Of a DNA stretch of 64,000 nucleotides, positions 1-64,000 are shown one piece after another. The position numbers were made by a program, and so were the translations under genes. The notes beneath the pieces are model-generated. The model had not been told where the DNA came from, did no database searches, and saw only the letters and a program-made list of their open reading frames with translations. Each line of letters starts with the position of its first letter. Position 1 is the stretch's first letter. The stretch comes from Obrimoposthia wandeli (taxonomy: Eukaryota), in contig CDROCS010000253.1 in the NCBI GenBank assembly GCA_977020255.1, forward strand, positions 3,410,001-3,474,000, given 5' to 3'.

Positions 1-123
1 TGCTTGTTGGCTACTAAGCGGTTCGTCGTTTAGTAAGGTTAGCCAGTACGCGGCTTCTGATAAAATAATTTTCTTATCAGAAGCCGAATTTGAACCCGAA
101 CAGTTTGGTGATAAATCACTCAT
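1..123 (-). CDS. fecR: FecR-family anti-sigma factor, N-terminal part (runs off window)
   Basis: ATG overlaps the fecI stop (ATGA). Translates MSDLSPNCSGSNSASDKKIILSEAAYWLTLLNDEPLSSQQA, matching the FecR N-terminal EAAxW motif. Confidence 0.75.
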   Translation of the reverse strand, partial: MSDLSPNCSGSNSASDKKIILSEAAYWLTLLNDEPLSSQQA

Positions 124-629
124 ATCATTGCCGTTAAGCAAGCGACATAAGCTTGCTGCATATAACGTTTAATAGTGCGTACTGACACGGCTTGTTGATC
201 GGCAATTTGTTGGTAGCTCAAGCCATGCAATTGTGAGAGAAAAAATGCCTGGCTCACCTTAGTGGGTAATTTACTTAATTCAGCATCAATTTGATGCAAG
301 CTTTCCAGTAATATTTCTTTTTGCTCAGCTGACATTTGCACTGCTTGCGGTATATGGCTTATTGCGTCGAGATAAGCCGACTCTATTGAACGACGCCTGT
401 ATTGGTCAGTTAACAAACCATTGGCAATAACGCGCAAGTAAGCCTTAGGCTCTGTAATGTTATCTAGCCGTCTTAACAGTAGCCGCAAAAAAGTATCGTG
501 AACAAGATCAGCTGCTTGCTGATCACAACCCAGCTTGTGCGACAGCCATCGCTGTAACCAAGGTTTATGATCAACGTAGATATTACTAACGGCTGACTTG
601 TTCGCTAAAACAGCTGGATTTGATGACAT
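120..629 (-). CDS. fecI: ECF sigma-70 factor, FecI family
   Basis: WLQRWLSHKLGC..AADLVHDTFLRLL, PKAYLRVIANGL and region-4 GLSYQQIA..VSVRTIKRYM motifs. Confidence 0.9.
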   Translation of the reverse strand: MSSNPAVLANKSAVSNIYVDHKPWLQRWLSHKLGCDQQAADLVHDTFLRLLLRRLDNITEPKAYLRVIANGLLTDQYRRRSIESAYLDAISHIPQAVQMSAEQKEILLESLHQIDAELSKLPTKVSQAFFLSQLHGLSYQQIADQQAVSVRTIKRYMQQAYVACLTAMI

Positions 630-656
630 ATTAGATGAAAATAGACGTTAACATGA

Positions 657-2132
657 TTAAATTTGATTGTTGTTCATGCGATCGAGTAAGGTGATATTTT
701 GTACCAAATCTTGTCTTGAAGGGTTAATTTTCAACGCCTTTCTCAGCATTTTAGCTGCTTGATCATAGTTTTTTTGTTCAATATAGACTTGTGCATGACC
801 AATAAAGGCACGCTCGGCAAAGGCAGGTAACGTTGCGGCTCTAACAAATAACAATTGTGCTTGGTTATAATAGTTTTGTTTTTGGTAGTGCTCTGCTAAC
901 GCAATTAATGCTTGACCATTAGTGGGTGCTAGCGCTATAGCTGCTTCGTACAGCTTAATAATTTGTTGGTGACTTTTACCCGGTAAACTTGCGGTGTGCA
1001 GCTTAAGTTGGCTTTGCTGTAGGTCAGTTAACTTACCAGTAAATTTTTTGCTGTGTGTTAATAGCAACTTTGCTTCTGGCCAATGTTTTTCATAAACCAA
1101 CCAAGCAATAACTGACTCTATGGCATTAAAGTGTTCAACGCTTGTATTAGCATCAAAAGGTTTCTGTTGCTGCCACTGAGATAATAATTGCGCCATTAGC
1201 TCGGCTGCTCTACTGACACTGCCATGGTTTAAGTGCAATTGTGCCGTAGCAATTAAGTTATCAGTATCGGTATTGCCTAATCGAACCGCCATTTCCATGC
1301 TAGTTAATGCATCGAGTGGCGTATTATCATCCAGCGATATCTTGCTACGTTGTAACCATAAACGGGCATCATCAGGTGTTTTTTGCAACATTTCATTTAA
1401 CATTGCTTTTGCGGCGTGATTGTCTTTTGCGCTGATCAAACTATACAAAAGACCTTGTTGCCATTGTTTATTATCTGGTTCAAGTAATAAAGCTTGCTGG
1501 TAACCTGCAATAGCAGACCATGGTGTGCTTAGTTGTAAGTTTATATAGGCCAGATAGCCAAATAATTGAGCATCACCTTCACCTAGTGTGATGGTTTTTA
1601 CTAAATGTTGGCGCGCTTGCTGGTAGTTTTCTTCTTTAATATAAATCACCGCTAAACTTTTATGGGCGCGAATAAAGTCGGGCAGCAGTCCAGTGGCAGC
1701 TACAAAGCTTTGTTTGGCTTGCTCATACTGATGTAATGATAACTGTATTTGTCCTTGAATTTGCAATAATGCGGGACTTAAAGCGAGTAACGGCTCTGGT
1801 TGATAGTCTTCCTTTTTGGCATCTACTATGGCAGTTAATGCGGCGGTATAGTCTTTTTTGTCTAATAGCGGCCGTAAGGTTAGTGCCAAACTTTGTTCTG
1901 CAGGCAATAACTTAGCATCACGTTGTGATAAAGGCTCACTGCCTGTAGTCATGGTCCATACAGGTGCCAGCTGTTTTATGCCGATACTATTTATTTTTAT
2001 CGGTTTTTTAATGGGTTGGCTTTGCTGATTAAGACCCGCAAATGCTGATTGGCTAATAATAATCAATGACAACAGCCATAATGTACGCTTTGCTGTAATC
2101 GATGAAAAAGAGAAAATAAGATTAAATGTCAT
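657..2132 (-). CDS. Periplasmic tetratricopeptide-repeat protein (TtpD-like) of TonB system
   Basis: Signal peptide, multiple TPR helices, position after tonB. Confidence 0.85.
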   Translation of the reverse strand: MTFNLIFSFSSITAKRTLWLLSLIIISQSAFAGLNQQSQPIKKPIKINSIGIKQLAPVWTMTTGSEPLSQRDAKLLPAEQSLALTLRPLLDKKDYTAALTAIVDAKKEDYQPEPLLALSPALLQIQGQIQLSLHQYEQAKQSFVAATGLLPDFIRAHKSLAVIYIKEENYQQARQHLVKTITLGEGDAQLFGYLAYINLQLSTPWSAIAGYQQALLLEPDNKQWQQGLLYSLISAKDNHAAKAMLNEMLQKTPDDARLWLQRSKISLDDNTPLDALTSMEMAVRLGNTDTDNLIATAQLHLNHGSVSRAAELMAQLLSQWQQQKPFDANTSVEHFNAIESVIAWLVYEKHWPEAKLLLTHSKKFTGKLTDLQQSQLKLHTASLPGKSHQQIIKLYEAAIALAPTNGQALIALAEHYQKQNYYNQAQLLFVRAATLPAFAERAFIGHAQVYIEQKNYDQAAKMLRKALKINPSRQDLVQNITLLDRMNNNQI

Positions 2133-2788
2133 GATTTTTTAAACTCCACAGGCCAGATAAAACGCGCGCGAACTGGTTGACTGTTTTTGGTTGGCACCGA
2201 AAAACGTGAGGTGCGAATAATTTTGTTAATAGCATCGAGTAATTCTTTATAGGGCATCTCAGTAATGCTAATAAGGCTAATACGGCCTTGTTCATCAATA
2301 AAAACATCAAGGGAAACTTTAGCTTTGGTAATACCTTTACGGGCAAGGCTACGAGGAAATATAGCCTTTATTTGTGTTAACAGTACCGGCACGCTGTCTA
2401 ACTCACCTAAACCAAAGGCTTGCCAGTCAACCGCTAAGTCTAAATTTAAATCACTGGTTTGGTGAGTAAATTCAGGTGGCGACAACATAGGGGTTAATGG
2501 CTCTTTAATTTTTAATTCAGTAATATCTAACGATGGTCCTGTACCTGAGGTATTAAGATCCAAAGTCAGTTGGGTTTGGGTAGTTTGTCTGGTTACCGGC
2601 TTGGGTGGTGGTGGCGGTGGCGTGTAAGCTTGGGTTACTTTACGCACCATGACTTGTGGCTCGTACTGCGCTGAAAACCAGTTACTGGCAAAAACGCCTA
2701 GTAGGGCGAGTAACATTAAGCCGACACTACTGATAAAGGCGAATACATGATAACGATTAAGCTTTTTTTTCAAAGAGACGAGCGTCAT
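2129..2788 (-). CDS. tonB: TonB energy transducer
   Basis: N-terminal TM helix, PPPPPPKP tract, C-terminal TonB_C-like domain (V.LDVFIDEQGRI). Confidence 0.85.
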   Translation of the reverse strand: MTLVSLKKKLNRYHVFAFISSVGLMLLALLGVFASNWFSAQYEPQVMVRKVTQAYTPPPPPPKPVTRQTTQTQLTLDLNTSGTGPSLDITELKIKEPLTPMLSPPEFTHQTSDLNLDLAVDWQAFGLGELDSVPVLLTQIKAIFPRSLARKGITKAKVSLDVFIDEQGRISLISITEMPYKELLDAINKIIRTSRFSVPTKNSQPVRARFIWPVEFKKS

Positions 2789-3186
2789 AGTGCTGTCGCT
2801 ATATTTACTGAACTTGCACCGGCTAGCTTAGCTTCGTCGATAACTTCAACCAGTAGTTCGGTCATTACCTGTTTATCGGCCTGTATAACCACTGCTCTTT
2901 CGCGTACTTGTAATAATTGTTCAATGGTATTACGCACACCTGCAACGCCAATTGAGGTGCTGTCGTATACCACATCACCTTTGCTAGTGATGGCTATCAT
3001 GATCACAGTATTTTCAAGACGTTGCGCTGATACTGCTTGTGGCTTTTCAACTTCAACGCCGGTTTCTTTAACAAATACTGAGGTAACAATAAAAAAGATC
3101 AATAAGATAAACACGACATCGAGTAAAGGTGATAAATCTATGCCGCTATGTGACTGTTCTAATCGTTGCTGTAAATTAGCTCGCAT
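2785..3186 (-). CDS. exbD: ExbD biopolymer transporter
   Basis: IDLSPLLDVVFILLIFFIVT motif; VVIQADK. Confidence 0.95.
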   Translation of the reverse strand: MRANLQQRLEQSHSGIDLSPLLDVVFILLIFFIVTSVFVKETGVEVEKPQAVSAQRLENTVIMIAITSKGDVVYDSTSIGVAGVRNTIEQLLQVRERAVVIQADKQVMTELLVEVIDEAKLAGASSVNIATAL

Positions 3187-3568
3187 GGGCGGATTCCTGT
3201 ATTACTTGCTTAGTAAGTAAATGCTTGATGTGACCCAACAATAACCAAGCAGGAATAGCCACGACTAAACCTAACTGAGTAGTCCATAGGGCATCTGCAA
3301 TACCTTGGCTTAAGGTGCTTGCTTGGTCAAGACTTTCACCTAATGACATAGCATGAAAAGTGTCTAATAATCCGCTAATCGTACCGAGTAAACCTAACAA
3401 GGGCAGGGCACCAATGAAAATTTCAGCAGAGTGGATCCACGACGCATTTTTAAGTTGGTAACCACCGGCATAAAAACGAATAGTGTAATAGGTGAGTAGC
3501 TGATAACAAACAAAGCCTAAAGCTAAAATGCTCCATACCACTAAGTTATCAAAAGAATAAAAAGTCAT
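3176..3568 (-). CDS. exbB: ExbB/MotA/TolQ proton channel
   Basis: LPLLGLLGTISG and GIADALWTTQLGLVVAIP motifs. Confidence 0.9.
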   Translation of the reverse strand: MTFYSFDNLVVWSILALGFVCYQLLTYYTIRFYAGGYQLKNASWIHSAEIFIGALPLLGLLGTISGLLDTFHAMSLGESLDQASTLSQGIADALWTTQLGLVVAIPAWLLLGHIKHLLTKQVIQESAHAS

Positions 3569-3571
3569 CGT

Positions 3572-4954
3572 CTATTGCTCGTTAGTTGGTGAGTTAGTTA
3601 GCTGACTTAAATGCACACCACAAGACTCAAGCTCACCATAATAGGTTTTTACTCGTCGAGATAATAATGCATGTAATAAGAGTGCTGGTATAGCAACCAC
3701 TAAACCTAATTCGGTAGTGACTAAGGCTTGTGAAATACCGCCAGACACTGCAGCAGGGTCGCCGGCACCAAATAGGGTCATTAATTTAAAGGTTTCTATC
3801 ATGCCGCTTACGGTACCAAGCAGGCCAAGTAATGGTGATACTGCGGCCGTTATAGCAATAGCGCCTAGCCAATAATCAAGAGAGTGCTTGTTGCTAAGTA
3901 AACTAGTGAACAATCTATCATCACGTTTTTGACCGACCTCACTGTTAAGTGCGATATCAATTAACTGCGCTTGCATACCTTTAGCTTGTGCTAATAAGCT
4001 TTGTTGGGCCTTGGCTTTGTCATCAGCTTGGCTTATTTTCTCTAATTGGGCAAAGCGTTCACTAAAGGCGGGAATAAGTGTCGGTAAGCGCCAAAACTGC
4101 ACGGCTTTAAATAAGCCAATAATGACGGCAAAAATACCAAAAGCGACAATAGGGAAAATCCACACCCCACCTTTACCTATATGGTCAATAATCGATTCTT
4201 TTTGGCTATTTATTTTAAAGGCACGGGTTAAGGTTGGGTCAAATAATATTGTGCCTGAGTTACTGGCAAGTAATTGCTGTAAGCCAGCACTTTCTTGCTC
4301 TGTTAACGCCAACTCAGCTTTATATAAGGTTGTTTCATTTTCAGCGCCACTTCCTTCAACCAGACTAACAAAACCAGCGCTTTGTGCTGCTTGGGCAATA
4401 TACCAATTAACCGGGCCTAAACTTAATACTTTAGCCGGATGCAATTCACCGCTAGGTAGCACAACTTTTTCATCATGCCAACTCGGCGTTATGCTCTCAT
4501 CAATACTCGCAATATGGTCGGATAACCAGTTAAGCTTGTGCTCAGCGGCGACATTAGGAGAGAATGGTTTACTCGCTATGTTGTGGTTAAATCGGCTTAA
4601 AATGTTTTGTTGATATTGATTTTGCTCATTCCACGTTTTTAAGCGTGTTTGTAATTGCTGTAAACTTAAGGTCTTTTCATCTTGTAAGCGTTGCGAGACA
4701 GAGGCTTTCTCACGTAATGCCACAACCTTTTGTTCTTGATTTCTTACTTTTTTAGCCAGTGTAGAGCGTGCTTTCGCTACGCTTTTTTGACTAGTTACTA
4801 ATTTTTTTTGTGCCACCTTAATATCTCTTAATAACTCAGTGACAATTTTACTGTCGCTGCTATTTGGAGTGATGTCATTTAAACCGATGTTTTTGGCGTA
4901 ACTTAGCGGAGTAAAACTCGCTAATGAAAGAGTCATTATAAATAGCTTAAGCAT
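3572..4954 (-). CDS. ttpC: TtpC-like large MotA/TolQ/ExbB protein
   Basis: Signal peptide, long periplasmic coiled coil, C-terminal ExbB domain (SPLLGLLGTVSGMIETF..GGISQALVTTELGL). Confidence 0.85.
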   Translation of the reverse strand: MLKLFIMTLSLASFTPLSYAKNIGLNDITPNSSDSKIVTELLRDIKVAQKKLVTSQKSVAKARSTLAKKVRNQEQKVVALREKASVSQRLQDEKTLSLQQLQTRLKTWNEQNQYQQNILSRFNHNIASKPFSPNVAAEHKLNWLSDHIASIDESITPSWHDEKVVLPSGELHPAKVLSLGPVNWYIAQAAQSAGFVSLVEGSGAENETTLYKAELALTEQESAGLQQLLASNSGTILFDPTLTRAFKINSQKESIIDHIGKGGVWIFPIVAFGIFAVIIGLFKAVQFWRLPTLIPAFSERFAQLEKISQADDKAKAQQSLLAQAKGMQAQLIDIALNSEVGQKRDDRLFTSLLSNKHSLDYWLGAIAITAAVSPLLGLLGTVSGMIETFKLMTLFGAGDPAAVSGGISQALVTTELGLVVAIPALLLHALLSRRVKTYYGELESCGVHLSQLTNSPTNEQ

Positions 4955-5778
4955 TAATGAGCACCTGATAAGGTAATAGGTAGTTGTAGGAAGGCTGCTT
5001 CTGTTTTTCGTTCCATCATGGCAATCGCATTTAATATGATTTCGCCGTCGACACTTTCATCAGCCAACCACTGCCAGCCGTTGGGAGTTGGTTGTCCTCG
5101 GCCGACTAAACTACCATCAAGCGAAACATACCAAGCTTGAGATAAGCCAAGATAAAGTTGATGCACCATCACTTCTTTATCACCTTTACTACTGGGTAAA
5201 ATTAATGCAGATTGCACATGGCTAATGCGTAACTGGTAATCATTCAGCTGCTCTAAAAGCGCTAATAATGTACTAAGGCGTATTGTGACATCGGCATTTT
5301 GAAACTCAGCCTCGGCTAACTTGCTCTGCCATGCTTTATTTAATGGTGGTGGTAACTGTGGCTGCAGCTCAGCAATTAATTGATAATATGTTACTAATGA
5401 AGACTCTAATTGGCTTTGTACTGCTTCCATGCTGTTTTGAGAGGCTAACAACTGGGTACGTTTTTTCTCTACGTCGGTGTTATTAACACTTGCACTACTT
5501 AAGTCTTGCTCAAGTTGCACTTGCTCTTGTTTTAATAGTAACAATCTTTGCTCAAGTAACGGTTGTTGCTGGTGCCAGTCATTAATCATGGCATTTCGTT
5601 GCTGCTCAATAGACAGCCAAGATTTAATCAAACTGTCTGATTGTTCTACTTTACTGGCCTGAGACACTGTGCAGTAGAAAAATAGGCAAGACATCAACAT
5701 TATTTTTATTGGATTAAGCGTGTTCATCCCGCTGTTATTTTCTACAACTTTATACACTTTGTTTATTGAGGTTATCAT
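4954..5778 (-). CDS. DUF3450-like periplasmic protein (TtpB-like); start probably ATG at 5727
   Basis: Coiled coil, LYLGLSQAWYVSLDG motif, first gene of TonB2-type operon. Confidence 0.75.
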   Translation of the reverse strand: MITSINKVYKVVENNSGMNTLNPIKIMLMSCLFFYCTVSQASKVEQSDSLIKSWLSIEQQRNAMINDWHQQQPLLEQRLLLLKQEQVQLEQDLSSASVNNTDVEKKRTQLLASQNSMEAVQSQLESSLVTYYQLIAELQPQLPPPLNKAWQSKLAEAEFQNADVTIRLSTLLALLEQLNDYQLRISHVQSALILPSSKGDKEVMVHQLYLGLSQAWYVSLDGSLVGRGQPTPNGWQWLADESVDGEIILNAIAMMERKTEAAFLQLPITLSGAH

Positions 5779-5812
5779 TGTAAATTCAGTTAACTTAAAT
5801 TTTGAAGCGAAT

Positions 5813-5831
5813 AATAATGGTAATTATTGTT
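5813..5831. promoter_or_regulatory. Fur box upstream of TonB operon
   Basis: AATAATGGTAATTATTGTT, 14/19 to GATAATGATAATCATTATC. Confidence 0.75.
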
Positions 5832-6237
5832 ATTTGCAATAACAGAGTTAACAGTGAGCAAAATTAGCCCCAGTTTACCATTTAGCCTATAGCTAAAACC
5901 CCGATAGTTATTGGGTAAGCAAACAGTGGATGACACTCAACAGAAAATTAAAGAGTTATGGTTCGCTGGCAAAGTGATCTTCACTCGCCATTATCAATTA
6001 AAAAGACCAACAACATAAAATACCTAACCACATGAATTTAATGTACTTTATTTTGTGTATGGTAAAAGGTAGTTACTAAGACGTATTAGTAGCCTCGTTA
6101 ATTTGTATTACATTTAGTGTTAATTTTTTCTAGTGCATTGAAAATATGGGATATTGATGTAAATTAAATGTTACTTATGGTGCGAAGATTACTAAGACGT
6201 ATCCATAATAAGATGTTATAAATCAAGGGACGTATAA

Positions 6238-6540
6238 ATGAGGGTTCAGGTTAAAAATTTCTCTACACATCAAACGGCAAAGGTTTTTGCCATATTAATG
6301 GCAGTAACTTCATTATTTTTTGTTATTCCATTTAGTATTATTCCAATGCTGGCGCCTACTCAAATGGGCCCTGATGGTAACGAGGTGAGTTTAGGAGCAT
6401 TTAGTTTAATGTTTTTATTTATGCCTATTTTTCAAGGTGTTTTTGGTTACGTAATCATGAGATTCGGAATGTGGGTATACAATAAAGTGACTCCCCGTAT
6501 TGGCGGTATAGAATTTGAATTTGAGGAAGTTGATTTATAA
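6238..6540 (+). CDS. Small membrane protein (cassette gene)
   Basis: 100 aa, 2 TM segments, RBS, stop overlaps TATAAC. Confidence 0.75.
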   Translation: MRVQVKNFSTHQTAKVFAILMAVTSLFFVIPFSIIPMLAPTQMGPDGNEVSLGAFSLMFLFMPIFQGVFGYVIMRFGMWVYNKVTPRIGGIEFEFEEVDL

Positions 6541-6576
6541 CAAACAGTTAAAGCGGGACTAATAAAACTGTTAGGT
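6535..6576 (+). repeat. Internally deleted attC-like site
   Basis: TTATAAC-AAACAGTTAAAGCGGGAC...GTTAGGT, only 42 bp. Confidence 0.55.
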
Positions 6577-6592
6577 ATTACGGAACAGATGT

Positions 6593-6892
6593 ATGAATTC
6601 TGATTATAAAAAATATACTCTTATAGAGTTGTATGATGTTAAGGATAATATTGATAGAGAATACTATGCGGATAGATATCGCTTACTATTAAGTGAAATA
6701 AAAAAACGCGAAGAAATACCTGAAAATGAACCCGAATCTGTGAAATTAACTCAAAAAGATAAGGCTTCCATTACTAGATTTGTAATGTTGTTATGTATTC
6801 CTTTTTTTTCATGGCTATTGATTGATGCATTTAAATCTGGCTCAATTCGGTATAAAGGTGGTCATATCTACCATCTGAGTGAGCAACCTTAG
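6593..6892 (+). pseudogene. 3'-truncated hypothetical membrane protein cassette
   Basis: ORF runs directly into the right half of an attC-like repeat, which supplies its stop. Confidence 0.6.
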
Positions 6893-6927
6893 CCAACCAT
6901 TACTTAGTCTCTTAATGGGGCGTCGGT
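6889..6927 (+). repeat. Right half of attC-like site
   Basis: TTAGCCAACCATTACTTAGTCT identical to 9128-9149; CTTAATGGGGCGT shared with 9988-10000; R' mutated to GTC. Confidence 0.75.
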
Positions 6928-6943
6928 ATTTCAAGGAAGATTT

Positions 6944-7276
6944 ATGTGTAAGTATTCTATAAGTGTCATTTGTCTCGCGCTAGTTTCGCTTTCTTTTGGT
7001 GTTTCTGCAAAAGACTCTAAGGCTGCTGTTAAATTAAAAATTCAAGAATTAAGTGAAAGCTGTACCTCAGTTCCATTTAAGGGTAAATCTAAAAGAGCAG
7101 CACAGTTGTTTTGCAGTGGAGGTTTCAATGAATTAGTCATTAGGCATTGTATTAGAGCCAACCTAGATTTAGAAAAATATAATGAATCAATTGCTATCTC
7201 TTATTCAATTCTTGATGACAACAATAAAGAAATGAAGGTAAACGTAGAAATGAAGTGTAGTGATATTGAAATATAA
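6944..7276 (+). CDS. Secreted hypothetical protein (cassette gene)
   Basis: Signal peptide ..SFGVSA; stop overlaps ATATAAC. Confidence 0.7.
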   Translation: MCKYSISVICLALVSLSFGVSAKDSKAAVKLKIQELSESCTSVPFKGKSKRAAQLFCSGGFNELVIRHCIRANLDLEKYNESIAISYSILDDNNKEMKVNVEMKCSDIEI

Positions 7277-7320
7277 CCACACTTCAAACGGAAAATACAG
7301 TTAGCTGAATACTCACTCAA
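7271..7320 (+). repeat. Left half of attC-like site
   Basis: ATATAAC..TTCAAACGG..AAATACAGTTAGCT; right half missing, followed by a 29-aa C-terminal gene scrap ending at 7413. Confidence 0.5.
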
Positions 7321-7413
7321 CAAAAAGCTGCGGGTGGGAAAGTATCAGATATTGGTACTGAAATTGAGAAACCTTTAGATCATGCAATTCAAACATCAAG
7401 AAACGATTTATAA

Positions 7414-7575
7414 CCTTCGCTAGGCCAACGAGGATGATACTTTATTGTTCTAAACAGTGATTCTGAATACGGATTATCGTTACTTAGCCTTGGGCTACTG
7501 CGTGAGTGCTCCATTATCAGAGTGCAACACTACGTCTTTCTTCAAGCATTTTTCTGCCCAAACACTGCGTTCTGA
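7414..7575 (-). pseudogene. IS3-family transposase fragment
   Basis: Frameshifted pieces ERSVWAEKCLKKDVVLHSDNGA and PRLSNDNPYSESLFRTIKYHPRWPSEG, typical of the IS3 DDE core. Confidence 0.8.
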
Positions 7576-7810
7576 AGTTGATGATTCGAATTTAACGAGC
7601 AGCGGAAAAGTCGTCTTCATATGATTATATATTTATGAGTTATGGTAAATAGAAAAATATAGCTACTACTAGCAATTAAATGTAATCAATAACATCCTGT
7701 GCTACATATGAGCTAAAAAAGTTTGTTTTTATTTGCACACTAACTCAAGTTATTGTTAATAAATAGGAATTTTGAACGGTAGGTTTTTCGGTGAACCTTC
7801 TTAGGGCGTT

Positions 7811-7841
7811 GAGGCTGTAGAATAACTAATTCTACAGCCTC
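7811..7841. repeat. Perfect 12-bp inverted repeat at the start of the TA cassette
   Basis: GAGGCTGTAGAA-N7-TTCTACAGCCTC directly after TTAGGGCGTT (R'-like). Confidence 0.7.
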
Positions 7842-7862
7842 GTTAGCTGCTTCAATTAAACT

Positions 7863-7920
7863 TGTACCTAATGTTGTACATGTCTCTCTTTTTAGTTAGA
7901 CTTATCTTATTAATTGTACA
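7863..7920. promoter_or_regulatory. YefM-type operator
   Basis: TGTACC (7863) and TGTACA (7875) 12 bp apart, plus TGTACA (7915), upstream of yefM; resembles the E. coli yefM-yoeB TGTACA operator. Confidence 0.6.
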
Positions 7921-7939
7921 ACTATGAAAGGAGGATACT

Positions 7940-8177
7940 ATGAGAATTGTATCTTTTACTGAAGCAAGAAATGGGCTTAAATCTGTACTTGATCATGTCG
8001 TAAACGACGCAGACTATACTGTAATTACACGTAGAGACTCTGAAGATGCTGTTGTTATGTCTATGGATCATTACAACAGCTTGACATTATTAAAGTCACC
8101 AGTAACGTGATTTAACTCGCTCTATTGAACAATATAAATCAGCTCAAGTGATTGAGCGAGAAATATTAAATGACTAG
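7940..8177 (+). pseudogene. yefM: YefM/Phd antitoxin, frameshifted
   Basis: MRIVSFTEARNGLKSVLDHVVNDADYTVITRRDSEDAVVMS; stop at 8110, native tail LTRSIEQYK..ILND in another frame. Confidence 0.85.
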
Positions 8178-8322
8178 GTTGTTAGCGTGGACCGATGATG
8201 CATGGGCTGATTATGTATATTGGCAAGGGCCAGATAAAAAAACGCTTAAAAGAATTAATAAATTAATTACCGACACTAAAAGAAACCTGAGTCTTTAACA
8301 TTTATCAGGTTTTTGGTCAAGG
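8170..8322 (+). pseudogene. yoeB: YoeB/Txe toxin, deleted
   Basis: MTRLLAWTDDAWADYVYWQGPDKKTLKRINKLI; remnants KPESL and LSGFWSR; C-terminus absent. Confidence 0.85.
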
Positions 8323-8591
8323 TTGGCTTTTTTATGTGGGTACAAGAATCTACAAGTAAAATTTCCATTTGGCGGTTTATGGTCGATAAAGAACATCAAC
8401 AAAAATCTATAGGTCGTATTGCACTTAACTTAGCTTTGGTTGAAATACAAAAAGTGCCTGACTTAAAAGAAATCGAAATCTGTTATAACCCTGATAATCC
8501 TGTAGCTAAAGAGTTTTATTCTAGTTTTGGTTTTTCTGAAGTTGGTATGGATGAAGACAATGAAGATATGTTAGCTGTCATTCAGCTTTAA
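8322..8591 (+). pseudogene. 5'-truncated GNAT N-acetyltransferase fused to yoeB remnant
   Basis: IWRFMVDKEHQQKSIGR acetyl-CoA motif and YNPDNPVAKEFYSSFGF; no N-terminal half or RBS. Confidence 0.75.
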
Positions 8592-8593
8592 AA

Positions 8594-8673
8594 CATAATA
8601 AAATCAACAAGGACTAAAAACAGCGGGCTAATTTTCGCTAGACAATTTTAAGCCTGTTATTAGGGCGTTATAT
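8594..8673 (+). repeat. attC-like site, near intact
   Basis: CATAAT..AATCAACAAGGACTAAAA pairs with TTTTAAGCCTGTTATT..GCGTTAT with extrahelical bases. Confidence 0.8.
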
Positions 8674-8685
8674 TTTCAGGGAGGT

Positions 8686-9078
8686 TTGGTGGATATTAAA
8701 AATCAGGGCATCATATTAAATGTTTTTAACTTTGATAAATGTGTTTCATTTTATAAAACGGTTTTTAATTTACCTGAGATGTTTACAAAGAGTGATGGTG
8801 ACTTTAGATTAACGTGTCTAGAGTTCGGCAGTTCCTATCTAATGCTAGAAACAGGCGGCGTAGCTAGCGAATCAGAAAAGGATATATCCCAAAACCCCAC
8901 CATACTAAGGTTCAATGTTGCTAGCATTCAAGAAGCACTAGAGCATATTTGTAAATTCGATAGTAGTGCGAAAATTATTGAAAATGATTGGGGATCAATT
9001 ATTAGGGTTATAGACCCTGATGGTAACCCGATTAGTATCAGGGATAATTCAGGCTTTCAGCGTCATATGAAAATATAA
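8686..9078 (+). CDS. VOC/glyoxalase-family protein (cassette gene)
   Basis: FDKCVSFYKTVF..LEFGSSYLMLE..WGSIIRVIDPDGNPISI. Confidence 0.85.
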   Translation: MVDIKNQGIILNVFNFDKCVSFYKTVFNLPEMFTKSDGDFRLTCLEFGSSYLMLETGGVASESEKDISQNPTILRFNVASIQEALEHICKFDSSAKIIENDWGSIIRVIDPDGNPISIRDNSGFQRHMKI

Positions 9079-9167
9079 GAAAATTAACGAGGATACGTAA
9101 TGGTTGGCTATGTTTCCTTACACAATTTTAGCCAACCATTACTTAGTCTGTTATTTAGGCGTTATGA
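9074..9167 (+). repeat. attC-like site, near intact
   Basis: Perfect 13-bp stem TAATGGTTGGCTA/TAGCCAACCATTA; ends GTTATTTAGGCGTTATGA. Confidence 0.85.
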
Positions 9168-9181
9168 GTTTCGAGGTTTTC

Positions 9182-9526
9182 GTGGCAATCAGTGAGTTTG
9201 AGATATTTAAAGTAGAGAAAGCAGCAAAGCAATTCTGCGAGGATAAGAATAAGCCTTTTCCCCCAGAACAACTCTATATTGATTATAGAATGGAAGAGCA
9301 AATATTGTACTTTTTGGAGGTTCGCCCAAAGTGGGATGACCCGACTAAAAAGACTGAAATATTAGTTGCTAAATTCATGTATATTAAAAAAGATAATGTT
9401 TGGAAGTTATACTGGCCTCGTCAAAATTCGAAGTGGCAACAATATGAACCTGATGGTATTAATCAACATCTAGACCCGTTGTTCAAAATCTTAAGTGAAG
9501 ACTTAAAAGGCTGTTTTTGGGGCTAA
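9182..9526 (+). CDS. DUF3024-like protein (cassette gene); GTG start
   Basis: (M)AISEFE..YRMEEQ...EVRP.W....AKF.Y.K....WKLYW.RQN.KW..Y; the listed 9104 start lies inside the attC. Confidence 0.75.
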   Translation: MAISEFEIFKVEKAAKQFCEDKNKPFPPEQLYIDYRMEEQILYFLEVRPKWDDPTKKTEILVAKFMYIKKDNVWKLYWPRQNSKWQQYEPDGINQHLDPLFKILSEDLKGCFWG

Positions 9527-9529
9527 AAC

Positions 9530-9567
9530 TCATAACAAGTCAATCAATAGGGAAAATTTACAGGAGA
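9530..9567 (+). repeat. Left half of attC-like site
   Basis: TCATAACAAGTCAATCAATAGGGAAAATTTACAG, joined directly to the RBS of the next gene. Confidence 0.7.
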
Positions 9568-9572
9568 GTTTA

Positions 9573-9908
9573 GTGCCACATTGCGTAGTTGAACATTCAT
9601 CAACCATAAATGCAGATGATTTAATACAAGTTGTATTTTCTGGTGCTTTAAAGTCCGAATTATTTCAAGCTGATGGAGGTGATATCAAGGTAAGAGCTTC
9701 GTCTTTTACTAGCCATCAATCAGGCAGTGGTAAAATAGACTTTGTACATGTTACTTTAAGAATACTTTCAGGGCGTAATATAGAGCAAAAATCAATGTTA
9801 TCTCAGTTAGTATTAGATCAGCTACAACAACTAAGCCTGGTTAATTGTTCATTAACTGTTGAAGTTGTAGATATAGATCGTGCCAGTTACGCAAAGGTCG
9901 TATTGTAA
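9573..9908 (+). CDS. 5-carboxymethyl-2-hydroxymuconate isomerase (tautomerase) family
   Basis: N-terminal (M)PHCVVEHS with Pro-1; DIKVRA; FVHVTLRILSGR. Confidence 0.85.
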   Translation: MPHCVVEHSSTINADDLIQVVFSGALKSELFQADGGDIKVRASSFTSHQSGSGKIDFVHVTLRILSGRNIEQKSMLSQLVLDQLQQLSLVNCSLTVEVVDIDRASYAKVVL

Positions 9909-9909
9909 A

Positions 9910-10004
9910 CATAAGCTGCTCAAGCGGTACAAAAAATAGTTGATTTTTACTCATTCGTCGCTTATTTAGCCAACAATAATTTGCCCCTTAATGGGGCGTT
10001 GGTA
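9910..10004 (+). repeat. attC-like site
   Basis: CATAAG..CTCAAGCGGTACAAAAAATAGTTG...TTAGCCAACAATAATTTGCCCCTTAATGGGGCGTTGGT. Confidence 0.8.
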
Positions 10005-10025
10005 ACACCGAGGTTTTTTTGCAGT

Positions 10026-10445
10026 ATGAATATATTCTTAATTATTGCAGGTATTTTAAGTGCAGTTGTCGCCATTTTGCATATTGGTTGTATTTATTTT
10101 GGCGCTCCTTGGTATCGTTTTTTTGGCGCTGGCGAAGAAATGGCTGTACTTGCGGAACGCGGTAGTATTCAACCTACATTAATTACAAGTGCTATTGTAA
10201 TTGTTCTTTCTATTTGGTCGCTTTATGCATTTTCTGCGGCTGGTGTCATTGTTCGTTTACCTTTACTTCGTTTAGCTCTTATTCTAATCACTTCTATTTA
10301 TTTACTTCGCGGTGTGGCCGGTTTCTTTTTAGTTAGCTCTCCTATGGGGCGTTCCCCTGAGTTTTGGGTGTGGAGTTCATTGATTTGTTTAAGTTTTGGT
10401 ATTGTTCACCTAATTGGCTTAAAACAGCAATGGGCAAACTTATGA
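10026..10445 (+). CDS. Small membrane protein (cassette gene)
   Basis: 4 TM segments; ATG at 10026 after the attC (listed 9981 start is inside the attC). Confidence 0.75.
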   Translation: MNIFLIIAGILSAVVAILHIGCIYFGAPWYRFFGAGEEMAVLAERGSIQPTLITSAIVIVLSIWSLYAFSAAGVIVRLPLLRLALILITSIYLLRGVAGFFLVSSPMGRSPEFWVWSSLICLSFGIVHLIGLKQQWANL

Positions 10446-10510
10446 GTAAAAACAGTTAGTCGCAAACAGAAAATAACAAATTCCGAGAGAGTAGTGGTAA
10501 TGTCTGGTAT

Positions 10511-11650
10511 TTAATACCCGGTTATCTCGGCATAACCTTTACCAGTAAAACCTCCTGTTGCTTTAACACGGCCTTCCCAATAGGGAATAGTTAATTTATT
10601 GCGCGAGTCTTTAGTGATACTTTCAATAATAATGGCTGGCGTATTCGGTAATTCAACTTGCCATTTGCTCGGATAGTCGCGGTTATCTATGGTCACGGTT
10701 TCAACGACAGACAGCTTAATACTTTCTTTCGAAATATCAGTTGCTTCACCATTGGACGCTATGCGAGTACCGCGGCAATAATCATAACTTTGTCCGTCAT
10801 TTTGTTCTGCTTTTTGTTCGGCTCTTTTTTCGGCACTTCGAATACAAAACAACATCAGTGCTTGTTGTTCTGACTTTTCTGATTCGGAGTCGACTAGGCT
10901 AAACCAGTCCCAACCAAGTTGATTATTGTCGAGTAAACTGGCGGACCATTCTCTGTCATACCAGGCATTACCTGTCACTTTATAGGTTTTTCCGGCAAAA
11001 GTGAGACTGCCTTTTGCCTTTAAAAATGGATAGCTAAAATAATATGACGCATGACCACTTTGTGTTTTTTGGCTGTAACCGTTATCGCCATGTAATGTTC
11101 TTGGGCTGTCGCTTAGTGTTAATGCTACTTGGTAATTTTCATGTGCGGCAGCTAGCTTCAGCGGTAAAAAATCTTCATTGACACTGCTTAATTGCCAATT
11201 ATCAATGGCGGCATTAAACGGCGAGCTAGTCACCTTGGCTTGGCCCACTCGTGAAAAACGTTCAAACGCAACATGCGTTTGTTTGTGTTGCATAGCAAAG
11301 TGGGCAAAATAAAGATTGTTATCCCACCATTTTGATTCAACTTTACTCGGCATTAAGGTGCGAAATAGTGTCCATTGAACACCGAAGGTTTCACCGGTAT
11401 CACTTTGTAAATTAGCCGTTAAATACCACCATTCAATGCCTTGTTCAGCATGAATACCATGATCTTTGGGGAAAACTAATACAGTGTCTTTTGTTACGGG
11501 CTTACCATTGGCCATTTGCAATGCAGACGGTGTCGATTTCTGCTCTGTAGGCTGAAAAGCAGCCAGTACAAAAGCAAAGAACACAAAAGCACACAACACA
11601 AAAACCAACTTAGGCTGTAATAACATTTTCACTATTCGCTTATTCATCAC
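10511..11650 (-). CDS. AttH/CrtC-like lipocalin-fold protein
   Basis: FPKDHGIH..IEWWYLTANL, SYYFSYP, W.DREWS, GWDWFSL, YWEG motifs. Confidence 0.85.
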   Translation of the reverse strand: MMNKRIVKMLLQPKLVFVLCAFVFFAFVLAAFQPTEQKSTPSALQMANGKPVTKDTVLVFPKDHGIHAEQGIEWWYLTANLQSDTGETFGVQWTLFRTLMPSKVESKWWDNNLYFAHFAMQHKQTHVAFERFSRVGQAKVTSSPFNAAIDNWQLSSVNEDFLPLKLAAAHENYQVALTLSDSPRTLHGDNGYSQKTQSGHASYYFSYPFLKAKGSLTFAGKTYKVTGNAWYDREWSASLLDNNQLGWDWFSLVDSESEKSEQQALMLFCIRSAEKRAEQKAEQNDGQSYDYCRGTRIASNGEATDISKESIKLSVVETVTIDNRDYPSKWQVELPNTPAIIIESITKDSRNKLTIPYWEGRVKATGGFTGKGYAEITGY

Positions 11651-11654
11651 GTGA

Positions 11655-14081
11655 TCATAGCTCCTTGGCTTCTAAGTTGGTTAATTTTCGAATCGGTAAA
11701 TAAGCACATAAAACAGATACAGCAACCAACGTTAAACACATGATGAGTAAACTGGCTAAATCTAAACTAAAGTGAATGGTCCAGCCAAACGCAATGGGCA
11801 TAACAAATTTTAATAAGGCGAAGCCAAGAGCAAAGCCAAGCGGAATAGCAAATAATGCGGTAAATAACACGATACCACCGGTTTGTAGCAGCTTCATGGT
11901 TAATAATTGCTGTTGTGTTACCCCTAAGTTACGCAATATGGTTAATTGCTTTAATTGATTAACACTTAAACTTAACAGGCTGGTACATAAACTTAATAGT
12001 GCAATGGCGAGAATAAAACCATTAAGCGCTTTGGTAACGACAAAAGTATCGTCAAATAAGGCATTGGCTATTTGTTTAAAGCGTTTATTGGGCAAAATTA
12101 GTGTACTGTCTTGTTTGAACTCGTTAATTAAACGCTCGGTAAATACAGCAACGGTAGTATTACTTTTTAGGCTAATTGAATAACCAACATATTCCGTATT
12201 TAGCGCGGCTGTTTTTTGTCGTTTTTCCAAGGTAAGTAGCGACATACTTGGGTTACCATAATCATAAAAAAATCCTGTTATACGGCAGTTAAAATGCGTT
12301 ACGTTTTGTTCAAATACCGCTACGTCTCCTAAAGAGAAACCAAATTTAATTTTACTTTGTTCATTCGCCAAACAGCCTTTATTAGTGAAGTTTTTTTCAC
12401 TGATAGCTAAACCTGATGTAAGTGATATTTGCTGATAATGTGCAAAGTTTTCACCAAAGCTTGAAAGCTTTGCCGGCACATTATTTACCTTGCCCTCGCT
12501 TTTCATATAGATGCTTAGTTGTTCAACTTCAGGTAAGAGACTGAGTGTTTTTCTTAAATTTGGATCGATCTTATCTGAGCGTAAATAAATATCAGCACTC
12601 AGTTGTTTTTCAAGGTGGGCATTTAACGTAGTACTAAAGCTTTTCACCATAATTTGCATGCCTATGGCACTACCCAGGGCGACTAAAATAGCAATAATGG
12701 CAATATGTAAGTCTTTTATGTGGAATCGCGTATCGGCATGTAACCACTGGATTAACGGATTAGTTAGTGGAAAAGGTAATGCCACCAAAGCCGATAGCGC
12801 TTTGGGCACAAGTAAAATAAACAACATCAACAGGGTAAAACACAGCAGTAACGCTTGGTATTCGCTAGTCGCGTAATTGAGTAGCCAAATTAACCCCACC
12901 AATGTACTCGCCAATAAGCCGTAAAACATAAATTGCCCTTTATTGGCGACTTGCTTGGCTTGTGTTAATAATATTACCGCTAGCGCAGATATATTAAGTG
13001 AAAAACCCAATAAAACATTTGTCCATTGCCAATGAATAACCAGCGCTTTATCAAGTTGATACAAACCTACTAAGGTGCGATTTACATCAAGTACGAGGCC
13101 ATTAGCAATGAAATAGCCGCCTAATGTTCCTATAATCGCGGTACAAATACTCACCATAACGAGTTCAATAGTAAGGCTAAGTTGAATACTTCGCTTGGTG
13201 CAGCCCAATAATTGCATTTGCTTTAATAGTTTTTGTCGTGCAGTTAGGGTGAGTTTTATCGCGTTAAAGCTCAAAAATGCCGCAACAATATAGCCAAGCA
13301 TGGCAAGTGCGGTAAGATTAAAAAAGAACGCTTGTGACAATACATCAAACGATTGTTGTTCGGCATCAATGAGCTGTGCTTGCCCCGCAATCAACTGTTT
13401 TATTTGAACTAATTGCTGTTCGGTAACGTGTGATAGCTCAATAAAGCTAAGTTGTCCTTTAGCCTTTAATAAATAATCAGCATGGGCAATGTCGGTAATT
13501 GCCCAAAGTCCAATACCATCCGTTAAACTAATGTCTGGTTGATGTTGGCCATTCGGCAGAACAAATGGTACTTGGCTGCCCGTTGTTGTGTAAATTCGAT
13601 CAGCAAATTGCGCGTCTACTAACAAGGTAGACAGGGAAAAGCGCGAGGGCGTTTCATTGTTGTTTTTATCACTTTGTTTGTATTGGGTATTATTTAGCTG
13701 TAAATGATTCAACCATAACAAGGTGTCTACACCTTGTATGGCTAGCGTTTTTCCTTCATTGGTTTTTAATCGACCGCGTAAAACAGGCTGTGCATTTATA
13801 AAGCCATGGCGTCGTAAATTTATCCATAGATCACCATCAATAGTCTGTTTTCCCGTGAGTGGTTTAATTAAATGCGTGACGGGGTTATTGATTAATGCTG
13901 AGGAATGTTGATAGCGTGTTTTTGCTTCTTGATTAAGCCCAGAAATTGCGGTTAATAGCGCGCTACCTAAACTAAACCCTAAAATAAATAATGCCATCAA
14001 CCAAGGATGTCGTCGATAAAACGCTATATGAGTCGTTAAAATCAGTTTAATTTCATTGGTCGAATTAGTCAAAGTGGCCAT
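11655..14081 (-). CDS. ABC transporter permease, FtsX/MacB-like (AttFG-like)
   Basis: Two FtsX-type TM blocks each with a periplasmic domain. Confidence 0.85.
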   Translation of the reverse strand: MATLTNSTNEIKLILTTHIAFYRRHPWLMALFILGFSLGSALLTAISGLNQEAKTRYQHSSALINNPVTHLIKPLTGKQTIDGDLWINLRRHGFINAQPVLRGRLKTNEGKTLAIQGVDTLLWLNHLQLNNTQYKQSDKNNNETPSRFSLSTLLVDAQFADRIYTTTGSQVPFVLPNGQHQPDISLTDGIGLWAITDIAHADYLLKAKGQLSFIELSHVTEQQLVQIKQLIAGQAQLIDAEQQSFDVLSQAFFFNLTALAMLGYIVAAFLSFNAIKLTLTARQKLLKQMQLLGCTKRSIQLSLTIELVMVSICTAIIGTLGGYFIANGLVLDVNRTLVGLYQLDKALVIHWQWTNVLLGFSLNISALAVILLTQAKQVANKGQFMFYGLLASTLVGLIWLLNYATSEYQALLLCFTLLMLFILLVPKALSALVALPFPLTNPLIQWLHADTRFHIKDLHIAIIAILVALGSAIGMQIMVKSFSTTLNAHLEKQLSADIYLRSDKIDPNLRKTLSLLPEVEQLSIYMKSEGKVNNVPAKLSSFGENFAHYQQISLTSGLAISEKNFTNKGCLANEQSKIKFGFSLGDVAVFEQNVTHFNCRITGFFYDYGNPSMSLLTLEKRQKTAALNTEYVGYSISLKSNTTVAVFTERLINEFKQDSTLILPNKRFKQIANALFDDTFVVTKALNGFILAIALLSLCTSLLSLSVNQLKQLTILRNLGVTQQQLLTMKLLQTGGIVLFTALFAIPLGFALGFALLKFVMPIAFGWTIHFSLDLASLLIMCLTLVAVSVLCAYLPIRKLTNLEAKEL

Positions 14082-14718
14082 CTCTTAGCACGTTAACTTG
14101 ATCAAAATAATCCGTTAATTGATGACTATGAGTCACCATGACTAGGTTGATTTGTCGCTCACTACATAACTCGGTAAGTAGTTTTACCACTTGGTGTGAA
14201 CGCTTTTGATCTAAGTTTCCGGTAGGCTCATCGGCAAAAATGATCTGAGGTTTATTCAGTAAGGCTCTGGCGATACCGACTCTTTGTTGTTCACCACCAG
14301 ATAGTTGATGAGGTAAGGCATTAAGCTTGTTTTGTAGCCCTAATTCTTTGACGAGAGGATCAAATTCACTCGCCGCTTGCCCTGGAAAGTTTAACTTGTA
14401 CTGAAATAAGATATTTTGCTGTACGGTTAGGCAATCAAGCAATTGGTAATGCTGAAATATTAGCCCGATTTTACGGCGATAAAGCGCGAGTTCTCGCTCA
14501 TTAAGCGATGAAAGCTCTTGGTTATTAACACTGACTGAACCGCTATCTGCTTGCAGCAGGCCGGCTAGAATGTGCAAAAAGGTGGTTTTACCTGAGCCAC
14601 TATCACCAAGCAATGCAAGATGCTGTGCTGCGGGTACAAACAAATTAAGCTTATTTAAAATGTTTTGTTTGTTATCGCCATCATTACGGATAAAACACAA
14701 ATCTTTTACTTCAATCAC
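14065..14718 (-). CDS. ABC transporter ATP-binding protein (LolD/AttE-like)
   Basis: GDSGSGKT, LSGGEQQRV, ADEPTGNLD. Confidence 0.95.
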   Translation of the reverse strand: MIEVKDLCFIRNDGDNKQNILNKLNLFVPAAQHLALLGDSGSGKTTFLHILAGLLQADSGSVSVNNQELSSLNERELALYRRKIGLIFQHYQLLDCLTVQQNILFQYKLNFPGQAASEFDPLVKELGLQNKLNALPHQLSGGEQQRVGIARALLNKPQIIFADEPTGNLDQKRSHQVVKLLTELCSERQINLVMVTHSHQLTDYFDQVNVLRDGHFD

Positions 14719-14749
14719 GGCAACTCCTTGTTAGCATATGGCATTTTAG

Positions 14750-14893
14750 CGTGAAAGTGGCCGTTATGTCATTAAAGTTAATGCAGACAGCATCGTAAAT
14801 CGTTCGGCTGTTATTGTTGGTAAAGGAAATAAAGAACAGGTTCCGATAACCGGCTTACTTAAACACGGTGATAGTGTCGTTATAAGAGGAGCA
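14750..14893 (+). pseudogene. C-terminal remnant resembling an RND membrane-fusion protein
   Basis: RESGRYVIKVNADSIVNRSAVIVGKGNKEQVPITGLLKHGDSVVIRGA, no start codon. Confidence 0.45.
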
Positions 14894-15037
14894 GGGCACA
14901 TTAGCTCTTTTATTAGAACAAATGAAACGTATTACAGAGAAGTCTCCATAATAAACGGTTAGCTTTTGTTACATATTGCAGTAGTTAACAACTATTCTTT
15001 TGTGTTAACTTGAATTTTTCTTTTCAAGGATAGAACC

Positions 15038-15682
15038 ATGAATAATTTACAAAGAATAGGTGGCATTGCAGCACTTTGTGAGGCCGCTATTTACATATAT
15101 GCTTTTGTATTTTTTGGCGCGTTTTGGGATTACCCTGTAAGTGCGGATGATGTACAAAAATTTATTTTTTTAACTAATAACCAGGTGATTTTGTCGATAG
15201 TTAATTTAACTATGTATGTCGCCTTTGGTCTTTTTTTGACTGTATTAGTTTTAGCGCTCCATGAACGAATGAAAAACAAAGCCCCTGTTTTATCACAATT
15301 GGCTTCGGTTTTCGGTATTGTTTGGGTTGGACTCGTCATCGCGAGTGGAATGATTGCAAATGTAGGGTTAGATGCTGTAATCGATTTATCTGCTAAAAAC
15401 GCAGAACAAGCAATGGCTCTTTGGGTAGTTATTAATACTATCGTTGAAGGGTTAGGCGGAGGTAACGAAGTTGTCGGAGGTTTATGGGTTCTTTTATTGA
15501 GTGTTGCAGGCTTAAAAGTTCTTGAACTTCCTAAATTGTTAAACTGTTTAGGATTATTTATTGGGTCTGTTGGTATTTTCACTATTTATCCTGCTGAAAT
15601 ACTGACAGAAATATTTGGCTTAGGTCAAATAATATGGTTTTCTTGGTTAGGTATAGCTCTGTTAATTAGTCGTCAAAGCTAA
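15038..15682 (+). CDS. DUF4386-like membrane protein
   Basis: Multi-TM, GLGGGNEVVGGLWVLL motif. Confidence 0.75.
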   Translation: MNNLQRIGGIAALCEAAIYIYAFVFFGAFWDYPVSADDVQKFIFLTNNQVILSIVNLTMYVAFGLFLTVLVLALHERMKNKAPVLSQLASVFGIVWVGLVIASGMIANVGLDAVIDLSAKNAEQAMALWVVINTIVEGLGGGNEVVGGLWVLLLSVAGLKVLELPKLLNCLGLFIGSVGIFTIYPAEILTEIFGLGQIIWFSWLGIALLISRQS

Positions 15683-15901
15683 CAAGAAAACGAAGATGAA
15701 AAGGGCGCATTAGAAAACCGTTACGACTTTAAATTAATCGACTCTATCACCGCAGCACAACGTATAGATGCTTGGCCGTCTTGTTGTGTATTCGTCAATT
15801 TCAACAAATTCAATTCGATACTGCATAATTAAGATTTTTTCTTATTCATACAATACTATTAACCGCTTATTGTTATGTTATGTCGAAGAGGAGCTAACTA
15901 G

Positions 15902-16477
15902 ATGCCTGAACCAGATCCATTGAAAATAATGACATTTGCAACACCGAAAGATCTCTGTGAGTGGCTTAAGGTGAATAATGCAACTGAAAGTGAGCTTTGG
16001 GTAAAGATATTCAAGAAAAATACTGGAATTCAAAGTGTGACCTGGAATGATGTTGTAATAGAGGTTTTATGCTGGGGTTGGATTGACGGTGTTAAGAAGT
16101 CAATTGATGAACTAACCTATCTTCAGCGCATTACTCCCAGAAGAGCCAGAAGTAACTGGTCTAAAAGGAACACGGAGCATATTGAACGTTTAATAAGTGA
16201 AGACCGGATGATGGAATCAGGGCTTGTGCATGTTCGTGCAGCGAAAGCTGACGGTCGCTGGGAAAAAGCCTATGTGGTAAGTGAAATGGAAGTGCCCGCA
16301 GATTTCGTAGCCGCAGTTGAAAGCCAGCCGAGAGTGAAAGCGTTTTTTGAAACGCTAAATAAATCGAATCGTTATGCTATAGCTTACGGATTGATAAGTG
16401 CGAAGAAACCCGAAACCAGGCTAAGGCGGTTTGAAAAATTCATGAACATGCTTTTTCACGAAGAAAAGCCTAAATAA
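15902..16477 (+). CDS. YdeI/OmpD-associated family protein
   Basis: LCWGWIDG, ITPRRARSNWS.RN, AKKPETRLRR motifs. Confidence 0.9.
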   Translation: MPEPDPLKIMTFATPKDLCEWLKVNNATESELWVKIFKKNTGIQSVTWNDVVIEVLCWGWIDGVKKSIDELTYLQRITPRRARSNWSKRNTEHIERLISEDRMMESGLVHVRAAKADGRWEKAYVVSEMEVPADFVAAVESQPRVKAFFETLNKSNRYAIAYGLISAKKPETRLRRFEKFMNMLFHEEKPK

Positions 16478-16513
16478 AATTAGGTATTCAAATCATCTGC
16501 TGTCCTTTTTTAA

Positions 16514-17023
16514 CTACTTGTATTTATGTAATATCTTTTTAGGAATATGACAATAATCATTTGGGAAGCGAGTTAATCTTTCTTGGTGTTCCTCATCGCT
16601 TTTCACATAGTTTAGCAATGGAAAAATTTCCACTACAACCTTATCTGCATCCTCACGGCGCGTAATATACTCAATAGCCGTTTGGAGGTGGCTGCTTTGT
16701 TTACTGTATATTCCCGTTCGGTATTTCTTACCAACATCTTCGCCTTGTTTATTGATGCTGTAAGGGTCAATTATTTCAAAAAAGTAACCGATAAGCTCAA
16801 TAACATTAACCGCGTTTGGGGAGAAAATTACTTTTACACACTCCGCATAGCCATCATAACTACTCTTGGTTGTATCGGTTAAGCCATTAGCGCGACCTGC
16901 TTCTGTTGCAACAACGCCAGGTAGGTGCTTAATAAATTCTTGCACGCCCCAAAGGCAGCCGCCAGCAAAATAAATAATCTCTTGTTCGTGGTCATCATTT
17001 TTATTATGTTGTTGTGTTTTCAT
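16514..17023 (-). CDS. msrA: Peptide-methionine (S)-S-oxide reductase
   Basis: YFAGGCLWGVQ, YAECV, IDPYSINKQGEDVG..YRTGIY, EEHQ, YCHI. Confidence 0.9.
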   Translation of the reverse strand: MKTQQHNKNDDHEQEIIYFAGGCLWGVQEFIKHLPGVVATEAGRANGLTDTTKSSYDGYAECVKVIFSPNAVNVIELIGYFFEIIDPYSINKQGEDVGKKYRTGIYSKQSSHLQTAIEYITRREDADKVVVEIFPLLNYVKSDEEHQERLTRFPNDYCHIPKKILHKYK

Positions 17024-17149
17024 ATGTGCTCTTACAAAACCTATTAATTCTAAGGAATTAAGTTTTATGCGTTATTTTATTGATTACTGTCATAGTGAAT
17101 AAACCGTAATAGCTCTGTTCAATATATCTTCAGTAGTAAACCATTATCT

Positions 17150-17168
17150 ATTGAGAATTGTTATCATG
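17150..17168. promoter_or_regulatory. Fur box
   Basis: TGAGAAT-T-GTTATCA, 12/14 to the 7-1-7 Fur consensus; TATAAT at 17192. Confidence 0.6.
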
Positions 17169-17271
17169 TGTAATATTTTACCCGCTAAGATATAATGTTG
17201 ATTAACGTAACGATTACTGCCTTTCAACTGAACCCTGCCTATCATACGATATATTCGTGTAGTTGTTCTTA

Positions 17272-17500
17272 TATACCCGTTCCACTTGAAGATGCAGGAT
17301 TCAGCTGGAATTAGAAACGCCTTTATGCAAGGCATTGATTGAAGAGAATGGTTGTTCCCTTCTCAAAATCAATAACGTAGCATAAAGCGTTTCTAAACCA
17401 GCCCTTTGGGGATGTCTGAGCAAATCATGCGCTTCGTTGCATCTATTTTTAAGGGAATAACCCTTAATAAAAAGATGCGCCTTGAGCTGAAACTCGCATC
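17272..17500. mobile_element. ERIC-like MITE, right end truncated
   Basis: Starts TATACCCGTTCCACTTGAAGATGCAGG (ERIC-like terminus); nested hairpins 17304-17402 and 17439-17478; GATGCAGGATTCAGC is complementary to GCTGAAACTCGCATC. Confidence 0.7.
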
Positions 17501-17610
17501 TATGCCATTGTGCACAAATCTGCTAGCTGGTCATATGCTTTGCTGAGTGGAGGAGTGAAAAACAATCGTTTTTACAAATAGATAAAACAATGTAAATAGA
17601 GAACATAAAC

Positions 17611-19506
17611 ATGATTCGAGTTGTACAAGTTGCTTTGCCCGCTTTGTTATTTAGCCTATCGACTTTTTCATCGGCCTCCGACGATAGTCCTGCAGTAAGT
17701 AATGAAGTAAGCACTAAAGTAAGTGAAGAAGTAAGTAATAATATTGAGAAAATTACGGTTGAGGGCTCAACCACGGCTAACACTAAACCTGTGGGAACCT
17801 TTGGTTCGCCAGTTTCTAATCTAGAATATGACCCGCGTGTTGACCTACAGTCACGCAATATGGCAGAAGCTCAAGCTGATGTAACTATTCGTGGTGGTAT
17901 TTTTGAAAATACTGGTTTCAGGGTAGGCAGTGCGACGTTACTTGATCCGCAAACCGGACATTACTTTGCGGAAATCCCTATTGCTCAGGAAATGTTAAGT
18001 AACGCTAATGTACTGACCGGTGCAGATAATGCGCTTCTCGGTGTTAATAGCTCGGTAGGTACTGTTTCCCGTGACTGGACACCAATAAAAACGGCAGGTA
18101 GTGCTTCAATTGGCGCAGGTAATAACAACTTTAATTTACAACGAGTACACAGCGGTGTAAGTATGGCACTTGGTGATTCTACCGATTGGACTATTGGTTT
18201 TGAAGGTGAATTCTCTCGCTCTGAAAGTGATGGTACTATAGATAATGGTGACCATGATTTTCAACGTGTCTCTGGTCGTATTCAGTTAGTTGGGCCATCA
18301 TCACAGACCGATCTGTTTTTTGGTTCTCAAGACAAATTCTTTGGCTGGCCAAATATGTACACGCCATTTAATGTCAATGAAACTGAAGACCTTGACACAC
18401 AACTATTGATACTTAATCATACACAAGAATATGCACAGGACAGCACATTTGAAATTTCCACTTACTATCGTAATAACAAAGACCATTATGTTTTTTCCCG
18501 TGAAAATCCTGATGTATTTGAAGCTTTTCACGAAACTGATGTTAAATCGATAGCCTTATCCGGTCGTCATGCACAAACAACATCCTTTGCACTGAATTAT
18601 TCAACACAGTTTATAGCAGACAGTATTGAATCAACCACGCTAGAAAATAATTTTACCTCTCGTCATTATTACAAGCTCAGTGTATTACCTGAATACCGAA
18701 TGGATCTAAAAAATGATGAACAGTTAACTTTCCGTCTTGGCGCGGCTTTTGACGATACCAACCGAGACGATTCACAAGTATCGCTGATTGGTGATATAAC
18801 GTGGGATACAATAAATGCTGACGATACTTCTCAAACGTTTTATCTTTCTTATTCAGAAGCCAGTCAAGTAGCAGGTTATACCGCTATAGGTGGAAGTGAT
18901 AGCGGTGGGTTGTTCAGAAGTAACTATAATCTTGAGCGAGAAACGACTAAAAATATAGAACTAGGTTTGGCACTAGATCGCGAAACTTGGCGCCTTGATT
19001 CTGCACTTTTTTATCGACAAGATAATGATTTAACCGATTGGACCTATAGCTTGAGTTCAACTTCTGCTCGTTCTGCAAATCCGGTCGATATAGATACCTT
19101 AGGTTTAGAGCTACTTGCGGTAAAGCGTTTCGACAACGCAGAAATAATCACTAGTTATACCTTCCTTGAAAAGTCGGAAAATTATGGCGCTGCGGATATA
19201 GATGCTAGCTTTTATGCATTAAACTTCCCAGATCATCGGGTAACATTAGGTCTTATTTGGCGTCCTACCGACATAGTTGAAGTGCGTGTTGATAATGAGT
19301 GGCGCAAACAAGAAGAAAATATTCTACGAAACGGTGATGACGATGCTTTATTCACCCACCTTTCGTTAACTATTTCTCCTACGCAGATTAAAGGTCTGGA
19401 TATTATGCTTGCAGCAGACAACCTTTGGGATGAATCTTTTGAAGAGATACCTGGTACACCGGGTCGTGGAGAACAATACACTATCAGTGCTACTTACAAC
19501 TGGTAA
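17611..19506 (+). CDS. TonB-dependent outer-membrane receptor
   Basis: Signal peptide, TonB box EKITVEG, plug (QADVTIRGG), C-terminal ..GRGEQYTISATYNW. Confidence 0.95.
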   Translation: MIRVVQVALPALLFSLSTFSSASDDSPAVSNEVSTKVSEEVSNNIEKITVEGSTTANTKPVGTFGSPVSNLEYDPRVDLQSRNMAEAQADVTIRGGIFENTGFRVGSATLLDPQTGHYFAEIPIAQEMLSNANVLTGADNALLGVNSSVGTVSRDWTPIKTAGSASIGAGNNNFNLQRVHSGVSMALGDSTDWTIGFEGEFSRSESDGTIDNGDHDFQRVSGRIQLVGPSSQTDLFFGSQDKFFGWPNMYTPFNVNETEDLDTQLLILNHTQEYAQDSTFEISTYYRNNKDHYVFSRENPDVFEAFHETDVKSIALSGRHAQTTSFALNYSTQFIADSIESTTLENNFTSRHYYKLSVLPEYRMDLKNDEQLTFRLGAAFDDTNRDDSQVSLIGDITWDTINADDTSQTFYLSYSEASQVAGYTAIGGSDSGGLFRSNYNLERETTKNIELGLALDRETWRLDSALFYRQDNDLTDWTYSLSSTSARSANPVDIDTLGLELLAVKRFDNAEIITSYTFLEKSENYGAADIDASFYALNFPDHRVTLGLIWRPTDIVEVRVDNEWRKQEENILRNGDDDALFTHLSLTISPTQIKGLDIMLAADNLWDESFEEIPGTPGRGEQYTISATYNW

Positions 19507-19579
19507 AGTATTATAAGAATTTGCATCGGCCCCAGCTTATTGTTGGGGTCAAATTGACATTAATTATTAGAGATTTTTA

Positions 19580-20440
19580 ATGATTTATCTAGTGATCCCT
19601 ACGCTGATTTGGGCTTTTTCCTTTGGTCTTATTGGTAATGCGCTCAAAGGTATTGACCCACTTCAAATAGCAGATACCCGCCTGTTACTTGCGCTAATTG
19701 CTTTTCTTCCCTTTATAAAGTTACGTAATACCAACTTGCAAGAAAAGTGGCAGCTGATACTACTTGGCGCACTTCAATACGGTGTAATGTACACCTGTTA
19801 TCTTTCCGCTTTTCGCTATTTACCATCGCATTTGGTTGCGCTATTTAGCGTACTTACGCCACTTTATATTGTTATTATCAACGATCTTCGACAACGTTGT
19901 TTTACGCCCTGGTATTTATTGGCCACTATACTTTCTGTTTTTGGCGCCGCGATTATAAAAATGGGTAATATAGATTCAAACGAAATTTGGCTAGGGTTTG
20001 GCCTTATGCAAATTGCTAATTTGGCCTTTGCTTTTGGGCAAGTTTATTATCGCGATTGGAAACAAAATAGAGCCCATATTAGCGACAGTTCTATATTTGG
20101 TTTTTTATATCTAGGTGCAGTAATTTTTACTACCATTGCTACGCTGGTAATTTCTCAGCAACCACCCATTCCATTAAACGCAACACCAACGCAGTGGTTC
20201 GTTTTAATTTATATGGGGATAATTGCATCAGGGCTTTGTTTCTTCCTTTGGAATAAAGGCGGAACTCAAACAAGTGTTGGTGTATTAGCAGCATTTAATA
20301 ATGCGGTTGTGCCACTGGCTATGTTTGCCTCCTTGTTCATTTTTGGTGAAGCTAAAGGGGGAACACCAGAAGAAATTTTTCGGCTTGCCATGGGATCACT
20401 GTTAATTGTGGCAGCTCTATTGATTGCAAGACGAAAATAA
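19580..20440 (+). CDS. DMT/EamA transporter, YigM(BioP)-like
   Basis: TLIWAFSFG, GALQYGVMY, LFSVLTPLY, GIIASGLCFFLWN match recalled E. coli YigM motifs. Confidence 0.8.
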   Translation: MIYLVIPTLIWAFSFGLIGNALKGIDPLQIADTRLLLALIAFLPFIKLRNTNLQEKWQLILLGALQYGVMYTCYLSAFRYLPSHLVALFSVLTPLYIVIINDLRQRCFTPWYLLATILSVFGAAIIKMGNIDSNEIWLGFGLMQIANLAFAFGQVYYRDWKQNRAHISDSSIFGFLYLGAVIFTTIATLVISQQPPIPLNATPTQWFVLIYMGIIASGLCFFLWNKGGTQTSVGVLAAFNNAVVPLAMFASLFIFGEAKGGTPEEIFRLAMGSLLIVAALLIARRK

Positions 20441-20570
20441 TTAGTTAGGATCAGCTTGTTTATTATTTGCGTAATATCATGTATTCGATGGTTAAAAACT
20501 TGCGTATTGTATAGTTAAACCAATTGTCTCTTTAGTGATTTTAATTCACATTATATTGAATTAAAACTTA

Positions 20571-20620
20571 AACATTAACTTAAGATAATCCATGTATCAG
20601 GCTTATCTTAAGTTAATATT
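20571..20620. repeat. 18-bp inverted repeat with 14-bp spacer downstream of recombinase
   Basis: AACATTAACTTAAGATAA-N14-TTATCTTAAGTTAATATT (17/18). Confidence 0.75.
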
Positions 20621-21200
20621 ATGCTAAGCTCGTTTATAATAGTGTGTCTACCTCCCAATATAAATTTACTTAAATAAAGCGTTTATTGCACGAGTTTTGA
20701 TCTATTTACTCATTAACTTTATTGATAAAAAGTATTAAAAACGTTCTACATGATATTGACCTTTAAAATAGGATTTAGTAACCAAGTAAAAATTATCCAT
20801 TTAGAGTAAGCAGTGTAGGGGCTTTATAATAAACACTTGGTAAATAGGTGACTTAATTTTTTGTCCTTAACCATCACTTTTTAGAGACTGTGTATAGGCA
20901 CATTATTTTATAACTTAAAAGCTAGGTTGAAAGGGCACTTGTGTTTGATTTCTGTACTCAAAGGTGACAATTAAATGTTAAATAGCCATTTAAATTTTTT
21001 ATATTCCGTATTAATAGCCTTATTTTAGTCAATTCAATGGTTATTACAGCTTGTTTAAATCATACTGTAATTAGCTGTAGAGCTTTAAATTCATAGCTTG
21101 TAGGTCAGTTAGATTAAATAGTAAACTGACGCTACGTGAATTCTGATTAACTTCGGTTGTCATTACCGGTAAAGAATCACGTAGCAGGCTGTTATTCTGC

Positions 21201-22469
21201 TTAATCCACCTTTCTTCGTTTACCACTTTCAGCACGTTTCTTGTTTTCACTTTGAACATAGACAGTATCCGTTGTGGCCATACTGGCATGACCAAGATCT
21301 TCAGAAATATCCTTAAGAGGGCGCCCACGTTCAATTTCCATACTGGCTCCGGTATGCCTTAACCAATGGGCAGACGCTTCTTTCAGTTTTAGTGCTTTAT
21401 TTTCACCTTCCGATTTACGCATATTTTCATGAGCTTGGTCGAAAACACTTTGTACTAAACGTCGTAAATGTCGAGATGTCATGCCGCCTTGACCACGTAC
21501 TTTTTCAACAAGAATAGAATTCTCATTACTTGATGGTAAACCTAGCAAACCACGGGAAGCACGATAACGCTCTAAAAAGGGTAAAAAGTCGATAGGAACG
21601 GTAATATCACGTAATTTACGGCTTTTACCAAATACTTTAAGCCACCAGTTTTCATCGTCATCTTGCCAAAAGTGTCCCATAGTAGGAGACCAATTTGGAC
21701 GCTCGGATAATTCTGAAATCCTTAAAAAGAGGGTTTTTAAGGTAGCAATAACAAATAAATTTCGTTCAAACATCTTATTTTCATCAGCCATTTCAACCGC
21801 GGTATCTAAAACATATTGCCATTGACTAGACGTTAGACGTTTAATTTCTTTAACTTGTGAATCGATTATAAAGTGACGGCAATCTTTTTTAGCTATTTGT
21901 GCCGGGTTACCAATACAAAAATCCTCAGCCATTAAGTAATTATAAAAAACGATGATGGCGGTAAACATTGATGAAAGTGTTTGTTGTGATGGACGATATT
22001 TTTTCTTATCAATGATATATTCAGATTTTAGACTTTTAGGTGCTTGAATTTTGTATGGAAACCAAAGTTCATTAGCCACTGAATAACCATTGGTTATTTT
22101 GAAACGTTCTTGATTTGATGTACCGATCCAAGTAACTGGTGGCTGCCAACAAAAATCAGCATATTCAAGTAAGTCTGATTTACGTAATTGATCTATGGGT
22201 TTTTTATTTACAATAAATGACCATAAAAGAAAACGTTCAACGTCATTTCTAAATCGCTCATAAGTATGTGCAGATTTATTTCTACCTATATAGGTAAGGA
22301 AAATCTTTCCCCAATTAAATTGCTCAAGCCACCAAGGTTCATTTGATGAGAATACTTTATCTAACTGAGGATAATCATCAAAATCAAATTCACATAAATC
22401 AACGTATGGTGGATATAAAGGGACAGGTTTACTTAAGGTACTAGCTAATAACATTATTTGTAAAACCAA
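21201..22469 (-). CDS. Tyrosine recombinase / site-specific integrase
   Basis: Complete catalytic set: R (LRISE), K (GKSRK), HxxR (HWLRH), H (LGHAS), Y (DTVY). Confidence 0.95.
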   Translation of the reverse strand: MVLQIMLLASTLSKPVPLYPPYVDLCEFDFDDYPQLDKVFSSNEPWWLEQFNWGKIFLTYIGRNKSAHTYERFRNDVERFLLWSFIVNKKPIDQLRKSDLLEYADFCWQPPVTWIGTSNQERFKITNGYSVANELWFPYKIQAPKSLKSEYIIDKKKYRPSQQTLSSMFTAIIVFYNYLMAEDFCIGNPAQIAKKDCRHFIIDSQVKEIKRLTSSQWQYVLDTAVEMADENKMFERNLFVIATLKTLFLRISELSERPNWSPTMGHFWQDDDENWWLKVFGKSRKLRDITVPIDFLPFLERYRASRGLLGLPSSNENSILVEKVRGQGGMTSRHLRRLVQSVFDQAHENMRKSEGENKALKLKEASAHWLRHTGASMEIERGRPLKDISEDLGHASMATTDTVYVQSENKKRAESGKRRKVD

Positions 22470-22507
22470 GTAGGATAAGGCAGATGAGACTAGTTTAAAT
22501 CATTATA

Positions 22508-22547
22508 CCCACTATGTCCAATACTGAAGAGTATCGGACATAGTGGG
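22508..22547. repeat. 17-bp inverted repeat with 6-bp spacer upstream of recombinase (candidate core site)
   Basis: CCCACTATGTCCAATAC-TGAAGA-GTATCGGACATAGTGGG (16/17). Confidence 0.75.
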
Positions 22548-22967
22548 CTTATATATCTGTTAGGGTGGTTGTCCCTGTCGTTATGTCATTCACAGTTTAT
22601 GCCAGATCTGTCCAGTCACGCTAGAAATGTAAACTCCGACTTTTAAAGCCCTGCATGAACATTCATTACCATTTGGTATTTATAAAAATACATTTTAAAA
22701 TACTACATTAATTAAACTTTGGATTAGCTTTGCGTATTCACAGTGGTAATTACTCATTTTATAATCGTGCGCTACGTGCATGAAATAAATTTTAGGGTAA
22801 CTTACCTCATTATTTTTACGTAGCGTGACGATGAAAACTTTAACTAAGTGCTGAATTGATAACTCTTATCACTGCATAGGTTTTAATGACTTTTTTAACT
22901 TTAAAATCAATGCATTGACTATTTATCTATTTAGATATGGCTATGAACATTTTCACTACTTAACCCC

Positions 22968-23429
22968 CTAGTTATAACCATAATACGGATAATCACTTCT
23001 TTTAAAAGGAGTTAATTCATAATTTGACTGTAAAAAAGTGACTAAGTTTACCAATTCAGTGACTGTCATCACATCGTTATAAACTTTCATTTTAGAAACA
23101 CCATCAGTTTGAATACTGCTAAGTTTATAACCTTTTGCAAACTTATGAGATGGATTTATTACAGAGGTGAGTAAATCTGCGTAAGTTTTTACTTTAGTTG
23201 TTTTACCACCAAGGAACACCGAAAATTCGGGGTTATCATTTTGCTCAGGAAGCGGCTCTAAACCTTCGATACTATGACATGCTAAACATTGGTATTTTAA
23301 AAAGACAATTTCACCTTCTTCACTATTTCCTTTGGGTAAACTAAAACCTTTAGGTGACTCCGGCCCTAAATCACAGCTAAATAAGCCAACGGTAACGAAT
23401 GTAAGTATACATAATGTTGAATATTTCAT
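22968..23429 (-). CDS. Monoheme cytochrome c, probable lipoprotein
   Basis: Lipobox LFSC, heme motif CLACH. Confidence 0.85.
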   Translation of the reverse strand: MKYSTLCILTFVTVGLFSCDLGPESPKGFSLPKGNSEEGEIVFLKYQCLACHSIEGLEPLPEQNDNPEFSVFLGGKTTKVKTYADLLTSVINPSHKFAKGYKLSSIQTDGVSKMKVYNDVMTVTELVNLVTFLQSNYELTPFKRSDYPYYGYN

Positions 23430-23571
23430 ATTCCTTCCTAAGTAGACAAATTCAAGTAATACTAAAACCTTAGTTTATAGATTGTTTTTTAGACAGTAAC
23501 TATTATTTATTCTTTTGAGGTAGATCAATGTTTATTTAGTTAAGCTAAAGCAAGCAGAAGAAAAATTAAAA

Positions 23572-24483
23572 TTAGCTCAACTTTAGTAAAGTTAAGGCAA
23601 GTTTATGTTTGAGTATGTGTTCTTGTTTGAGCGTTTTTTTGTGCATTAACAAAGTACTAAACATATTTTGCCAACTTTTGTCTATTACAGAGTCGGTTTT
23701 AATTTTATGTTGTAAAAAATCAATAGAAGCGCCCTGCTTATACCATTCTTGTTCTGTGCCCGATAATGTCATTGTAATTTCATTCGAATTTTCAATGGTT
23801 AACCAATAATCTGCGTTACTGGTCAACGCAATTTCAATACCTTTAGGATCCAAATCACTAAAACAAATTAACGGAATGCATTTTTTAAATCGACGGAAAA
23901 ATTGATAACTACTATTCGTTGTTTGCTGCGCTTTAACATCACCACGATAAAGCCACAACGCCTGAGTTAGATCCATATCTTTATTGATCGATGCTAAATT
24001 GATCACACTGAGGTTAGCCATTACTGCAAGGTTTTCAACTAGAACAATGGCCGTGTGTTCTAAAGATTGAATATCATCTGATTTTATATAAATACCTAAT
24101 GATGTTAATGGTGATATTTTATGGCATGTTTGGTTGACGTTTATATTAGTTAAACTATTAATTAAAATGAAATCTTTGCTCACTGCATAACTATTATCTT
24201 TTTCGTTTCTAAATTTTTCTGCCGTGCTGAGTCTATCTTCTTTTGTCGGATAAAGGTCTTGTCTTATATCAAGACCAAGCGCGCTTTGAATTTCTTCGCT
24301 CAGCGCTAAAATATTTTCTAGAGTGAAGCTTAAGTATTGTTTGTTAAAATCGAGCTGGCCAAAATTATATTCTTCATGTAGCTTTGTTACTAAGGCTGAA
24401 TTTTTTATCTGGCCGCCCTGCCGATATTTTTGAAATTTATCTTGGGTGAAGTTATAAAGTTGTTTGTTCATTGTTGTTTTCAT
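23572..24483 (-). CDS. TOPRIM nuclease, MksG/JetD-like
   Basis: VLVENL and FSDLDPKGIEI TOPRIM motifs; last gene of the SMC operon. Confidence 0.8.
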   Translation of the reverse strand: MKTTMNKQLYNFTQDKFQKYRQGGQIKNSALVTKLHEEYNFGQLDFNKQYLSFTLENILALSEEIQSALGLDIRQDLYPTKEDRLSTAEKFRNEKDNSYAVSKDFILINSLTNINVNQTCHKISPLTSLGIYIKSDDIQSLEHTAIVLVENLAVMANLSVINLASINKDMDLTQALWLYRGDVKAQQTTNSSYQFFRRFKKCIPLICFSDLDPKGIEIALTSNADYWLTIENSNEITMTLSGTEQEWYKQGASIDFLQHKIKTDSVIDKSWQNMFSTLLMHKKTLKQEHILKHKLALTLLKLS

Positions 24484-24556
24484 TTTGCATTCCTTTGCTA
24501 CTACGTTGTATTAATTTTATAACAACTTAATAAAAAATTAAGCCCTAGCTTTGAAG

Positions 24557-25813
24557 CTAAGCGCTTAATTCGGCTTTCAGTTCAATAACTACATCACTAT
24601 AACGATAATTATCAGTGGTGCCACTAACAGCAACGCCTTTCATTTTTATATTCAGTGCTTTTTGTTGTACGCTGGTTAACTTACAGTAGCAACTAAACAC
24701 TAATTCTATCCACGATTTTGGTGCAATAGTTTGAGACTGTTCAAGCCAGGCATCTTGGTATTCTTGGTAAAAACTTAACGCTGATACTGCGCTGTTATTA
24801 ATGATCACGCGCTCGAATAATAATTCTGTTTGTTGTTCAAAAAAATCTTCTTCGGCGGCTATCTTTTCTATCGGTTTAAAACTAACTTCACTAGTTTCTC
24901 TGGCTTTAAGTGGTGTTACAACGGCTTGCTTACGCAGTGACTGTATCAATTCAAGTAAAGGTTGTTCAATATCGGTTTGCTTCGTATCAACATAACTTCT
25001 CAGCGGTATTGGCGGCGAATACTTTAGCGTTTCGGGTAAATTTGGCAGCTCAAAAAGGTTTTCATCAAGGTCAAATTCAGGATGTTTACGTAAGAATCGT
25101 GCCATATTTCGTAACTGGCTCGCTTGTTTTTCATCTCGGCGTAAGCGAAATAAGCTAATACGCATGTTATCAATAATTAAACGCAGCTTAGGCAATATTT
25201 GATTATACCAGTAGACAAAACTTGATATTTTACGGGCAAACTCATTCGGACAAGCCCAATCTAGCCATTCGTAACAGTCTTGCGGATCAATTTGCTGCAG
25301 TTCATTTAGCAGTTTTTGCGCATGTGATAGATAGCGTTCATTTTGGCGTATTTTGTTAGACAAGCTGCTAACGAAACCAAATTGACTCACTATGGCAAAA
25401 TGCATGGTATCTAAATTATTGTTTAAACTGTCTTTTGTTTCATAAAGTAAATCATCAAGTTGATCTAAATAATACTCGGCATCTTCTTGCTCTTTGGCCA
25501 AAGTAGCTAACTGATAATCTTTTGCCACTTCATCAATAGCTTCAATCACTTTACCCATATCGGTAAGTTGTCGATAACTTGATTGTTTGCGCATTAGTCG
25601 ATTTAACATGCGCTTAAGATCGGTAGTTACCCGGTATTCACCAGGAGATTCATCCGGTCTGATCAAGCCTGATTTATGTAACAAACTGATGGTATTAGCA
25701 TCTTGCTCGTCACTCGCTATCGAGCCAAAAACATAGGCACTCGCGAGTAAGTCATTGTATGCACCAATTTGTCTGAGTAAAGTTGCAACTTGAGCAGAAT
25801 CAAAGCCAGCCAT
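24557..25813 (-). CDS. MksF/JetA-like kleisin subunit
   Basis: 418 aa, N-terminal winged-helix-like and helical region; called mainly by position in the SMC operon. Confidence 0.65.
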   Translation of the reverse strand: MAGFDSAQVATLLRQIGAYNDLLASAYVFGSIASDEQDANTISLLHKSGLIRPDESPGEYRVTTDLKRMLNRLMRKQSSYRQLTDMGKVIEAIDEVAKDYQLATLAKEQEDAEYYLDQLDDLLYETKDSLNNNLDTMHFAIVSQFGFVSSLSNKIRQNERYLSHAQKLLNELQQIDPQDCYEWLDWACPNEFARKISSFVYWYNQILPKLRLIIDNMRISLFRLRRDEKQASQLRNMARFLRKHPEFDLDENLFELPNLPETLKYSPPIPLRSYVDTKQTDIEQPLLELIQSLRKQAVVTPLKARETSEVSFKPIEKIAAEEDFFEQQTELLFERVIINNSAVSALSFYQEYQDAWLEQSQTIAPKSWIELVFSCYCKLTSVQQKALNIKMKGVAVSGTTDNYRYSDVVIELKAELSA

Positions 25814-25862
25814 TAACCTTCACCACTAAAAATGCCATTAAAACTTTCTATTAGATACGTCA

Positions 25863-26486
25863 TTAAAAGAGTAACTCATCTTGTTGGCTTTTTTCTTGCT
25901 CAGGTAAACTGACTAACTCGGCATCGTTTAAAAATTCAATCAGTAAGTAAATTAAGTCAAAACGCGCCGTGGCATAATATCTACTGCTGCCTACATTTTT
26001 ACGAACAAAGTAATGCATTTCTTCAAGCTTTTGAAAAATCATTACTAATTGCTCTCGCGTTTCTGTTTTATTAGTCTTGAAAGGTTTTATCGACGTTAAT
26101 CGCCGTAATTGTTCGGTTAGCGTTTGATCATGCTCAAAGGGTTCGAATAACTCATTGATATTAAGTACTGATTTAGCACGAATAGGCAAATCTGCTTGCG
26201 TTGCCGTTAACAGTAAATCTAAAAACTCAACTAAAGGTCTAAAAGTACCACGCATTTCACTAAATAAAATACTGAGCTCGTGCTGGTTACTTTCGTCCAC
26301 TTGGTTAAAGGTACAGTAATAAGCATCGGCACTATCAAGATAAGTGAGTTTTCTATCTAAATTAGAGAGAAAATCATTCACTTTATCGTTATGACTTTCC
26401 GCTTTTAAGTACAAATATTCGGCTTCATAAGCCGTTTGACAAATAACAGCGCCACAGAGTAGCTTTTGAATACTTTGTTTAAACAT
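25863..26486 (-). CDS. MksE/JetB-like kite subunit
   Basis: 207 aa, translationally coupled to the SMC gene; C-terminal winged-helix-like segment. Confidence 0.7.
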   Translation of the reverse strand: MFKQSIQKLLCGAVICQTAYEAEYLYLKAESHNDKVNDFLSNLDRKLTYLDSADAYYCTFNQVDESNQHELSILFSEMRGTFRPLVEFLDLLLTATQADLPIRAKSVLNINELFEPFEHDQTLTEQLRRLTSIKPFKTNKTETREQLVMIFQKLEEMHYFVRKNVGSSRYYATARFDLIYLLIEFLNDAELVSLPEQEKSQQDELLF

Positions 26487-29400
26487 TAACTTAACTCCCC
26501 TGCTGTCTCTTTTTCAGGATCTTGTCCTGGCTCTTGTGGAGTAATGGTTGTCGTTTTATTACGCTGGGCTAACAATTCATCTAAGCGAGATTGTGGAATA
26601 TCGGCATGATAAATTTTATTGTCTTTCAATTTATAATGACGGTTATATAAGGACAAAATATGGCGATCTGTTGATGGTGAAGCAGATAACATGCTGATAT
26701 GGTTGTCATTAAACATTTTTAATAACAGGTCAATATTTTCAGCCGCGAGTTCACCTAATTCATCTACCGGCAAAATTATTTGACTAGCATGTTTGCTGTC
26801 ACCACGTAACATAGCTAACAAACCAGCAAATAAAGACAACATAGCTAAATAGGATAAACCTGTTGAGCTTACTTTTTTAAGTTGCTTGGCATTACGCGCA
26901 TGTTTTACTTGGCCTTTTTCGACAATAGTAAACTCTAAATCAAACAAGTTATTGTGCGCTAAGACAAAACCTTCATTAGGTAAATAACTGGCCAATTTCT
27001 GCATGGCGAACACTAAATCATCCGGTACTTCGCCAAGACCATCACGTAATTGATCTTTGTATAGCTCAAACACTTCGGCAAATTTTTGTAACGGTCCCCA
27101 GTAATCTAGCTCTTCTTGCTTCATTACTGTGGTGACATTAATATCGGCTAACGCTTCAAAATGCGCTAACGCAGTCACTTTGGTTGATAACAATTTACCA
27201 ATACGTTTTATATTACGACCAAAGTTTTCTATGTGCTGATAAAACTCGTTGATCATGGTGGCATTGACCGTCACCAGTTGATAAGTACTTTGCTGTTTTT
27301 GGTCGGCGCTATTTAATAACTCACTAATAGGCTCACGATATTTAAACAGTGCTTTTGCCCCCGAGTAATTATCATTGTCATGCAATAGCTTTTGCCAGTT
27401 TTCGAACAGTTCACTGCCAGAGTGTTCTTTTCTAAAACGTTCACTAAAAGTATTTAACTGACTCGCCAATCTTTTTTCAATGGCTTTAAACTGTTGATGA
27501 TAATCGTGGAAAAAACTCACGGTTAAATCCGCTTGGTTTGCTGGCTCTTGTTGACAAAGTTCACTAGTAATTGCTGACATTTCGCATAAGCGTTTATTAT
27601 CATTGAGTTGCACTAATAAATCATCAGTGGCTTGTTTTTCTTGATTATTCTTTCTAATTAACTGTTTTAGATCGTTAATGTTAGCCGATAACTCAATACG
27701 ACTATCTTCATAATTTGTTTCTATATTACGTTTGATAATTTTTCTGTTTTGGTTTTCTTCAGCCAACGCATCACGATGACAATAACGCTCGTTCATAAAA
27801 CTGTTATAGTCGCGCGCCTTTTGGGCAAACACTGAACATTGCTGTAAATCTTGTTCTAAGATCACTCGCTTGGCAATACGTTTGTCTACTTCACCTTCAG
27901 GATCAAGTTTTTCAATATCAATCGCTTGTTGTTTTTTAAGATCTGTTAAACGTTGTTTGGTATTACTTATCAGTGTTGATAATTGCTCAGACAATAGCGT
28001 TAACTGATTATCTCGGTCACTTTCAACCACCATGCATTTTTCTAACTTATCGTTAGTGAGTTCATGCAATTGCTCAGTTTTATTTTCTTCAAAGCTAAAT
28101 TGCTTTTTCTCAAGGACTTTTATTTGTTGAGTTAACGTTTGTAATTGTGCTTCTATTGTTTGGCGGTGCGCTTTTATCGCTAGCTGTTTTTTAACCACTA
28201 AGCTTTCTTGCTGCGTTTTCAATTGCCCTAACGTTAACTGTTGCTGATTTAAGCTTTGTGCTTGTTCAGTTACCGTGATTTTTAACTGACTAATTTCTTT
28301 GGCAATAAACTTTAACTGCTCATCAAGCTGAGAAATTTTATCTGTTTGCGTTTGTAATTTCGTTTCAATGACTTGGCGCTTTTCTCTCAGTTGCGCTTCG
28401 TCTAAAAATAAAGAATCGTCACAAGGCAGTTGCTGTAAGTCTATCGATAAACCATAAAGACTTGCCGGTGTTTTGTTGCTGTCATTATTACTGCTTTCTA
28501 ACCACTGCGGATTTAAATCAGTCCGCGATAATTGTTCGGTAGTAAGCAACCGACCAATAGTGTCTTGCCAGTTGGCGGCTTTAGGTTCATTAATAAGATA
28601 ATGATGTAAAGAGTCGGCTTGCGGCAGTAATTGTAATTCAACCTGATGATAATCTTGTTTTAACTGTTCAAGATAACGATTAACTTCACTACGTTGTGTC
28701 AATTGTTGGTTTTGCTGTTTCTCTAATTGATATTGCTGCTTTTGTAATTCAGAAGCTTGTTGCACCAACTGATTAGTATTTTGCTGAGCGTGTGTTAATG
28801 CCTGAATGTTATCTTCTATATCAGCAGATAATTGCAGCGGTATTATTGGTTGGCTAAGTTGTTGTTTAGCCGTATCTACTTGATATTGTATTTGTTGCTG
28901 ATCTTTTTGTAGTTTAAGCTCTTCTTGATGTAATTGGGCATTAAGTGCTTGTTGTTGCTGATGAAATACTTCATTAATACGTGATAATTTTTCATTAGAC
29001 TGAGTCGCTATCAGCGCTGATTTTTCTTTATTGCTGTTGATGCCTTTAAGCTTTTCTACTTCCATTTGTTGAATAAGCTTATCGAATTTTTGCCCTATTT
29101 TACTGATATTACCTTCAAAGGCATCAATAACGGCAATGACTTCATTCAACTCAGCTTGAATTTGTGGTGCTTGCTCGGCCTTAATTTGATAACTACTGGC
29201 ATCATCTTCATCAAAATTAAGTTTATCCGCATCAAGTAGATCGATTTTGCTTAAATCAGCTTCAATTTTAGCGATGAGGTCAAACTTTTCCTTGTGAAAC
29301 TGTTCCGTTAAATTAGCTAATTCACTGTCGAGTTTACTGCGTGTTTCAATACTGATTTTTTTAAGGGTATCTCTTTCTTGCTGTTTTATTTCAAGACGTG

Positions 29401-30250
29401 CTTGATGCGCGATCACTTCCGCGTGAAGATGTTGTAACTTATTGACTAAACTAGCAAAGACGCTAAAATCGTTTTGCCAAACAGATATTTTATCTGCTAC
29501 TTTTTTTATGGCGCGACTGGCTTGAATATCGGCAAGCCAGTTAGTAATATCTGCTTTATTTAAGCTAAGCTGTTCTTTTTCATCAAGGGTATCACGAGCA
29601 AGATGATCGCTGGCAATTGCAACTAACATGCGTTTAACTGCTTCAAAATCTAGATTTTTTTCTATGGTACCGTTAATCACTTTATCAATATGGGGGCATG
29701 CTTGCTCACTAAAAGAAAAGCGGTTTTGCAGTAATCTTATTTCTTTATGTTTACGACCACTACGCAAATTTTGAATAACTTGACGGTATTTATCTATACC
29801 TAAAAATTTGGAGCTTTCATTACCAATATTACGGTAATTTTTTTCTATTTCGTTGATAGTAAAAGGTTTAGCCTTATTACCTGTAGTACTGGCAATGAAA
29901 TACTGACTGTCGTAAGCGGCATCAATAAATTTAAAGTGCACACCTCTACCATCGCTGGTGGCTAACACTTGGCATTTTTGTCCGAAGGGTCTTGCGTATT
30001 CGTACACTAAAATACTGGATTCACGCGGTAAATAAAAATCGGCAAAGTTTTTTGCCTGGTCAACCTTACTAACAATATCGCTAGGTCGCATGCCATAAAA
30101 AAGTGGTAACAAACGCATTAACGAGGTTTTTCCTGCGCCGTTTGTCCCTTCAAGTTGAGTGTGACCCGTTAAATCCAGCTCATTTACTTGTCCTTGCCAA
30201 AAACTGTCGATAATAATAATGCGCAGCAGCGAATAGCCATGTTCTGCCAT
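26486..30250 (-). CDS. MksB/JetC-like SMC ATPase (DUF3584-like)
   Basis: Walker A GTNGAGKTS, long coiled coils, signature SSTGLSY, Walker B/D-loop ILPVDELGEL. Confidence 0.9.
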   Translation of the reverse strand: MAEHGYSLLRIIIIDSFWQGQVNELDLTGHTQLEGTNGAGKTSLMRLLPLFYGMRPSDIVSKVDQAKNFADFYLPRESSILVYEYARPFGQKCQVLATSDGRGVHFKFIDAAYDSQYFIASTTGNKAKPFTINEIEKNYRNIGNESSKFLGIDKYRQVIQNLRSGRKHKEIRLLQNRFSFSEQACPHIDKVINGTIEKNLDFEAVKRMLVAIASDHLARDTLDEKEQLSLNKADITNWLADIQASRAIKKVADKISVWQNDFSVFASLVNKLQHLHAEVIAHQARLEIKQQERDTLKKISIETRSKLDSELANLTEQFHKEKFDLIAKIEADLSKIDLLDADKLNFDEDDASSYQIKAEQAPQIQAELNEVIAVIDAFEGNISKIGQKFDKLIQQMEVEKLKGINSNKEKSALIATQSNEKLSRINEVFHQQQQALNAQLHQEELKLQKDQQQIQYQVDTAKQQLSQPIIPLQLSADIEDNIQALTHAQQNTNQLVQQASELQKQQYQLEKQQNQQLTQRSEVNRYLEQLKQDYHQVELQLLPQADSLHHYLINEPKAANWQDTIGRLLTTEQLSRTDLNPQWLESSNNDSNKTPASLYGLSIDLQQLPCDDSLFLDEAQLREKRQVIETKLQTQTDKISQLDEQLKFIAKEISQLKITVTEQAQSLNQQQLTLGQLKTQQESLVVKKQLAIKAHRQTIEAQLQTLTQQIKVLEKKQFSFEENKTEQLHELTNDKLEKCMVVESDRDNQLTLLSEQLSTLISNTKQRLTDLKKQQAIDIEKLDPEGEVDKRIAKRVILEQDLQQCSVFAQKARDYNSFMNERYCHRDALAEENQNRKIIKRNIETNYEDSRIELSANINDLKQLIRKNNQEKQATDDLLVQLNDNKRLCEMSAITSELCQQEPANQADLTVSFFHDYHQQFKAIEKRLASQLNTFSERFRKEHSGSELFENWQKLLHDNDNYSGAKALFKYREPISELLNSADQKQQSTYQLVTVNATMINEFYQHIENFGRNIKRIGKLLSTKVTALAHFEALADINVTTVMKQEELDYWGPLQKFAEVFELYKDQLRDGLGEVPDDLVFAMQKLASYLPNEGFVLAHNNLFDLEFTIVEKGQVKHARNAKQLKKVSSTGLSYLAMLSLFAGLLAMLRGDSKHASQIILPVDELGELAAENIDLLLKMFNDNHISMLSASPSTDRHILSLYNRHYKLKDNKIYHADIPQSRLDELLAQRNKTTTITPQEPGQDPEKETAGELS

Positions 30251-30297
30251 AGTGTAACCTTAGGGGAGTTTAGTGATATTAGGTATCATGGGTATAA

Positions 30298-31161
30298 TTA
30301 ATGAAGAACTTGTATTTTTAGTACGAGCGCGGGGTCTATTTTTACATTGAACCAGTTAATACGCCAGTCTAAATGAGATCCTGTTGCCCTACCGCTTTTA
30401 CCAACGGCAGCTACTACTTCGCCTTGTTTAACTATATCACCTTGTTTAACATAAGAATTACTTAAATGTAAAAAGGTAGAACTTACCCCATGACCATGAT
30501 CAATAATCATGGTGCCACCAGAGTAAAACATATCGGGTACCCACAGTAATACCGTACCCGATGCCGGAGCTTTGACCGGATCACCAGTTTTACCTGCGTA
30601 ATCTAAACCAAAGTGTGGACGTTTTGGCACACCATTATAAACACGCTGACTGCCATAAACACCGGTAATTACGCCTTTTATTGGCGCGATAAAGCCTTCA
30701 GCAAAGTAATTAAGTGAGCTTGAAACTTTACGTGCTGTTTTAATCTTTTTATTATCTGCTTGCGATCTAGATACCGCTTTAGGATTGGGCTGCATGATGC
30801 TTTTTTTAATACCTTCAATACGCTGAATATTATAACTGCGTTTTTGTGGCGTTAATGTTTTCTCTACCCGATCACCATTAACTGAGGTGATCACGAGTTG
30901 ATAACTTTGTTTATCATCACGAGAAAAGCCAAAGGTAAAATCACCGCTGTTTGAAACAGTGATTGTCTTACCATTTAAGGTAACGGTATTTTGGGCGAGA
31001 GTTTTACCCACCATTAATCCGCCTTGCTTAACTTCACCCGTTAACACTATTTTTTCTTGCGAGATTGCAGAAAAACTAGTGACAACGGCTAACAAAATTA
31101 TGGATTTACTTAAAATTCGACTGAAGCCATTAGTTAAGGCTCTAGTTAAGGAGTTACCCAT
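30298..31161 (-). CDS. M23 family metallopeptidase
   Basis: HFGLD, HL and HLDW zinc motifs; signal peptide; start taken at ATG 31161. Confidence 0.9.
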   Translation of the reverse strand: MGNSLTRALTNGFSRILSKSIILLAVVTSFSAISQEKIVLTGEVKQGGLMVGKTLAQNTVTLNGKTITVSNSGDFTFGFSRDDKQSYQLVITSVNGDRVEKTLTPQKRSYNIQRIEGIKKSIMQPNPKAVSRSQADNKKIKTARKVSSSLNYFAEGFIAPIKGVITGVYGSQRVYNGVPKRPHFGLDYAGKTGDPVKAPASGTVLLWVPDMFYSGGTMIIDHGHGVSSTFLHLSNSYVKQGDIVKQGEVVAAVGKSGRATGSHLDWRINWFNVKIDPALVLKIQVLH

Positions 31162-32044
31162 AAACAATGGCCCCTTTAGCGACACCTTCATAAGCAATAA
31201 CTTTCACAACGTTATTCGTTAGTTCTGGATGTTCCGCTTTGACTTGTCTTAAAATAAAGTCTGCTAATAATTCTACCGTTGAATCACAATCAACTACATC
31301 AAGTACTTTGCTATCAACGGCGATATCAAATCGACCTTGAGGAGCATAGTAACTAAAGTATTGATGATCAGGTGTTAAATTACTTATTGCTTGAGTTGAT
31401 AACTGAATATCATCGACAGAAATTCTGTCGGCTTCACTGGCAATATAGATATCTTGCCAGCGCTGACACCAAGCAGCCTCAAGGTTCGAGTCTCTTTTGT
31501 CATCTACTAATATTTGAATCTTAGAACGATGACCATGAGCAATACGTTGGCAATTGCCATCATGTAATTTCAAGCCATGAGTATAATGATAATAATCAGT
31601 TGGAATATTTTCAGGACGTAATACTAAGGTCAAACCTCGCACATTTTCGGGTAACTCAGCCATAATAATAGCCGTTAAGTGTTTAGTCACCGCGGGTATT
31701 GTGATGGTTAAACAGTCTATCGAGGCAAAAGCGCATGCTGGAGACTGTAAATAGTAACTTGCCGCATCACTGATAAAGTCGATCGTTTGATGACCGTCAT
31801 TATAAGGCGAATCTGCTAAGGTTAATGCTTGCTCTTGACTAGGTAATAACAATTTATGGTCAACGGCATTGTCTATAATGGCTTTAATTTGCTTTTTTAC
31901 CACGGCAAAATCAAGCACCATACTCATTTCATTTAACGAACCGTCGAGTAATACGTCAACAATCCAGCTCTCACCAACAATACCGCGCTGTTTACACAGG
32001 TATGAAAAATCAATAACGGTAAGATCATCTACAAATAATTGCAT
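31154..32044 (-). CDS. queD: 6-carboxytetrahydropterin synthase-like (tandem T-fold)
   Basis: MVLDF..VK..IK, YTHGL, CQRIAHGHRS, STVELLA motifs. Confidence 0.75.
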   Translation of the reverse strand: MQLFVDDLTVIDFSYLCKQRGIVGESWIVDVLLDGSLNEMSMVLDFAVVKKQIKAIIDNAVDHKLLLPSQEQALTLADSPYNDGHQTIDFISDAASYYLQSPACAFASIDCLTITIPAVTKHLTAIIMAELPENVRGLTLVLRPENIPTDYYHYTHGLKLHDGNCQRIAHGHRSKIQILVDDKRDSNLEAAWCQRWQDIYIASEADRISVDDIQLSTQAISNLTPDHQYFSYYAPQGRFDIAVDSKVLDVVDCDSTVELLADFILRQVKAEHPELTNNVVKVIAYEGVAKGAIVYG

Positions 32045-32167
32045 TTTTTTCCTTAAATTAAACTTAGATTTACTTTTAGCTCTCTAATCATTTTTACAGG
32101 GTTAACATAATCTAAGCTTTAGCTTATATATTAGTAAATAAAACTAAAGCTCAGGGACAGATTATAG

Positions 32168-33247
32168 TTAACCTTCTACTTGCCACAAAATATCTTCATT
32201 GGCACGAACAGGTACCACAACATCATCGCCGAAGGTCATTGTTGCCGGTACTTGCCATGCTTTTTTAACTAAGGTGATTTTATCTTCATTTACCGGTAAT
32301 TGGTAGAATGTTGGACCATTAATACTGGTAAAAGCTTCTAATTTATCAAGAGAATTTTCTTGCTCGAATACTTCAGCATACAACTCAACAGCGGCATGGG
32401 CAGAATAAACACCGGCACAACCACAAGCTGACTCTTTTGCTTGTTGTGCATGTGGCGCAGAATCAGTACCTAAGAAGAATTTTTTGTCGCCACTCGTGGC
32501 TGCTGCTATTAACGCTTGTTGATGCGTGTTGCGTTTTAAAATAGGTAAACAGAAGTAATGTGGACGAATACCGCCAACTAACATGTGGTTACGGTTATAC
32601 AATAAATGATGAACCGTAATAGTAGCGGCAACATTGTCACCGGCAGCTTTAACAAAATCTACCGCATTTTTAGTGGTGATATGCTCTAACACAACTTTAA
32701 GGTTAGGGTAGTTAGCAACTAGTGGCTTTAAAATGGTATCAATGAACACTTGTTCTCTATCAAAAATATCAATATCAGCAGCGGTTACTTCGCCGTGAAT
32801 TAATAGTGGCATGCCCACTGATTGCATTGCGGCAAATACTTCCGTTAAATTGGCAACATCGGTTACACCCGATGATGAATTTGTCGTTGCACCGGCTGGA
32901 TATAATTTTGCCGCATAAACTAAACCCGAATCTTTCGCCTCAATAATATCTTGTGCGCTGGTTTTATCTGTTAAATATAACACCATTAATGGTTTGAAAT
33001 GAGCACTGGGTGCTGCGGCCATAATTCGCTCATAGTAACTTTTTGCTAAAGCAGCATCCGTTACTGGAGGGACTAAATTTGGCATCACAATAGCTCTACC
33101 AAAATAACGACTAATATCAGCTACGGTATTTTTTAATACCGCGCCGTCACGTAAATGTACGTGCCAATCATCGGGACGAGCGATAGTTAAAGTATTACTT
33201 ACGGCATCATTTGAGGTGTCATTTAAGGTATTGCTTTCATTTGTCAT
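32168..33247 (-). CDS. pyrC: Dihydroorotase
   Basis: [29 protein letters not shown]. Confidence 0.97.
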
Positions 33248-33421
33248 GTTCGTATTTCCAATTTTGTATGATTACAGCTAACTGACTATTTATTTAATCG
33301 ACTTAATCTATATTGCTGTTTTAACTAACTTTATGTCTATTTTAGTGAAGAGGCATAAAGGTAACGCGATACTTAAATAGTAACGTGTTACCACTATTTA
33401 GTGCATTAGCTCTTCGTTGCT

Positions 33422-34477
33422 TTACTCACTCTCGACTTTTTCACTATCAAGCAACGCCATTAACTGTTCTTTTAAATTTGGCGGTACTTTATAGATGATC
33501 AACGAGTCATTATGTGGATTATAAACGACATCTTCACCAAAATGGCTACGCTCAAAACTTAAACTTATGCCATTACCATAGCCTGAATATTTAGTGATTT
33601 TGTTAACCACAGCTTGTTCGTGTGGAAACGATTCTTCAATGGGGTACGATTGCGTTTGACAGAACTGATAAAAGTCTTGTTCTGATCCTGCGCTTTCAAT
33701 GACTTTACCTACCTCTTGCAGTGATACATCTTGAGAACTCGCTTTTTGCTCTTTGCAGTAGCTCAGTAAATCTTTACGTGTTTTTTGCTTTTCTGCTGGA
33801 TCGAGTTGATTAACTGCAACATAATCTTCAACCGCTTGTACTAATGTTTGCGTTTGCTCTTTCGCGTTTAACCCTTCTTCACAACCTAAGAAGTCTAAAA
33901 AGAAGTCAGACACTTTACGACCAGCTCTACCTTTTATAAAAGAGATATAACGATTGCCGTGAGCATTTTCTTTATAGTCGAATAAATCTATACGTGCGGC
34001 GAGTTGCAACTTACTAGTGTCTAAATGCTGCGCGGCTGAAATATTGAGCTCACCGTCAACACTGTAATGCTCTGATACGGGAATAACTGCGACGAATAAG
34101 TAACGACCACCCATGTATTCATAATGACATATAACAAAATAACCTGTTTCTTCTATGTCGTATTTTTCTATTTCATTTTTTAATACGTTGCCTGCTTGTG
34201 TACTAAAATCATAGAAGCTTTGTTGTTCAGTTAAATAACTTTCCATCAAATCAACAAAGCGGGCAGAATCACCTTCACTCGGCATGGATGAAAAACTACC
34301 ATAGGCCTTATTACCCTTGGTATTATAAATGGCATGTAAACCATCAACAAAATTGGTTATTTTCGCATTTTCTTGCACGAAATCAGCATTTTCTGGCCCT
34401 AGGCGTAAAACAACTTCGCCGGTATCTTCTTTTTTAGACAAAAAATGTAGTGCTATGTTTTTAATTATTAAGCTCAT
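33422..34477 (-). CDS. yejK: Nucleoid-associated protein YejK
   Basis: RYISFIKGRAGRKVSDFFLDFLGC; synteny with yejL/yejM. Confidence 0.95.
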   Translation of the reverse strand: MSLIIKNIALHFLSKKEDTGEVVLRLGPENADFVQENAKITNFVDGLHAIYNTKGNKAYGSFSSMPSEGDSARFVDLMESYLTEQQSFYDFSTQAGNVLKNEIEKYDIEETGYFVICHYEYMGGRYLFVAVIPVSEHYSVDGELNISAAQHLDTSKLQLAARIDLFDYKENAHGNRYISFIKGRAGRKVSDFFLDFLGCEEGLNAKEQTQTLVQAVEDYVAVNQLDPAEKQKTRKDLLSYCKEQKASSQDVSLQEVGKVIESAGSEQDFYQFCQTQSYPIEESFPHEQAVVNKITKYSGYGNGISLSFERSHFGEDVVYNPHNDSLIIYKVPPNLKEQLMALLDSEKVESE

Positions 34478-34632
34478 ATGATTCTTATGGTCAGTGACTA
34501 ATGTTAATTTAAGTTAGTGTTCTGTAATGACTGTTATTTTTATATCAGGTATATATTAAAGTGAGCAGGCATTTGATAAACTAGGTAAATTAAATTTATC
34601 ATTAACGAAAACTTTTTATTTAAGAAATTATT

Positions 34633-34839
34633 ATGCCTATTGTATCTAAATATTCGAACCAACGTGTAGAAAAAATTATCCAAGATTTGTTAGATGTTCT
34701 TGTGAAAGAAGAAGTAACGCCCGATTTAGCCCTAATGTGTTTAGGTAACGCTGTTACTAACATCATTGCCCAAGTACCTGAAAGCAAACGTGTTGCTGTT
34801 GTAGACAACTTTACTAAAGCCTTAAAACAATCGGTTTAA
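34633..34839 (+). CDS. yejL: YejL (UPF0352) protein
   Basis: [26 protein letters not shown]. Confidence 0.95.
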
Positions 34840-34883
34840 GTCCTTTTATTTAACTTTACCTGCAATAAGAAGAATAATTATCA

Positions 34884-36656
34884 ATGGTTTCATTTGATAC
34901 AAAAAGCTACAGCAAAAAACTATTACATTTGATCAGTTGGAGCCATTGGTTCACATTTTTCAATATTTTAGCAGCAATTGCCCTCTCCTCTTACTATTTA
35001 TTTAGTGAAGCTGCGCCAACGACACTCTTTGGCCAGGTCTACTTAATAACTACCTGGGTGAGTCATATTGCGTTTTTAACCTTTATGAGTTTTGTTTTGG
35101 TGTTATTTCCATTAACACTGATATTGCCACACACAAAGTTTATTAGAACGAGTGGCTCTATCATTTTTACCATTGGTTTATTATTACTGGTATTAGATGG
35201 CTTTATTTATAGTCGTTTGGGTTATCACTTAAACGCCTCTTCTAGAGCACAAATTCTAAGCTTGCTACAAGACTTAGCCAAAGAAAATAACCTGTTGTAT
35301 ACCGTCATGGGTACACTGGCTATCATTGTATTAGGCTTTGAGTTCATCGTTAGTAATTACGCATGGAAGCACTTAAAGCAATTACAAAAAACCATTTTTG
35401 CCCGTTTTGTTATTTTTGCGTTGGTATTATCATTCTTCTTTAGTCATGTAAGCCATATTTGGGCTGATGCTAACCTTGATTATGATATTTTGCGTCAAGA
35501 CACCGTTTTACCTTTGTCTTACCCCGCAACAGCAAAAACACTACTAACCAAATATGGTTTATTTAACATTGAAGATTATATAGAGCGTAAAAATAGTCCA
35601 CTATCCTTTAGTCACGCTATTCCGACTTACCCGACTATTGATTCCGGTCTTTGCCCCAATGAAAGTACCACTAAAGCGCCGACTAATTCGACCTTTTTGA
35701 TTCTAACTGAGCAACAAATATCAATGACTCAGCTAAATCAATTTATTCGCCGCGCAAGTGCTACCAGCTTACATTTAACCAACAATATTGATACCGGCCT
35801 TAATGATGATGCTTGGTTTAACCTGCTTTATTCTTTACCGAGTATTTATCAAGAAGATATTTTAAAGCAAGGTGTTAAGCCGCTCTTGTTTCAGCGTATC
35901 GATCAACAAGCCCTGGCAACGAGCTTAACGGTTATCTCTGATGAGTTTTCAACAACTGCCCTACAAGATAAGACGGTAGAGGACTCTTCACATGGAAATG
36001 ATGCTGTTACTGAACCGCGCTGGTTCGAAGCGTTATTCAGTGAAAAATCTGAACTAGAAAATGTTTCAAGTTTACTGTTTGCTGAGAAGTTAAATAATAA
36101 AGCGCCTGGTTTGCATATTATCTACTTTAAAAATAGCCTTGCTATTGATGCTAATAAAGCAGTAAAAAATAATAACCAATATCAATTTGAGTTATTTATT
36201 GATGCTTTACTTTTGGCTCAGAAACAAAAAACGCAAAAGGATATTATTTGGATCAGCTCTATCGGTAATCAAAGTAATGATACGCGCTTAAACACTAAAC
36301 CTGCGTTATTCATTTACCCGCAACCAGCTAAGGCAACTCATAAGGATGTTACTTTTAATACCAGTAACATGGATTTACAGCCAACCTTGATGAGTCAATG
36401 GCTAGCGTGTAACGTTACCGCTCGTAGTAACGGCAGTGATTTAGCTACCTTGAATAAAGACAGAGTTATTGCCAACACCACCGATAAAGGCATTATTATC
36501 TTTGATAAAGATAAATCTGTTTTTGTTGACCAAAATGGCAACTTTCAAAGTTACTCGCGTCAATTTTCTTCGCCAATAACCGTTAATGAAGACTTCCCAT
36601 TAATGATTGATGGCGTTCACTTTATTAAGTTATTTACCCAGAAGAATAAGCAGTAA
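34884..36656 (+). CDS. yejM: YejM/PbgA (DUF3413) inner-membrane protein
   Basis: ISWSHWFTFFNI, SHIWADA, LPLSYPATAK; yejL-yejM-tRNA-Pro synteny. Confidence 0.9.
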   Translation: MVSFDTKSYSKKLLHLISWSHWFTFFNILAAIALSSYYLFSEAAPTTLFGQVYLITTWVSHIAFLTFMSFVLVLFPLTLILPHTKFIRTSGSIIFTIGLLLLVLDGFIYSRLGYHLNASSRAQILSLLQDLAKENNLLYTVMGTLAIIVLGFEFIVSNYAWKHLKQLQKTIFARFVIFALVLSFFFSHVSHIWADANLDYDILRQDTVLPLSYPATAKTLLTKYGLFNIEDYIERKNSPLSFSHAIPTYPTIDSGLCPNESTTKAPTNSTFLILTEQQISMTQLNQFIRRASATSLHLTNNIDTGLNDDAWFNLLYSLPSIYQEDILKQGVKPLLFQRIDQQALATSLTVISDEFSTTALQDKTVEDSSHGNDAVTEPRWFEALFSEKSELENVSSLLFAEKLNNKAPGLHIIYFKNSLAIDANKAVKNNNQYQFELFIDALLLAQKQKTQKDIIWISSIGNQSNDTRLNTKPALFIYPQPAKATHKDVTFNTSNMDLQPTLMSQWLACNVTARSNGSDLATLNKDRVIANTTDKGIIIFDKDKSVFVDQNGNFQSYSRQFSSPITVNEDFPLMIDGVHFIKLFTQKNKQ

Positions 36657-36787
36657 GCGTTTTGATTTTTGTGTTTTAACTTAATATAGAGTAATAGTTA
36701 GCCGATCAGACAATCAAAGCTAACTATTCTCTTAATTGTCATTGCATTACCTTGATAAATCATTAATATACAGACGGTAAACTTGAT

Positions 36788-36946
36788 ATACCAATTGCAT
36801 TAATTAAGGTTGCATAATTTAATGAGAGTAAATATTCAAAAACAAGGCGCTTGATTGAGCAATAGCTGGCTATTGGGATTGAAAGCAACGATGTTATTGA
36901 ACATTTAGGCCATTTAAAATGATAACTTAGTTAGTATAACTGGTAT
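36788..36946. mobile_element. 159-bp MITE with terminal inverted repeats
   Basis: ATACCAATTGCATTAATTAAG versus reverse complement of CTTAGTTAGTATAACTGGTAT (16/21). Confidence 0.7.
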
Positions 36947-36968
36947 TTTCCTCTAGAGTTTACATTGT

Positions 36969-37045
36969 CGGGGTATAGCGCAGCTTGGTAGCGCGCGCGC
37001 CTGGGGGGCGTGAGGTCGACAGTTCGAATCTGTCTACTCCGACCA
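36969..37045 (+). tRNA. proL: tRNA-Pro (GGG)
   Basis: Full cloverleaf: acceptor CGGGGTA/TACTCCG, anticodon loop CTGGGGG, TTCGAAT T-loop, encoded CCA. Confidence 0.97.
37007..37038 (+). repeat. att core (tRNA 3' half), copy 1
   Basis: GGCGTGAGGTCGACAGTTCGAATCTGTCTACT, repeated at 42645-42676. Confidence 0.85.
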
Positions 37046-37057
37046 CATTAGTAAAAT

Positions 37058-37105
37058 AAAAAAGCCACTTAATTGTCATGCTAATGACGCTTAAGTGGCT
37101 TTTTT
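37058..37105 (+). terminator. Rho-independent terminator after tRNA
   Basis: AAAAAAGCCACTTAA...TTAAGTGGCTTTTTT. Confidence 0.85.
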
Positions 37106-37181
37106 ATATCTATTAAATCAATACAGCAGTAACCCCTTCCAATGTAATGCCCTACACAACGATTAAACCTCAAGTACGATA

Positions 37182-37934
37182 ATGAATATACCAATGAACA
37201 TAATAATAATAACGCTATTAATAACAACTTCAATCGCCACTCCTGTCCTAGCGAGCAACCAAGAGATACAATCTTTTAGTAAAGCTAAAAAGACCTTAGA
37301 AAATCAGGTTTACAACAAGCATCGCACCACACTTTATTGTGGTGCCATCTTTAACGCTAAGAAACAAGTAATCCCCCCACAAGGTTTTACTACTACTAAA
37401 TATGTTAAGCGAGCTAAAAGAATTGAATGGGAGCATGTTGTACCCGCAGAAAATTTCGGACGAACCTTTAGTGAATGGCGTAATGGCCATAAGCAATGTA
37501 TCAATAGTAAAGGCAAAGCGTTTAAAGGCCGAAGATGTGCAGAGAAAGTAAATACTAAGTATCGCTATATGCAGTCTGACATGTTTAACCTTTATCCTGC
37601 CGTGGGTGCGGTTAACGCGCTAAGAAGTAATTATACCTTTACCCTATTACCAGCTATAAAAAGTGACTTTGGTAGTTGCGCCATGAAAATAGACAGTCGT
37701 AAAGCTGAGCCGCCTAAAGCAGCGAGAGGTCAAATAGCTCGAACATATCTTTATATGAATGATGTTTATGAGCTATATAGCATGAGTAAATCACAAAACA
37801 AGCTGATGAATGCTTGGGATAGAATGTACCCGGTAGACGCTTGGGAGTGTGCCAGAACTAAGAAGATCACCCGCTTACAGAAAAGTGAGAACGATGTGGT
37901 CATGAGTCGATGCAAAGCTGGTGGTATTTGGTAA
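37182..37934 (+). CDS. endA: Extracellular endonuclease I (Dns/EndA family)
   Basis: Signal peptide; TLYCG, RIEWEHVVPA, DMFNLYPAVGAVNALRSNY, RGQIARTYLYM. Confidence 0.95.
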   Translation: MNIPMNIIIITLLITTSIATPVLASNQEIQSFSKAKKTLENQVYNKHRTTLYCGAIFNAKKQVIPPQGFTTTKYVKRAKRIEWEHVVPAENFGRTFSEWRNGHKQCINSKGKAFKGRRCAEKVNTKYRYMQSDMFNLYPAVGAVNALRSNYTFTLLPAIKSDFGSCAMKIDSRKAEPPKAARGQIARTYLYMNDVYELYSMSKSQNKLMNAWDRMYPVDAWECARTKKITRLQKSENDVVMSRCKAGGIW

Positions 37935-37997
37935 ACCTACCGGATGCTGTTTAGAATGTCATTTTTTGCGATAGAATAATAACTAATGCCCTAAAAC

Positions 37998-38118
37998 TGA
38001 CGGTTTTTTTGATCCAACTTAAAATCTGACAAGGGTGTAAATACCCATGCGTTTAACACAATTTGTAAGTAGATATCCTTCGTTATCAGGTTGTGGTTTT
38101 AAGTTACTTTTTAACATG
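37998..38118 (-). pseudogene. Internally deleted copy of the tus-like gene
   Basis: MLKSNLKPQPDNEGYLLT (cf. MLKNKFKAQPDNEGDLLT) joined to DNA matching the tus 3' region (TTAAAATCTGAcAAGGGTGTAAAT, cf. 42761-42784). Confidence 0.85.
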
Positions 38119-38140
38119 TGAATATAGACTTTTATCGGTA

Positions 38141-38160
38141 TACTGTTATTATGTACAGTG
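38141..38160. promoter_or_regulatory. LexA (SOS) box, copy before tus remnant
   Basis: TACTGTTATTATGTACAGTG = CTGT-N8-ACAG. Confidence 0.8.
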
Positions 38161-38622
38161 CAGCTACTATATACTGTACTCTTACTAAGTAAATGTAAAA
38201 GATAATGAATAAAATGCACGCGGTACGAGACTTGCTAAACTTTTCTTACTTGAATCATACTGCTCTTCTTGGTTTATCACAACAATCTTATAAAAAGTGA
38301 ATTTCTCGTTTGGCATCCATTTAATGAGGAGTTTGTATAAAGGCAGCATCCGCCATTTTTATCTTCCCATACGTTTTGGTGGGTAGACCTACTACTTAAC
38401 TTCTGAAGGACAAATTTTAACTTGGTCAAGAAGTTTTAGAATCATACCCACGTCAATTTTCTCATAACCATCTAATACTTCTGCGGAACTATTTCATCCC
38501 ATTCAATAGTTTATACGGCTAGGCTATTACCCTAAATTGATTTGCAGAATGCAAAAAACGAGAAAAAACAATACAAATAAATAACAAAACGATTAAAATC
38601 AACAGCTTATTTGTTATTGCTA

Positions 38623-38639
38623 TTGGTATACTACTTGCA
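38623..38639 (+). promoter_or_regulatory. Sigma-54 (-24/-12) promoter
   Basis: TTGGTATACTACTTGCA = GG-N10-GC, about 50 bp before the large ORF. Confidence 0.65.
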
Positions 38640-38675
38640 AACCTAACTATAAGAACAAAAATATTTACGTAATAG

Positions 38676-41600
38676 TTGGAGAAAAAGATGAAAAATAATA
38701 ATGCCTATATTCGTAGTTACTATTTTGAAAATAATTATGTTAGCTCATTATCCGATGACGTTATTGGTTTAGGCGTAAAGCCTCCTCGTCGTTTAGTGAA
38801 AATAATAAATTCACTCCTGTTTATTTCAGTGATTTTTATTTTGCCTAGTGTGCAAGCCATCACACAACCTTTGTTAGATTCAGACCTAAATAACCAGTCA
38901 CTTTATGCCAGTGGCTACATTACGATGGGTGCGCGCACAACAGTTGGTGGTAATATTCAAAGTGCTACTGCGACTACACTCGCCGCCGATGCAATCGTAG
39001 GGGGTAATGTTGAGGCTGGAACCGCAGTAACTCTTGGCGCTACTGCAGCGGTTGTTGGCTATATTGAAGCGGGATCTACTGCAACATTAGGTGCAGCTGC
39101 AATTATTGATGGTTCTATTTTGGCTGGAACCACGGCTACCATAGGTGCTGGTGTTCAAATTAATGGTGAACTTATAGCCGGAACCACAGTAACAATTGAT
39201 GCAACGGTGGAAGTAGTGGGCGCTGTTTTAGCTGGAACTACTGTAACGGTTGGTGCTGGTTCAATTTTTCATGGTGATGTTGATGCCGGAACCACCACAA
39301 CCATAGGTGCTGGTGTTCAAATTAATGGGGACCTTACCGCGAACTCTCTGCTGCTACCTCCTTCTCCTCCCTTAGTAACTAATCAAGAAGCTTTACTTAC
39401 ATCGGTACAAACAACGCTGAAGGCTTTGGGAACAGGAACAGAACTCGTTTCTATTACTTTTGGGACAAACAATGAAACACTCGAAGCTGGTATCTATAGC
39501 ACTATAGATTATCTGGCGATTGCCGGAGGAAAAACCCTCACGCTTGATGGCAAGGGTGTCGACGGTACATGGATTTTTAATATTGCTAACTACCTAAGTT
39601 TTGCTATTGATGCAAAAGTAGTATTGTTAAATGTAACGGATAACAGCACCGTTATCTGGAATGTCCTAGGCGACAAAACTGGCTCCACAGGGTATACCCA
39701 ACTAGGCGCAGGCGCTGAAACCACAGGTTTTATTTTTGCTAAAGGCTTCGTCCAGACCGGTGCTAATACGGTGATAGAAGGTATAGGTAATGATTGTGGA
39801 GGGGCTTATTCAGCGACAAATTACATCGAATTTGGCGCAGATAGCATAATAGGACAGCCGGGGTGTACTAACGGTATGACCTTGTCAGTAAGCGAAGCTA
39901 TCACTGGCAAACCGTTTGCGACTTGCCCCACAGAAGCCTTTTTAATACAAGATAGCTTAGCGACGTTATATGGGGTTCAATTAGCCACGGGACAATACCT
40001 GCAACTATCAAACTCCATGGGAACGACTAATGACATTAATGCAATGGGCTTTAATACTCACGATCAATTTCTTTATGCTTGGAGTAATGAATTCGGGCAA
40101 CCCGTTCGCATTAATAGTGACTATCAAGTTACACCATTGACCACTTCAGGATTACCAGATGTATCATTTGATGTTGGTGATATTGCCATTGATAGCAATG
40201 TATATTACGTCTATAAGCCAGGTGCTTCCTACGGTTTATATGCGATATCCTTAGATTCATCGACCGCCAACTATTTGATAGCAGAATTAATTATAGATGG
40301 CAGCAGCTTAGATATAGATATCTTTGATATGGCCTTTCATCCATCTAATGGCTTTGCATACAGTGTTGATAGCCAAGGAAACCTATATCGTATTGATGTT
40401 AATAATGGCAGTGCTGAATTGATTAATAATATTGGTGAGATGGGCATTTTTGGTGCTGTTTATTTTGATGTTGATGAAAACCTTTATATTAGCCGTAACA
40501 ACGATGGTAAAATATTTAAAATAAATACCAATGAAGCCAATTCACTCGCCAATTTATTTGCTTATGGCCCAAGCTCAAGTGATAACGATGGTGCACGTTG
40601 TGCATTAGCCCCCGTTATTGCGGCAGATGCAGCAACAATAGATTTTGGGGATGCTCCTGCCTCATATGGTAGCCTCGCTGAAGATAATGGTGCTCGCCAT
40701 AGTACAGAAAATAACGCTATTTTCATGGGATCTGGTGTTGACGCCGAATTTGATAGCTTCCAATTCCCGCTAAGTGATGACGCAACAGACGGGAATGATG
40801 ATGAAGACGGTGTGGCTTTTGTCACCGGTATTGAAGTCGGTAATTCCGCAGTACTGCAACTCGTTGCATCATCATCAGCCTTTGTTAATGCATGGATAGA
40901 TTTTGACGGCAATGGTGCATTCGGACCTGATGAGAAAATTATTGATGCTCTGCAAGTAGTTCAAGGTAATAATACGATCTCTTATAACGTACCTGAATGG
41001 GCTGAGGCGGGCAGCACATGGACTCGATTTAGAATAAGTAGTACTAATGAGTTAGGTCCAACGGGTGGTGTTAGTGATGGTGAAGTGGAAGATCAGCAGG
41101 TTGATATTACAGAACAAAATGTCAGTGTACATTATTATCCTAGTGCTTCTGAGTGGGCAACCATTGCTTTTGAAGATAATTGGCCATCAACAGGCGACTA
41201 TGATTTTAATGATTTAGTCATGAATTATCGTATCAGTGAATACAGACTCGACGGTGAAGTAATTCGGATTAAACTACAAGGTCAAATAGCAGCTGCTGGC
41301 GCCTCTTACCATAACGGTTTTGCCTTTCATTTACCCGGTATTACGCGAGATACTATTGATGAAAACGCTATACGCTACACCATCAATGATCTGCCACAAA
41401 ACACCTCACCTTTAGAATCAGGACGTGATCAGGCAATAGCAATTATCACCGATGATGTGTGGAACTTTGTCAGTGCCGGTGAGAACTGTCTATATCACCG
41501 AAGTGAGTCGGGTTGTGGTTCTAAAATTCAAATGCGTTTTTCTATGACTTTACCTATGGCCAATGCGATCCCGGTTCAAGAGATGCCAGAGTTCCCATAC

Positions 41601-41951
41601 GACCCGTTTTTATTTTCTGCAGGGGGGTATCATGGCGAAGCATTTGACACGCCACCAGGCAGAGCATACGAAATACATTTACCCAATAAAGCACCGACAG
41701 AAGCTTTTAGAATCGACTTCTTTGGTCGAGAAGAAGATAGTAGCCAGCCAGAAAATCAGCGTTACTTTGTGAATGATAATGGTATGCCATGGGCGATCAA
41801 TCTTGGTGTTGAGTGGCAGTATCCTTTGGAGTACATCGATGTAATTGAGGGGTATCCATTATTTCCCAGTTTTATTTCCAATCAAGGGCTTATAGATGCC
41901 GACTGGTACACACTTGAAAATGCTAACATAAACAATATTTTTTCTGATTAA
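38676..41951 (+). CDS. Large secreted protein: expanded DUF3494/ice-binding-like beta-solenoid, DUF6923-like propeller, GEVED and LruC domains
   Basis: 8x18-aa coils; LTLDGKG...WIFNIANYL..AKVVLLN...VIWNV (DUF3494-like); DFGDAP; GEVED; AFEDNWP..GDYDFNDLV (LruC). True start probably ATG 38688 or later. Confidence 0.85.
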   Translation: MEKKMKNNNAYIRSYYFENNYVSSLSDDVIGLGVKPPRRLVKIINSLLFISVIFILPSVQAITQPLLDSDLNNQSLYASGYITMGARTTVGGNIQSATATTLAADAIVGGNVEAGTAVTLGATAAVVGYIEAGSTATLGAAAIIDGSILAGTTATIGAGVQINGELIAGTTVTIDATVEVVGAVLAGTTVTVGAGSIFHGDVDAGTTTTIGAGVQINGDLTANSLLLPPSPPLVTNQEALLTSVQTTLKALGTGTELVSITFGTNNETLEAGIYSTIDYLAIAGGKTLTLDGKGVDGTWIFNIANYLSFAIDAKVVLLNVTDNSTVIWNVLGDKTGSTGYTQLGAGAETTGFIFAKGFVQTGANTVIEGIGNDCGGAYSATNYIEFGADSIIGQPGCTNGMTLSVSEAITGKPFATCPTEAFLIQDSLATLYGVQLATGQYLQLSNSMGTTNDINAMGFNTHDQFLYAWSNEFGQPVRINSDYQVTPLTTSGLPDVSFDVGDIAIDSNVYYVYKPGASYGLYAISLDSSTANYLIAELIIDGSSLDIDIFDMAFHPSNGFAYSVDSQGNLYRIDVNNGSAELINNIGEMGIFGAVYFDVDENLYISRNNDGKIFKINTNEANSLANLFAYGPSSSDNDGARCALAPVIAADAATIDFGDAPASYGSLAEDNGARHSTENNAIFMGSGVDAEFDSFQFPLSDDATDGNDDEDGVAFVTGIEVGNSAVLQLVASSSAFVNAWIDFDGNGAFGPDEKIIDALQVVQGNNTISYNVPEWAEAGSTWTRFRISSTNELGPTGGVSDGEVEDQQVDITEQNVSVHYYPSASEWATIAFEDNWPSTGDYDFNDLVMNYRISEYRLDGEVIRIKLQGQIAAAGASYHNGFAFHLPGITRDTIDENAIRYTINDLPQNTSPLESGRDQAIAIITDDVWNFVSAGENCLYHRSESGCGSKIQMRFSMTLPMANAIPVQEMPEFPYDPFLFSAGGYHGEAFDTPPGRAYEIHLPNKAPTEAFRIDFFGREEDSSQPENQRYFVNDNGMPWAINLGVEWQYPLEYIDVIEGYPLFPSFISNQGLIDADWYTLENANINNIFSD
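38907..39338 (+). repeat. Eight tandem 54-bp (18-aa) coding repeats
   Basis: Consensus AGTTxTxGAxxxxxGxxx; 29 bp identical at 39138 and 39300. Confidence 0.9.
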
Positions 41952-41962
41952 AGAGGTGACGT

Positions 41963-42478
41963 ATGAATAAGCTATATAGTTTTATTTTATTGAGTACTTT
42001 GTTAACAGCGTGTGGCGGTGGTTCAGAAAGTAGCATACAAGAACCGACAGTAGATGAAAGTCCGCCAAGTAATGTTTTATTAGATCCAGTTCAAAGCCAA
42101 CCAGCGGTAACTGAATTTAGGTTCGAGGAGAATAAACCTTTGGAAACTGTGGCTGTTATAGAAAGTGCAGCAAAAACAAGCAGTGAGATAGACGTACCTG
42201 ATGGCTTTTCACTGAGTAGTGAGCGCACGTTTAACCTAAAGATTCTTCGGATAGAAGATGATAACCAAGCAGCCTATTTATCGCTGTGCAGTGATTATCA
42301 GCACCATAATGACGGCAGTTATACTATTAATTATGATAGCTGTTTACTCAGAACTTCATTGAATGATATTAATTACGAGTCGTTAGTTACTGTTACCAAT
42401 GACACCGAGGGCTTAGTTGTCGCACTGTGGTTTATGGATGTAACTAAAAAGCCCATCATCACGAGTTGGCGTTTTTAA
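41963..42478 (+). CDS. Lipoprotein partner of the LruC-domain protein
   Basis: Lipobox LLTAC-GGG; 11 bp downstream of the large ORF. Confidence 0.8.
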   Translation: MNKLYSFILLSTLLTACGGGSESSIQEPTVDESPPSNVLLDPVQSQPAVTEFRFEENKPLETVAVIESAAKTSSEIDVPDGFSLSSERTFNLKILRIEDDNQAAYLSLCSDYQHHNDGSYTINYDSCLLRTSLNDINYESLVTVTNDTEGLVVALWFMDVTKKPIITSWRF

Positions 42479-42644
42479 TGTCTAAATTATAAAAGTAAAT
42501 TAGAGTATCGATAGCCAAATATTAACAGTTAAATTAGTGTTACGATTTAAAAATATTCAAATGTTATACCCACTTATTTTCAATATAAAATAACCCTAAA
42601 CTTATGAAGTTTAAGGTTATTATATTCACCTGAATGAGACTGGT

Positions 42645-42676
42645 GGCGTGAGGGCGACAGTTCGAATCTGTCTACT
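42645..42676 (+). repeat. att core (tRNA 3' half), copy 2
   Basis: 31/32 identical to 37007-37038. Confidence 0.85.
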
Positions 42677-43607
42677 TCACCCCCACTAACTGTAAAAATT
42701 TATCTAACATCTCTTTATTACTTTTAATAAAAGGTTTTTTTTGATCTTTATCGCCGACATTAAAATCTGATAAGGGTGTAAATTTCGGTACCGCATTGTT
42801 TTCCTGCCCCATTAATATAAATGGAATGGTGGCATTATGCTTGTTACGTTTCTTCTCTCCATCCTTAATTAAATTAAACTCTATTGTTGGCAATAACCTA
42901 AATTGTTTTAACTTCTGTATTTTCTTATACTGTCCAGAGGTTATCTTGCTAATAGTGATATTTAACCGCGCTTTCCACTCGGTAGCACTGAACTCTATTG
43001 GTGGTACACTTTTCTTTTTTTCTACATAAAGCACCGCATCATCAAGCGAATACATTTGAGGCACCGGTCGACTAACCCAATTAAACCAAACGTTGTTTAC
43101 GTGGTCTGTTTTTATTTGAATTTTTCGGTAGAGCTGCTCTGTCATAACACCAGAAAAAGCGCGATGAATAAACTCATGACGTTGATGTTTATCTCTGTTG
43201 TGACGAATGGTGTTAGCCAAGCCATCTTTTAAGGTATTAATAGACGTTACCAGTGCCAAGACAGTCTCTTTCTCTTCATTGACAATGACAAAACCAGGTA
43301 AGCGGTTAACAAACATTGTAGAACTGGTTAGTGGCGCGTAAAAATCTTTCCACGCGTTTAACACCGTTTGTAATTCGGTCCATTGCGTCAAGGCGTTAAC
43401 AGATAAGTGTTTCACGCCAGCAACGATACAGTTTTTTTCTTCCTCTTTAGCTATTCGTTCAATCTCATAGCCAACAAAATAGGGGTTTTGTTTACTTATC
43501 ATCTCGATCAATAACGTGGTTTGAGTAACAAGCTTACTCATTAACTGAGTTACGGTAAGTAGATCTCCTTCGTTATCAGGTTGTGCTTTAAATTTATTTT
43601 TTAACAT
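42672..43607 (-). CDS. tus: Tus-like DNA replication terminus site-binding protein
   Basis: SSTMFVNRLPG, RHEFIHRAFSGVMTEQLYRKI, VWFNWVSR, EWKARL and HNATIPFI align with recalled E. coli Tus blocks; 311 aa versus 309. Confidence 0.8.
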   Translation of the reverse strand: MLKNKFKAQPDNEGDLLTVTQLMSKLVTQTTLLIEMISKQNPYFVGYEIERIAKEEEKNCIVAGVKHLSVNALTQWTELQTVLNAWKDFYAPLTSSTMFVNRLPGFVIVNEEKETVLALVTSINTLKDGLANTIRHNRDKHQRHEFIHRAFSGVMTEQLYRKIQIKTDHVNNVWFNWVSRPVPQMYSLDDAVLYVEKKKSVPPIEFSATEWKARLNITISKITSGQYKKIQKLKQFRLLPTIEFNLIKDGEKKRNKHNATIPFILMGQENNAVPKFTPLSDFNVGDKDQKKPFIKSNKEMLDKFLQLVGVK

Positions 43608-43630
43608 GAAAATATATCCTTTTACTGGGA

Positions 43631-43650
43631 TACTGTTATTATATACAGTA
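43631..43650. promoter_or_regulatory. LexA (SOS) box upstream of tus
   Basis: TACTGTTATTATATACAGTA, 24 bp upstream of the ATG. Confidence 0.88.
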
Positions 43651-43974
43651 TTATTACTAAGTAAATGTAAAAGATAGTGAATAAAATACGTGCCCTACTG
43701 TCTTGCCAAACTTTTCTTGCTTGAATGACACTGTTCTTCTTGGTTTATCACAACAATTTTATAAATAAAGAATTTCTCGTTTGGTAACTACTTAATGAGG
43801 TGTTTGTATAAAGGCAGCGCCCACCATTTTTACCTTTCCATATACCATGGTGGGTAGACCTACTATTTAAAGCAATTAATATCTTCGGGGCCATAATCAA
43901 AATACGGCTAAATTCTCTATTGAGTGTTTCTGATTTTTACAATCAAACAATAACAACTAAAAAAGACAACGTAA

Positions 43975-45114
43975 CTATCTTATATGACGTTGAAAAATAT
44001 GAAAGTCTTCGAGTGCTTTCGTTGCAGAAAATACAGTCCAACCATGCTGTTTGACAAGTATTTCGTTTCTCATATCAATGAGTACAGCAACTTTTTTACG
44101 TGGCCAACACAAATCGAATGATACTGTATTACGGTCATACTGAACCGCTACACCTAACTCCCCTACTGGTACCCTAGAGCTTTGGCATTTAAGAATAAGC
44201 CCTTCTAACGCCGTATCGGCACACTCTATCAACTGAGGATAGGTTGTATTATCAAACTTATGCTGCTCTCTTCGAAACCGGTTTATGGTAATTACGTCAA
44301 CAGGTTTTATATACAAATGCCCGTGATGCGGCTGCTTCTTGTGACAATCGCAACAGAGTGCACGCAAATTATTGCTGTCGTTATTTTTTTTGACTCCATC
44401 AATATGATGTACATGTAGCAATTTTTTTTCAGAATCGAGATCAACACCACATTGTTGGCAAATATAGTTAACTTCATTTTTTATTCTGGATGAAATAGCG
44501 GGCCAGTCTGACGAGTAAGTAACTGAGTCTTCATTTATTTTAGAGTCAGGCAAGCTTTTAAAGTAAGAACTGTAAGTTTCAAAAAATTTAACAAAACTAA
44601 AGCTTTCAAAAATAATGTTTCTATCTGGCTTTGTTTTAAGCGCATAACCTTGATAATTAAGGATACGTAAACAGTTCATGCAAGTCCCTAAATGAGCTTT
44701 ATCCTTTAGTTCTTTATGTGTTTCAGGGTCGACACCATAAACGGGTACATACCCACTCATTTCATTGGTTACCTGATAGCGTGGGAAACGCCCTGTTTCT
44801 CGCATTAACTGTAAAGTGTTACATTCAGCTATATGTATGCGTCGCCCTTGTTTTCCATCCTGAATGACATGCCGAATATCATCACCTTGATCCGGAATAT
44901 AAAGCATAACCTGACGCCCTTTATAACTAAGAACACCGTTACTATTTTCAATTTCGCCTATATCAATATCTTTACCTAACTCTTGTCCATCTCTAAGAGC
45001 GGCATCGATAGGATCAATGTCCTTAAAGACAAACCCTAACTCAAAATCAGCCTCTTCTGCCCCCATCAGTTGAACAGCGTGGCGAAGTTGACCAAAGTTA
45101 ACTGTTAACTTCAT
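43975..45114 (-). CDS. zorE: Zorya type II HNH nuclease ZorE
   Basis: CQQCG...LHVHHIDGVKKNN...NLRALCCDCH; follows zorB with GTGA/ATGA-type overlap. Confidence 0.8.
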   Translation of the reverse strand: MKLTVNFGQLRHAVQLMGAEEADFELGFVFKDIDPIDAALRDGQELGKDIDIGEIENSNGVLSYKGRQVMLYIPDQGDDIRHVIQDGKQGRRIHIAECNTLQLMRETGRFPRYQVTNEMSGYVPVYGVDPETHKELKDKAHLGTCMNCLRILNYQGYALKTKPDRNIIFESFSFVKFFETYSSYFKSLPDSKINEDSVTYSSDWPAISSRIKNEVNYICQQCGVDLDSEKKLLHVHHIDGVKKNNDSNNLRALCCDCHKKQPHHGHLYIKPVDVITINRFRREQHKFDNTTYPQLIECADTALEGLILKCQSSRVPVGELGVAVQYDRNTVSFDLCWPRKKVAVLIDMRNEILVKQHGWTVFSATKALEDFHIFQRHIR

Positions 45115-45815
45115 TCTTCAGCTTCCAAAATCCGTTTTATTTGAATATCAGCATTAGTGATCGCACGAAAGGATACCCGTCGTGATTTTTCAGCATCTTC
45201 GGTGCCAGCTTCATTCAGTATTAACCGTGACGATGAAAAGCCAACAGCGGCAATGTTACGCTTGATCCAATCAGTTTCACCTGGCACCAAACTGTATAAA
45301 TATGACAACACAGAACGAGTTCTACCTTGCGACAAACGCATATTATTAAAATATGCCTCACTGTCTGTACTAGTTAGGTTCCATGCACTACTGGTATGCC
45401 CTTCAATCCTAACTTCATTTAATGATTCACGGAACGGCTTAAGGACAGTTAAGTACCTTGGGAAAAAATCATTCAAAATATTGGTAAAGGTTGGCTTTAG
45501 TGCAATTTCACCATTATCAAAAAGTACATCTGGTGAATTAAAATTAAACGCAAGGGTATCTTTATCAATTGCTGCACCCCATGTAGGCAAGTCGTTCTTA
45601 AACTCTTCATCTAAGGCATTATAAATAGCAACTTGATTTTCTTGAAACGCTATCGCCACATTTTTAATTTTTTCATTTTCTTTTATCGTATGACGCATAA
45701 AAACAATAGCAATAAACAAAAAAACCATCATCAAACCAGCCATAAGATCAGAAATTGTTAACCAATGCTCTCCTGACTCTTCATGGCTTTTGCTACTCCC
45801 AAATAATGCACTCAT
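45111..45815 (-). CDS. zorB: Zorya ZorB (MotB/OmpA-like)
   Basis: WLTISDLMAGLMMVF TM with Asp; IEGHTSS, LSQGR, SRRVSF. Confidence 0.9.
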   Translation of the reverse strand: MSALFGSSKSHEESGEHWLTISDLMAGLMMVFLFIAIVFMRHTIKENEKIKNVAIAFQENQVAIYNALDEEFKNDLPTWGAAIDKDTLAFNFNSPDVLFDNGEIALKPTFTNILNDFFPRYLTVLKPFRESLNEVRIEGHTSSAWNLTSTDSEAYFNNMRLSQGRTRSVLSYLYSLVPGETDWIKRNIAAVGFSSSRLILNEAGTEDAEKSRRVSFRAITNADIQIKRILEAEE

Positions 45816-47587
45816 TAGGCACTTACCTGTTCTTTAACTATTTGCTGCATAGCGAGGGTTAAGTTTTTATAATCTCGAGTGAATTGGCCGGCAATTTGCG
45901 CCAGCGAAGTACCCATTTCATTCATAACTCGGTTGATTTCTTGCTGCATTGCTTGATCGATTATACCAACTTGTTTTTCGACAGCTTCGCCAGTTAACCC
46001 TACTTGTTGTTTTATTTTTTCTTCCATGGCATCAAAAGTGCGCTGTGCTTGGCTCACCTGTTGTTTCGCGGCTTCTTCCATCATGGTTTTCATTTGATCT
46101 TGCAGTTGTTCGCTAGACTTAACAAAGGTATCTCTCACTTCTTTAGTATCTATTGTAAGATTCTGATTAGCGTCCTTCATTGTTGTATTCATTATCTTAG
46201 CGTCGTCAACTAGCTTAGCGATCATGTCACTCATGTTGTTGTTTAGATCAGTTACTGCAACGTCTAAAGTTTTCTGAATAACCTCTGTCTGACTTTGTAA
46301 GTAATCAGAGGTAGTTTGTAAGCTAGCATTAGTACGGGCTGAATTGTCTGTGAATTCATTACTCGCCATATCAATGTTTTTACCAATAATTTCAGAGCTT
46401 TCGATCAATTTATCCGCAACAACATTAACGCTTTTTTCTGATTTTTTAACAAAATTTTCAATTAAATTATCGGCTGCCGTTAATGTTTCTTTGATAAATA
46501 CATCTGATTCAGCTACAACTTTTTCATAATGAGCACTAGCCACGCCAACTGCATTGGTAATATCTGTTACCGTATTTTCAACTTGTTGACGTATTTCTGG
46601 CACCGCTTCAACCGCACGATCACGCATATCTTTAAAGGCTTCTAAATGGCTTTCTAACTCACTTATTTGATGTTGATTAACTTCCATAACAACTTGTAAG
46701 TCATTCATGGTTTGAGGAATAACCTTCGACTGCTCGCTGATGTGTGCTACCGAGTTTTCTGTCAACGTAATAGCTTGAACACCATGTTCATATTGAAGGT
46801 GCATCTGCTCTAGTTGTAGTTTATAATTTTCTTGCCAATCAACAAGTTTAATAACAGCAGCATTAAGTTGCTTGAAATTTTCGCCAAACTGCTCAGTTAG
46901 ATTATTATTGAAATCGGTTATTACCTGCTTCAATGCTTCTATTACTTGCTCCGTTGCTGACTTGGACAAGGTATCAGCAAAGTCTTGCAGTTTTATCCAT
47001 AACTTGTCCGAAAACAGTGCAAAATTATCGAATTGTTTAGCTGATAGTTCTTCGGTTAACTTTTTATTAAGCTTGGCATTATCGTTCATATCGCTGCGCA
47101 TTAGTTTTAGTAAACCAAACAACGTTGACTCATCATTACCCGCAATTGCTTCTTTCAGTGCTTGTGTTTCTTTAACTTGGCTTTGCATTGCCGATAAAAT
47201 TTGCTCTGGCGAAGCGCTAGTCACTTCATCAGGCTGTGATTTCGGCTTTAATAACGGCGTTGTTAAAAGGCTCTTAAACAACAAAGAAGAAAGCATACCA
47301 GCTAGACTAGTAATAAATGCCGTTTTAAGACCATCTAATAGCATGGTAATACTGTCATCAATTTTTGTATGATCAAAATCGAGCAAGCCAATAACAATGC
47401 CAACAAAAGTACCAAAAATACCTAGGGTCGTTAACAACGTTGGGGTGTAGTGAACAAAGTCTCCTGCTTTATTTAGCTTAGATAAAACGCTAGAGCCGAT
47501 GAACACAAGGATCATAATGAAAATAATAAAACTAGTAACTGTTTCAGGGTTAAGTCCTCTTAAAAGTCCTTCTAAAAAACCGCTCAT
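45815..47587 (-). CDS. zorA: Zorya ZorA (MotA-like with long helical tail)
   Basis: TLGIFGTFVGI, GLKTAFITSLAG, FGENFKQLN.AV, about 450-aa helical tail. Confidence 0.9.
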   Translation of the reverse strand: MSGFLEGLLRGLNPETVTSFIIFIMILVFIGSSVLSKLNKAGDFVHYTPTLLTTLGIFGTFVGIVIGLLDFDHTKIDDSITMLLDGLKTAFITSLAGMLSSLLFKSLLTTPLLKPKSQPDEVTSASPEQILSAMQSQVKETQALKEAIAGNDESTLFGLLKLMRSDMNDNAKLNKKLTEELSAKQFDNFALFSDKLWIKLQDFADTLSKSATEQVIEALKQVITDFNNNLTEQFGENFKQLNAAVIKLVDWQENYKLQLEQMHLQYEHGVQAITLTENSVAHISEQSKVIPQTMNDLQVVMEVNQHQISELESHLEAFKDMRDRAVEAVPEIRQQVENTVTDITNAVGVASAHYEKVVAESDVFIKETLTAADNLIENFVKKSEKSVNVVADKLIESSEIIGKNIDMASNEFTDNSARTNASLQTTSDYLQSQTEVIQKTLDVAVTDLNNNMSDMIAKLVDDAKIMNTTMKDANQNLTIDTKEVRDTFVKSSEQLQDQMKTMMEEAAKQQVSQAQRTFDAMEEKIKQQVGLTGEAVEKQVGIIDQAMQQEINRVMNEMGTSLAQIAGQFTRDYKNLTLAMQQIVKEQVSA

Positions 47588-47636
47588 CTATACTTCCTTT
47601 CTGTCTTTAATATAATAATTTAGGTAAATTCTGTGC

Positions 47637-47738
47637 TTATTTAGCTAATGCGTTTTCAACAACGGCATCTGCGAGGTGTAATTGGGTGGTTTGTGCATCA
47701 GCTAGGCGTACTTTGAGTTGTTCACATAAGGCCATTAG
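47637..47738 (-). pseudogene. hsdS: HsdS C-terminal remnant
   Basis: LMALCEQLKVRLADAQTTQLHLADAVVENALAK*. Confidence 0.8.
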
Positions 47739-47895
47739 GTAAACGAACGATAGTGTGTAAGTTACATTCTTCGGTTAACAGCTTTTTGATTTTGGTTTTA
47801 ACACCTTCACCAAATAAAGTACCGTCGGGCAGTACTACCGCTGCACGGCCGCCATTTCTGTCTGTTGTTGGTGACGCCAGCACTTCGATAAGATT
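47731..47895 (-). pseudogene. hsdM: HsdM internal remnant
   Basis: [41 protein letters not shown]. Confidence 0.88.
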
Positions 47896-48253
47896 CAAGT
47901 TGAGCCGGATTAGTCTTGTCATGAAAAATAAAACCATCGCCGTTTGAAGCAAAGATAAAAGGCACTTCGAGCAAACGGGCATAATCAAGCCCTTGTTGCA
48001 TACCCTTGCCTATTTCGTGTTTATTCGCCTTAGCTTCAATTACCGCTAGTGGCATATTCGGTTTATGGTAAAGCACGATATCAGCAGATTTAACCGTGGT
48101 ACGCATGGCTATAGGGCCGCGTACAATCACTTTACCATCACGTAGCTTCACTTCTTGACGTATTTGTTTCATCAAATCCCAACCGGCACTTTGTACCGCG
48201 GGCATGATGAATTTGGTGATTATATCGGTTTCGGAGAACTTCTTTTTGTCCAT
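47896..48253 (-). pseudogene. hsdR: HsdR (EcoEI-like) N-terminal remnant
   Basis: [44 protein letters not shown]. Confidence 0.88.
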
Positions 48254-48536
48254 GCTTTTTCCTTGCTGCTACTGCTTGTCCATTATGCAGCGTACAAAGT
48301 GCGATAATTGTTAAAGGTTGTCAACAGAATTAGATAAAAAGTCAAGGTAGATCATGTTACTAGGAATTTTTAATATTGTAGCAAGTCATTATTTGACAAT
48401 AAATGGCTCAGTGTTTGTATCCATCTGCGGTCAGCTAAATATTGCCATGCTGAGCTGTCATTAATTGTTTTTATCTCCTATTTGAATGGTAACGGGTATA
48501 TTAGTTAATCTCACGGCTTTAAATGCTTTAACGTTT

Positions 48537-49610
48537 TTAAGCGTCAACTCGCTCTACAATAGCAATGCCTTGTCTATAACCTAAACCACCATTGCCATGT
48601 ATTAAGCCAAGCCTTTCTGGACCATCACATAAGCGATGATGCATTAGCACAAGCGCATTAAGCGCTGGATTATTCCATGCAGCTTTGGCCAAATTCATGC
48701 CGCCGGTTATGGTAATACTATGTTCAGCGAGAAAGTCCGGAATATCCTCTAAAACCTCAACCAAACCACTGACTAATAAAAAGGCCATTGGCACAACCGG
48801 ATAGCAAGTATAAGTTTCTAATAAAGCATCACCACGTTTGAACAGGTGAACAAAGTCGATATCAGCTTCCTCACAGGCTTGTTGATAAGCCTGTTGTAAA
48901 TGTTCATATAGGGAAATATCTTTTAAAAAATCTCGGCCATCTCCATCAAGACGGCTCAGTCCAACGGCTTTCACCTTTAACCATTGGCTTTTATCAACGC
49001 CTAGCTGCTCAGCGATATCGGCACGTGTTAACAATAATCGACCTGAAAAATCTACCATAGGATTTGCACAGTCAATCCCTCTAAACAGGTCTGTTATCGG
49101 CTTGTGCCATCGTAAATCGGGTAATAATTCTGGGGTAAAGCTATCTGACAAGGCGTTACGAAAACTAATTTGGTAATTTTCAAACAGTGCACTAGAAAAT
49201 TCTTTAAATTGTTGTGCTGTAATAGTGTGATTTTCACTAAAGGCGCGCGCTAAATCGTTATAAGCTTGCGTTAATGGATAACTTTGACCATAAACGGCCA
49301 TTTTACTTAACCGCTCTTCTCGGCTATAACCCGTTTTGATATGATCTTCACCACTGATTACCACCGCAGCTTCACCATTTTCTATTAATTTCTTTGCTTC
49401 AGCCAACGCTTCAATTGGAGCGCAACCACTTCTAAAGTGATGCTCTTGCTCAGGGCTATGCCAATCAGTCTTTAAAGGCTCTATAACTAAATATTTAGGC
49501 GTAATACCGCGTTGAAGTAATTGTGACTCGAGCAATAAAACCTGATCAAGACTACCTACTTCATCTTGTTTTTTAGCTGCGCCAATAATAAATGCTGATG
49601 GAGTTTTCAC
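48537..49610 (-). CDS. Divergent thiolase-like (acetyl-CoA acetyltransferase-like) protein
   Basis: LETYTCYP, ITGGMNL..AAWNN, GLIHGNGG resemble the C-terminal thiolase-like domain. Confidence 0.55.
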   Translation of the reverse strand: MKTPSAFIIGAAKKQDEVGSLDQVLLLESQLLQRGITPKYLVIEPLKTDWHSPEQEHHFRSGCAPIEALAEAKKLIENGEAAVVISGEDHIKTGYSREERLSKMAVYGQSYPLTQAYNDLARAFSENHTITAQQFKEFSSALFENYQISFRNALSDSFTPELLPDLRWHKPITDLFRGIDCANPMVDFSGRLLLTRADIAEQLGVDKSQWLKVKAVGLSRLDGDGRDFLKDISLYEHLQQAYQQACEEADIDFVHLFKRGDALLETYTCYPVVPMAFLLVSGLVEVLEDIPDFLAEHSITITGGMNLAKAAWNNPALNALVLMHHRLCDGPERLGLIHGNGGLGYRQGIAIVERVDA

Positions 49611-49908
49611 AAGTAATTTAATCCAGTAAAATGATAGATACTAACCTTATGCTATTTAAACAAAATTAAAAACCTAAAAGCAATCTTAATGGTATTCACT
49701 TCATTTACATCAACACCTAACTGTAATTGAGTCAAAAACGCCTCTAAAATAGGTAACGCGTAACTATTTAATTTGTTGTTTTTAAAGTTATTATCGTATA
49801 TAGCATGTGAATCAGAGCGTAAGTTATAATTTTATTTATAATACACTAAGTACTTAGGCGTATGATAGCTAGCGAAAAATTATAACTGCTTTAGTTGTTC
49901 TGATGTGC

Positions 49909-50160
49909 TTACTTACACCAAACTTTACCACCAATCATTTTAAAAGCGGGTGTACCTCGAATTAAGCAATCTCGGGCAAACACCTTATGGCATTGTGGGC
50001 AAGTACAAGGCGTTTCGGTAAAGTTTTGACTGATGCGTTCTTTAAAACATTTAAGTAAAGCGCCCTTGCCTCCTTTTCGGTATTTAAATAGAAGGAAGTT
50101 ACAGCCCTTGCAATATATATCGACGGTTTTACTTGGGCCTTTTTTATTGGGTTTTGACAA
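49909..50160 (-). CDS. Small Zn-ribbon hypothetical protein
   Basis: CKGC..KYRKGGKGAL.KC..CPQC. Confidence 0.7.
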   Translation of the reverse strand: MSKPNKKGPSKTVDIYCKGCNFLLFKYRKGGKGALLKCFKERISQNFTETPCTCPQCHKVFARDCLIRGTPAFKMIGGKVWCK

Positions 50161-50196
50161 AATAACATTCCACTTGCTCTACTGTTGCAGATATTG

Positions 50197-50751
50197 TTAC
50201 TTCTTAGCAATACCTAAGGCAGCTAACGTATTAGCCATATCTTGAGCGGCAGACTTTGGCGTAATATCATCGTCAATCTTCACAATTTTACCTTCTTTAG
50301 AAATATAAAAAGTGACACGACTGGCCACTTTAAACATATTAAGTACCTGATACGCTTTTGCTGCTGATTTTGTTGGATCACTTAACATAGGGAAATCAGC
50401 ACCTGTTTTCTCAGCAAAGTCACGGTTGTCATCAATAGGATCAACGCTAGCCATAACGTAACTAACATCAAACTCTCGAATAAGATGTCCTTGTTCTGTC
50501 AGCGATTTACATTCAATAGTACAACCACGTGTATTTGCCATTGGATACCAAGCTAATACCACCGCTTTTTTACCTTTATAATCACTTAATTGGTAATAGT
50601 CACCCGTGGTAGCTTGTAAATTAAAATTTGGTGCTTCATCACCGACTTTAAGATCGGTGGCAAAAGCTGAGAAACCAACGACACTGATTAAGCTAAAAAT
50701 GATTAGGATTGATTTTTTAATGCTATTTTTAAGATTAAGATTAACTTTCAT
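50197..50751 (-). CDS. Peroxiredoxin, BCP/PrxQ-like, exported
   Basis: WYPMANTRGCTIECKS, signal peptide. Confidence 0.9.
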   Translation of the reverse strand: MKVNLNLKNSIKKSILIIFSLISVVGFSAFATDLKVGDEAPNFNLQATTGDYYQLSDYKGKKAVVLAWYPMANTRGCTIECKSLTEQGHLIREFDVSYVMASVDPIDDNRDFAEKTGADFPMLSDPTKSAAKAYQVLNMFKVASRVTFYISKEGKIVKIDDDITPKSAAQDMANTLAALGIAKK

Positions 50752-51265
50752 GTTAGGACTCTTTGTTTAAAAAGGAGGATATATATAAATATGTTTATAC
50801 GTTTCTACGTCTTCTAGGATCACTTTTTATTAGTTACGATTGATTGCCATTAATTTACGCGTGATGGCTGGAATATCGGTCATTGTTTCACTCTGATTAA
50901 TAAAGCAGAGTTCATCATCAATATATGCAGGCTCAGCTGACTCAACCTTTTAACCTAATTTATTTGTCTTATCTTCAACAATAGTAACGTCTTTAATAAT
51001 CTTAGTTTTATCACTACACATCCCTGAGCCTATAATCAGTAATAGCTATAAATTGATCTCTATTATATTTCATTATAGAGATCAACTTGTGCATGATCCA
51101 CACTAAAAAGGTAACTCCTATCTCTCTTGGTTAATTATTTATTAGCAGGTGTAATGCTATCTAAGCGTAATCAATAAATACCAAACTAAATTATTTCATA
51201 GTAAATAAAAATTACGTTATTAAAAAGCTGAATCCATAGTAAACAGTCACCTACGTAGCACTTAA

Positions 51266-51379
51266 AGAGTTACTGGGGTTGCCACAACAGCGCAAATAGA
51301 GTTATCAGGGTTGCATTTAATAATCAACAAGAGTTATCAGAGTTACCTTGACCTTGCTATAAAGAGTTATTAGAGTTAC
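51266..51379 (+). repeat. Four phased 17-bp direct repeats upstream of hicB
   Basis: AGAGTTAYYRGRGTTRC at 51266, 51298, 51330 and 51363 (period 32/32/33). Confidence 0.85.
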
Positions 51380-51419
51380 TATGATTTATAGGTCGTTTTA
51401 GTGGTGTTAGGAGTTAAAA

Positions 51420-51842
51420 ATGAAGTATGCAATTGTATTTTTTTTCGATGATAAAAATTCAAATTATAAGGTGTCTGTACCTGACCTTCCGGGCTGTGCA
51501 ATTACAGAAAAAACAATTGACTTAGGTATGGAGGAAATTACAAAAGCGATAAAATCTCACCTTGCTATATTGGCCGAATACGGTGAAAAAGTACCTAATG
51601 CGAAGGCATTAGAAAATCATCGCCAAAACTACATATTGGATAATCCACATACATTTTCACAAGCTTTTTGGGCGATAGTAAGTATTGATATTACTCCTTA
51701 CCTTGGTAAGAGCCATAAAATAAATGTTACCCTACCCGAGTTACTTATTGTTCAAATTGATGACAAAGTGAGTAAATCTTCAGATTATAAAACTCGTTCA
51801 GGATTTATCGCCAGTGCTTGTTTTGCTGAATTAGAAAAATAG
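51420..51842 (+). CDS. hicB: Orphan HicB-family antitoxin/regulator
   Basis: VPDLPGC, KINVTLP..L..QID, TRSGFIA RHH domain; no hicA upstream. Confidence 0.88.
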   Translation: MKYAIVFFFDDKNSNYKVSVPDLPGCAITEKTIDLGMEEITKAIKSHLAILAEYGEKVPNAKALENHRQNYILDNPHTFSQAFWAIVSIDITPYLGKSHKINVTLPELLIVQIDDKVSKSSDYKTRSGFIASACFAELEK

Positions 51843-51947
51843 CGTCGACCGATCTTAACGAATCATTTGAAATAGGAGTTAGTATTACTTAGAGGTTATA
51901 CAAATCTATTTTTAACTGTACTTTCGTAATCCAAAATAGATAAGGTA

Positions 51948-52712
51948 CTATGATAGCAATACAGATAAATCAATTTTCTTTGCAGCACGATTTATTTTTT
52001 CATGGTAAGAAACATCATTACCCTCTTCATCCACATCAGTAATAAAATCATACTGTGCAATTTTAGGAATAGGTAAAAGTTTTTCTAACTCGGCAATATT
52101 TTCTGATAAGTTATTCATCGAGTCGCTAGAGGCCGAGTTTGCAATCCAACCTATACATTCCAAACCATCTGTCTTAATTGTTTCATACGTTAATAACGCA
52201 TGATTTAAACAACCCAACTTCATATTAACGATTAGAATTACTTCTAGGTTAGTACCTTTAACAAAGTCGGATAGAAATTGATAAGTCGGTTTTTTATCAC
52301 TACCATCCGTTTCTGAAAGCGGTAAACGCCATCCTCCCGCACCTTCCACTAACGTAACATCAGCGTTAAGTAATTTTACTTGTTGGTAATGATGATTTAT
52401 ATCTGCGATCGTAATCTGTTGGTTTAGTTTTTTTGCCGCTATATGTGGTGCAATGGGTTCTTCAAAAGCAATGGGATTGATATGCGTAATACTTTGGCAG
52501 CAGTTAGCAAACTCACTGAGTAATTTTGCATCTTCATTAATAAGCTGACCATCTACTAATACACAACCGGCAGAAATAGGTTTAAACGCTGCAACTTTCA
52601 TCACCTCATTGGTCGAAGTATTGTTGTGGTGAGTCAAAGCATGAATTAAAGCACAGCTGACAAATGTTTTACCCGCATCAGTATCTGTTGCGGTGACAAA
52701 AAATTGTTTCAT
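51948..52712 (-). CDS. bioD: Dethiobiotin synthase
   Basis: TATDTDAGKT, FKPISAG, VEGAGG, LGCLNHALLT. Confidence 0.95.
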   Translation of the reverse strand: MKQFFVTATDTDAGKTFVSCALIHALTHHNNTSTNEVMKVAAFKPISAGCVLVDGQLINEDAKLLSEFANCCQSITHINPIAFEEPIAPHIAAKKLNQQITIADINHHYQQVKLLNADVTLVEGAGGWRLPLSETDGSDKKPTYQFLSDFVKGTNLEVILIVNMKLGCLNHALLTYETIKTDGLECIGWIANSASSDSMNNLSENIAELEKLLPIPKIAQYDFITDVDEEGNDVSYHEKINRAAKKIDLSVLLS

Positions 52713-52737
52713 ATTTACTTATTTAGTTAGTGCTTAG

Positions 52738-53535
52738 TTAGTTATTTAATTTAACCACTAAACCAGAAAACAAACGATAGGTTGCTGGGTAAATATCATT
52801 AGGCTCTATAAAATCTTGGTAATGTTCTGTCATTTTAAACCACTTATCTTTTCCTGACAGACCTCTATTTTGTTTCTGCGCCAAATGATTTGCACCTAAG
52901 CCTTTTAATTCACGTGCCAAATGAATCACATTTTGATATTCCAAAATAATATCTTGGCACTTTTGTTCAACCAACTTACCATTTTCATTATTGAATAAAG
53001 TATTCAGCTCAGTGACCGTTTTAAAATCGATAACATGTTGATCATCGTCTACTTGTTTCCAAGAAGATTTAAGCTCGTGTAATGTACCGTCTACTAAGGT
53101 GGAAAAGATGAGTAATCCACCTGGCTTTAATATTCTTAACATTTCAGCAATGGCTTCATCAAGTGGATCAAACCATTGGATGACTAAATTTGAATAGATA
53201 AAATCTATGCTGTTATCTTGAATTGGTATTTTATGAGCATCGCCCTGTAGCCATAATATATTTTTATTACGGTGTTCTTTGGCAAAACTGAGCATCTCAT
53301 TTGAAATATCTAAACCAATAACTTGGTTATAAGTACTCGCTAATAAGTCGGTAAAAAAACCAGTGCCTGAGCCTAAATCTAAAACGGTTAGATCGTTACG
53401 GTTCGGTAACCAAGGCATTAAGTGTTTACCGGAAAAACGTTGTAATCTTGCTGATACATCATAAGATTTACTGGCAGAGCCAAAACTTTTACCAATGTTA
53501 ACTCTGTTTTCGTTTTTATGTTCTGTTTGAACCAT
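52738..53535 (-). CDS. bioC: Malonyl-ACP O-methyltransferase
   Basis: VLDLGSGTG SAM motif, SNLVIQW, TLHELKSSW. Confidence 0.93.
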   Translation of the reverse strand: MVQTEHKNENRVNIGKSFGSASKSYDVSARLQRFSGKHLMPWLPNRNDLTVLDLGSGTGFFTDLLASTYNQVIGLDISNEMLSFAKEHRNKNILWLQGDAHKIPIQDNSIDFIYSNLVIQWFDPLDEAIAEMLRILKPGGLLIFSTLVDGTLHELKSSWKQVDDDQHVIDFKTVTELNTLFNNENGKLVEQKCQDIILEYQNVIHLARELKGLGANHLAQKQNRGLSGKDKWFKMTEHYQDFIEPNDIYPATYRLFSGLVVKLNN

Positions 53536-54707
53536 TAAGCTATTGCCTTATTAATGCATTCTGCTAAATATATGATATCTTTATTTTTATGGTTTGCGCA
53601 AATAGTAACGCGTAACCTTGAGCTATTAATTGCAACCGTGGGTGGCCTTATTGCAGTTAACCAAATACCTTGTTTTTTTAAATGTTCACTGACGGTAAGT
53701 GCTTTTTTTTCATCCCCAATGATTATGGCATGGATTGAAGATTCTGTGGAAACTAACTCAACTTCTGGTGCCAGTAATTTACTAAACAATGCGCTTAGCT
53801 CACTAATCTTTTCTCTGCGCCAGTGCTCTTTTTGAATCAACTCTAAACTCGTTCTAGTGGCCCAAGCTATCGCAGGAGATATTGCTGTAGAGTAAATGTA
53901 ATGCCGAGAAAAGTTGACTAAATACTCATGTAGATCTTCACTACAGGTTAAAAAAGCACCACTGGTACCAATAGCTTTACCCATTGTTGCCATGGTAATA
54001 TCTATATCAGCAAAGTTATTACTACCTTGTCCTTCATTACCAATAACACCAATACTGTGTGCATCATCTAAATAAAGCCAGGCCTGTTGAGATTTTGCTA
54101 AGCGAGCAAGCTCTAACACTTTTGCTTGGCAACCATCCATACTAAACACACCTTCAGAGGCAATCAGCTTACTTGGAGATTTACTTTGAGAGTTAGTTGC
54201 GCTTTTACCAGAGTTGTTAAGTAATTTTGTTAGGTGGTCAATATTATTATGGTTAAAACGTTTAACTTTTGCTTTGCTATGATAAGCACCATCAATCATA
54301 GATGCATGACTAAGTTTATCTAGGTAAAAGTGGCTGTCTTCACTTTTACCTAGCGCTTGAAATAGTGCTAAGTTAGCCGCAAAACCACTAGAGAATAACA
54401 GGCATTTAGGTTTGTTTAACCACTGACAAATGTCATTTTCTAATGCTTGATGGGCATAATGATAGCCTGTAACTAAACTAGAACTACTGGAACAAACACC
54501 AAATTTGTCGACGCCTTCCTGTAGTGCCTTATTTATTTCAACATGATTATTTAATCCTAAATAATCATTAGACGAAAAATTAAGATACGACTTTCCATTG
54601 ATAACAATTTCATTGTCTTGGCTGGTGGTATTATTACAAACCAACTGACGATATCGAGACTTAGCTTTTTGCTCATTAACATCATGTCGAATAAAATCAA
54701 AATTCAT
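53535..54707 (-). CDS. bioF: 8-amino-7-oxononanoate synthase
   Basis: NFSSNDYLGL, HASMIDG, DDAHSIG, TMGKAIG; start at ATG 54707 with RBS. Confidence 0.95.
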   Translation of the reverse strand: MNFDFIRHDVNEQKAKSRYRQLVCNNTTSQDNEIVINGKSYLNFSSNDYLGLNNHVEINKALQEGVDKFGVCSSSSSLVTGYHYAHQALENDICQWLNKPKCLLFSSGFAANLALFQALGKSEDSHFYLDKLSHASMIDGAYHSKAKVKRFNHNNIDHLTKLLNNSGKSATNSQSKSPSKLIASEGVFSMDGCQAKVLELARLAKSQQAWLYLDDAHSIGVIGNEGQGSNNFADIDITMATMGKAIGTSGAFLTCSEDLHEYLVNFSRHYIYSTAISPAIAWATRTSLELIQKEHWRREKISELSALFSKLLAPEVELVSTESSIHAIIIGDEKKALTVSEHLKKQGIWLTAIRPPTVAINSSRLRVTICANHKNKDIIYLAECINKAIA

Positions 54708-54841
54708 GAATAAAGTTCTCCCTAAATAGTCAAGCTCAACGAAGGGAAGCTGGGTCAATCACTCGCAATTTATATACAAGCGATCTTACCCTGATTTATT
54801 TTGCTTTGTACAACAATATCATAAACTCAATGAACGTATTA

Positions 54842-55969
54842 TTAAGCTGATGCATTATAAAATAAGTCACTGTTTTGCTGATCAACAATGGCTGTTTTAA
54901 CAATATGGTCTGAACGTTCAGTATCGCCAGCTACCGTCTCAGTATTTATACCAAGCTTTTCAAACAAAGCAATATCTTGATTTGTTTCTGGGTTTTCTGC
55001 GGTAAGTAACTTACAACCATAGAATATTGAATTTGCGCCAGCAAGAAAACACATCGCTTGCATCTGTTCGTTCATCGCCGTGCGACCTGCAGATAATCTC
55101 ACATGACTGTGTGGCATCATAATACGCGCCACAGCAATACAGCGGATAAAGTCAAAACTTTCTAAATCATCAATATTGGCTAAAGGTGTACCTTCCACTT
55201 TAACTAACATGTTAATTGGCACACTTTCAGGTTGTGGGCTTAAATTAGCAAGTTGTATTAATAATGAAGCACGATCAGCGGCTTTTTCGCCCAAACCAAC
55301 AATACCACCACTACAAACTTTCATGCCAGCACTGCGAACATTGGTCAAGGTATCAAGTCTATCTTGAAAGGTACGGGTGGTGATAATTTGATTATAATGC
55401 TCAGGAGAAGTATCAAGGTTATGGTTGTAATAATCTAAGCCAGCGCCATTTAACCTATCGGCTTGATCTTCAGATAACATACCTAAGGTCATGCATGTTT
55501 CCATACCAAGGGCTTTAACACTTTTAACCATGTCGAGTACATAAGGCATGTCGCGTTCTTTAGGGTTACGCCAAGCAGCGCCCATACAAAAACGAGTTGA
55601 GCCCATTTCTTTGGCTCTTTGTGCCGCTTCGAGTACTTTTTCAACCGCTAATAAACTTTCTTTTTCTAAGTCAGTTTTATTACGTGCACTTTGAGAGCAG
55701 TATTTGCAATCTTCTGGGCAAGCACCGGTTTTAATCGATAATAAAGTACTGACTTGTACTTCATTAGGATTAAAGTTTTCTCTATGAATGGTCTGAGCTT
55801 TAAACATTAGATCATTAAAAGGCATAGCAAAGAGTGCATTGACTTCTTTCAAATTCCAATTGTGGCGAAGGATAGAATTTACCGCCTGTGCTTGTGACTG
55901 TTCATGTGATAATGCGGCTGCTGACATTGTTGCGGTACTGTTTAAATCTGACATAAAACCCAATTGCAT
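54842..55969 (-). CDS. bioB: Biotin synthase
   Basis: CPEDCKYC radical-SAM motif, YYNHNLDTS. Confidence 0.97.
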
Positions 55970-56008
55970 CTAGTTAACTTAACGGGTAGTCTAGCCAGAC
56001 TAAGCATG

Positions 56009-56041
56009 ATGTCAACTATCAACGATCACTTTGGTTAACAA
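56009..56041. promoter_or_regulatory. BirA operator between bioB and bioA
   Basis: TGTCAAC-N17-GTTAACA. Confidence 0.85.
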
Positions 56042-57379
56042 ATGAATGAAAAACACACAATAATAACCCTGTCGGAACAAAATTCACTGCTGCGTTTTGA
56101 TAAAGAAAACGTTTGGCACCCTTATACTTCTATGTCTGAGCCACTACCAAGCTATTTGGTTGATAGTGCGCATGGGGTAATAATAAATTTGGCCAGCGGT
56201 GAACAACTCATTGATGGTATGTCTTCATGGTGGTCTGTTTTACATGGCTATAATCATCCTAAGTTAAATGCAGCCCTTGTCGAACAAGCCTCGAAAATGT
56301 CGCATGTGATGTTTGGCGGTTTAACCCACCCCAGTGCTATTACCTTATGTGAAAAATTGATTCATTTAACGCCCGAAGGATTAGATAAAGTCTTTTTGTC
56401 TGATTCTGGCTCAGTGAGTGTTGAAGTAGCGATGAAAATGGCATTGCAGTATCAACATGCTATGGCTGAAAAAAATCAGATAACATTAAGCAAAACCAAG
56501 CTATTAACGGTTAAGAATGGTTATCACGGTGATACCTTTGCCGCGATGTCGGTATGCGACCCTGTAACAGGTATGCATCAAATATTTGAGCAAGTGTTAA
56601 TGCAGCACTATTTTGCTCCTGCGCCTTCGATTAAGTTCGGTGAAAAATGGTCAAGTGATGATGTTATTGAACTAACCGCTTTATTTGCCGCGCATCATAA
56701 TGAGATAGCCGCCTTTATTATCGAGCCGATAGTACAAGGTACCGGTGGCATGCGTTTTTATCACCCTGAGTACTTAAAAGCCTGTCGCGAGCTATGTGAC
56801 AAGTATGATGTATTACTTATAGTTGATGAAATTGCTACTGGCTTTGGCAGAACCGGTAAACTGTTTGCCTGTGAATGGGCTGGTATTAATCCAGATATCA
56901 TGTGTTTAGGTAAAACCCTAACCGGCGGTTATATTACGCTAGCGGCAACCTTGTGTACTACACACATAGCAAAAACGATTAGTGAAGGCGCCGCAGGTTG
57001 TTTCATGCATGGACCAACGTTCATGGGTAATGCGCTCGCCTGTGCTGTTGCTAATGCCAGCATTGATTTATTAGTAGAAAATGATTGGCAAGCTCAAGTA
57101 CAAGATATTGAAAATACCCTTGTTAGGTTACTTAAGCCTTTAGAAAAACATGCAAGGGTAAAAGATGCCCGTGTTTTGGGTAGTATTGGCGCTATAGAAT
57201 GTCAGCAAAGCGTCAACGTAGCGAAGATACAAAAACGTTTTGTTGAATTAGGTGTATGGATCAGACCCTTTGGTCAACTCATCTATATTATCCCGCCACT
57301 TATCATTAATACTGAGCAATTAACCATATTAGTGAATGCCATGGCAACGGTTTTAGATGAAGACGAATGCTTTAATTGA
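56042..57379 (+). CDS. bioA: Adenosylmethionine-8-amino-7-oxononanoate transaminase
   Basis: WHPYTSM, GMSSWW, YHGDT, DEIATGFGRTG, GKTLTGG. Confidence 0.97.
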   Translation: MNEKHTIITLSEQNSLLRFDKENVWHPYTSMSEPLPSYLVDSAHGVIINLASGEQLIDGMSSWWSVLHGYNHPKLNAALVEQASKMSHVMFGGLTHPSAITLCEKLIHLTPEGLDKVFLSDSGSVSVEVAMKMALQYQHAMAEKNQITLSKTKLLTVKNGYHGDTFAAMSVCDPVTGMHQIFEQVLMQHYFAPAPSIKFGEKWSSDDVIELTALFAAHHNEIAAFIIEPIVQGTGGMRFYHPEYLKACRELCDKYDVLLIVDEIATGFGRTGKLFACEWAGINPDIMCLGKTLTGGYITLAATLCTTHIAKTISEGAAGCFMHGPTFMGNALACAVANASIDLLVENDWQAQVQDIENTLVRLLKPLEKHARVKDARVLGSIGAIECQQSVNVAKIQKRFVELGVWIRPFGQLIYIIPPLIINTEQLTILVNAMATVLDEDECFN

Positions 57380-57413
57380 TTTAGTTCACTCATTATTTAG
57401 TTAAGGTACTGCC

Positions 57414-57818
57414 TTACTGTGCCTTAACTAATATATACACTAACCAAATTATGTTAATGGCCAGCAAGAAAATTAAATTACCAAGAGGTGCGTCACTACG
57501 GCGACGACTGCGATACTTATCCGTCATTAACGCTAAATAACTGCCCAGCGCACTAAGCCATAATAAGATATACAAATAACCGGTCAATGGAGTTAACCAA
57601 AATTGACGAATTTCAACGTCATAATAGCGTAATACCCCATAATCTGTATCCGGTGCAGCATAATAAGACATCACCAACGCAATTAAAAAAAGCAACCAAC
57701 TTATCAACGCCAACATAATTTGGGCGTAACTCCAAAAGTCTGTTGCTGTTCTTCTGTCTATTTTTCGCTCTATCTTAACTCGCTCATCACTACTTGGTGT
57801 CATTACTGATGCTTTCAT
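57414..57818 (-). CDS. Hypothetical membrane protein
   Basis: 3 TM segments, ERRxxDRR-like N-terminus. Confidence 0.7.
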   Translation of the reverse strand: MKASVMTPSSDERVKIERKIDRRTATDFWSYAQIMLALISWLLFLIALVMSYYAAPDTDYGVLRYYDVEIRQFWLTPLTGYLYILLWLSALGSYLALMTDKYRSRRRSDAPLGNLIFLLAINIIWLVYILVKAQ

Positions 57819-57961
57819 CCATTTACGTGCTTTAGTTTACTATAGCAAATGGTCAATAAATTGGACCTATTCCTATTAAAGCACTATTTGTTATTGTTCA
57901 GTGCAATTAAGCATTGCATTTATGCCTTGTCACGGTAACATATCACCCCATTTTTAGCATA

Positions 57962-58027
57962 ATACCAATACCTTTAAATTTATCGCTCACTCAGCGTGAT
58001 TGGGAAATAACTTAATGAACTTGGTAT
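57962..58027. repeat. 66-bp miniature ATACCAA...TTGGTAT element upstream of asnS
   Basis: Termini match those of the 36788 MITE. Confidence 0.55.
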
Positions 58028-58068
58028 ACGCAATTTCAATCAATTACATAAGAATAAGAGGACATTAG

Positions 58069-59469
58069 ATGTCAGTTATATCAATTACTGATGTATTAGC
58101 AGGTAACTTCCCTGTTAATGAGAGCATTACCATCCACGGTTGGATCAGAACACGTCGTGATTCGAAAGCTGGTATTTCATTTTTAGCATTACATGACGGC
58201 TCATGTTTTGATGCTATTCAAGCCATTGTGCCTAGTGAACTCGATAATTATGAAAACGATGTTCTTAAACTAACCACTGGCTGCTCTGTAAAAGTAACAG
58301 GTATTTTGGTTGAATCTCCTGGTAAAGGACAAGCATTCGAAATTCAAGCAACTGAAGTAGAAGTATTAGGTTTTGTTGAAGACCCTGACACTTATCCAAT
58401 GGCTGCTAAGCGTCACAGCATTGAATTTTTACGTGAGCAAGCACATTTACGTCCACGTACTAATATTGGTGGCGCAGTAACTCGTGTTCGTAACTGTTTA
58501 GCACAAGCAGTGCACCGATTCTTGCACAGCAAAGGATACTTCTGGATCAGCACACCACTTATCACAGGTAGTGATTGTGAAGGCGCTGGCGAGATGTTCC
58601 GTGTTAGTACCTTAGATATGGAAAACTTACCACGTAACGATGAAGGTAAAGTTGATTACAACAAAGACTTCTTTGGGAAAGAGACCTTCTTAACCGTATC
58701 TGGCCAGTTAAACGTAGAAACTTATTGTAACGCGTTATCAAAAGTCTATACTTTTGGTCCTACTTTTAGAGCTGAAAACTCTAATACTACCCGTCACTTA
58801 GCAGAATTTTGGATGGTAGAGCCTGAAATCGCTTTTGCTGATTTATCAGACGCAGCTGATTTAGCCGAAGAAATGCTTAAGTATGTCTTTAAAGCTGTTT
58901 TAGATGAACGTCCTGATGATATGGCCTTCTTCCAACAACGTGTAGATAAGACTGTACTTGACCGTTTAAATTCTGTAATCAATACCGATTTTGTTCGCCT
59001 TGATTACACTGACGCAATTACAATCTTAGAAAACTGCGGCAAGAAATTTGAAAATCAAGTATCTTGGGGCGTAGATTTAAACTCTGAGCATGAACGTTAT
59101 TTAGCTGAAGAGCATTTTAACGGTCCAGTAGTTCTACAGAACTATCCGAAAGATATTAAGTCTTTCTACATGCGTTTAAATGATGACGGTAAAACTGTTG
59201 CTGCTATGGACATTTTAGCGCCAGGTATTGGCGAGATTATTGGTGGTAGCCAACGTGAAGAACGTCTTGACGTATTAGATAGCCGTTTAGAGGAAATGGG
59301 CTTAGATATTGCCGATTACGGTTGGTATAGAGACTTACGTCGCTATGGTACAGTACCTCATTCTGGTTTCGGTTTAGGTTTTGAACGTTTAGTAGCGTAT
59401 GCAACAGGCATGCAAAACGTACGTGACGTAATCCCATTCCCAAGAACACCAAATAACGCAGCGTTCTAA
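58069..59469 (+). CDS. asnS: Asparagine-tRNA ligase
   Basis: [37 protein letters not shown]. Confidence 0.98.
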
Positions 59470-59511
59470 TCAATAGTTTCAGCGTGATGCTGAAATTAAC
59501 GCGTTAAATAT

Positions 59512-59540
59512 AAAAAAGGCGACTTAATATCGCCTTTTTT
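59512..59540 (+). terminator. Rho-independent terminator after asnS
   Basis: AAAAAAGGCGA-N7-TCGCCTTTTTT. Confidence 0.85.
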
Positions 59541-59906
59541 ATTGTCTCATAAACATCACTTTCGATAATACTAACAATAAAATAGTTCCCCTAGAGCTAT
59601 GTAGATGCTCTCCAAGGCTCCAGCCTTAATTTTTAATCAAAAATACCCCATAAGTTCGCTCAGCGTATGTCAACCAAGAGAATGCATACCTAAAAAAGAC
59701 TCAAGTGGTACCTGCAAGGCTAAACATTCAAACGAGTTATTACATCTATTTGTCTAAGTCATCTTATATGATCAAACACATTGTGATTATTTATCAATCT
59801 AATCATTTATTTAAATAAGATGTGAAGTTTAAGCTGCTATGCTTTATGAACATACGCCAAGTAGTGTTCGAAGATAGCCTGACCTTAACAGCCAAGAGAG
59901 TAAGGA

Positions 59907-61922
59907 ATGAATATAATTTTACGACCTGCCACCAATTTGATGAATAGGTTATCTTACCTACAAAAATTTAGTTTAATCAGTTTAATCTATTTAGTGCCTT
60001 TATTAACTCTCGCTTACATGCATTTAAATACACTCCATGAAGCCGAACAAATAACCCAAAAAGAGTTAAACGGCTTAATTGCATTACGCACGAGTTTATC
60101 TTTAGTTGATATAGCAGCTGAGCGTAATGATTTAATTCTAATACGTGGTGATGATTCACGTATCGATGCTAGCCTTGCTGAACTTATTCAACAGAAAGAA
60201 TCTGACTATATTAACTTGTTAAAAATAATTGAAGAAACTGCCTTAAGTAATGGACAGAATAATACTTTATCTTTAATCAAAAGTTTAAGGAATGACATTC
60301 GTATTGATCGCACTAAAGATACAGCCAGAATGAGTATGGTTGAAAAATATAACGTATTTAATCAATCAGTATCGAATACATGGGGACTTGTTCGCGCTAT
60401 AGCTAACGATGCTGGGCTATCAAGAGATCATAATTCAAAAAATTTCTTCTTAATGAAACTAATTATTGATGATCTAGAGCTGACCATAAAACACCAAGGC
60501 ATGCATAGAAGCTTCGGTAGTCTTGCTTTTAAAACAGGTCAATTATCAAGTAGAGCATTAGATGCTTTTGATCAAATTTTAGCCTTTTTAGATCAAGATG
60601 CTAAAACGATAGAATTAACATTACAGTCTTTATCCACAGATGCGCAGTTAAAAGATGTTAGTGCCAAAGTCATTGAACAATTACAACTTGATGTCATTGC
60701 ATTAGACGATGTGCTTTTGGCTGAAGAATTTGATAAACCTTGGCAAGATTACTTTGATAATGGTGTAAAGGCCTTGAAAATAATTAATATTTTTTTAGAG
60801 CAATCAATACAAACCATTGAAAGTAACTTAGAGCTAAGAGCAGAACAACAACAACAAGATTTTTATTTACTGCTGATTGCATGCCTACTCGTTTTAACTT
60901 TTGTCAGTTATTTAATGCTCGGTTTTAACTTATCGGTTAGACGCGGTATTGATTCAATTTTAACCACGGCACGTGAAGTATCTAAAGGTGATCTTACTGT
61001 TCAAGTGGTACCAAGAAGTAAAGATGAAATTGGCCAACTTGGTGAAGAGTTTAATCAAATGACCAAAAACATTCGCAACCTTATCAGTGAAGTGAGTAAT
61101 ACTTCTGAAGTTGTTGTCACCCAAACATCAAAAGTAGATGATATCGCAACCCAGACAAGCCAAGCAATAGCGCTACAGAGTAATGAAATAGACCACGTTA
61201 CAACCGCAGTGAATGAAATGTCACTTAGTGTACAAGAAGTCGCTCGTACTACATCAGAAGCATCTGACGCATCAATTCAAGTAAGTAAAGAAGCTAATTC
61301 GGGCAATAACCTAGTTGCCTCATCTTTAGAAAGTATCAAGTTACTATCAGCTAACATTGATCATTCAATGAAAATGATTGACCTGCTCGCCAAAGAAAGT
61401 GATGGAATATCCGTAGTGCTTGATGTGATAAAAAGCATTGCGGAACAAACGAACCTATTAGCACTAAATGCTGCTATTGAAGCTGCTCGTGCAGGTGATC
61501 AAGGACGAGGGTTTGCTGTTGTTGCTGACGAAGTAAGAACATTAGCGCAGCGTACACAGCAATCCACTCAACAAATTGAAAAAATAATACTGCGTTTACA
61601 ATCAGGGGTTTCTGACACTTCAAAATCAATGTCTATCAGTCATGTGAATGTAGGAAAAAGCGTTGAGTCGTCTGAAGAAGTTGGTGAGGCTTTAGGGCGA
61701 ATTTCAACCTCAGCTCAGTCAATCGTTGATTTTAATGCGCAAATTGTTAAAGCAACAGAAGAACAAACGATCGTTGCTCAAGAAATAGATCAAAAAATTA
61801 TCGCGATAAATAGCCTAGCGAGCAAAACAGCCGTCGGAGCAAAAGAGACTGCTGAATCATTAGACAATATGGTTGAACAAACTAATCATTTAAAAGAAGT
61901 TATCCTCGCATTTAAAATTTAA
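59907..61922 (+). CDS. Methyl-accepting chemotaxis protein
   Basis: 2 TM, HAMP (SKDEIGQL), [20 protein letters not shown]. Confidence 0.95.
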
Positions 61923-62025
61923 CTCTCAAAATAAAACGAGCAGCTTACTTTTGTATTTTAAACTACTTTAGTCAACTGTTCCTGTTACTTACCTGGTATA
62001 GGTCGGCGATTATACAGTTAGTGAG

Positions 62026-62622
62026 CTACTGCCAAAAAGTAACATTATCTTGATAACTTTTAACTGGTTTTGTATTGCATACTCTACTTGGGGTGCCTAT
62101 ATATAAAAATCCAGCAATATCATTACTCTCTTCGATACCTAAACCTCGCTTAACGGTTTCATTGTAGGCAAAACCTCCCGTACGCCACATAGCGCCATAG
62201 CCAAGTGAGAATGCAGCCATTTGCATAGCATGAGCACAACAACCCGCGGTAATTAACTGCTCTTGCAGTGGTACTTTATTATGTTCAACATACTGTGTTG
62301 AAATAACAATAATCATCGGTGCTCTAAATGGCTTTTTTGCTACTTTAGCCATTTTCTCATTTAAGGCAGTTTCATCTAAGCTAGTTTTTTCAACTAACGC
62401 TATTTGGCTAGCCATATTGATAGTCGTTGCTTCAACGTAAATATCACTTAAAAGCTGTAAACCTTTTCCGGTAATAACATGAAAATGAAAAGGCTGTAAT
62501 CCGCCATGGTCCGGTACTCGCATGCCGGCTGATAATAAAGTGGTTAGGTCTGCTTCATTCGGCGCAGGCTCTGTTAAAGCTGACATTGATTGTCGTTGTA
62601 ATAATAATTCAATAGCGTCCAT
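62026..62622 (-). CDS. ydjA: NAD(P)H nitroreductase, YdjA-like
   Basis: RVPDHGGLQP, FRAPMII, GYGAMWRTG, AGFLYIGT. Confidence 0.9.
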   Translation of the reverse strand: MDAIELLLQRQSMSALTEPAPNEADLTTLLSAGMRVPDHGGLQPFHFHVITGKGLQLLSDIYVEATTINMASQIALVEKTSLDETALNEKMAKVAKKPFRAPMIIVISTQYVEHNKVPLQEQLITAGCCAHAMQMAAFSLGYGAMWRTGGFAYNETVKRGLGIEESNDIAGFLYIGTPSRVCNTKPVKSYQDNVTFWQ

Positions 62623-62815
62623 AAAATACTTCTAACAAGTGGTTATTGTAGAAGTTTATCGTTAAGTTTGTACTTGTGCACGTAGTTATAATAAAAATAT
62701 ATAAATAAATAGGGTGAATTGTTTTTTATCCTTGACTTAAATTTACCCAACCGCCAATATTAAACGTAACTAATTTGTAAATTAAAACTCAAGATAAAAT
62801 AAGACTACTTAAATA

Positions 62816-62941
62816 ATGCAAAGCACCCTACTCACCATGATAAATATTCGAAACCTTAAAGCGGTAGCTACTAGCTGTCTGTTTGTGGTCAATCGACTGT
62901 GGCTAGTTAAGCGCCAGTTAAATTGGCGCCCCCTCTGCTAA
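62816..62941 (+). CDS. Putative leader peptide (41 aa)
   Basis: MQSTLLTMINIRNLKAVATSCLFVVNRLWLVKRQLNWRPLC*, followed by a terminator it can base-pair with. Confidence 0.4.
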   Translation: MQSTLLTMINIRNLKAVATSCLFVVNRLWLVKRQLNWRPLC

Positions 62942-62986
62942 GCATTGAAAATCATAACTAATTAAGTCATTAATTAGTTCACTTTT

Positions 62987-63019
62987 AAAGCCGCAGAAAT
63001 CATCTCTTGCGGCTTTTTT
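62987..63019 (+). terminator. Intrinsic terminator/attenuator upstream of DMT gene
   Basis: AAAGCCGCAG...TTGCGGCTTTTTT. Confidence 0.8.
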
Positions 63020-63125
63020 GTTTCTTTACTATACCTCAAAAAAATCCACAACAGTCTGCCTGAGCTTCAAAAGTACAACCTAAATTATCACGACAAAAAT
63101 ATAAATTTTAAACGTAAAAAAGGAG

Positions 63126-64000
63126 ATGGAAATGTCAGTGTCAATTGCCTATTTGGCGGTACTATTAATATGGTCTACCACCCCACTGGGTATAGTATGG
63201 AGTAGTGAGTCAATTAATCCGAGTTTAGCGGTATTGCTAAGAATGCTCATCGCCTTAATATTGGGTACATTATTGATTAAAATACGTAAAATAAATATTC
63301 CTTGGCATAAACAGGCATTAAAACTATACACTTTTTCGGCGTTAGGTATTTTTGGTGGCATGCTCTGCTCTTACTTATCGGCGAGTTATTTATCGTCTGG
63401 CATTATTTCTTTGGTTTTTGGCTTATCACCAGTCATTTCTGCATTACTTGCGAAGAGAATATTAGCAGAGCCCAATATCAGCGGTATGCGTAAATTTTCT
63501 ATGGCTATTTCATTGGTTGGTTTAGCTGTGGTTTGTTCGGATAATTTCAACCTAGCGGATGATGGTATTTACGGCATAATTTTTATTTTAATGGCGGTAT
63601 TTTTCTTTAGTTTAAGTGGTGTATTGGTTAAAAGTGTCTCATTGGCTATTCACCCATTAGCAACAACGGTTGGCGCATTATCAGTTGCAACGCCATTGTT
63701 TTTATTGAGCTGGTTAATACTAGATGGCAGTTTACCGGTTGATACATGGCAAGCAAGGTCACTTTGGGCAACACTCTATTTAGGGGTATTCGGTTCATTG
63801 ATTGGTTTTTATGCCTACTTTACCGTATTACAAAAATTATCAGCAAGTAACGTCACTTTGATAACTTTAATTACACCCGTGATTGCCTTAACCTTAGGCG
63901 CAGTATTAAATGGTGAGGTGATCAATGACAAATTGATAGTCGGTGCATTTCTGGTGTTATTGGGATTAAGCATTTATCATTTTGGCCATTTACTTCCTCG
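63126..64000 (+). CDS. DMT/EamA family transporter (runs off window)
   Basis: MSVSIAYLAVLLIWSTTPLG...GVFGSLIGFYAYF..LITPVIAL; RBS AGGAG at 63121. Confidence 0.9.
   Translation, partial: MEMSVSIAYLAVLLIWSTTPLGIVWSSESINPSLAVLLRMLIALILGTLLIKIRKINIPWHKQALKLYTFSALGIFGGMLCSYLSASYLSSGIISLVFGLSPVISALLAKRILAEPNISGMRKFSMAISLVGLAVVCSDNFNLADDGIYGIIFILMAVFFFSLSGVLVKSVSLAIHPLATTVGALSVATPLFLLSWLILDGSLPVDTWQARSLWATLYLGVFGSLIGFYAYFTVLQKLSASNVTLITLITPVIALTLGAVLNGEVINDKLIVGAFLVLLGLSIYHFGHLLP

What the first reader, a model, noticed from the sequence alone, without database searches (positions are those of the whole stretch)
38676..42478. Ice-binding-like domain extended by eight Thr-rich coils and fused to propeller-GEVED-LruC domains
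Seen: eight tandem 18-aa repeats with aligned Thr (AGTTxT) directly N-terminal to a DUF3494-like segment. Repeats 5 and 8 share 29 identical bp, indicating recent expansion. Known: DUF3494 proteins are beta-solenoid ice binders with about 18-residue coils, regular Thr rows form ice-binding faces, and longer solenoids bind more strongly. Inference: an elongated ice adhesin or antifreeze displayed at the surface with the adjacent lipoprotein, acquired on a tRNA island.
Basis: partly seen in the sequence, partly recalled or inferred. Interest (0 to 1): 0.7.

Follow-up and report, generated by a model that had tools for sequence, protein, structure and literature searches.

The report
Elongated ice-binding solenoid on LruC surface protein
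A Colwellia gene encodes a long, threonine-lined ice-binding-type solenoid joined to a widespread marine surface protein that always has a small lipoprotein partner; this kind of protein is already described from sea-ice bacteria, so it is a good example, not a new kind.

Summary
Window 38688-41951 (+) encodes a 1087-aa exported protein with eight 18-residue Thr/Gly/Ala-rich repeats. These are followed by a partial PF11999 match, a DUF6923 propeller, GEVED, weak DUF4114 and an LruC/DUF4842 domain. A 171-aa lipoprotein gene sits 11 nt downstream.

AlphaFold2 folds residues 60-401 as one rigid body (pLDDT 96.3, pTM 0.93). It matches solved DUF3494 ice-binding proteins at Z 20-22. The repeats align residue for residue with the mutationally mapped ice-binding B-face strands of AnpIBP. 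Their Thr at repeat position 13 is kept in 64-98% of 48 distant relatives.

This is a "non-canonical DUF3494" as described by Raymond 2024, where a 9-coil member bound ice. The PF11999+DUF4842 architecture was already reported from Arctic sea ice by Winder 2023.

What I add:
- The C-terminal 690 aa plus the lipoprotein form a conserved two-gene module across marine Gammaproteobacteria, including warm-water Aliivibrio fischeri.
- Only Colwellia, Glaciecola, Paraglaciecola and Brumicola copies carry the solenoid head.
- The 29-bp identity is a lineage-specific conversion patch, not a recent expansion; repeat number is fixed among orthologues.
- The gene pair is bracketed by tRNA-Pro 3' repeats, with no integrase.

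Ice binding and surface display remain untested.

The parts
38688..41951 (+). Gene for the 1087-aa multidomain protein (ncDUF3494 solenoid, DUF6923 propeller, GEVED, DUF4114, LruC/DUF4842)
   Evidence: ORF and translation; GGAG before the ATG; Pfam and NCBIfam hits; orthologues at 75-92% identity
38688..38858 (+). N-terminal 57 residues: a 33-aa poorly conserved extension, then a signal peptide (RR..K, hydrophobic 39-52, VQA|I cleavage-type site)
   Evidence: Read from the sequence. The alignment shows the MxKNNxY start and the SAQA-type site conserved, with the stretch between variable but always open. pLDDT below 50. There was no signal-peptide predictor, so this is inference.
38886..39371 (+). 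N-side coils of the solenoid: a degenerate unit (residues 67-84) plus eight 18-aa repeats (85-228) with a Thr ladder at repeat positions 10, 11 and 13
   Evidence: periodicity 18; 0 of 5000 shuffles reach it; three strands per 18 residues, pLDDT 97-99; position-13 Thr/Ser in 64-98% of 48 relatives; alignment to AnpIBP B-face strands
39138..39166 (+). First copy of the 29-bp identical stretch (unit 4/5 junction, TIGAGVQING)
   Evidence: Orthologues read GADAV or GASAI here, so this is a lineage-specific conversion patch.
39300..39328 (+). Second copy of the 29-bp identical stretch (unit 7/8 junction); probable donor
   Evidence: GAGVQ at this junction is shared by all orthologues.
39342..39425 (+). 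Pro-rich strap (LLLPPSPPLV) and 13-residue alpha helix (234-246) that carry the chain back along the solenoid
   Evidence: ordered, pLDDT 94-97, with a helix at model residues 175-187. That it spans the stack is my inference from the DUF3494 topology described in PMC11645318.
39426..39872 (+). C-side canonical DUF3494 coils (about five), ending with the nearly invariant Cys370 and Cys393
   Evidence: PF11999 profile 76-191; strands; conserved Cys; Cys positions
39957..40604 (+). DUF6923 beta-propeller-type repeat domain (residues 424-639)
   Evidence: E 7.6e-26; strand pattern with pLDDT 70-87; absent from the 851-aa relatives
40884..41099 (+). GEVED domain (residues 733-804)
   Evidence: 48.5 bits, cut-off 24.4
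41157..41912 (+). LruC domain / DUF4842 (residues 824-1075), overlapping a weak DUF4114 match at 808-846
   Evidence: 260.5 bits; 200 bits; weak relative 3OQQ, a putative lipoprotein
41963..42478 (+). 171-aa lipoprotein (lipobox LLTAC, Gly at +2, Gly/Ser linker), co-oriented, 11 nt after the stop, with its own AGAGG ribosome-binding site
   Evidence: A homologous lipoprotein gene lies directly downstream in 41 of the 42 related loci examined. No Pfam or NCBIfam hit.
42589..42621 (.). 15-bp-stem hairpin after the operon, terminator-like
   Evidence: a consensus match only
36969..37045 (+). tRNA-Pro (GGG), left border of the variable segment
42642..42688 (+). Direct repeat of the tRNA-Pro 3' half (47 nt, 85% identical to 37004-37050), right border of the segment that holds endA, the solenoid gene and the lipoprotein gene
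   Evidence: family D5

Best explanation
The gene encodes a Sec-exported ice-adhesin-type protein.

Its N-terminal 340 residues form a single right-handed triangular beta-solenoid of about 13 coils, of the non-canonical DUF3494 kind. Eight 18-residue coils lie before the alpha helix, where canonical proteins have one, and about five canonical coils lie after it. One face carries a ladder of Thr: repeat position 13 in eight successive coils, flanked here by Thr at positions 10 and 11. That face corresponds to the B-face ice-binding site of solved DUF3494 proteins. By analogy with them it should order water and adsorb to ice.

This head was grafted onto the N-terminus of an older, habitat-independent two-gene module of marine Gammaproteobacteria: a propeller-GEVED-LruC/DUF4842 protein plus a small outer-membrane-type lipoprotein. 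That module probably holds the protein at the cell envelope, so the cell or its matrix would be tied to ice.

Shown: the domain composition, the fold model and its matches, the homology of the Thr strand to a mapped ice-binding site, the conserved gene pair, and the restriction of the fusion to sea-ice genera.

Inferred: ice binding itself, outer-membrane or surface location, and the protein-lipoprotein interaction.
For: Fold:
- The module model has pLDDT 96.3 and pTM 0.93.
- VIA-align gives Z 20-22 at rmsd 2.2-2.8 A over 197-209 residues of nearly whole DUF3494 ice-binding proteins, including Colwellia ColAFP (3WP9); each alignment runs from model residue 1 or 2 to residues 334-341.
- Long-solenoid tapirins align over 249-259 residues.
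- All Foldseek hits with E below 1e-3 are DUF3494 ice-binding proteins.

Ice-binding face:
- phmmer aligns the repeat strands STATLG, TTATIG and TTVTID to AnpIBP SSATLG, ALIAAQ and SAVTLD.
- These are the B-face ice-binding-site strands of AnpIBP, where S153Y and T156Y cut activity to 17% (PMC7277481).
- Position-13 Thr/Ser is kept in 64-98% of 48 relatives at 30-55% identity.

Literature:
- Non-canonical DUF3494 proteins carry extra coils N-terminal of the helix. A recombinant 9-coil member bound ice at about 2 ug/ml. Colwellia and Glaciecola members are described (PMC11645318).
- PF11999+PF16130 proteins make up 5.1% of Arctic sea-ice ice-binding-protein abundance. 51 of 75 are Alteromonadales, 88% come from interior ice, and solenoids of up to 14 coils were modelled (PMC9957290).

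Distribution:
- In species genomes the N-terminal module is present only in Colwellia, Glaciecola and Paraglaciecola MAGs, one MAG labelled Flavobacteriales, and Brumicola pallidula.
- The C-terminal 690 aa occur at 40-56% identity in Aliivibrio fischeri, Alteromonas, Pseudoalteromonas, Thalassotalea and others.

Partner: a homologous lipoprotein lies directly downstream in 41 of 42 loci.

The same genome also has a stand-alone PEP-CTERM paralogue, 57% identical.
Against: - No assay exists for this protein or for any LruC-fused member.
- The B-face of the C-side coils is irregular and carries Tyr302 and Tyr336.
- DUF3494 proteins also occur in ice-free habitats (PMC11645318). The same fold binds cellulose in tapirins (Z 17.6-18.8) and forms the pilus protein ComZ (Z 16).
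- No outer-membrane translocation system is evident beside the gene.
- The C-terminal third is poorly modelled, with pLDDT below 50 for residues 998-1087.
- The habitat of this Colwellia is not known to me; run labels were coded.
Confidence: 0.62

Rival explanations
1. The solenoid binds ice, but the protein is released. It would act as a secreted recrystallisation inhibitor or brine-pocket shaper, and the C-terminal domains would bind exopolymer or serve export rather than tether it to the cell.
For: The signal peptide has a peptidase-I-type site and there is no lipobox or further membrane helix. Most characterised DUF3494 proteins are secreted (PMC11645318). In one close relative the gene pair lies behind an exopolysaccharide synthesis cluster.
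Against: A lipoprotein partner is strictly conserved with the LruC half. LruC/DUF4842 proteins of Leptospira and Bacteroides are envelope lipoproteins (PMC8280789; 3OQQ). The same head is also fused to MshQ-type DUF6701 cell-surface proteins.
Confidence: 0.18
2. The solenoid is not an ice binder here. It would be an adhesin head or rigid stalk for another ordered surface, such as a polysaccharide, a diatom surface or a mineral, like the structurally similar tapirins.
For: Tapirin C-terminal domains and ComZ match at Z 16-19 over 230-259 residues. DUF3494 proteins exist in ice-free habitats, where they may bind other substrates. The base protein without the head occurs in warm-water bacteria, so the C-terminal half has a function unrelated to ice.
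Against: The head is added only in sea-ice genera. The Thr row is conserved on the strand homologous to a mapped ice-binding site. A 9-coil family member bound ice. Solved ice-binding proteins match better than tapirins do (Z 20-22 against 17.6-18.8).
Confidence: 0.15
3. The protein stays in the periplasm or on the inner membrane, with the long N-terminus acting as an uncleaved anchor, and protects the envelope against internal ice or has a structural role.
For: There is an unusual 33-residue extension before the hydrophobic segment. No secretion genes lie nearby. Weak bactofilin-like matches were found.
Against: Stand-alone relatives have ordinary short signal peptides aligned to the same segment. 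The AQA-type cleavage site is conserved. The bactofilin score, 23.2 bits, is below the 27.9 cut-off.
Confidence: 0.05

Closest known systems
[quoted passage not shown] Aquiluna protein
   Same: [quoted passage not shown] Only partial recognition by the PF11999 profile. A central Thr/Ser row on the putative ice-binding face. A signal peptide. Occurrence in Colwellia and Glaciecola. 440 representative clusters match the module, many of them about 400 aa with PEP-CTERM tails.
   Different: Here the solenoid is the head of a 1087-aa protein with propeller, GEVED and LruC domains instead of a PEP-CTERM tail or DUF6701. This clade also has Thr at repeat positions 10 and 11, where relatives mostly have Gly or Ala. 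This member has not been assayed.
PF11999 + PF16130 (DUF3494 + DUF4842) architecture from Central Arctic sea-ice metagenomes (Winder et al. 2023, PMC9957290)
   Same: The same domain pair, mostly Alteromonadales, with long solenoids of up to 14 coils in the models; very probably the same protein family.
   Different: In the passages I read, that paper reports the architecture and its abundance only. I did not see the propeller or GEVED parts, the lipoprotein partner or the head-less base protein discussed there.
Canonical DUF3494 ice-binding proteins with solved structures (ColAFP 3WP9, AnpIBP 7BWX, FfIBP 4NU2, IBPv 5UYT, SfIBP_1 6BG8)
   Same: The fold (Z 20-22, rmsd 2.2-3.0 A, about 200 residues), and coil strands homologous to the B-face ice-binding site.
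   Different: Canonical proteins have six coils, one of them before the helix. This one has about 13, eight of them before the helix. Sequence identity is 16-27%.
Bacterial ice adhesins: MpIBP of Marinomonas primoryensis and SfIBP_1 of Shewanella frigidimarina (as cited in PMC9957290)
   Same: The proposed logic is the same: an ice-binding domain at the far end of a large cell-attached protein.
   Different: MpIBP is an RTX adhesin with a different ice-binding fold and type I secretion. SfIBP_1 uses tandem Ig-like domains and is itself a lipoprotein (from my own knowledge). Here attachment would go through an LruC domain and a separate lipoprotein, which is untested.
Propeller-GEVED-LruC proteins with a downstream lipoprotein in marine Gammaproteobacteria (for example Aliivibrio fischeri ES114 chromosome II, locus L048)
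   Same: Residues 397-1087 match at 40-56% identity, and the lipoprotein partner is homologous.
   Different: They lack the solenoid head, and their function is unknown.

Membership tests
DUF3494 / Pfam PF11999 Ice_binding | Profile match above the gathering score | tested here: met
   63.8 bits on the whole protein and 72.1 on the module, against a cut-off of 28.7. Only profile positions 76-191 of 208 are covered.
DUF3494 / Pfam PF11999 Ice_binding | Right-handed triangular beta-solenoid braced by an alpha helix | tested here: met
   AlphaFold2 model with pLDDT 96.3. Z 20-22 and rmsd 2.2-2.8 A over 197-207 residues to ten or more solved DUF3494 proteins. This rests on a prediction, not a structure.
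DUF3494 / Pfam PF11999 Ice_binding | Discontinuous coil order (first and last coils adjacent) | tested here: inconclusive
   Alignments to whole six-coil proteins start at model residue 1 or 2 and end at 334-341 with about 200 aligned residues, and pTM is 0.93. Both fit this topology, but no coordinates were returned for inspection.
DUF3494 / Pfam PF11999 Ice_binding | Ice-binding activity | not testable with these tools
   Needs recombinant protein and ice assays.
ncDUF3494 (Raymond 2024) | More than one coil between the N-terminus and the helix | tested here: met
   Eight B-face strands before the helix at residues 234-246.
ncDUF3494 (Raymond 2024) | Aligned outward Thr/Ser row on the B face | tested here: met
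   Position-13 Thr in units 0-7. It aligns to AnpIBP T156 and T192 of the mapped ice-binding site and is conserved at 64-98%. The outward orientation is inferred from the in/out pattern and from homology, not measured.
ncDUF3494 (Raymond 2024) | Common accessory features: PEP-CTERM tail or DUF6701 | tested here: not met
   Neither is present here; LruC/DUF4842 takes their place. These features are frequent rather than obligatory (58% of members and 10 members in PMC11645318). The paralogue on the same contig has PEP-CTERM.
LruC domain (TIGR04456) / DUF4842 (PF16130) | Profile match above the cut-off over the full profile | tested here: met
   260.5 bits against 36, profile 1-243 of 243. 200 bits against 22, profile 2-208 of 208.
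Bactofilin (PF04519) | Profile match above the gathering score | tested here: not met
   23.2-24.2 bits against a cut-off of 27.9. The resemblance reflects the similar 18-residue coils.
Left-handed beta-helix acyltransferases (hexapeptide repeat) | Family score and superposable fold | tested here: not met
   NeuD scores 24.3 bits against 160.8 and GlmU 15.2 against 725. Structural rows for GlmU and LpxA have Z of about 9-10 with rmsd 11-12 A.
tRNA-borne genomic island | tRNA gene at one border and a direct repeat of its 3' end at the other | tested here: met
   tRNA-Pro at 36969-37045. 47 nt at 42642-42688 are 85% identical to 37004-37050.
tRNA-borne genomic island | Integrase or other mobility gene inside | tested here: not met
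   Between the repeats lie only endonuclease I, a tus remnant, the solenoid gene and the lipoprotein gene.
tRNA-borne genomic island | Absent from, or placed elsewhere in, related genomes | tested here: met
   None of the window's neighbours (YejM, EndA, Tus and others) occurs within 6-8 kb of the orthologues in ten related loci. One relative has an exopolysaccharide cluster and fdhD beside the pair.
tRNA-borne genomic island | Deviant base composition | tested here: not met
   GC is 0.40-0.41 across the gene, against 0.32-0.41 in the rest of the window.

The most novel reading that the evidence does not exclude
Sea-ice Alteromonadales built a third type of bacterial ice adhesin by grafting a 13-coil ncDUF3494 head onto a pre-existing two-gene envelope module of unknown function that is widespread in marine Gammaproteobacteria. 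That module is a propeller-GEVED-LruC protein plus a cognate outer-membrane lipoprotein. The lipoprotein would be the anchor that displays the LruC protein, which would give both the LruC/DUF4842 family and its partner a first testable role.
Probability: 0.35. Interest if true: 0.55.

Novelty: new member of a known kind. Interest (0 to 1): 0.4.

Why it matters
This is a clean, full-length, genome-anchored example of the elongated DUF3494 proteins that are abundant in sea ice but almost untested. The comparison offers a natural experiment: the same protein exists with the solenoid and the propeller (1087 aa), with the solenoid only (851 aa), and without the solenoid (about 700 aa). It also links the uncharacterised LruC/DUF4842 family to an obligatory lipoprotein partner. 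If the Thr-rich 13-coil face binds ice more strongly than six-coil proteins do, it would be a useful scaffold for studying how activity depends on length. None of this changes current understanding of ice-binding proteins.

Tried and rejected
- Tandem Repeats Finder found no DNA tandem array. The repeats are old at the DNA level.
- 'Recent expansion' is rejected. Repeat number is constant in all close orthologues, and contigs of four public runs show no insertion or deletion across 38600-39900, though coverage was patchy.
- Bactofilin and left-handed acyltransferase readings of the repeats are rejected, on sub-threshold scores and rmsd of 11-12 A.
- Reading the Pro-rich stretch LLLPPSPP as a flexible interdomain linker is rejected. 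It is ordered in the model (pLDDT 94-97), and the two halves fold as one body.
- The whole-protein model (pLDDT 63.3, pTM 0.41) was too poor beyond residue 400 to search the C-terminal folds.
- The supplement of PMC11645318 was not available, so I could not check whether this exact protein is in its table.
- The ESM Atlas look-up of the lipoprotein gave only unnamed clusters and a weak DUF4841 lead, score 0.82.
- The sequencing-run search returned coded labels and no RNA run, so neither habitat nor expression could be established.
- Flatness and Thr spacing could not be measured because no coordinates are returned.


Full report
**What is there.**

Window 38688-41951 (+) is an open frame of 1087 codons starting at an ATG preceded by GGAG. 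The TTG at 38676 quoted in the finding is only the first possible start.

- Ice_binding PF11999: residues 244-365, profile positions 77-191 of 208, 63.8 bits.
- GEVED: residues 733-804.
- DUF4114: weak, residues 808-846.
- DUF4842: residues 857-1074.
- LruC_dom TIGR04456: residues 824-1075.

The 'propeller' is DUF6923, residues 424-639, with E 7.6e-26 when that part is scanned alone.

Eleven bases after the stop begins a 171-aa ORF with the lipobox LLTAC and Gly at +2.

**The repeats.**

Residues 85-228 are eight 18-residue units, preceded by a degenerate one at 67-84. Identity at offset 18 is 0.43, against about 0.10 at other offsets. No shuffle out of 5000 reaches the observed mean unit identity.

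The consensus is x-[VI]-x-G-x-[IVL]-x-A-G-T-T-x-T-[IL]-G-A-x-x. Position 13 is Thr in seven units, position 10 is Thr/Ser in all eight, and position 11 is Thr in five.

At the DNA level the repeats are old. Tandem Repeats Finder reports nothing, and the only long internal match is two 160-nt blocks, three units apart, at 74% identity.

The 29 identical bases are real, at 39138 and 39300. They do not show recent expansion. Fourteen full-length orthologues at 75-92% identity, and the 851-aa relatives, all align without gaps through the eight units.

Only this genome reads GAGVQ at the unit 4/5 junction. Even the 92%-identical relative reads GADAV there, while GAGVQ at the unit 7/8 junction is universal. 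The simplest reading is a short intragenic conversion patch in this lineage.

More distant relatives do differ in coil number: P0047 and P0048 have fewer and P0049 has more. Contigs of four public runs show no insertion or deletion here, with patchy coverage.

**Fold.**

With 48 diverse relatives from an exhaustive representative search (440 clusters at E up to 1e-3; alignment A2), AlphaFold2 models residues 60-401 at pLDDT 96.3 and pTM 0.93.
- Each 18-residue unit contributes three short strands.
- A 13-residue helix (residues 234-246) follows the Pro-rich segment, which is itself ordered.
- About five longer coils follow the helix.

Every Foldseek hit with E below 1e-3 is a DUF3494 ice-binding protein. 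VIA-align gives Z 20-22 at rmsd 2.2-2.8 A over 197-207 residues, nearly the whole of each six-coil target. ColAFP from Colwellia is among them. The aligned range starts at model residue 1 or 2 and ends at residues 334-341.

The long-solenoid tapirins align over 249-259 residues at Z 17.6-18.8, and ComZ aligns at Z 16.

So the repeats and the PF11999 part form one continuous solenoid with the DUF3494 helix. There are about 13 coils, eight before the helix instead of one. I could not measure flatness or Thr spacing because the tools return no coordinates.

**Which face carries the Thr ladder.**

phmmer against PDB sequences aligns the repeats to the last coils of AnpIBP:
- STATLG, TTATIG and TTVTID fall on SSATLG, ALIAAQ and SAVTLD.
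- NYLSFA of the C-side falls on TTLVTY.

[quoted passage not shown] It also shows that S153Y and T156Y reduce thermal hysteresis to 17% (PMC7277481).

Repeat positions 10, 11 and 13 therefore correspond to outward ice-binding-site positions, and position 13 corresponds to T156. Across 48 relatives at 30-55% identity, position 13 is Thr/Ser in 64-98% of sequences in each of units 0-7. Positions 10 and 11 are mostly Gly/Ala in those relatives, so the T-T-x-T pattern is a speciality of this clade.

**It is a published kind.**

Raymond 2024 (PMC11645318) defined non-canonical DUF3494 proteins by just these features:
- partial recognition by the profile;
- a central Thr/Ser row;
- bacteria from icy habitats, including Colwellia and Glaciecola;
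- PEP-CTERM tails or DUF6701 fusions.

That paper also showed ice-binding by a recombinant 9-coil member down to about 2 ug/ml.

Winder et al. 2023 (PMC9957290) reported PF11999+PF16130 as the third most abundant ice-binding-protein architecture in Central Arctic samples, at 5.1%. Of the classified members, 51 of 75 are Alteromonadales and 88% come from interior ice. They modelled solenoids of up to 14 coils.

My searches recover the same picture:
- stand-alone relatives of about 400 aa with PEP-CTERM tails;
- MshQ/DUF6701 fusions;
- a 389-aa PEP-CTERM paralogue on the same contig, 57% identical.

**What the comparison adds.**

A scan of species genomes shows that residues about 397-1087 (propeller, GEVED, LruC) form a protein of about 690 aa. 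It is found at 40-56% identity in many marine Gammaproteobacteria, including Aliivibrio fischeri ES114, Alteromonas, Pseudoalteromonas, Thalassotalea, Marinibactrum, Psychrobium and Colwellia psychrerythraea.

The solenoid head is present only in Colwellia, Glaciecola and Paraglaciecola MAGs, one MAG labelled Flavobacteriales, and Brumicola pallidula DSM 14239. From my own knowledge, that strain is an Antarctic sea-ice isolate.

Within the close clade there are three architectures sharing the same N-terminal leader:
- head + propeller + GEVED-LruC, about 1087 aa;
- head + GEVED-LruC, 851 aa;
- propeller + GEVED-LruC, 703-760 aa.

In 41 of the 42 loci examined, a lipoprotein gene homologous to the 171-aa ORF follows directly. 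The remaining locus ends too early to tell. The lipoprotein is thus a partner of the LruC half, not of the ice-binding part.

LruC/DUF4842 proteins studied in Leptospira are outer-membrane lipoproteins that bind host matrix (PMC8280789). The only solved relative by sequence is a Bacteroides putative lipoprotein, 3OQQ.

**Genomic setting.**

The 3' half of tRNA-Pro (37004-37050) is repeated at 42642-42688 (47 nt, 85%), just past the lipoprotein gene and a hairpin. Between the two copies lie endonuclease I, a remnant of tus with its LexA-box intergenic region (38019-38399, compared with 42760-43870), the solenoid gene and the lipoprotein gene.

There is no integrase in that segment, and GC content is unremarkable. 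None of the window's neighbours lies near the orthologues elsewhere. One relative has an exopolysaccharide cluster and fdhD beside the pair.

'Acquired at a tRNA site' is therefore reasonable, but the element is a decayed one.

**Most likely working.**

Steps shown:
- the architecture;
- a confident solenoid model of the DUF3494 type;
- homology of the Thr strand to a mapped ice-binding site;
- family-wide conservation of the Thr row;
- restriction of the head to sea-ice genera;
- the obligatory lipoprotein neighbour.

Steps inferred:
- Sec export, with cleavage after Ala57;
- adsorption of the Thr-lined B face to ice;
- retention at the outer membrane through LruC and the lipoprotein, making the protein an ice adhesin rather than a free antifreeze.

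Rivals are a released ice-binding protein, a non-ice adhesin or stalk (the tapirin and ComZ resemblance), and a periplasmic role.

**Verdict.**

The thing belongs to a kind already described in two papers, one with an activity assay on a relative. Interest is moderate: it is a good experimental handle, not a surprise.

Noticed in passing
whole assembly G000; the window is G000:C253:3410001-3474000: The assembly has 1.35 Gb in 6912 contigs, yet the window lies on a contig of more than 3.47 Mb whose genes are bacterial and closest to Colwellia MAGs. This looks like a bacterial chromosome inside a large, probably eukaryotic or mixed, assembly.
   Followed up: no
G000:C253:2733475-2734644 (L007 1432-2601): A stand-alone 389-aa paralogue of the solenoid module: 57% identical, eight coils, a short signal peptide and a PEP-CTERM tail. 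It lies behind a TPR protein gene.
   Followed up: partly
G000:C163:84577-85821 (L008, L009): A 1597-aa open frame with two canonical full-length DUF3494 domains on another contig of the same assembly. Its organism is unknown.
   Followed up: no
window 38019-38399 compared with 42760-43870: A decayed copy of tus (start and end only) with its upstream region, including the CTGT-N8-ACAG LexA-type box. It is 84-96% identical to the intact tus locus 5.5 kb downstream. Together with the repeated tRNA-Pro 3' half, this points to two stacked insertions.
   Followed up: partly
window 43975-47587 (-): Three co-oriented genes: a MotA/ExbB-like protein with a long helical tail (589 aa), an OmpA-like protein (233 aa) and an HNH endonuclease (378 aa). 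This is a Zorya-like defence trio, followed by an HSDR_N-type fragment at 47807-48253.
   Followed up: no
window 38688-38786 (residues 1-33): An N-terminal extension before the signal peptide. It is open in every orthologue and begins with a conserved MxKNNxY, but is otherwise very variable. Stand-alone relatives start at the position of residue 35-37. Its purpose is unknown.
   Followed up: partly
L012-L053 (42 loci from species genomes): A propeller-GEVED-LruC gene followed directly by a homologous lipoprotein gene of 146-323 aa is a conserved pair across marine Gammaproteobacteria, including Aliivibrio fischeri ES114 chromosome II. I found no paper on it.
   Followed up: partly
P0049-P0052; L004 1867-5349: The same solenoid module, or a bactofilin-like one, heads MshQ-type DUF6701 proteins of about 1000-1160 aa. 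The locus I looked at has no pilus genes within 10 kb downstream.
   Followed up: partly

Follow-up and report, generated by a model that had tools for sequence, protein, structure and literature searches.

In a 64-kb stretch of DNA, called here the window, a gene for the fork-arrest protein Tus carries a canonical LexA operator over its promoter. The gene is probably a resident of the Colwellia chromosome that descends from a Rep3 replicon, and it would be repressed by LexA, induced in the SOS response, and code for a fork barrier predicted to act at a 20-nt motif. Tus itself is already known; what is new, judging from the literature searched, is a tus with a LexA operator in Colwellia and on megaplasmids. 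The features discussed are listed in Table 1.

Table 1. Positions of tus and of the features around it in the window, counted from its first nucleotide.
Feature	Position	Strand	Remarks
Candidate Ter S1	20637..20658	+	Convergent with S2 and S3; PWM 30.6 bits (S1 itself is among the sequences used to build the motif PWM)
tRNA-Pro(GGG)	36969..37045	+	Conserved chromosomal neighbour and island integration site
Decayed tus (copy A)	38019..38110	-	First ~17 codons and two short internal/C-terminal scraps
LexA operator of decayed copy	38141..38160	-	
Candidate Ter S2	38376..38397	-	With decayed copy; PWM 30.7 bits
Terminator-like hairpin	42589..42621	-	3' of tus
tRNA-Pro(GGG) 3' fragment	42642..42675	+	34 nt, abuts tus stop
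tus (copy B)	42672..43607	-	Fork-arrest protein by family; intact ORF, 311 aa
LexA operator TACTGTATATAATAACAGTA	43631..43650	-	23 nt before tus ATG; CTGT-N8-ACAG at 43633-43648
Sigma-70-like promoter TTTACT-16 nt-TATAAT	43638..43665	-	Consensus scan, 10/12 matches
Candidate Ter S3 (AAATAGTAGGTCTACCCACCAT)	43847..43868	-	~245 nt upstream of tus; PWM 32 bits
Zorya type II zorA-zorB-zorE	43975..47587	-	Fills variable slot upstream of tus
zorE	43975-45114	-	PADLOC ZorE2, E 2e-136
zorB	45111-45815	-	PADLOC ZorB2, E 9e-100
zorA	45815-47587	-	PADLOC ZorA2, E 3e-248

Tus protein

The product of tus copy B is a real Tus-family protein, by sequence as well as by fold. Its ORF matches the Pfam family PF05472 (Ter) with E 6.6e-28 over profile positions 4-279 of 296, and a profile built from the gene product and 13 relatives matched the E. 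coli Tus structure 1ECR in the PDB with E 3.3e-11. The AlphaFold2 model of the protein has a mean pLDDT of 72.4. The PDB matches of this model in Foldseek at E <= 0.001 were four E. coli Tus chains only (4XR2, 1ECR, 4XR0, and 4XR1), with E 2e-14, TM 0.60-0.62, and about 290 aligned columns. Pfam, the PDB profile, and the predicted fold all agree with the intact 311-aa Tus homologue of the preliminary description, for which comparison with the Tus structure had been proposed. The family and the fold are thus those of E. coli Tus, but the identity in the structural alignment is about 16%.

In the HMM alignment with E. coli Tus, His144 and Gly149 of the C(6) pocket correspond to H148 and G153, both invariant in the clade. 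The position of Phe140 is an invariant His in the Colwellia clade, Arg198 falls in an insertion and has no aligned counterpart in Colwellia Tus, and Ile79 lies outside the aligned stretch. Colwellia Tus is predicted to bind DNA and to arrest forks in a polar manner.

Promoter and LexA operator

As in E. coli, tus is a single-gene unit. The -10 hexamer TATAAT of its promoter is embedded within the LexA operator, which is the canonical CTGT-N8-ACAG box of the gammaproteobacterial LexA regulon and is identical at 15 of 16 positions to the box listed upstream of lexA in the alteromonad Shewanella piezotolerans WP3 (PMC4471891). The near-consensus LexA box noted before is present and canonical, and stands 23 nt from the ATG. 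The same palindrome occurs at two sites in the window, at tus copy B and at 38143-38158, so both are at copies of tus; the box noted earlier at the decayed copy is indeed kept. In contrast to the known members, tus was found in no described LexA regulon, and no description of its control by LexA was found in the literature searched, with no mention in PMC6549158 or PMC7858055.

The tus of E. coli MG1655 has TerB 11 nt before its ATG and no LexA box within 400 nt, which agrees with the earlier statement that it is autoregulated through TerB and stands outside the LexA regulon. The LexA operator in the promoter is therefore a difference of Colwellia tus from that of E. coli.

The operator is perfect in all chromosomal orthologues read (L001-L009, L019, and L020), and both its arms, ACTGTATATAAT[AT]ACAGT, are at a constant distance from the ATG. 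Mean column identity over ~350 nt upstream of the chromosomal genes is 49%, against which the LexA arms are intact. The tus LexA box thus appears to be under selection. SOS control of Colwellia tus is a well-founded prediction because the operator is strong, overlaps the promoter, and is conserved in the orthologues.

Boxed tus genes occur on plasmids as well. Thirteen tus loci were sampled in PLSDB, from plasmids, Pseudoalteromonas chromids, and one chromosome-sized Aeromonas caviae record, and their Tus proteins are 20-29% identical to that of the window. CTGT-N8-ACAG is located 25-38 nt before the tus start in five of them, namely Glaciecola pGLAAG01, A. macleodii pTE101a, the QZ9-9 plasmid, Salinimonas iocasae plas12, and A. 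stellipolaris pASTE61-200 (Tus 22-29% identical to the window protein), with no second such site elsewhere in each ~3-kb locus. These five genes represent four families, as A. macleodii pTE101a and QZ9-9 fall in one. A LexA box before tus was absent from the sampled plasmids of Vibrio, Photobacterium, Shewanella, Klebsiella, and Marinobacter, as well as from the sampled Pseudoalteromonas chromids and the Aeromonas record. That four independent families have an operator in like position strongly supports the prediction of a functional control of tus by LexA, recurrent in Alteromonadales. The broader proposal, that tus truly belongs to the SOS regulon in marine Alteromonadales, both on the Colwellia chromosome and independently on Alteromonas, Glaciecola, and Salinimonas megaplasmids, and would serve as a damage-inducible fork barrier, is made here tentatively.

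The palindrome could also be no working LexA operator but a remnant or a binding site for some other regulator, with tus constitutive or autoregulated as in E. coli. In the sister clade linked to Rep3 (L010-L018), the TATAAT core is kept and the LexA arms are missing, so the arms could be drift around the -10 hexamer, and the candidate Tus-type site upstream might autoregulate the gene. Such drift would have to leave the CTGT and ACAG arms perfect in every chromosomal orthologue read, in surroundings of 49% identity, and, in four unrelated families of plasmid tus, to place a canonical box in the corresponding position and nowhere else in the locus. About 0.76 sites of CTGT-N8-ACAG are expected by chance per 64 kb. 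A palindrome without LexA function is thus quite unlikely, and a LexA operator is the preferred reading of it.

Chromosomal locus and its orthologues

A word-index protein search found 16 Tus relatives with 56-92% identity, and those named by source are all Colwellia. Among 185,579 GTDB species representatives, four loci of this tus clade were present, all in Colwellia, so the gene is patchy within the genus. Its chromosomal orthologues, from other Colwellia, code for Tus proteins 72-92% identical to that of the window. The 11 orthologous loci read correspond to nine distinct contigs, as L007 re-fetches the contig of L002 and L009 that of L001; L003-L005, from three samples, are almost identical.

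The common chromosomal order is bio operon, AhpC, variable slot, tus, tRNA-Pro, DUF3413, and NdpA. Of the nine distinct contigs, eight share the flank on the stop-codon side (DUF3413 or, in L006, which is limited by the contig end, tRNA-Pro). In L001, this side is taken by an island with an integrase, which follows a fragment of tRNA-Pro, and the contig of L019 ends at tus. L003-L006 and L008 (C. ponticola; strain OISW-25 for L008), with Tus 72-73% identical to that of the window, have bioBFCD (where the contig reaches), hicB, AhpC, a PAS/GAF/EAL protein, and tus; about 100 nt further follows an intact tRNA-Pro and, where the contig extends, DUF3413, DUF1414, and NdpA. The order in L002 and L020 is tus, endonuclease I, tRNA-Pro, and DUF3413. 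AhpC and/or bio genes are located beyond the variable slot in L003-L006, L008, and L019. The slot upstream of tus differs from genome to genome, and is occupied by the PAS/GAF/EAL gene, by type I R-M with AbiEii, by FG-GAP/PD40, by a thiolase gene or, in the window, by Zorya.

Insertions on both flanks of tus

The window tus is directly downstream of zorABE on the same strand, as described before, and PADLOC recognized these genes as ZorA2, ZorB2, and ZorE2. Zorya type II is complete with these three and without tus, which had no PADLOC match. No Zorya was found at the orthologous tus loci; a 69-nt scrap matching the zorE 3' end is present in L019. A role of tus as a defence accessory beside Zorya, as proposed in the preliminary description, is contradicted by the missing PADLOC match and by the orthologous loci free of Zorya. 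Further beyond Zorya are a type I HsdR N-terminal fragment (47807-48253), an unknown 357-aa ORF, AhpC, HicB, and the bio operon.

On the other flank, the 21-mer CGACAGTTCGAATCTGTCTAC of the tRNA-Pro has exactly two occurrences. The equivalent tRNA-Pro fragment of L001 is ~100 nt beyond tus, next to the integrase island. In the window, the tus stop codon (42672-42674), described before as lying inside the att repeat, meets the final 4 nt of the tRNA-Pro repeat. The stop is nevertheless native and not made by the att site, because the C-terminus ...FLQLVGVK (LQLVGVK/R) is conserved in the chromosomal orthologues, including those without the repeat. More probably, the tRNA fragment was brought against the stop codon by loss of the ~100-nt spacer. 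With a hot spot for insertions on either side, tus is linked to Zorya by position, and the same hot spots would account for Zorya II, the remnant of hsdR, and the tRNA-Pro fragment as its neighbours.

Between the tRNA fragment and the decayed tus are ORFs of 171 aa and 1091 aa. Past the decayed gene the window continues with endonuclease I and then the real tRNA-Pro. Copy A is therefore placed directly after endonuclease I, which is the native position of tus in L002 and L020, and its box and upstream region are ~85% identical to those of the intact copy B. The stretch 37950-43900, with the junction of the tRNA fragment and tus, is covered by independently assembled Logan contigs (run X1). The DNA of copy B is 88-91% identical to L001, L002, L019, and L020, whereas L003 and L008 are the nearer relatives of the backbone to the left of tRNA-Pro (80% vs 72%). 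With different closest relatives of copy B and of the backbone, the tus allele moves between lineages, and the tandem copies are best read as an exchange of the locus between Colwellia lineages, followed by decay of the redundant copy.

Two tandem tus copies, each near tRNA-Pro-derived sequence, also speak for a mobile element. The preliminary description took tus and its LexA box for the backbone of such a tRNA-Pro element, used for replication of the excised circle or as an anti-phage or anti-plasmid accessory. The defence genes adjoining tus in the window (Zorya II and the hsdR fragment) and in L001 (type I R-M and AbiEii) suit this idea, as do the plasmid-borne deeper ancestry of tus and the exchange of its allele between lineages. 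The element is nonetheless very unlikely. No integrase, excisionase, or replication gene was found in 37046-49900, nor any recombinase domain in the ORFs of at least 100 aa there. The same gene and box occupy the same locus in L002-L006, L008, and L020, beside an intact tRNA-Pro and free of att repeat, integrase, and Zorya, and among them are genomes with no defence genes there; in L003 and L008, where the tRNA-Pro is ~100 nt from tus, the missing repeat marks an empty site. In L001, the displaced tRNA 3' fragment (attR) separates tus, on the chromosome side, from the integrase island. Endonuclease I, which is natively next to tus in L002 and L020, is part of the segment between the repeats in the window, and tus itself is without a PADLOC match. 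The preliminary description had named ordinary chromosomal terminus orthologues without linkage to islands as an outcome that would speak against it, and for the linkage this is what the other Colwellia have at the same locus. On this comparison of loci, the window tus is a fixed chromosomal gene of marine Colwellia and not part of a mobile defence element.

Probable plasmid ancestry

The sister Tus clade (L010-L018) is 55-61% identical and ends in LVGVLA. Its replicons have the order parA, a 443-aa partner, ~1 kb of ATGACACnTTnTTATG iterons, rep3, tus, and a tyrosine recombinase. Because the sister clade stands beside a Rep3 iteron replicon and has no box there, the chromosomal tus looks plasmid-derived, as a descendant of a tus carried by an iteron (Rep3) plasmid or chromid. 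The layout is similar to that of parAB, iterons, rep, and tus in the Pseudoalteromonas chromid (PMC6549158, PMC7858055), in which tus is next to ori/repA (PMC7858055).

Galli et al. (2019) recognized three resident tus groups, in Enterobacterales, the Pseudoalteromonas chromid, and Aeromonadales, with the rest mobile (PMC6549158). The Colwellia chromosomal clade has the conserved context that marks residency in that work, but Colwellia is not among the three groups (PMC6549158). Congruence with the species tree is partly contradicted by the mosaic of tus and backbone in Colwellia. The Colwellia chromosomal tus is likely a fourth chromosomal domestication of a plasmid tus.

Candidate Ter motif

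The preliminary description saw no convincing Ter site near tus. This is revised here, as the 20-nt asymmetric motif AWAGTRKGTCTACCYNCC, a candidate Ter site, is located ~245 nt upstream of the gene. Besides the promoter, it is the only non-coding block invariant across the chromosomal and the Rep3-linked tus loci. It occurs once per chromosomal tus, ~190-250 nt upstream and on the tus strand. In L011, L017, and L018, two inverted, convergent copies ~130-230 nt apart stand between rep3 and tus. The window has three sites (S1-S3), and its best background PWM hit is 6.7 bits. In 14 tus loci outside the clade (the 13 from PLSDB and E. coli MG1655), the motif PWM gave weak hits only, the best with 10.9 bits in A. 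macleodii.

Site S1 lies within a 417-nt insert (20500-20916) that is missing in a 93%-identical relative, L021. As the insert is strain-specific and S1 was not found in 19 orthologous loci around the neighbouring transporter gene, S1 was rejected as a conserved partner of a trap. The insert has no match in PLSDB, and the 422-aa tyrosine recombinase beside it bears no relation to the one that neighbours the plasmid tus. The DUF3584 cluster and the recombinase had no PADLOC hits.

Two other readings of the motif were considered and rejected. A tRNA-derived origin was suggested by copies that end in ...CCCACCA, but other copies do not keep this CCA end, and a T-loop is absent. The motif is no Rep3 iteron either, as the iterons have a different sequence and the motif follows tus into chromosomes without rep3.

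As in E. coli, where TerB precedes tus, a short asymmetric site is present upstream on the coding strand; unlike TerB, the Colwellia candidate is ~245 nt away and has another sequence. The likeness of the motif to E. coli TerB is weak, with AGTAKGT... collinear and G.T..A.CTA in reverse. Since it is about equal in either orientation, the polarity of the motif is not fixed by it. With a polarity like that of E. coli, forks would be excluded by the convergent pairs and not trapped; with the opposite polarity, the plasmid pairs and the window sites would be traps.

The termini of R6K-type plasmids are inverted Ter pairs near the origin, and R6K/R1-type plasmids rely on the Tus of the host. The Rep3-linked Colwellia loci resemble these termini in the two inverted motif copies between rep3 and tus, but the Rep3 replicons encode their own Tus and the sequence of the motif differs.

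No E. coli-type dif (25-mer, up to three mismatches) and no matS were found in the 64-kb window, and it has only two KOPS-like octamers. The GC skew tracks gene orientation and is uninformative on the terminus. This want of terminus markers in the window, together with the single conserved motif copy per chromosomal locus, the hypervariable flanks on both sides of tus, and the unconserved Arg198 and the His in place of Phe140, would fit a Tus fold co-opted for some other SOS-linked DNA-binding task, e.g., as a roadblock or recombination hot-spot factor at the variable slot. Against co-option, the full-length fold is conserved, of three residues examined in the lock pocket two have an invariant counterpart, and the plasmid sister loci, with their convergent motif pair between rep3 and tus, have the classic layout of a plasmid terminus. 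Co-option is unlikely, and a fork barrier remains the preferred function.

Predicted LexA control and role of tus

With the -10 hexamer inside the operator, repression of tus by LexA is expected, and would be lifted by RecA-stimulated LexA cleavage. LexA would keep Colwellia tus low in undamaged cells, and its cleavage after damage would induce the gene. Tus may then bind the motif upstream of tus and arrest forks there in a polar manner. From work on E. coli Tus/Ter and on over-replication, we infer that origin-independent and recombination-dependent replication rises during SOS and that the extra Tus would confine the forks. The most likely benefit would be a higher fork-barrier capacity on demand. 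The retention of Tus/Ter fork traps is debated, with containment of over-replication that arises from fork fusion, R-loops, and recombination among the leading ideas, and much of such over-replication rises after DNA damage.

The Colwellia tus is thereby removed as one candidate for a new defence system, its linkage to Zorya being positional only. The motif provides a candidate Ter for this Tus clade, to which the E. coli consensus does not apply, and plasmid relatives of the chromosomal gene are still available for comparison. If the predicted control is true, the LexA-boxed tus would be a simple system for induction and fork mapping, and the inducible fork barrier would represent a replication checkpoint or a containment of damage-induced, origin-independent replication. 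The swap of the promoter-proximal Tus site of the Rep3 plasmids for a LexA operator would then mark the domestication of a plasmid terminator in Colwellia. Repeated origin of a LexA-wired tus in different replicons would be evidence from nature that the need for fork barriers is greatest in the SOS response.

Variable gene region upstream of tus

The gene region upstream of tus, filled in the window by the Zorya II genes zorA-zorB-zorE, also holds an ORF of 148 aa. It matches the PADLOC profile REase_I over positions 5-124 of 807: of a type I restriction R subunit, only ~120 residues from the N-terminus are left. The equivalent region of the chromosomal tus locus L001 encodes a complete type I R-M system together with AbiEii. 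In the window, an older R-M system seems to have been displaced by Zorya. At L019, another chromosomal tus locus, the region is now occupied by other genes, and a stretch of 69 nt with 84% identity to the 3' end of zorE persists upstream of tus. This stretch is a vestige of Zorya turnover.

In the related strain organism B (run X2), a tRNA-like fragment comprising the T-arm and acceptor, GAAACAGATCGAATCTGTCAACTCCCACTA, lies directly past the conserved motif (the candidate Ter site), just beyond the equivalent of window position 43868. In some genomes, an att-like tRNA remnant may therefore mark a boundary of the variable region upstream of tus as well.

Features located in the window and in related tus loci
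Feature	Position	Strand	Remark
Strain-specific insert, 417 nt	window 20500-20916		absent from L021, a 93%-identical relative
Palindrome, 50 nt	window 20571-20620		within the insert
Conserved four-gene cluster	window 23572-30250	-	DUF3584, 207-aa ORF, 418-aa ORF, DUF7281
Type I restriction R subunit fragment	window 47807-48253	-	REase_I, E 8e-60
zorE-like stretch	L019 5920-5988		similar to window 44035-44107
Iteron-like repeats	L011 4324-5390		upstream of Rep3 initiator
Second CTGT-N8-ACAG site	L003 14569-14584; L008 10569-10584		between ndpA (NA37) and amidohydrolase gene

Neighbouring elements and related loci

The DUF3584 protein of the four-gene cluster is SMC-like and 1254 aa long. The cluster is located a few kb away from tus in the window, and the DUF3584 gene is similarly close in relatives whose sequence reaches far enough. 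None of the four genes was matched by PADLOC profiles. The cluster may be a condensin-like (Mks-type) system.

The strain-specific insert also bears a copy of the motif linked to tus, with a high score, and adjoins a gene for a tyrosine recombinase of 422 aa. A search of PLSDB for the source of the insert gave no match. The second CTGT-N8-ACAG site of the C. ponticola-type loci L003 and L008 has no counterpart at the corresponding position of the window.

Locus L011, from the sister clade, has at least 10 copies of the repeat ATGACACnTTnTTATG, with parA and a partner gene near the repeats and the Rep3 initiator. This Colwellia replicon, a plasmid or chromid with its own Tus gene, is previously undescribed.
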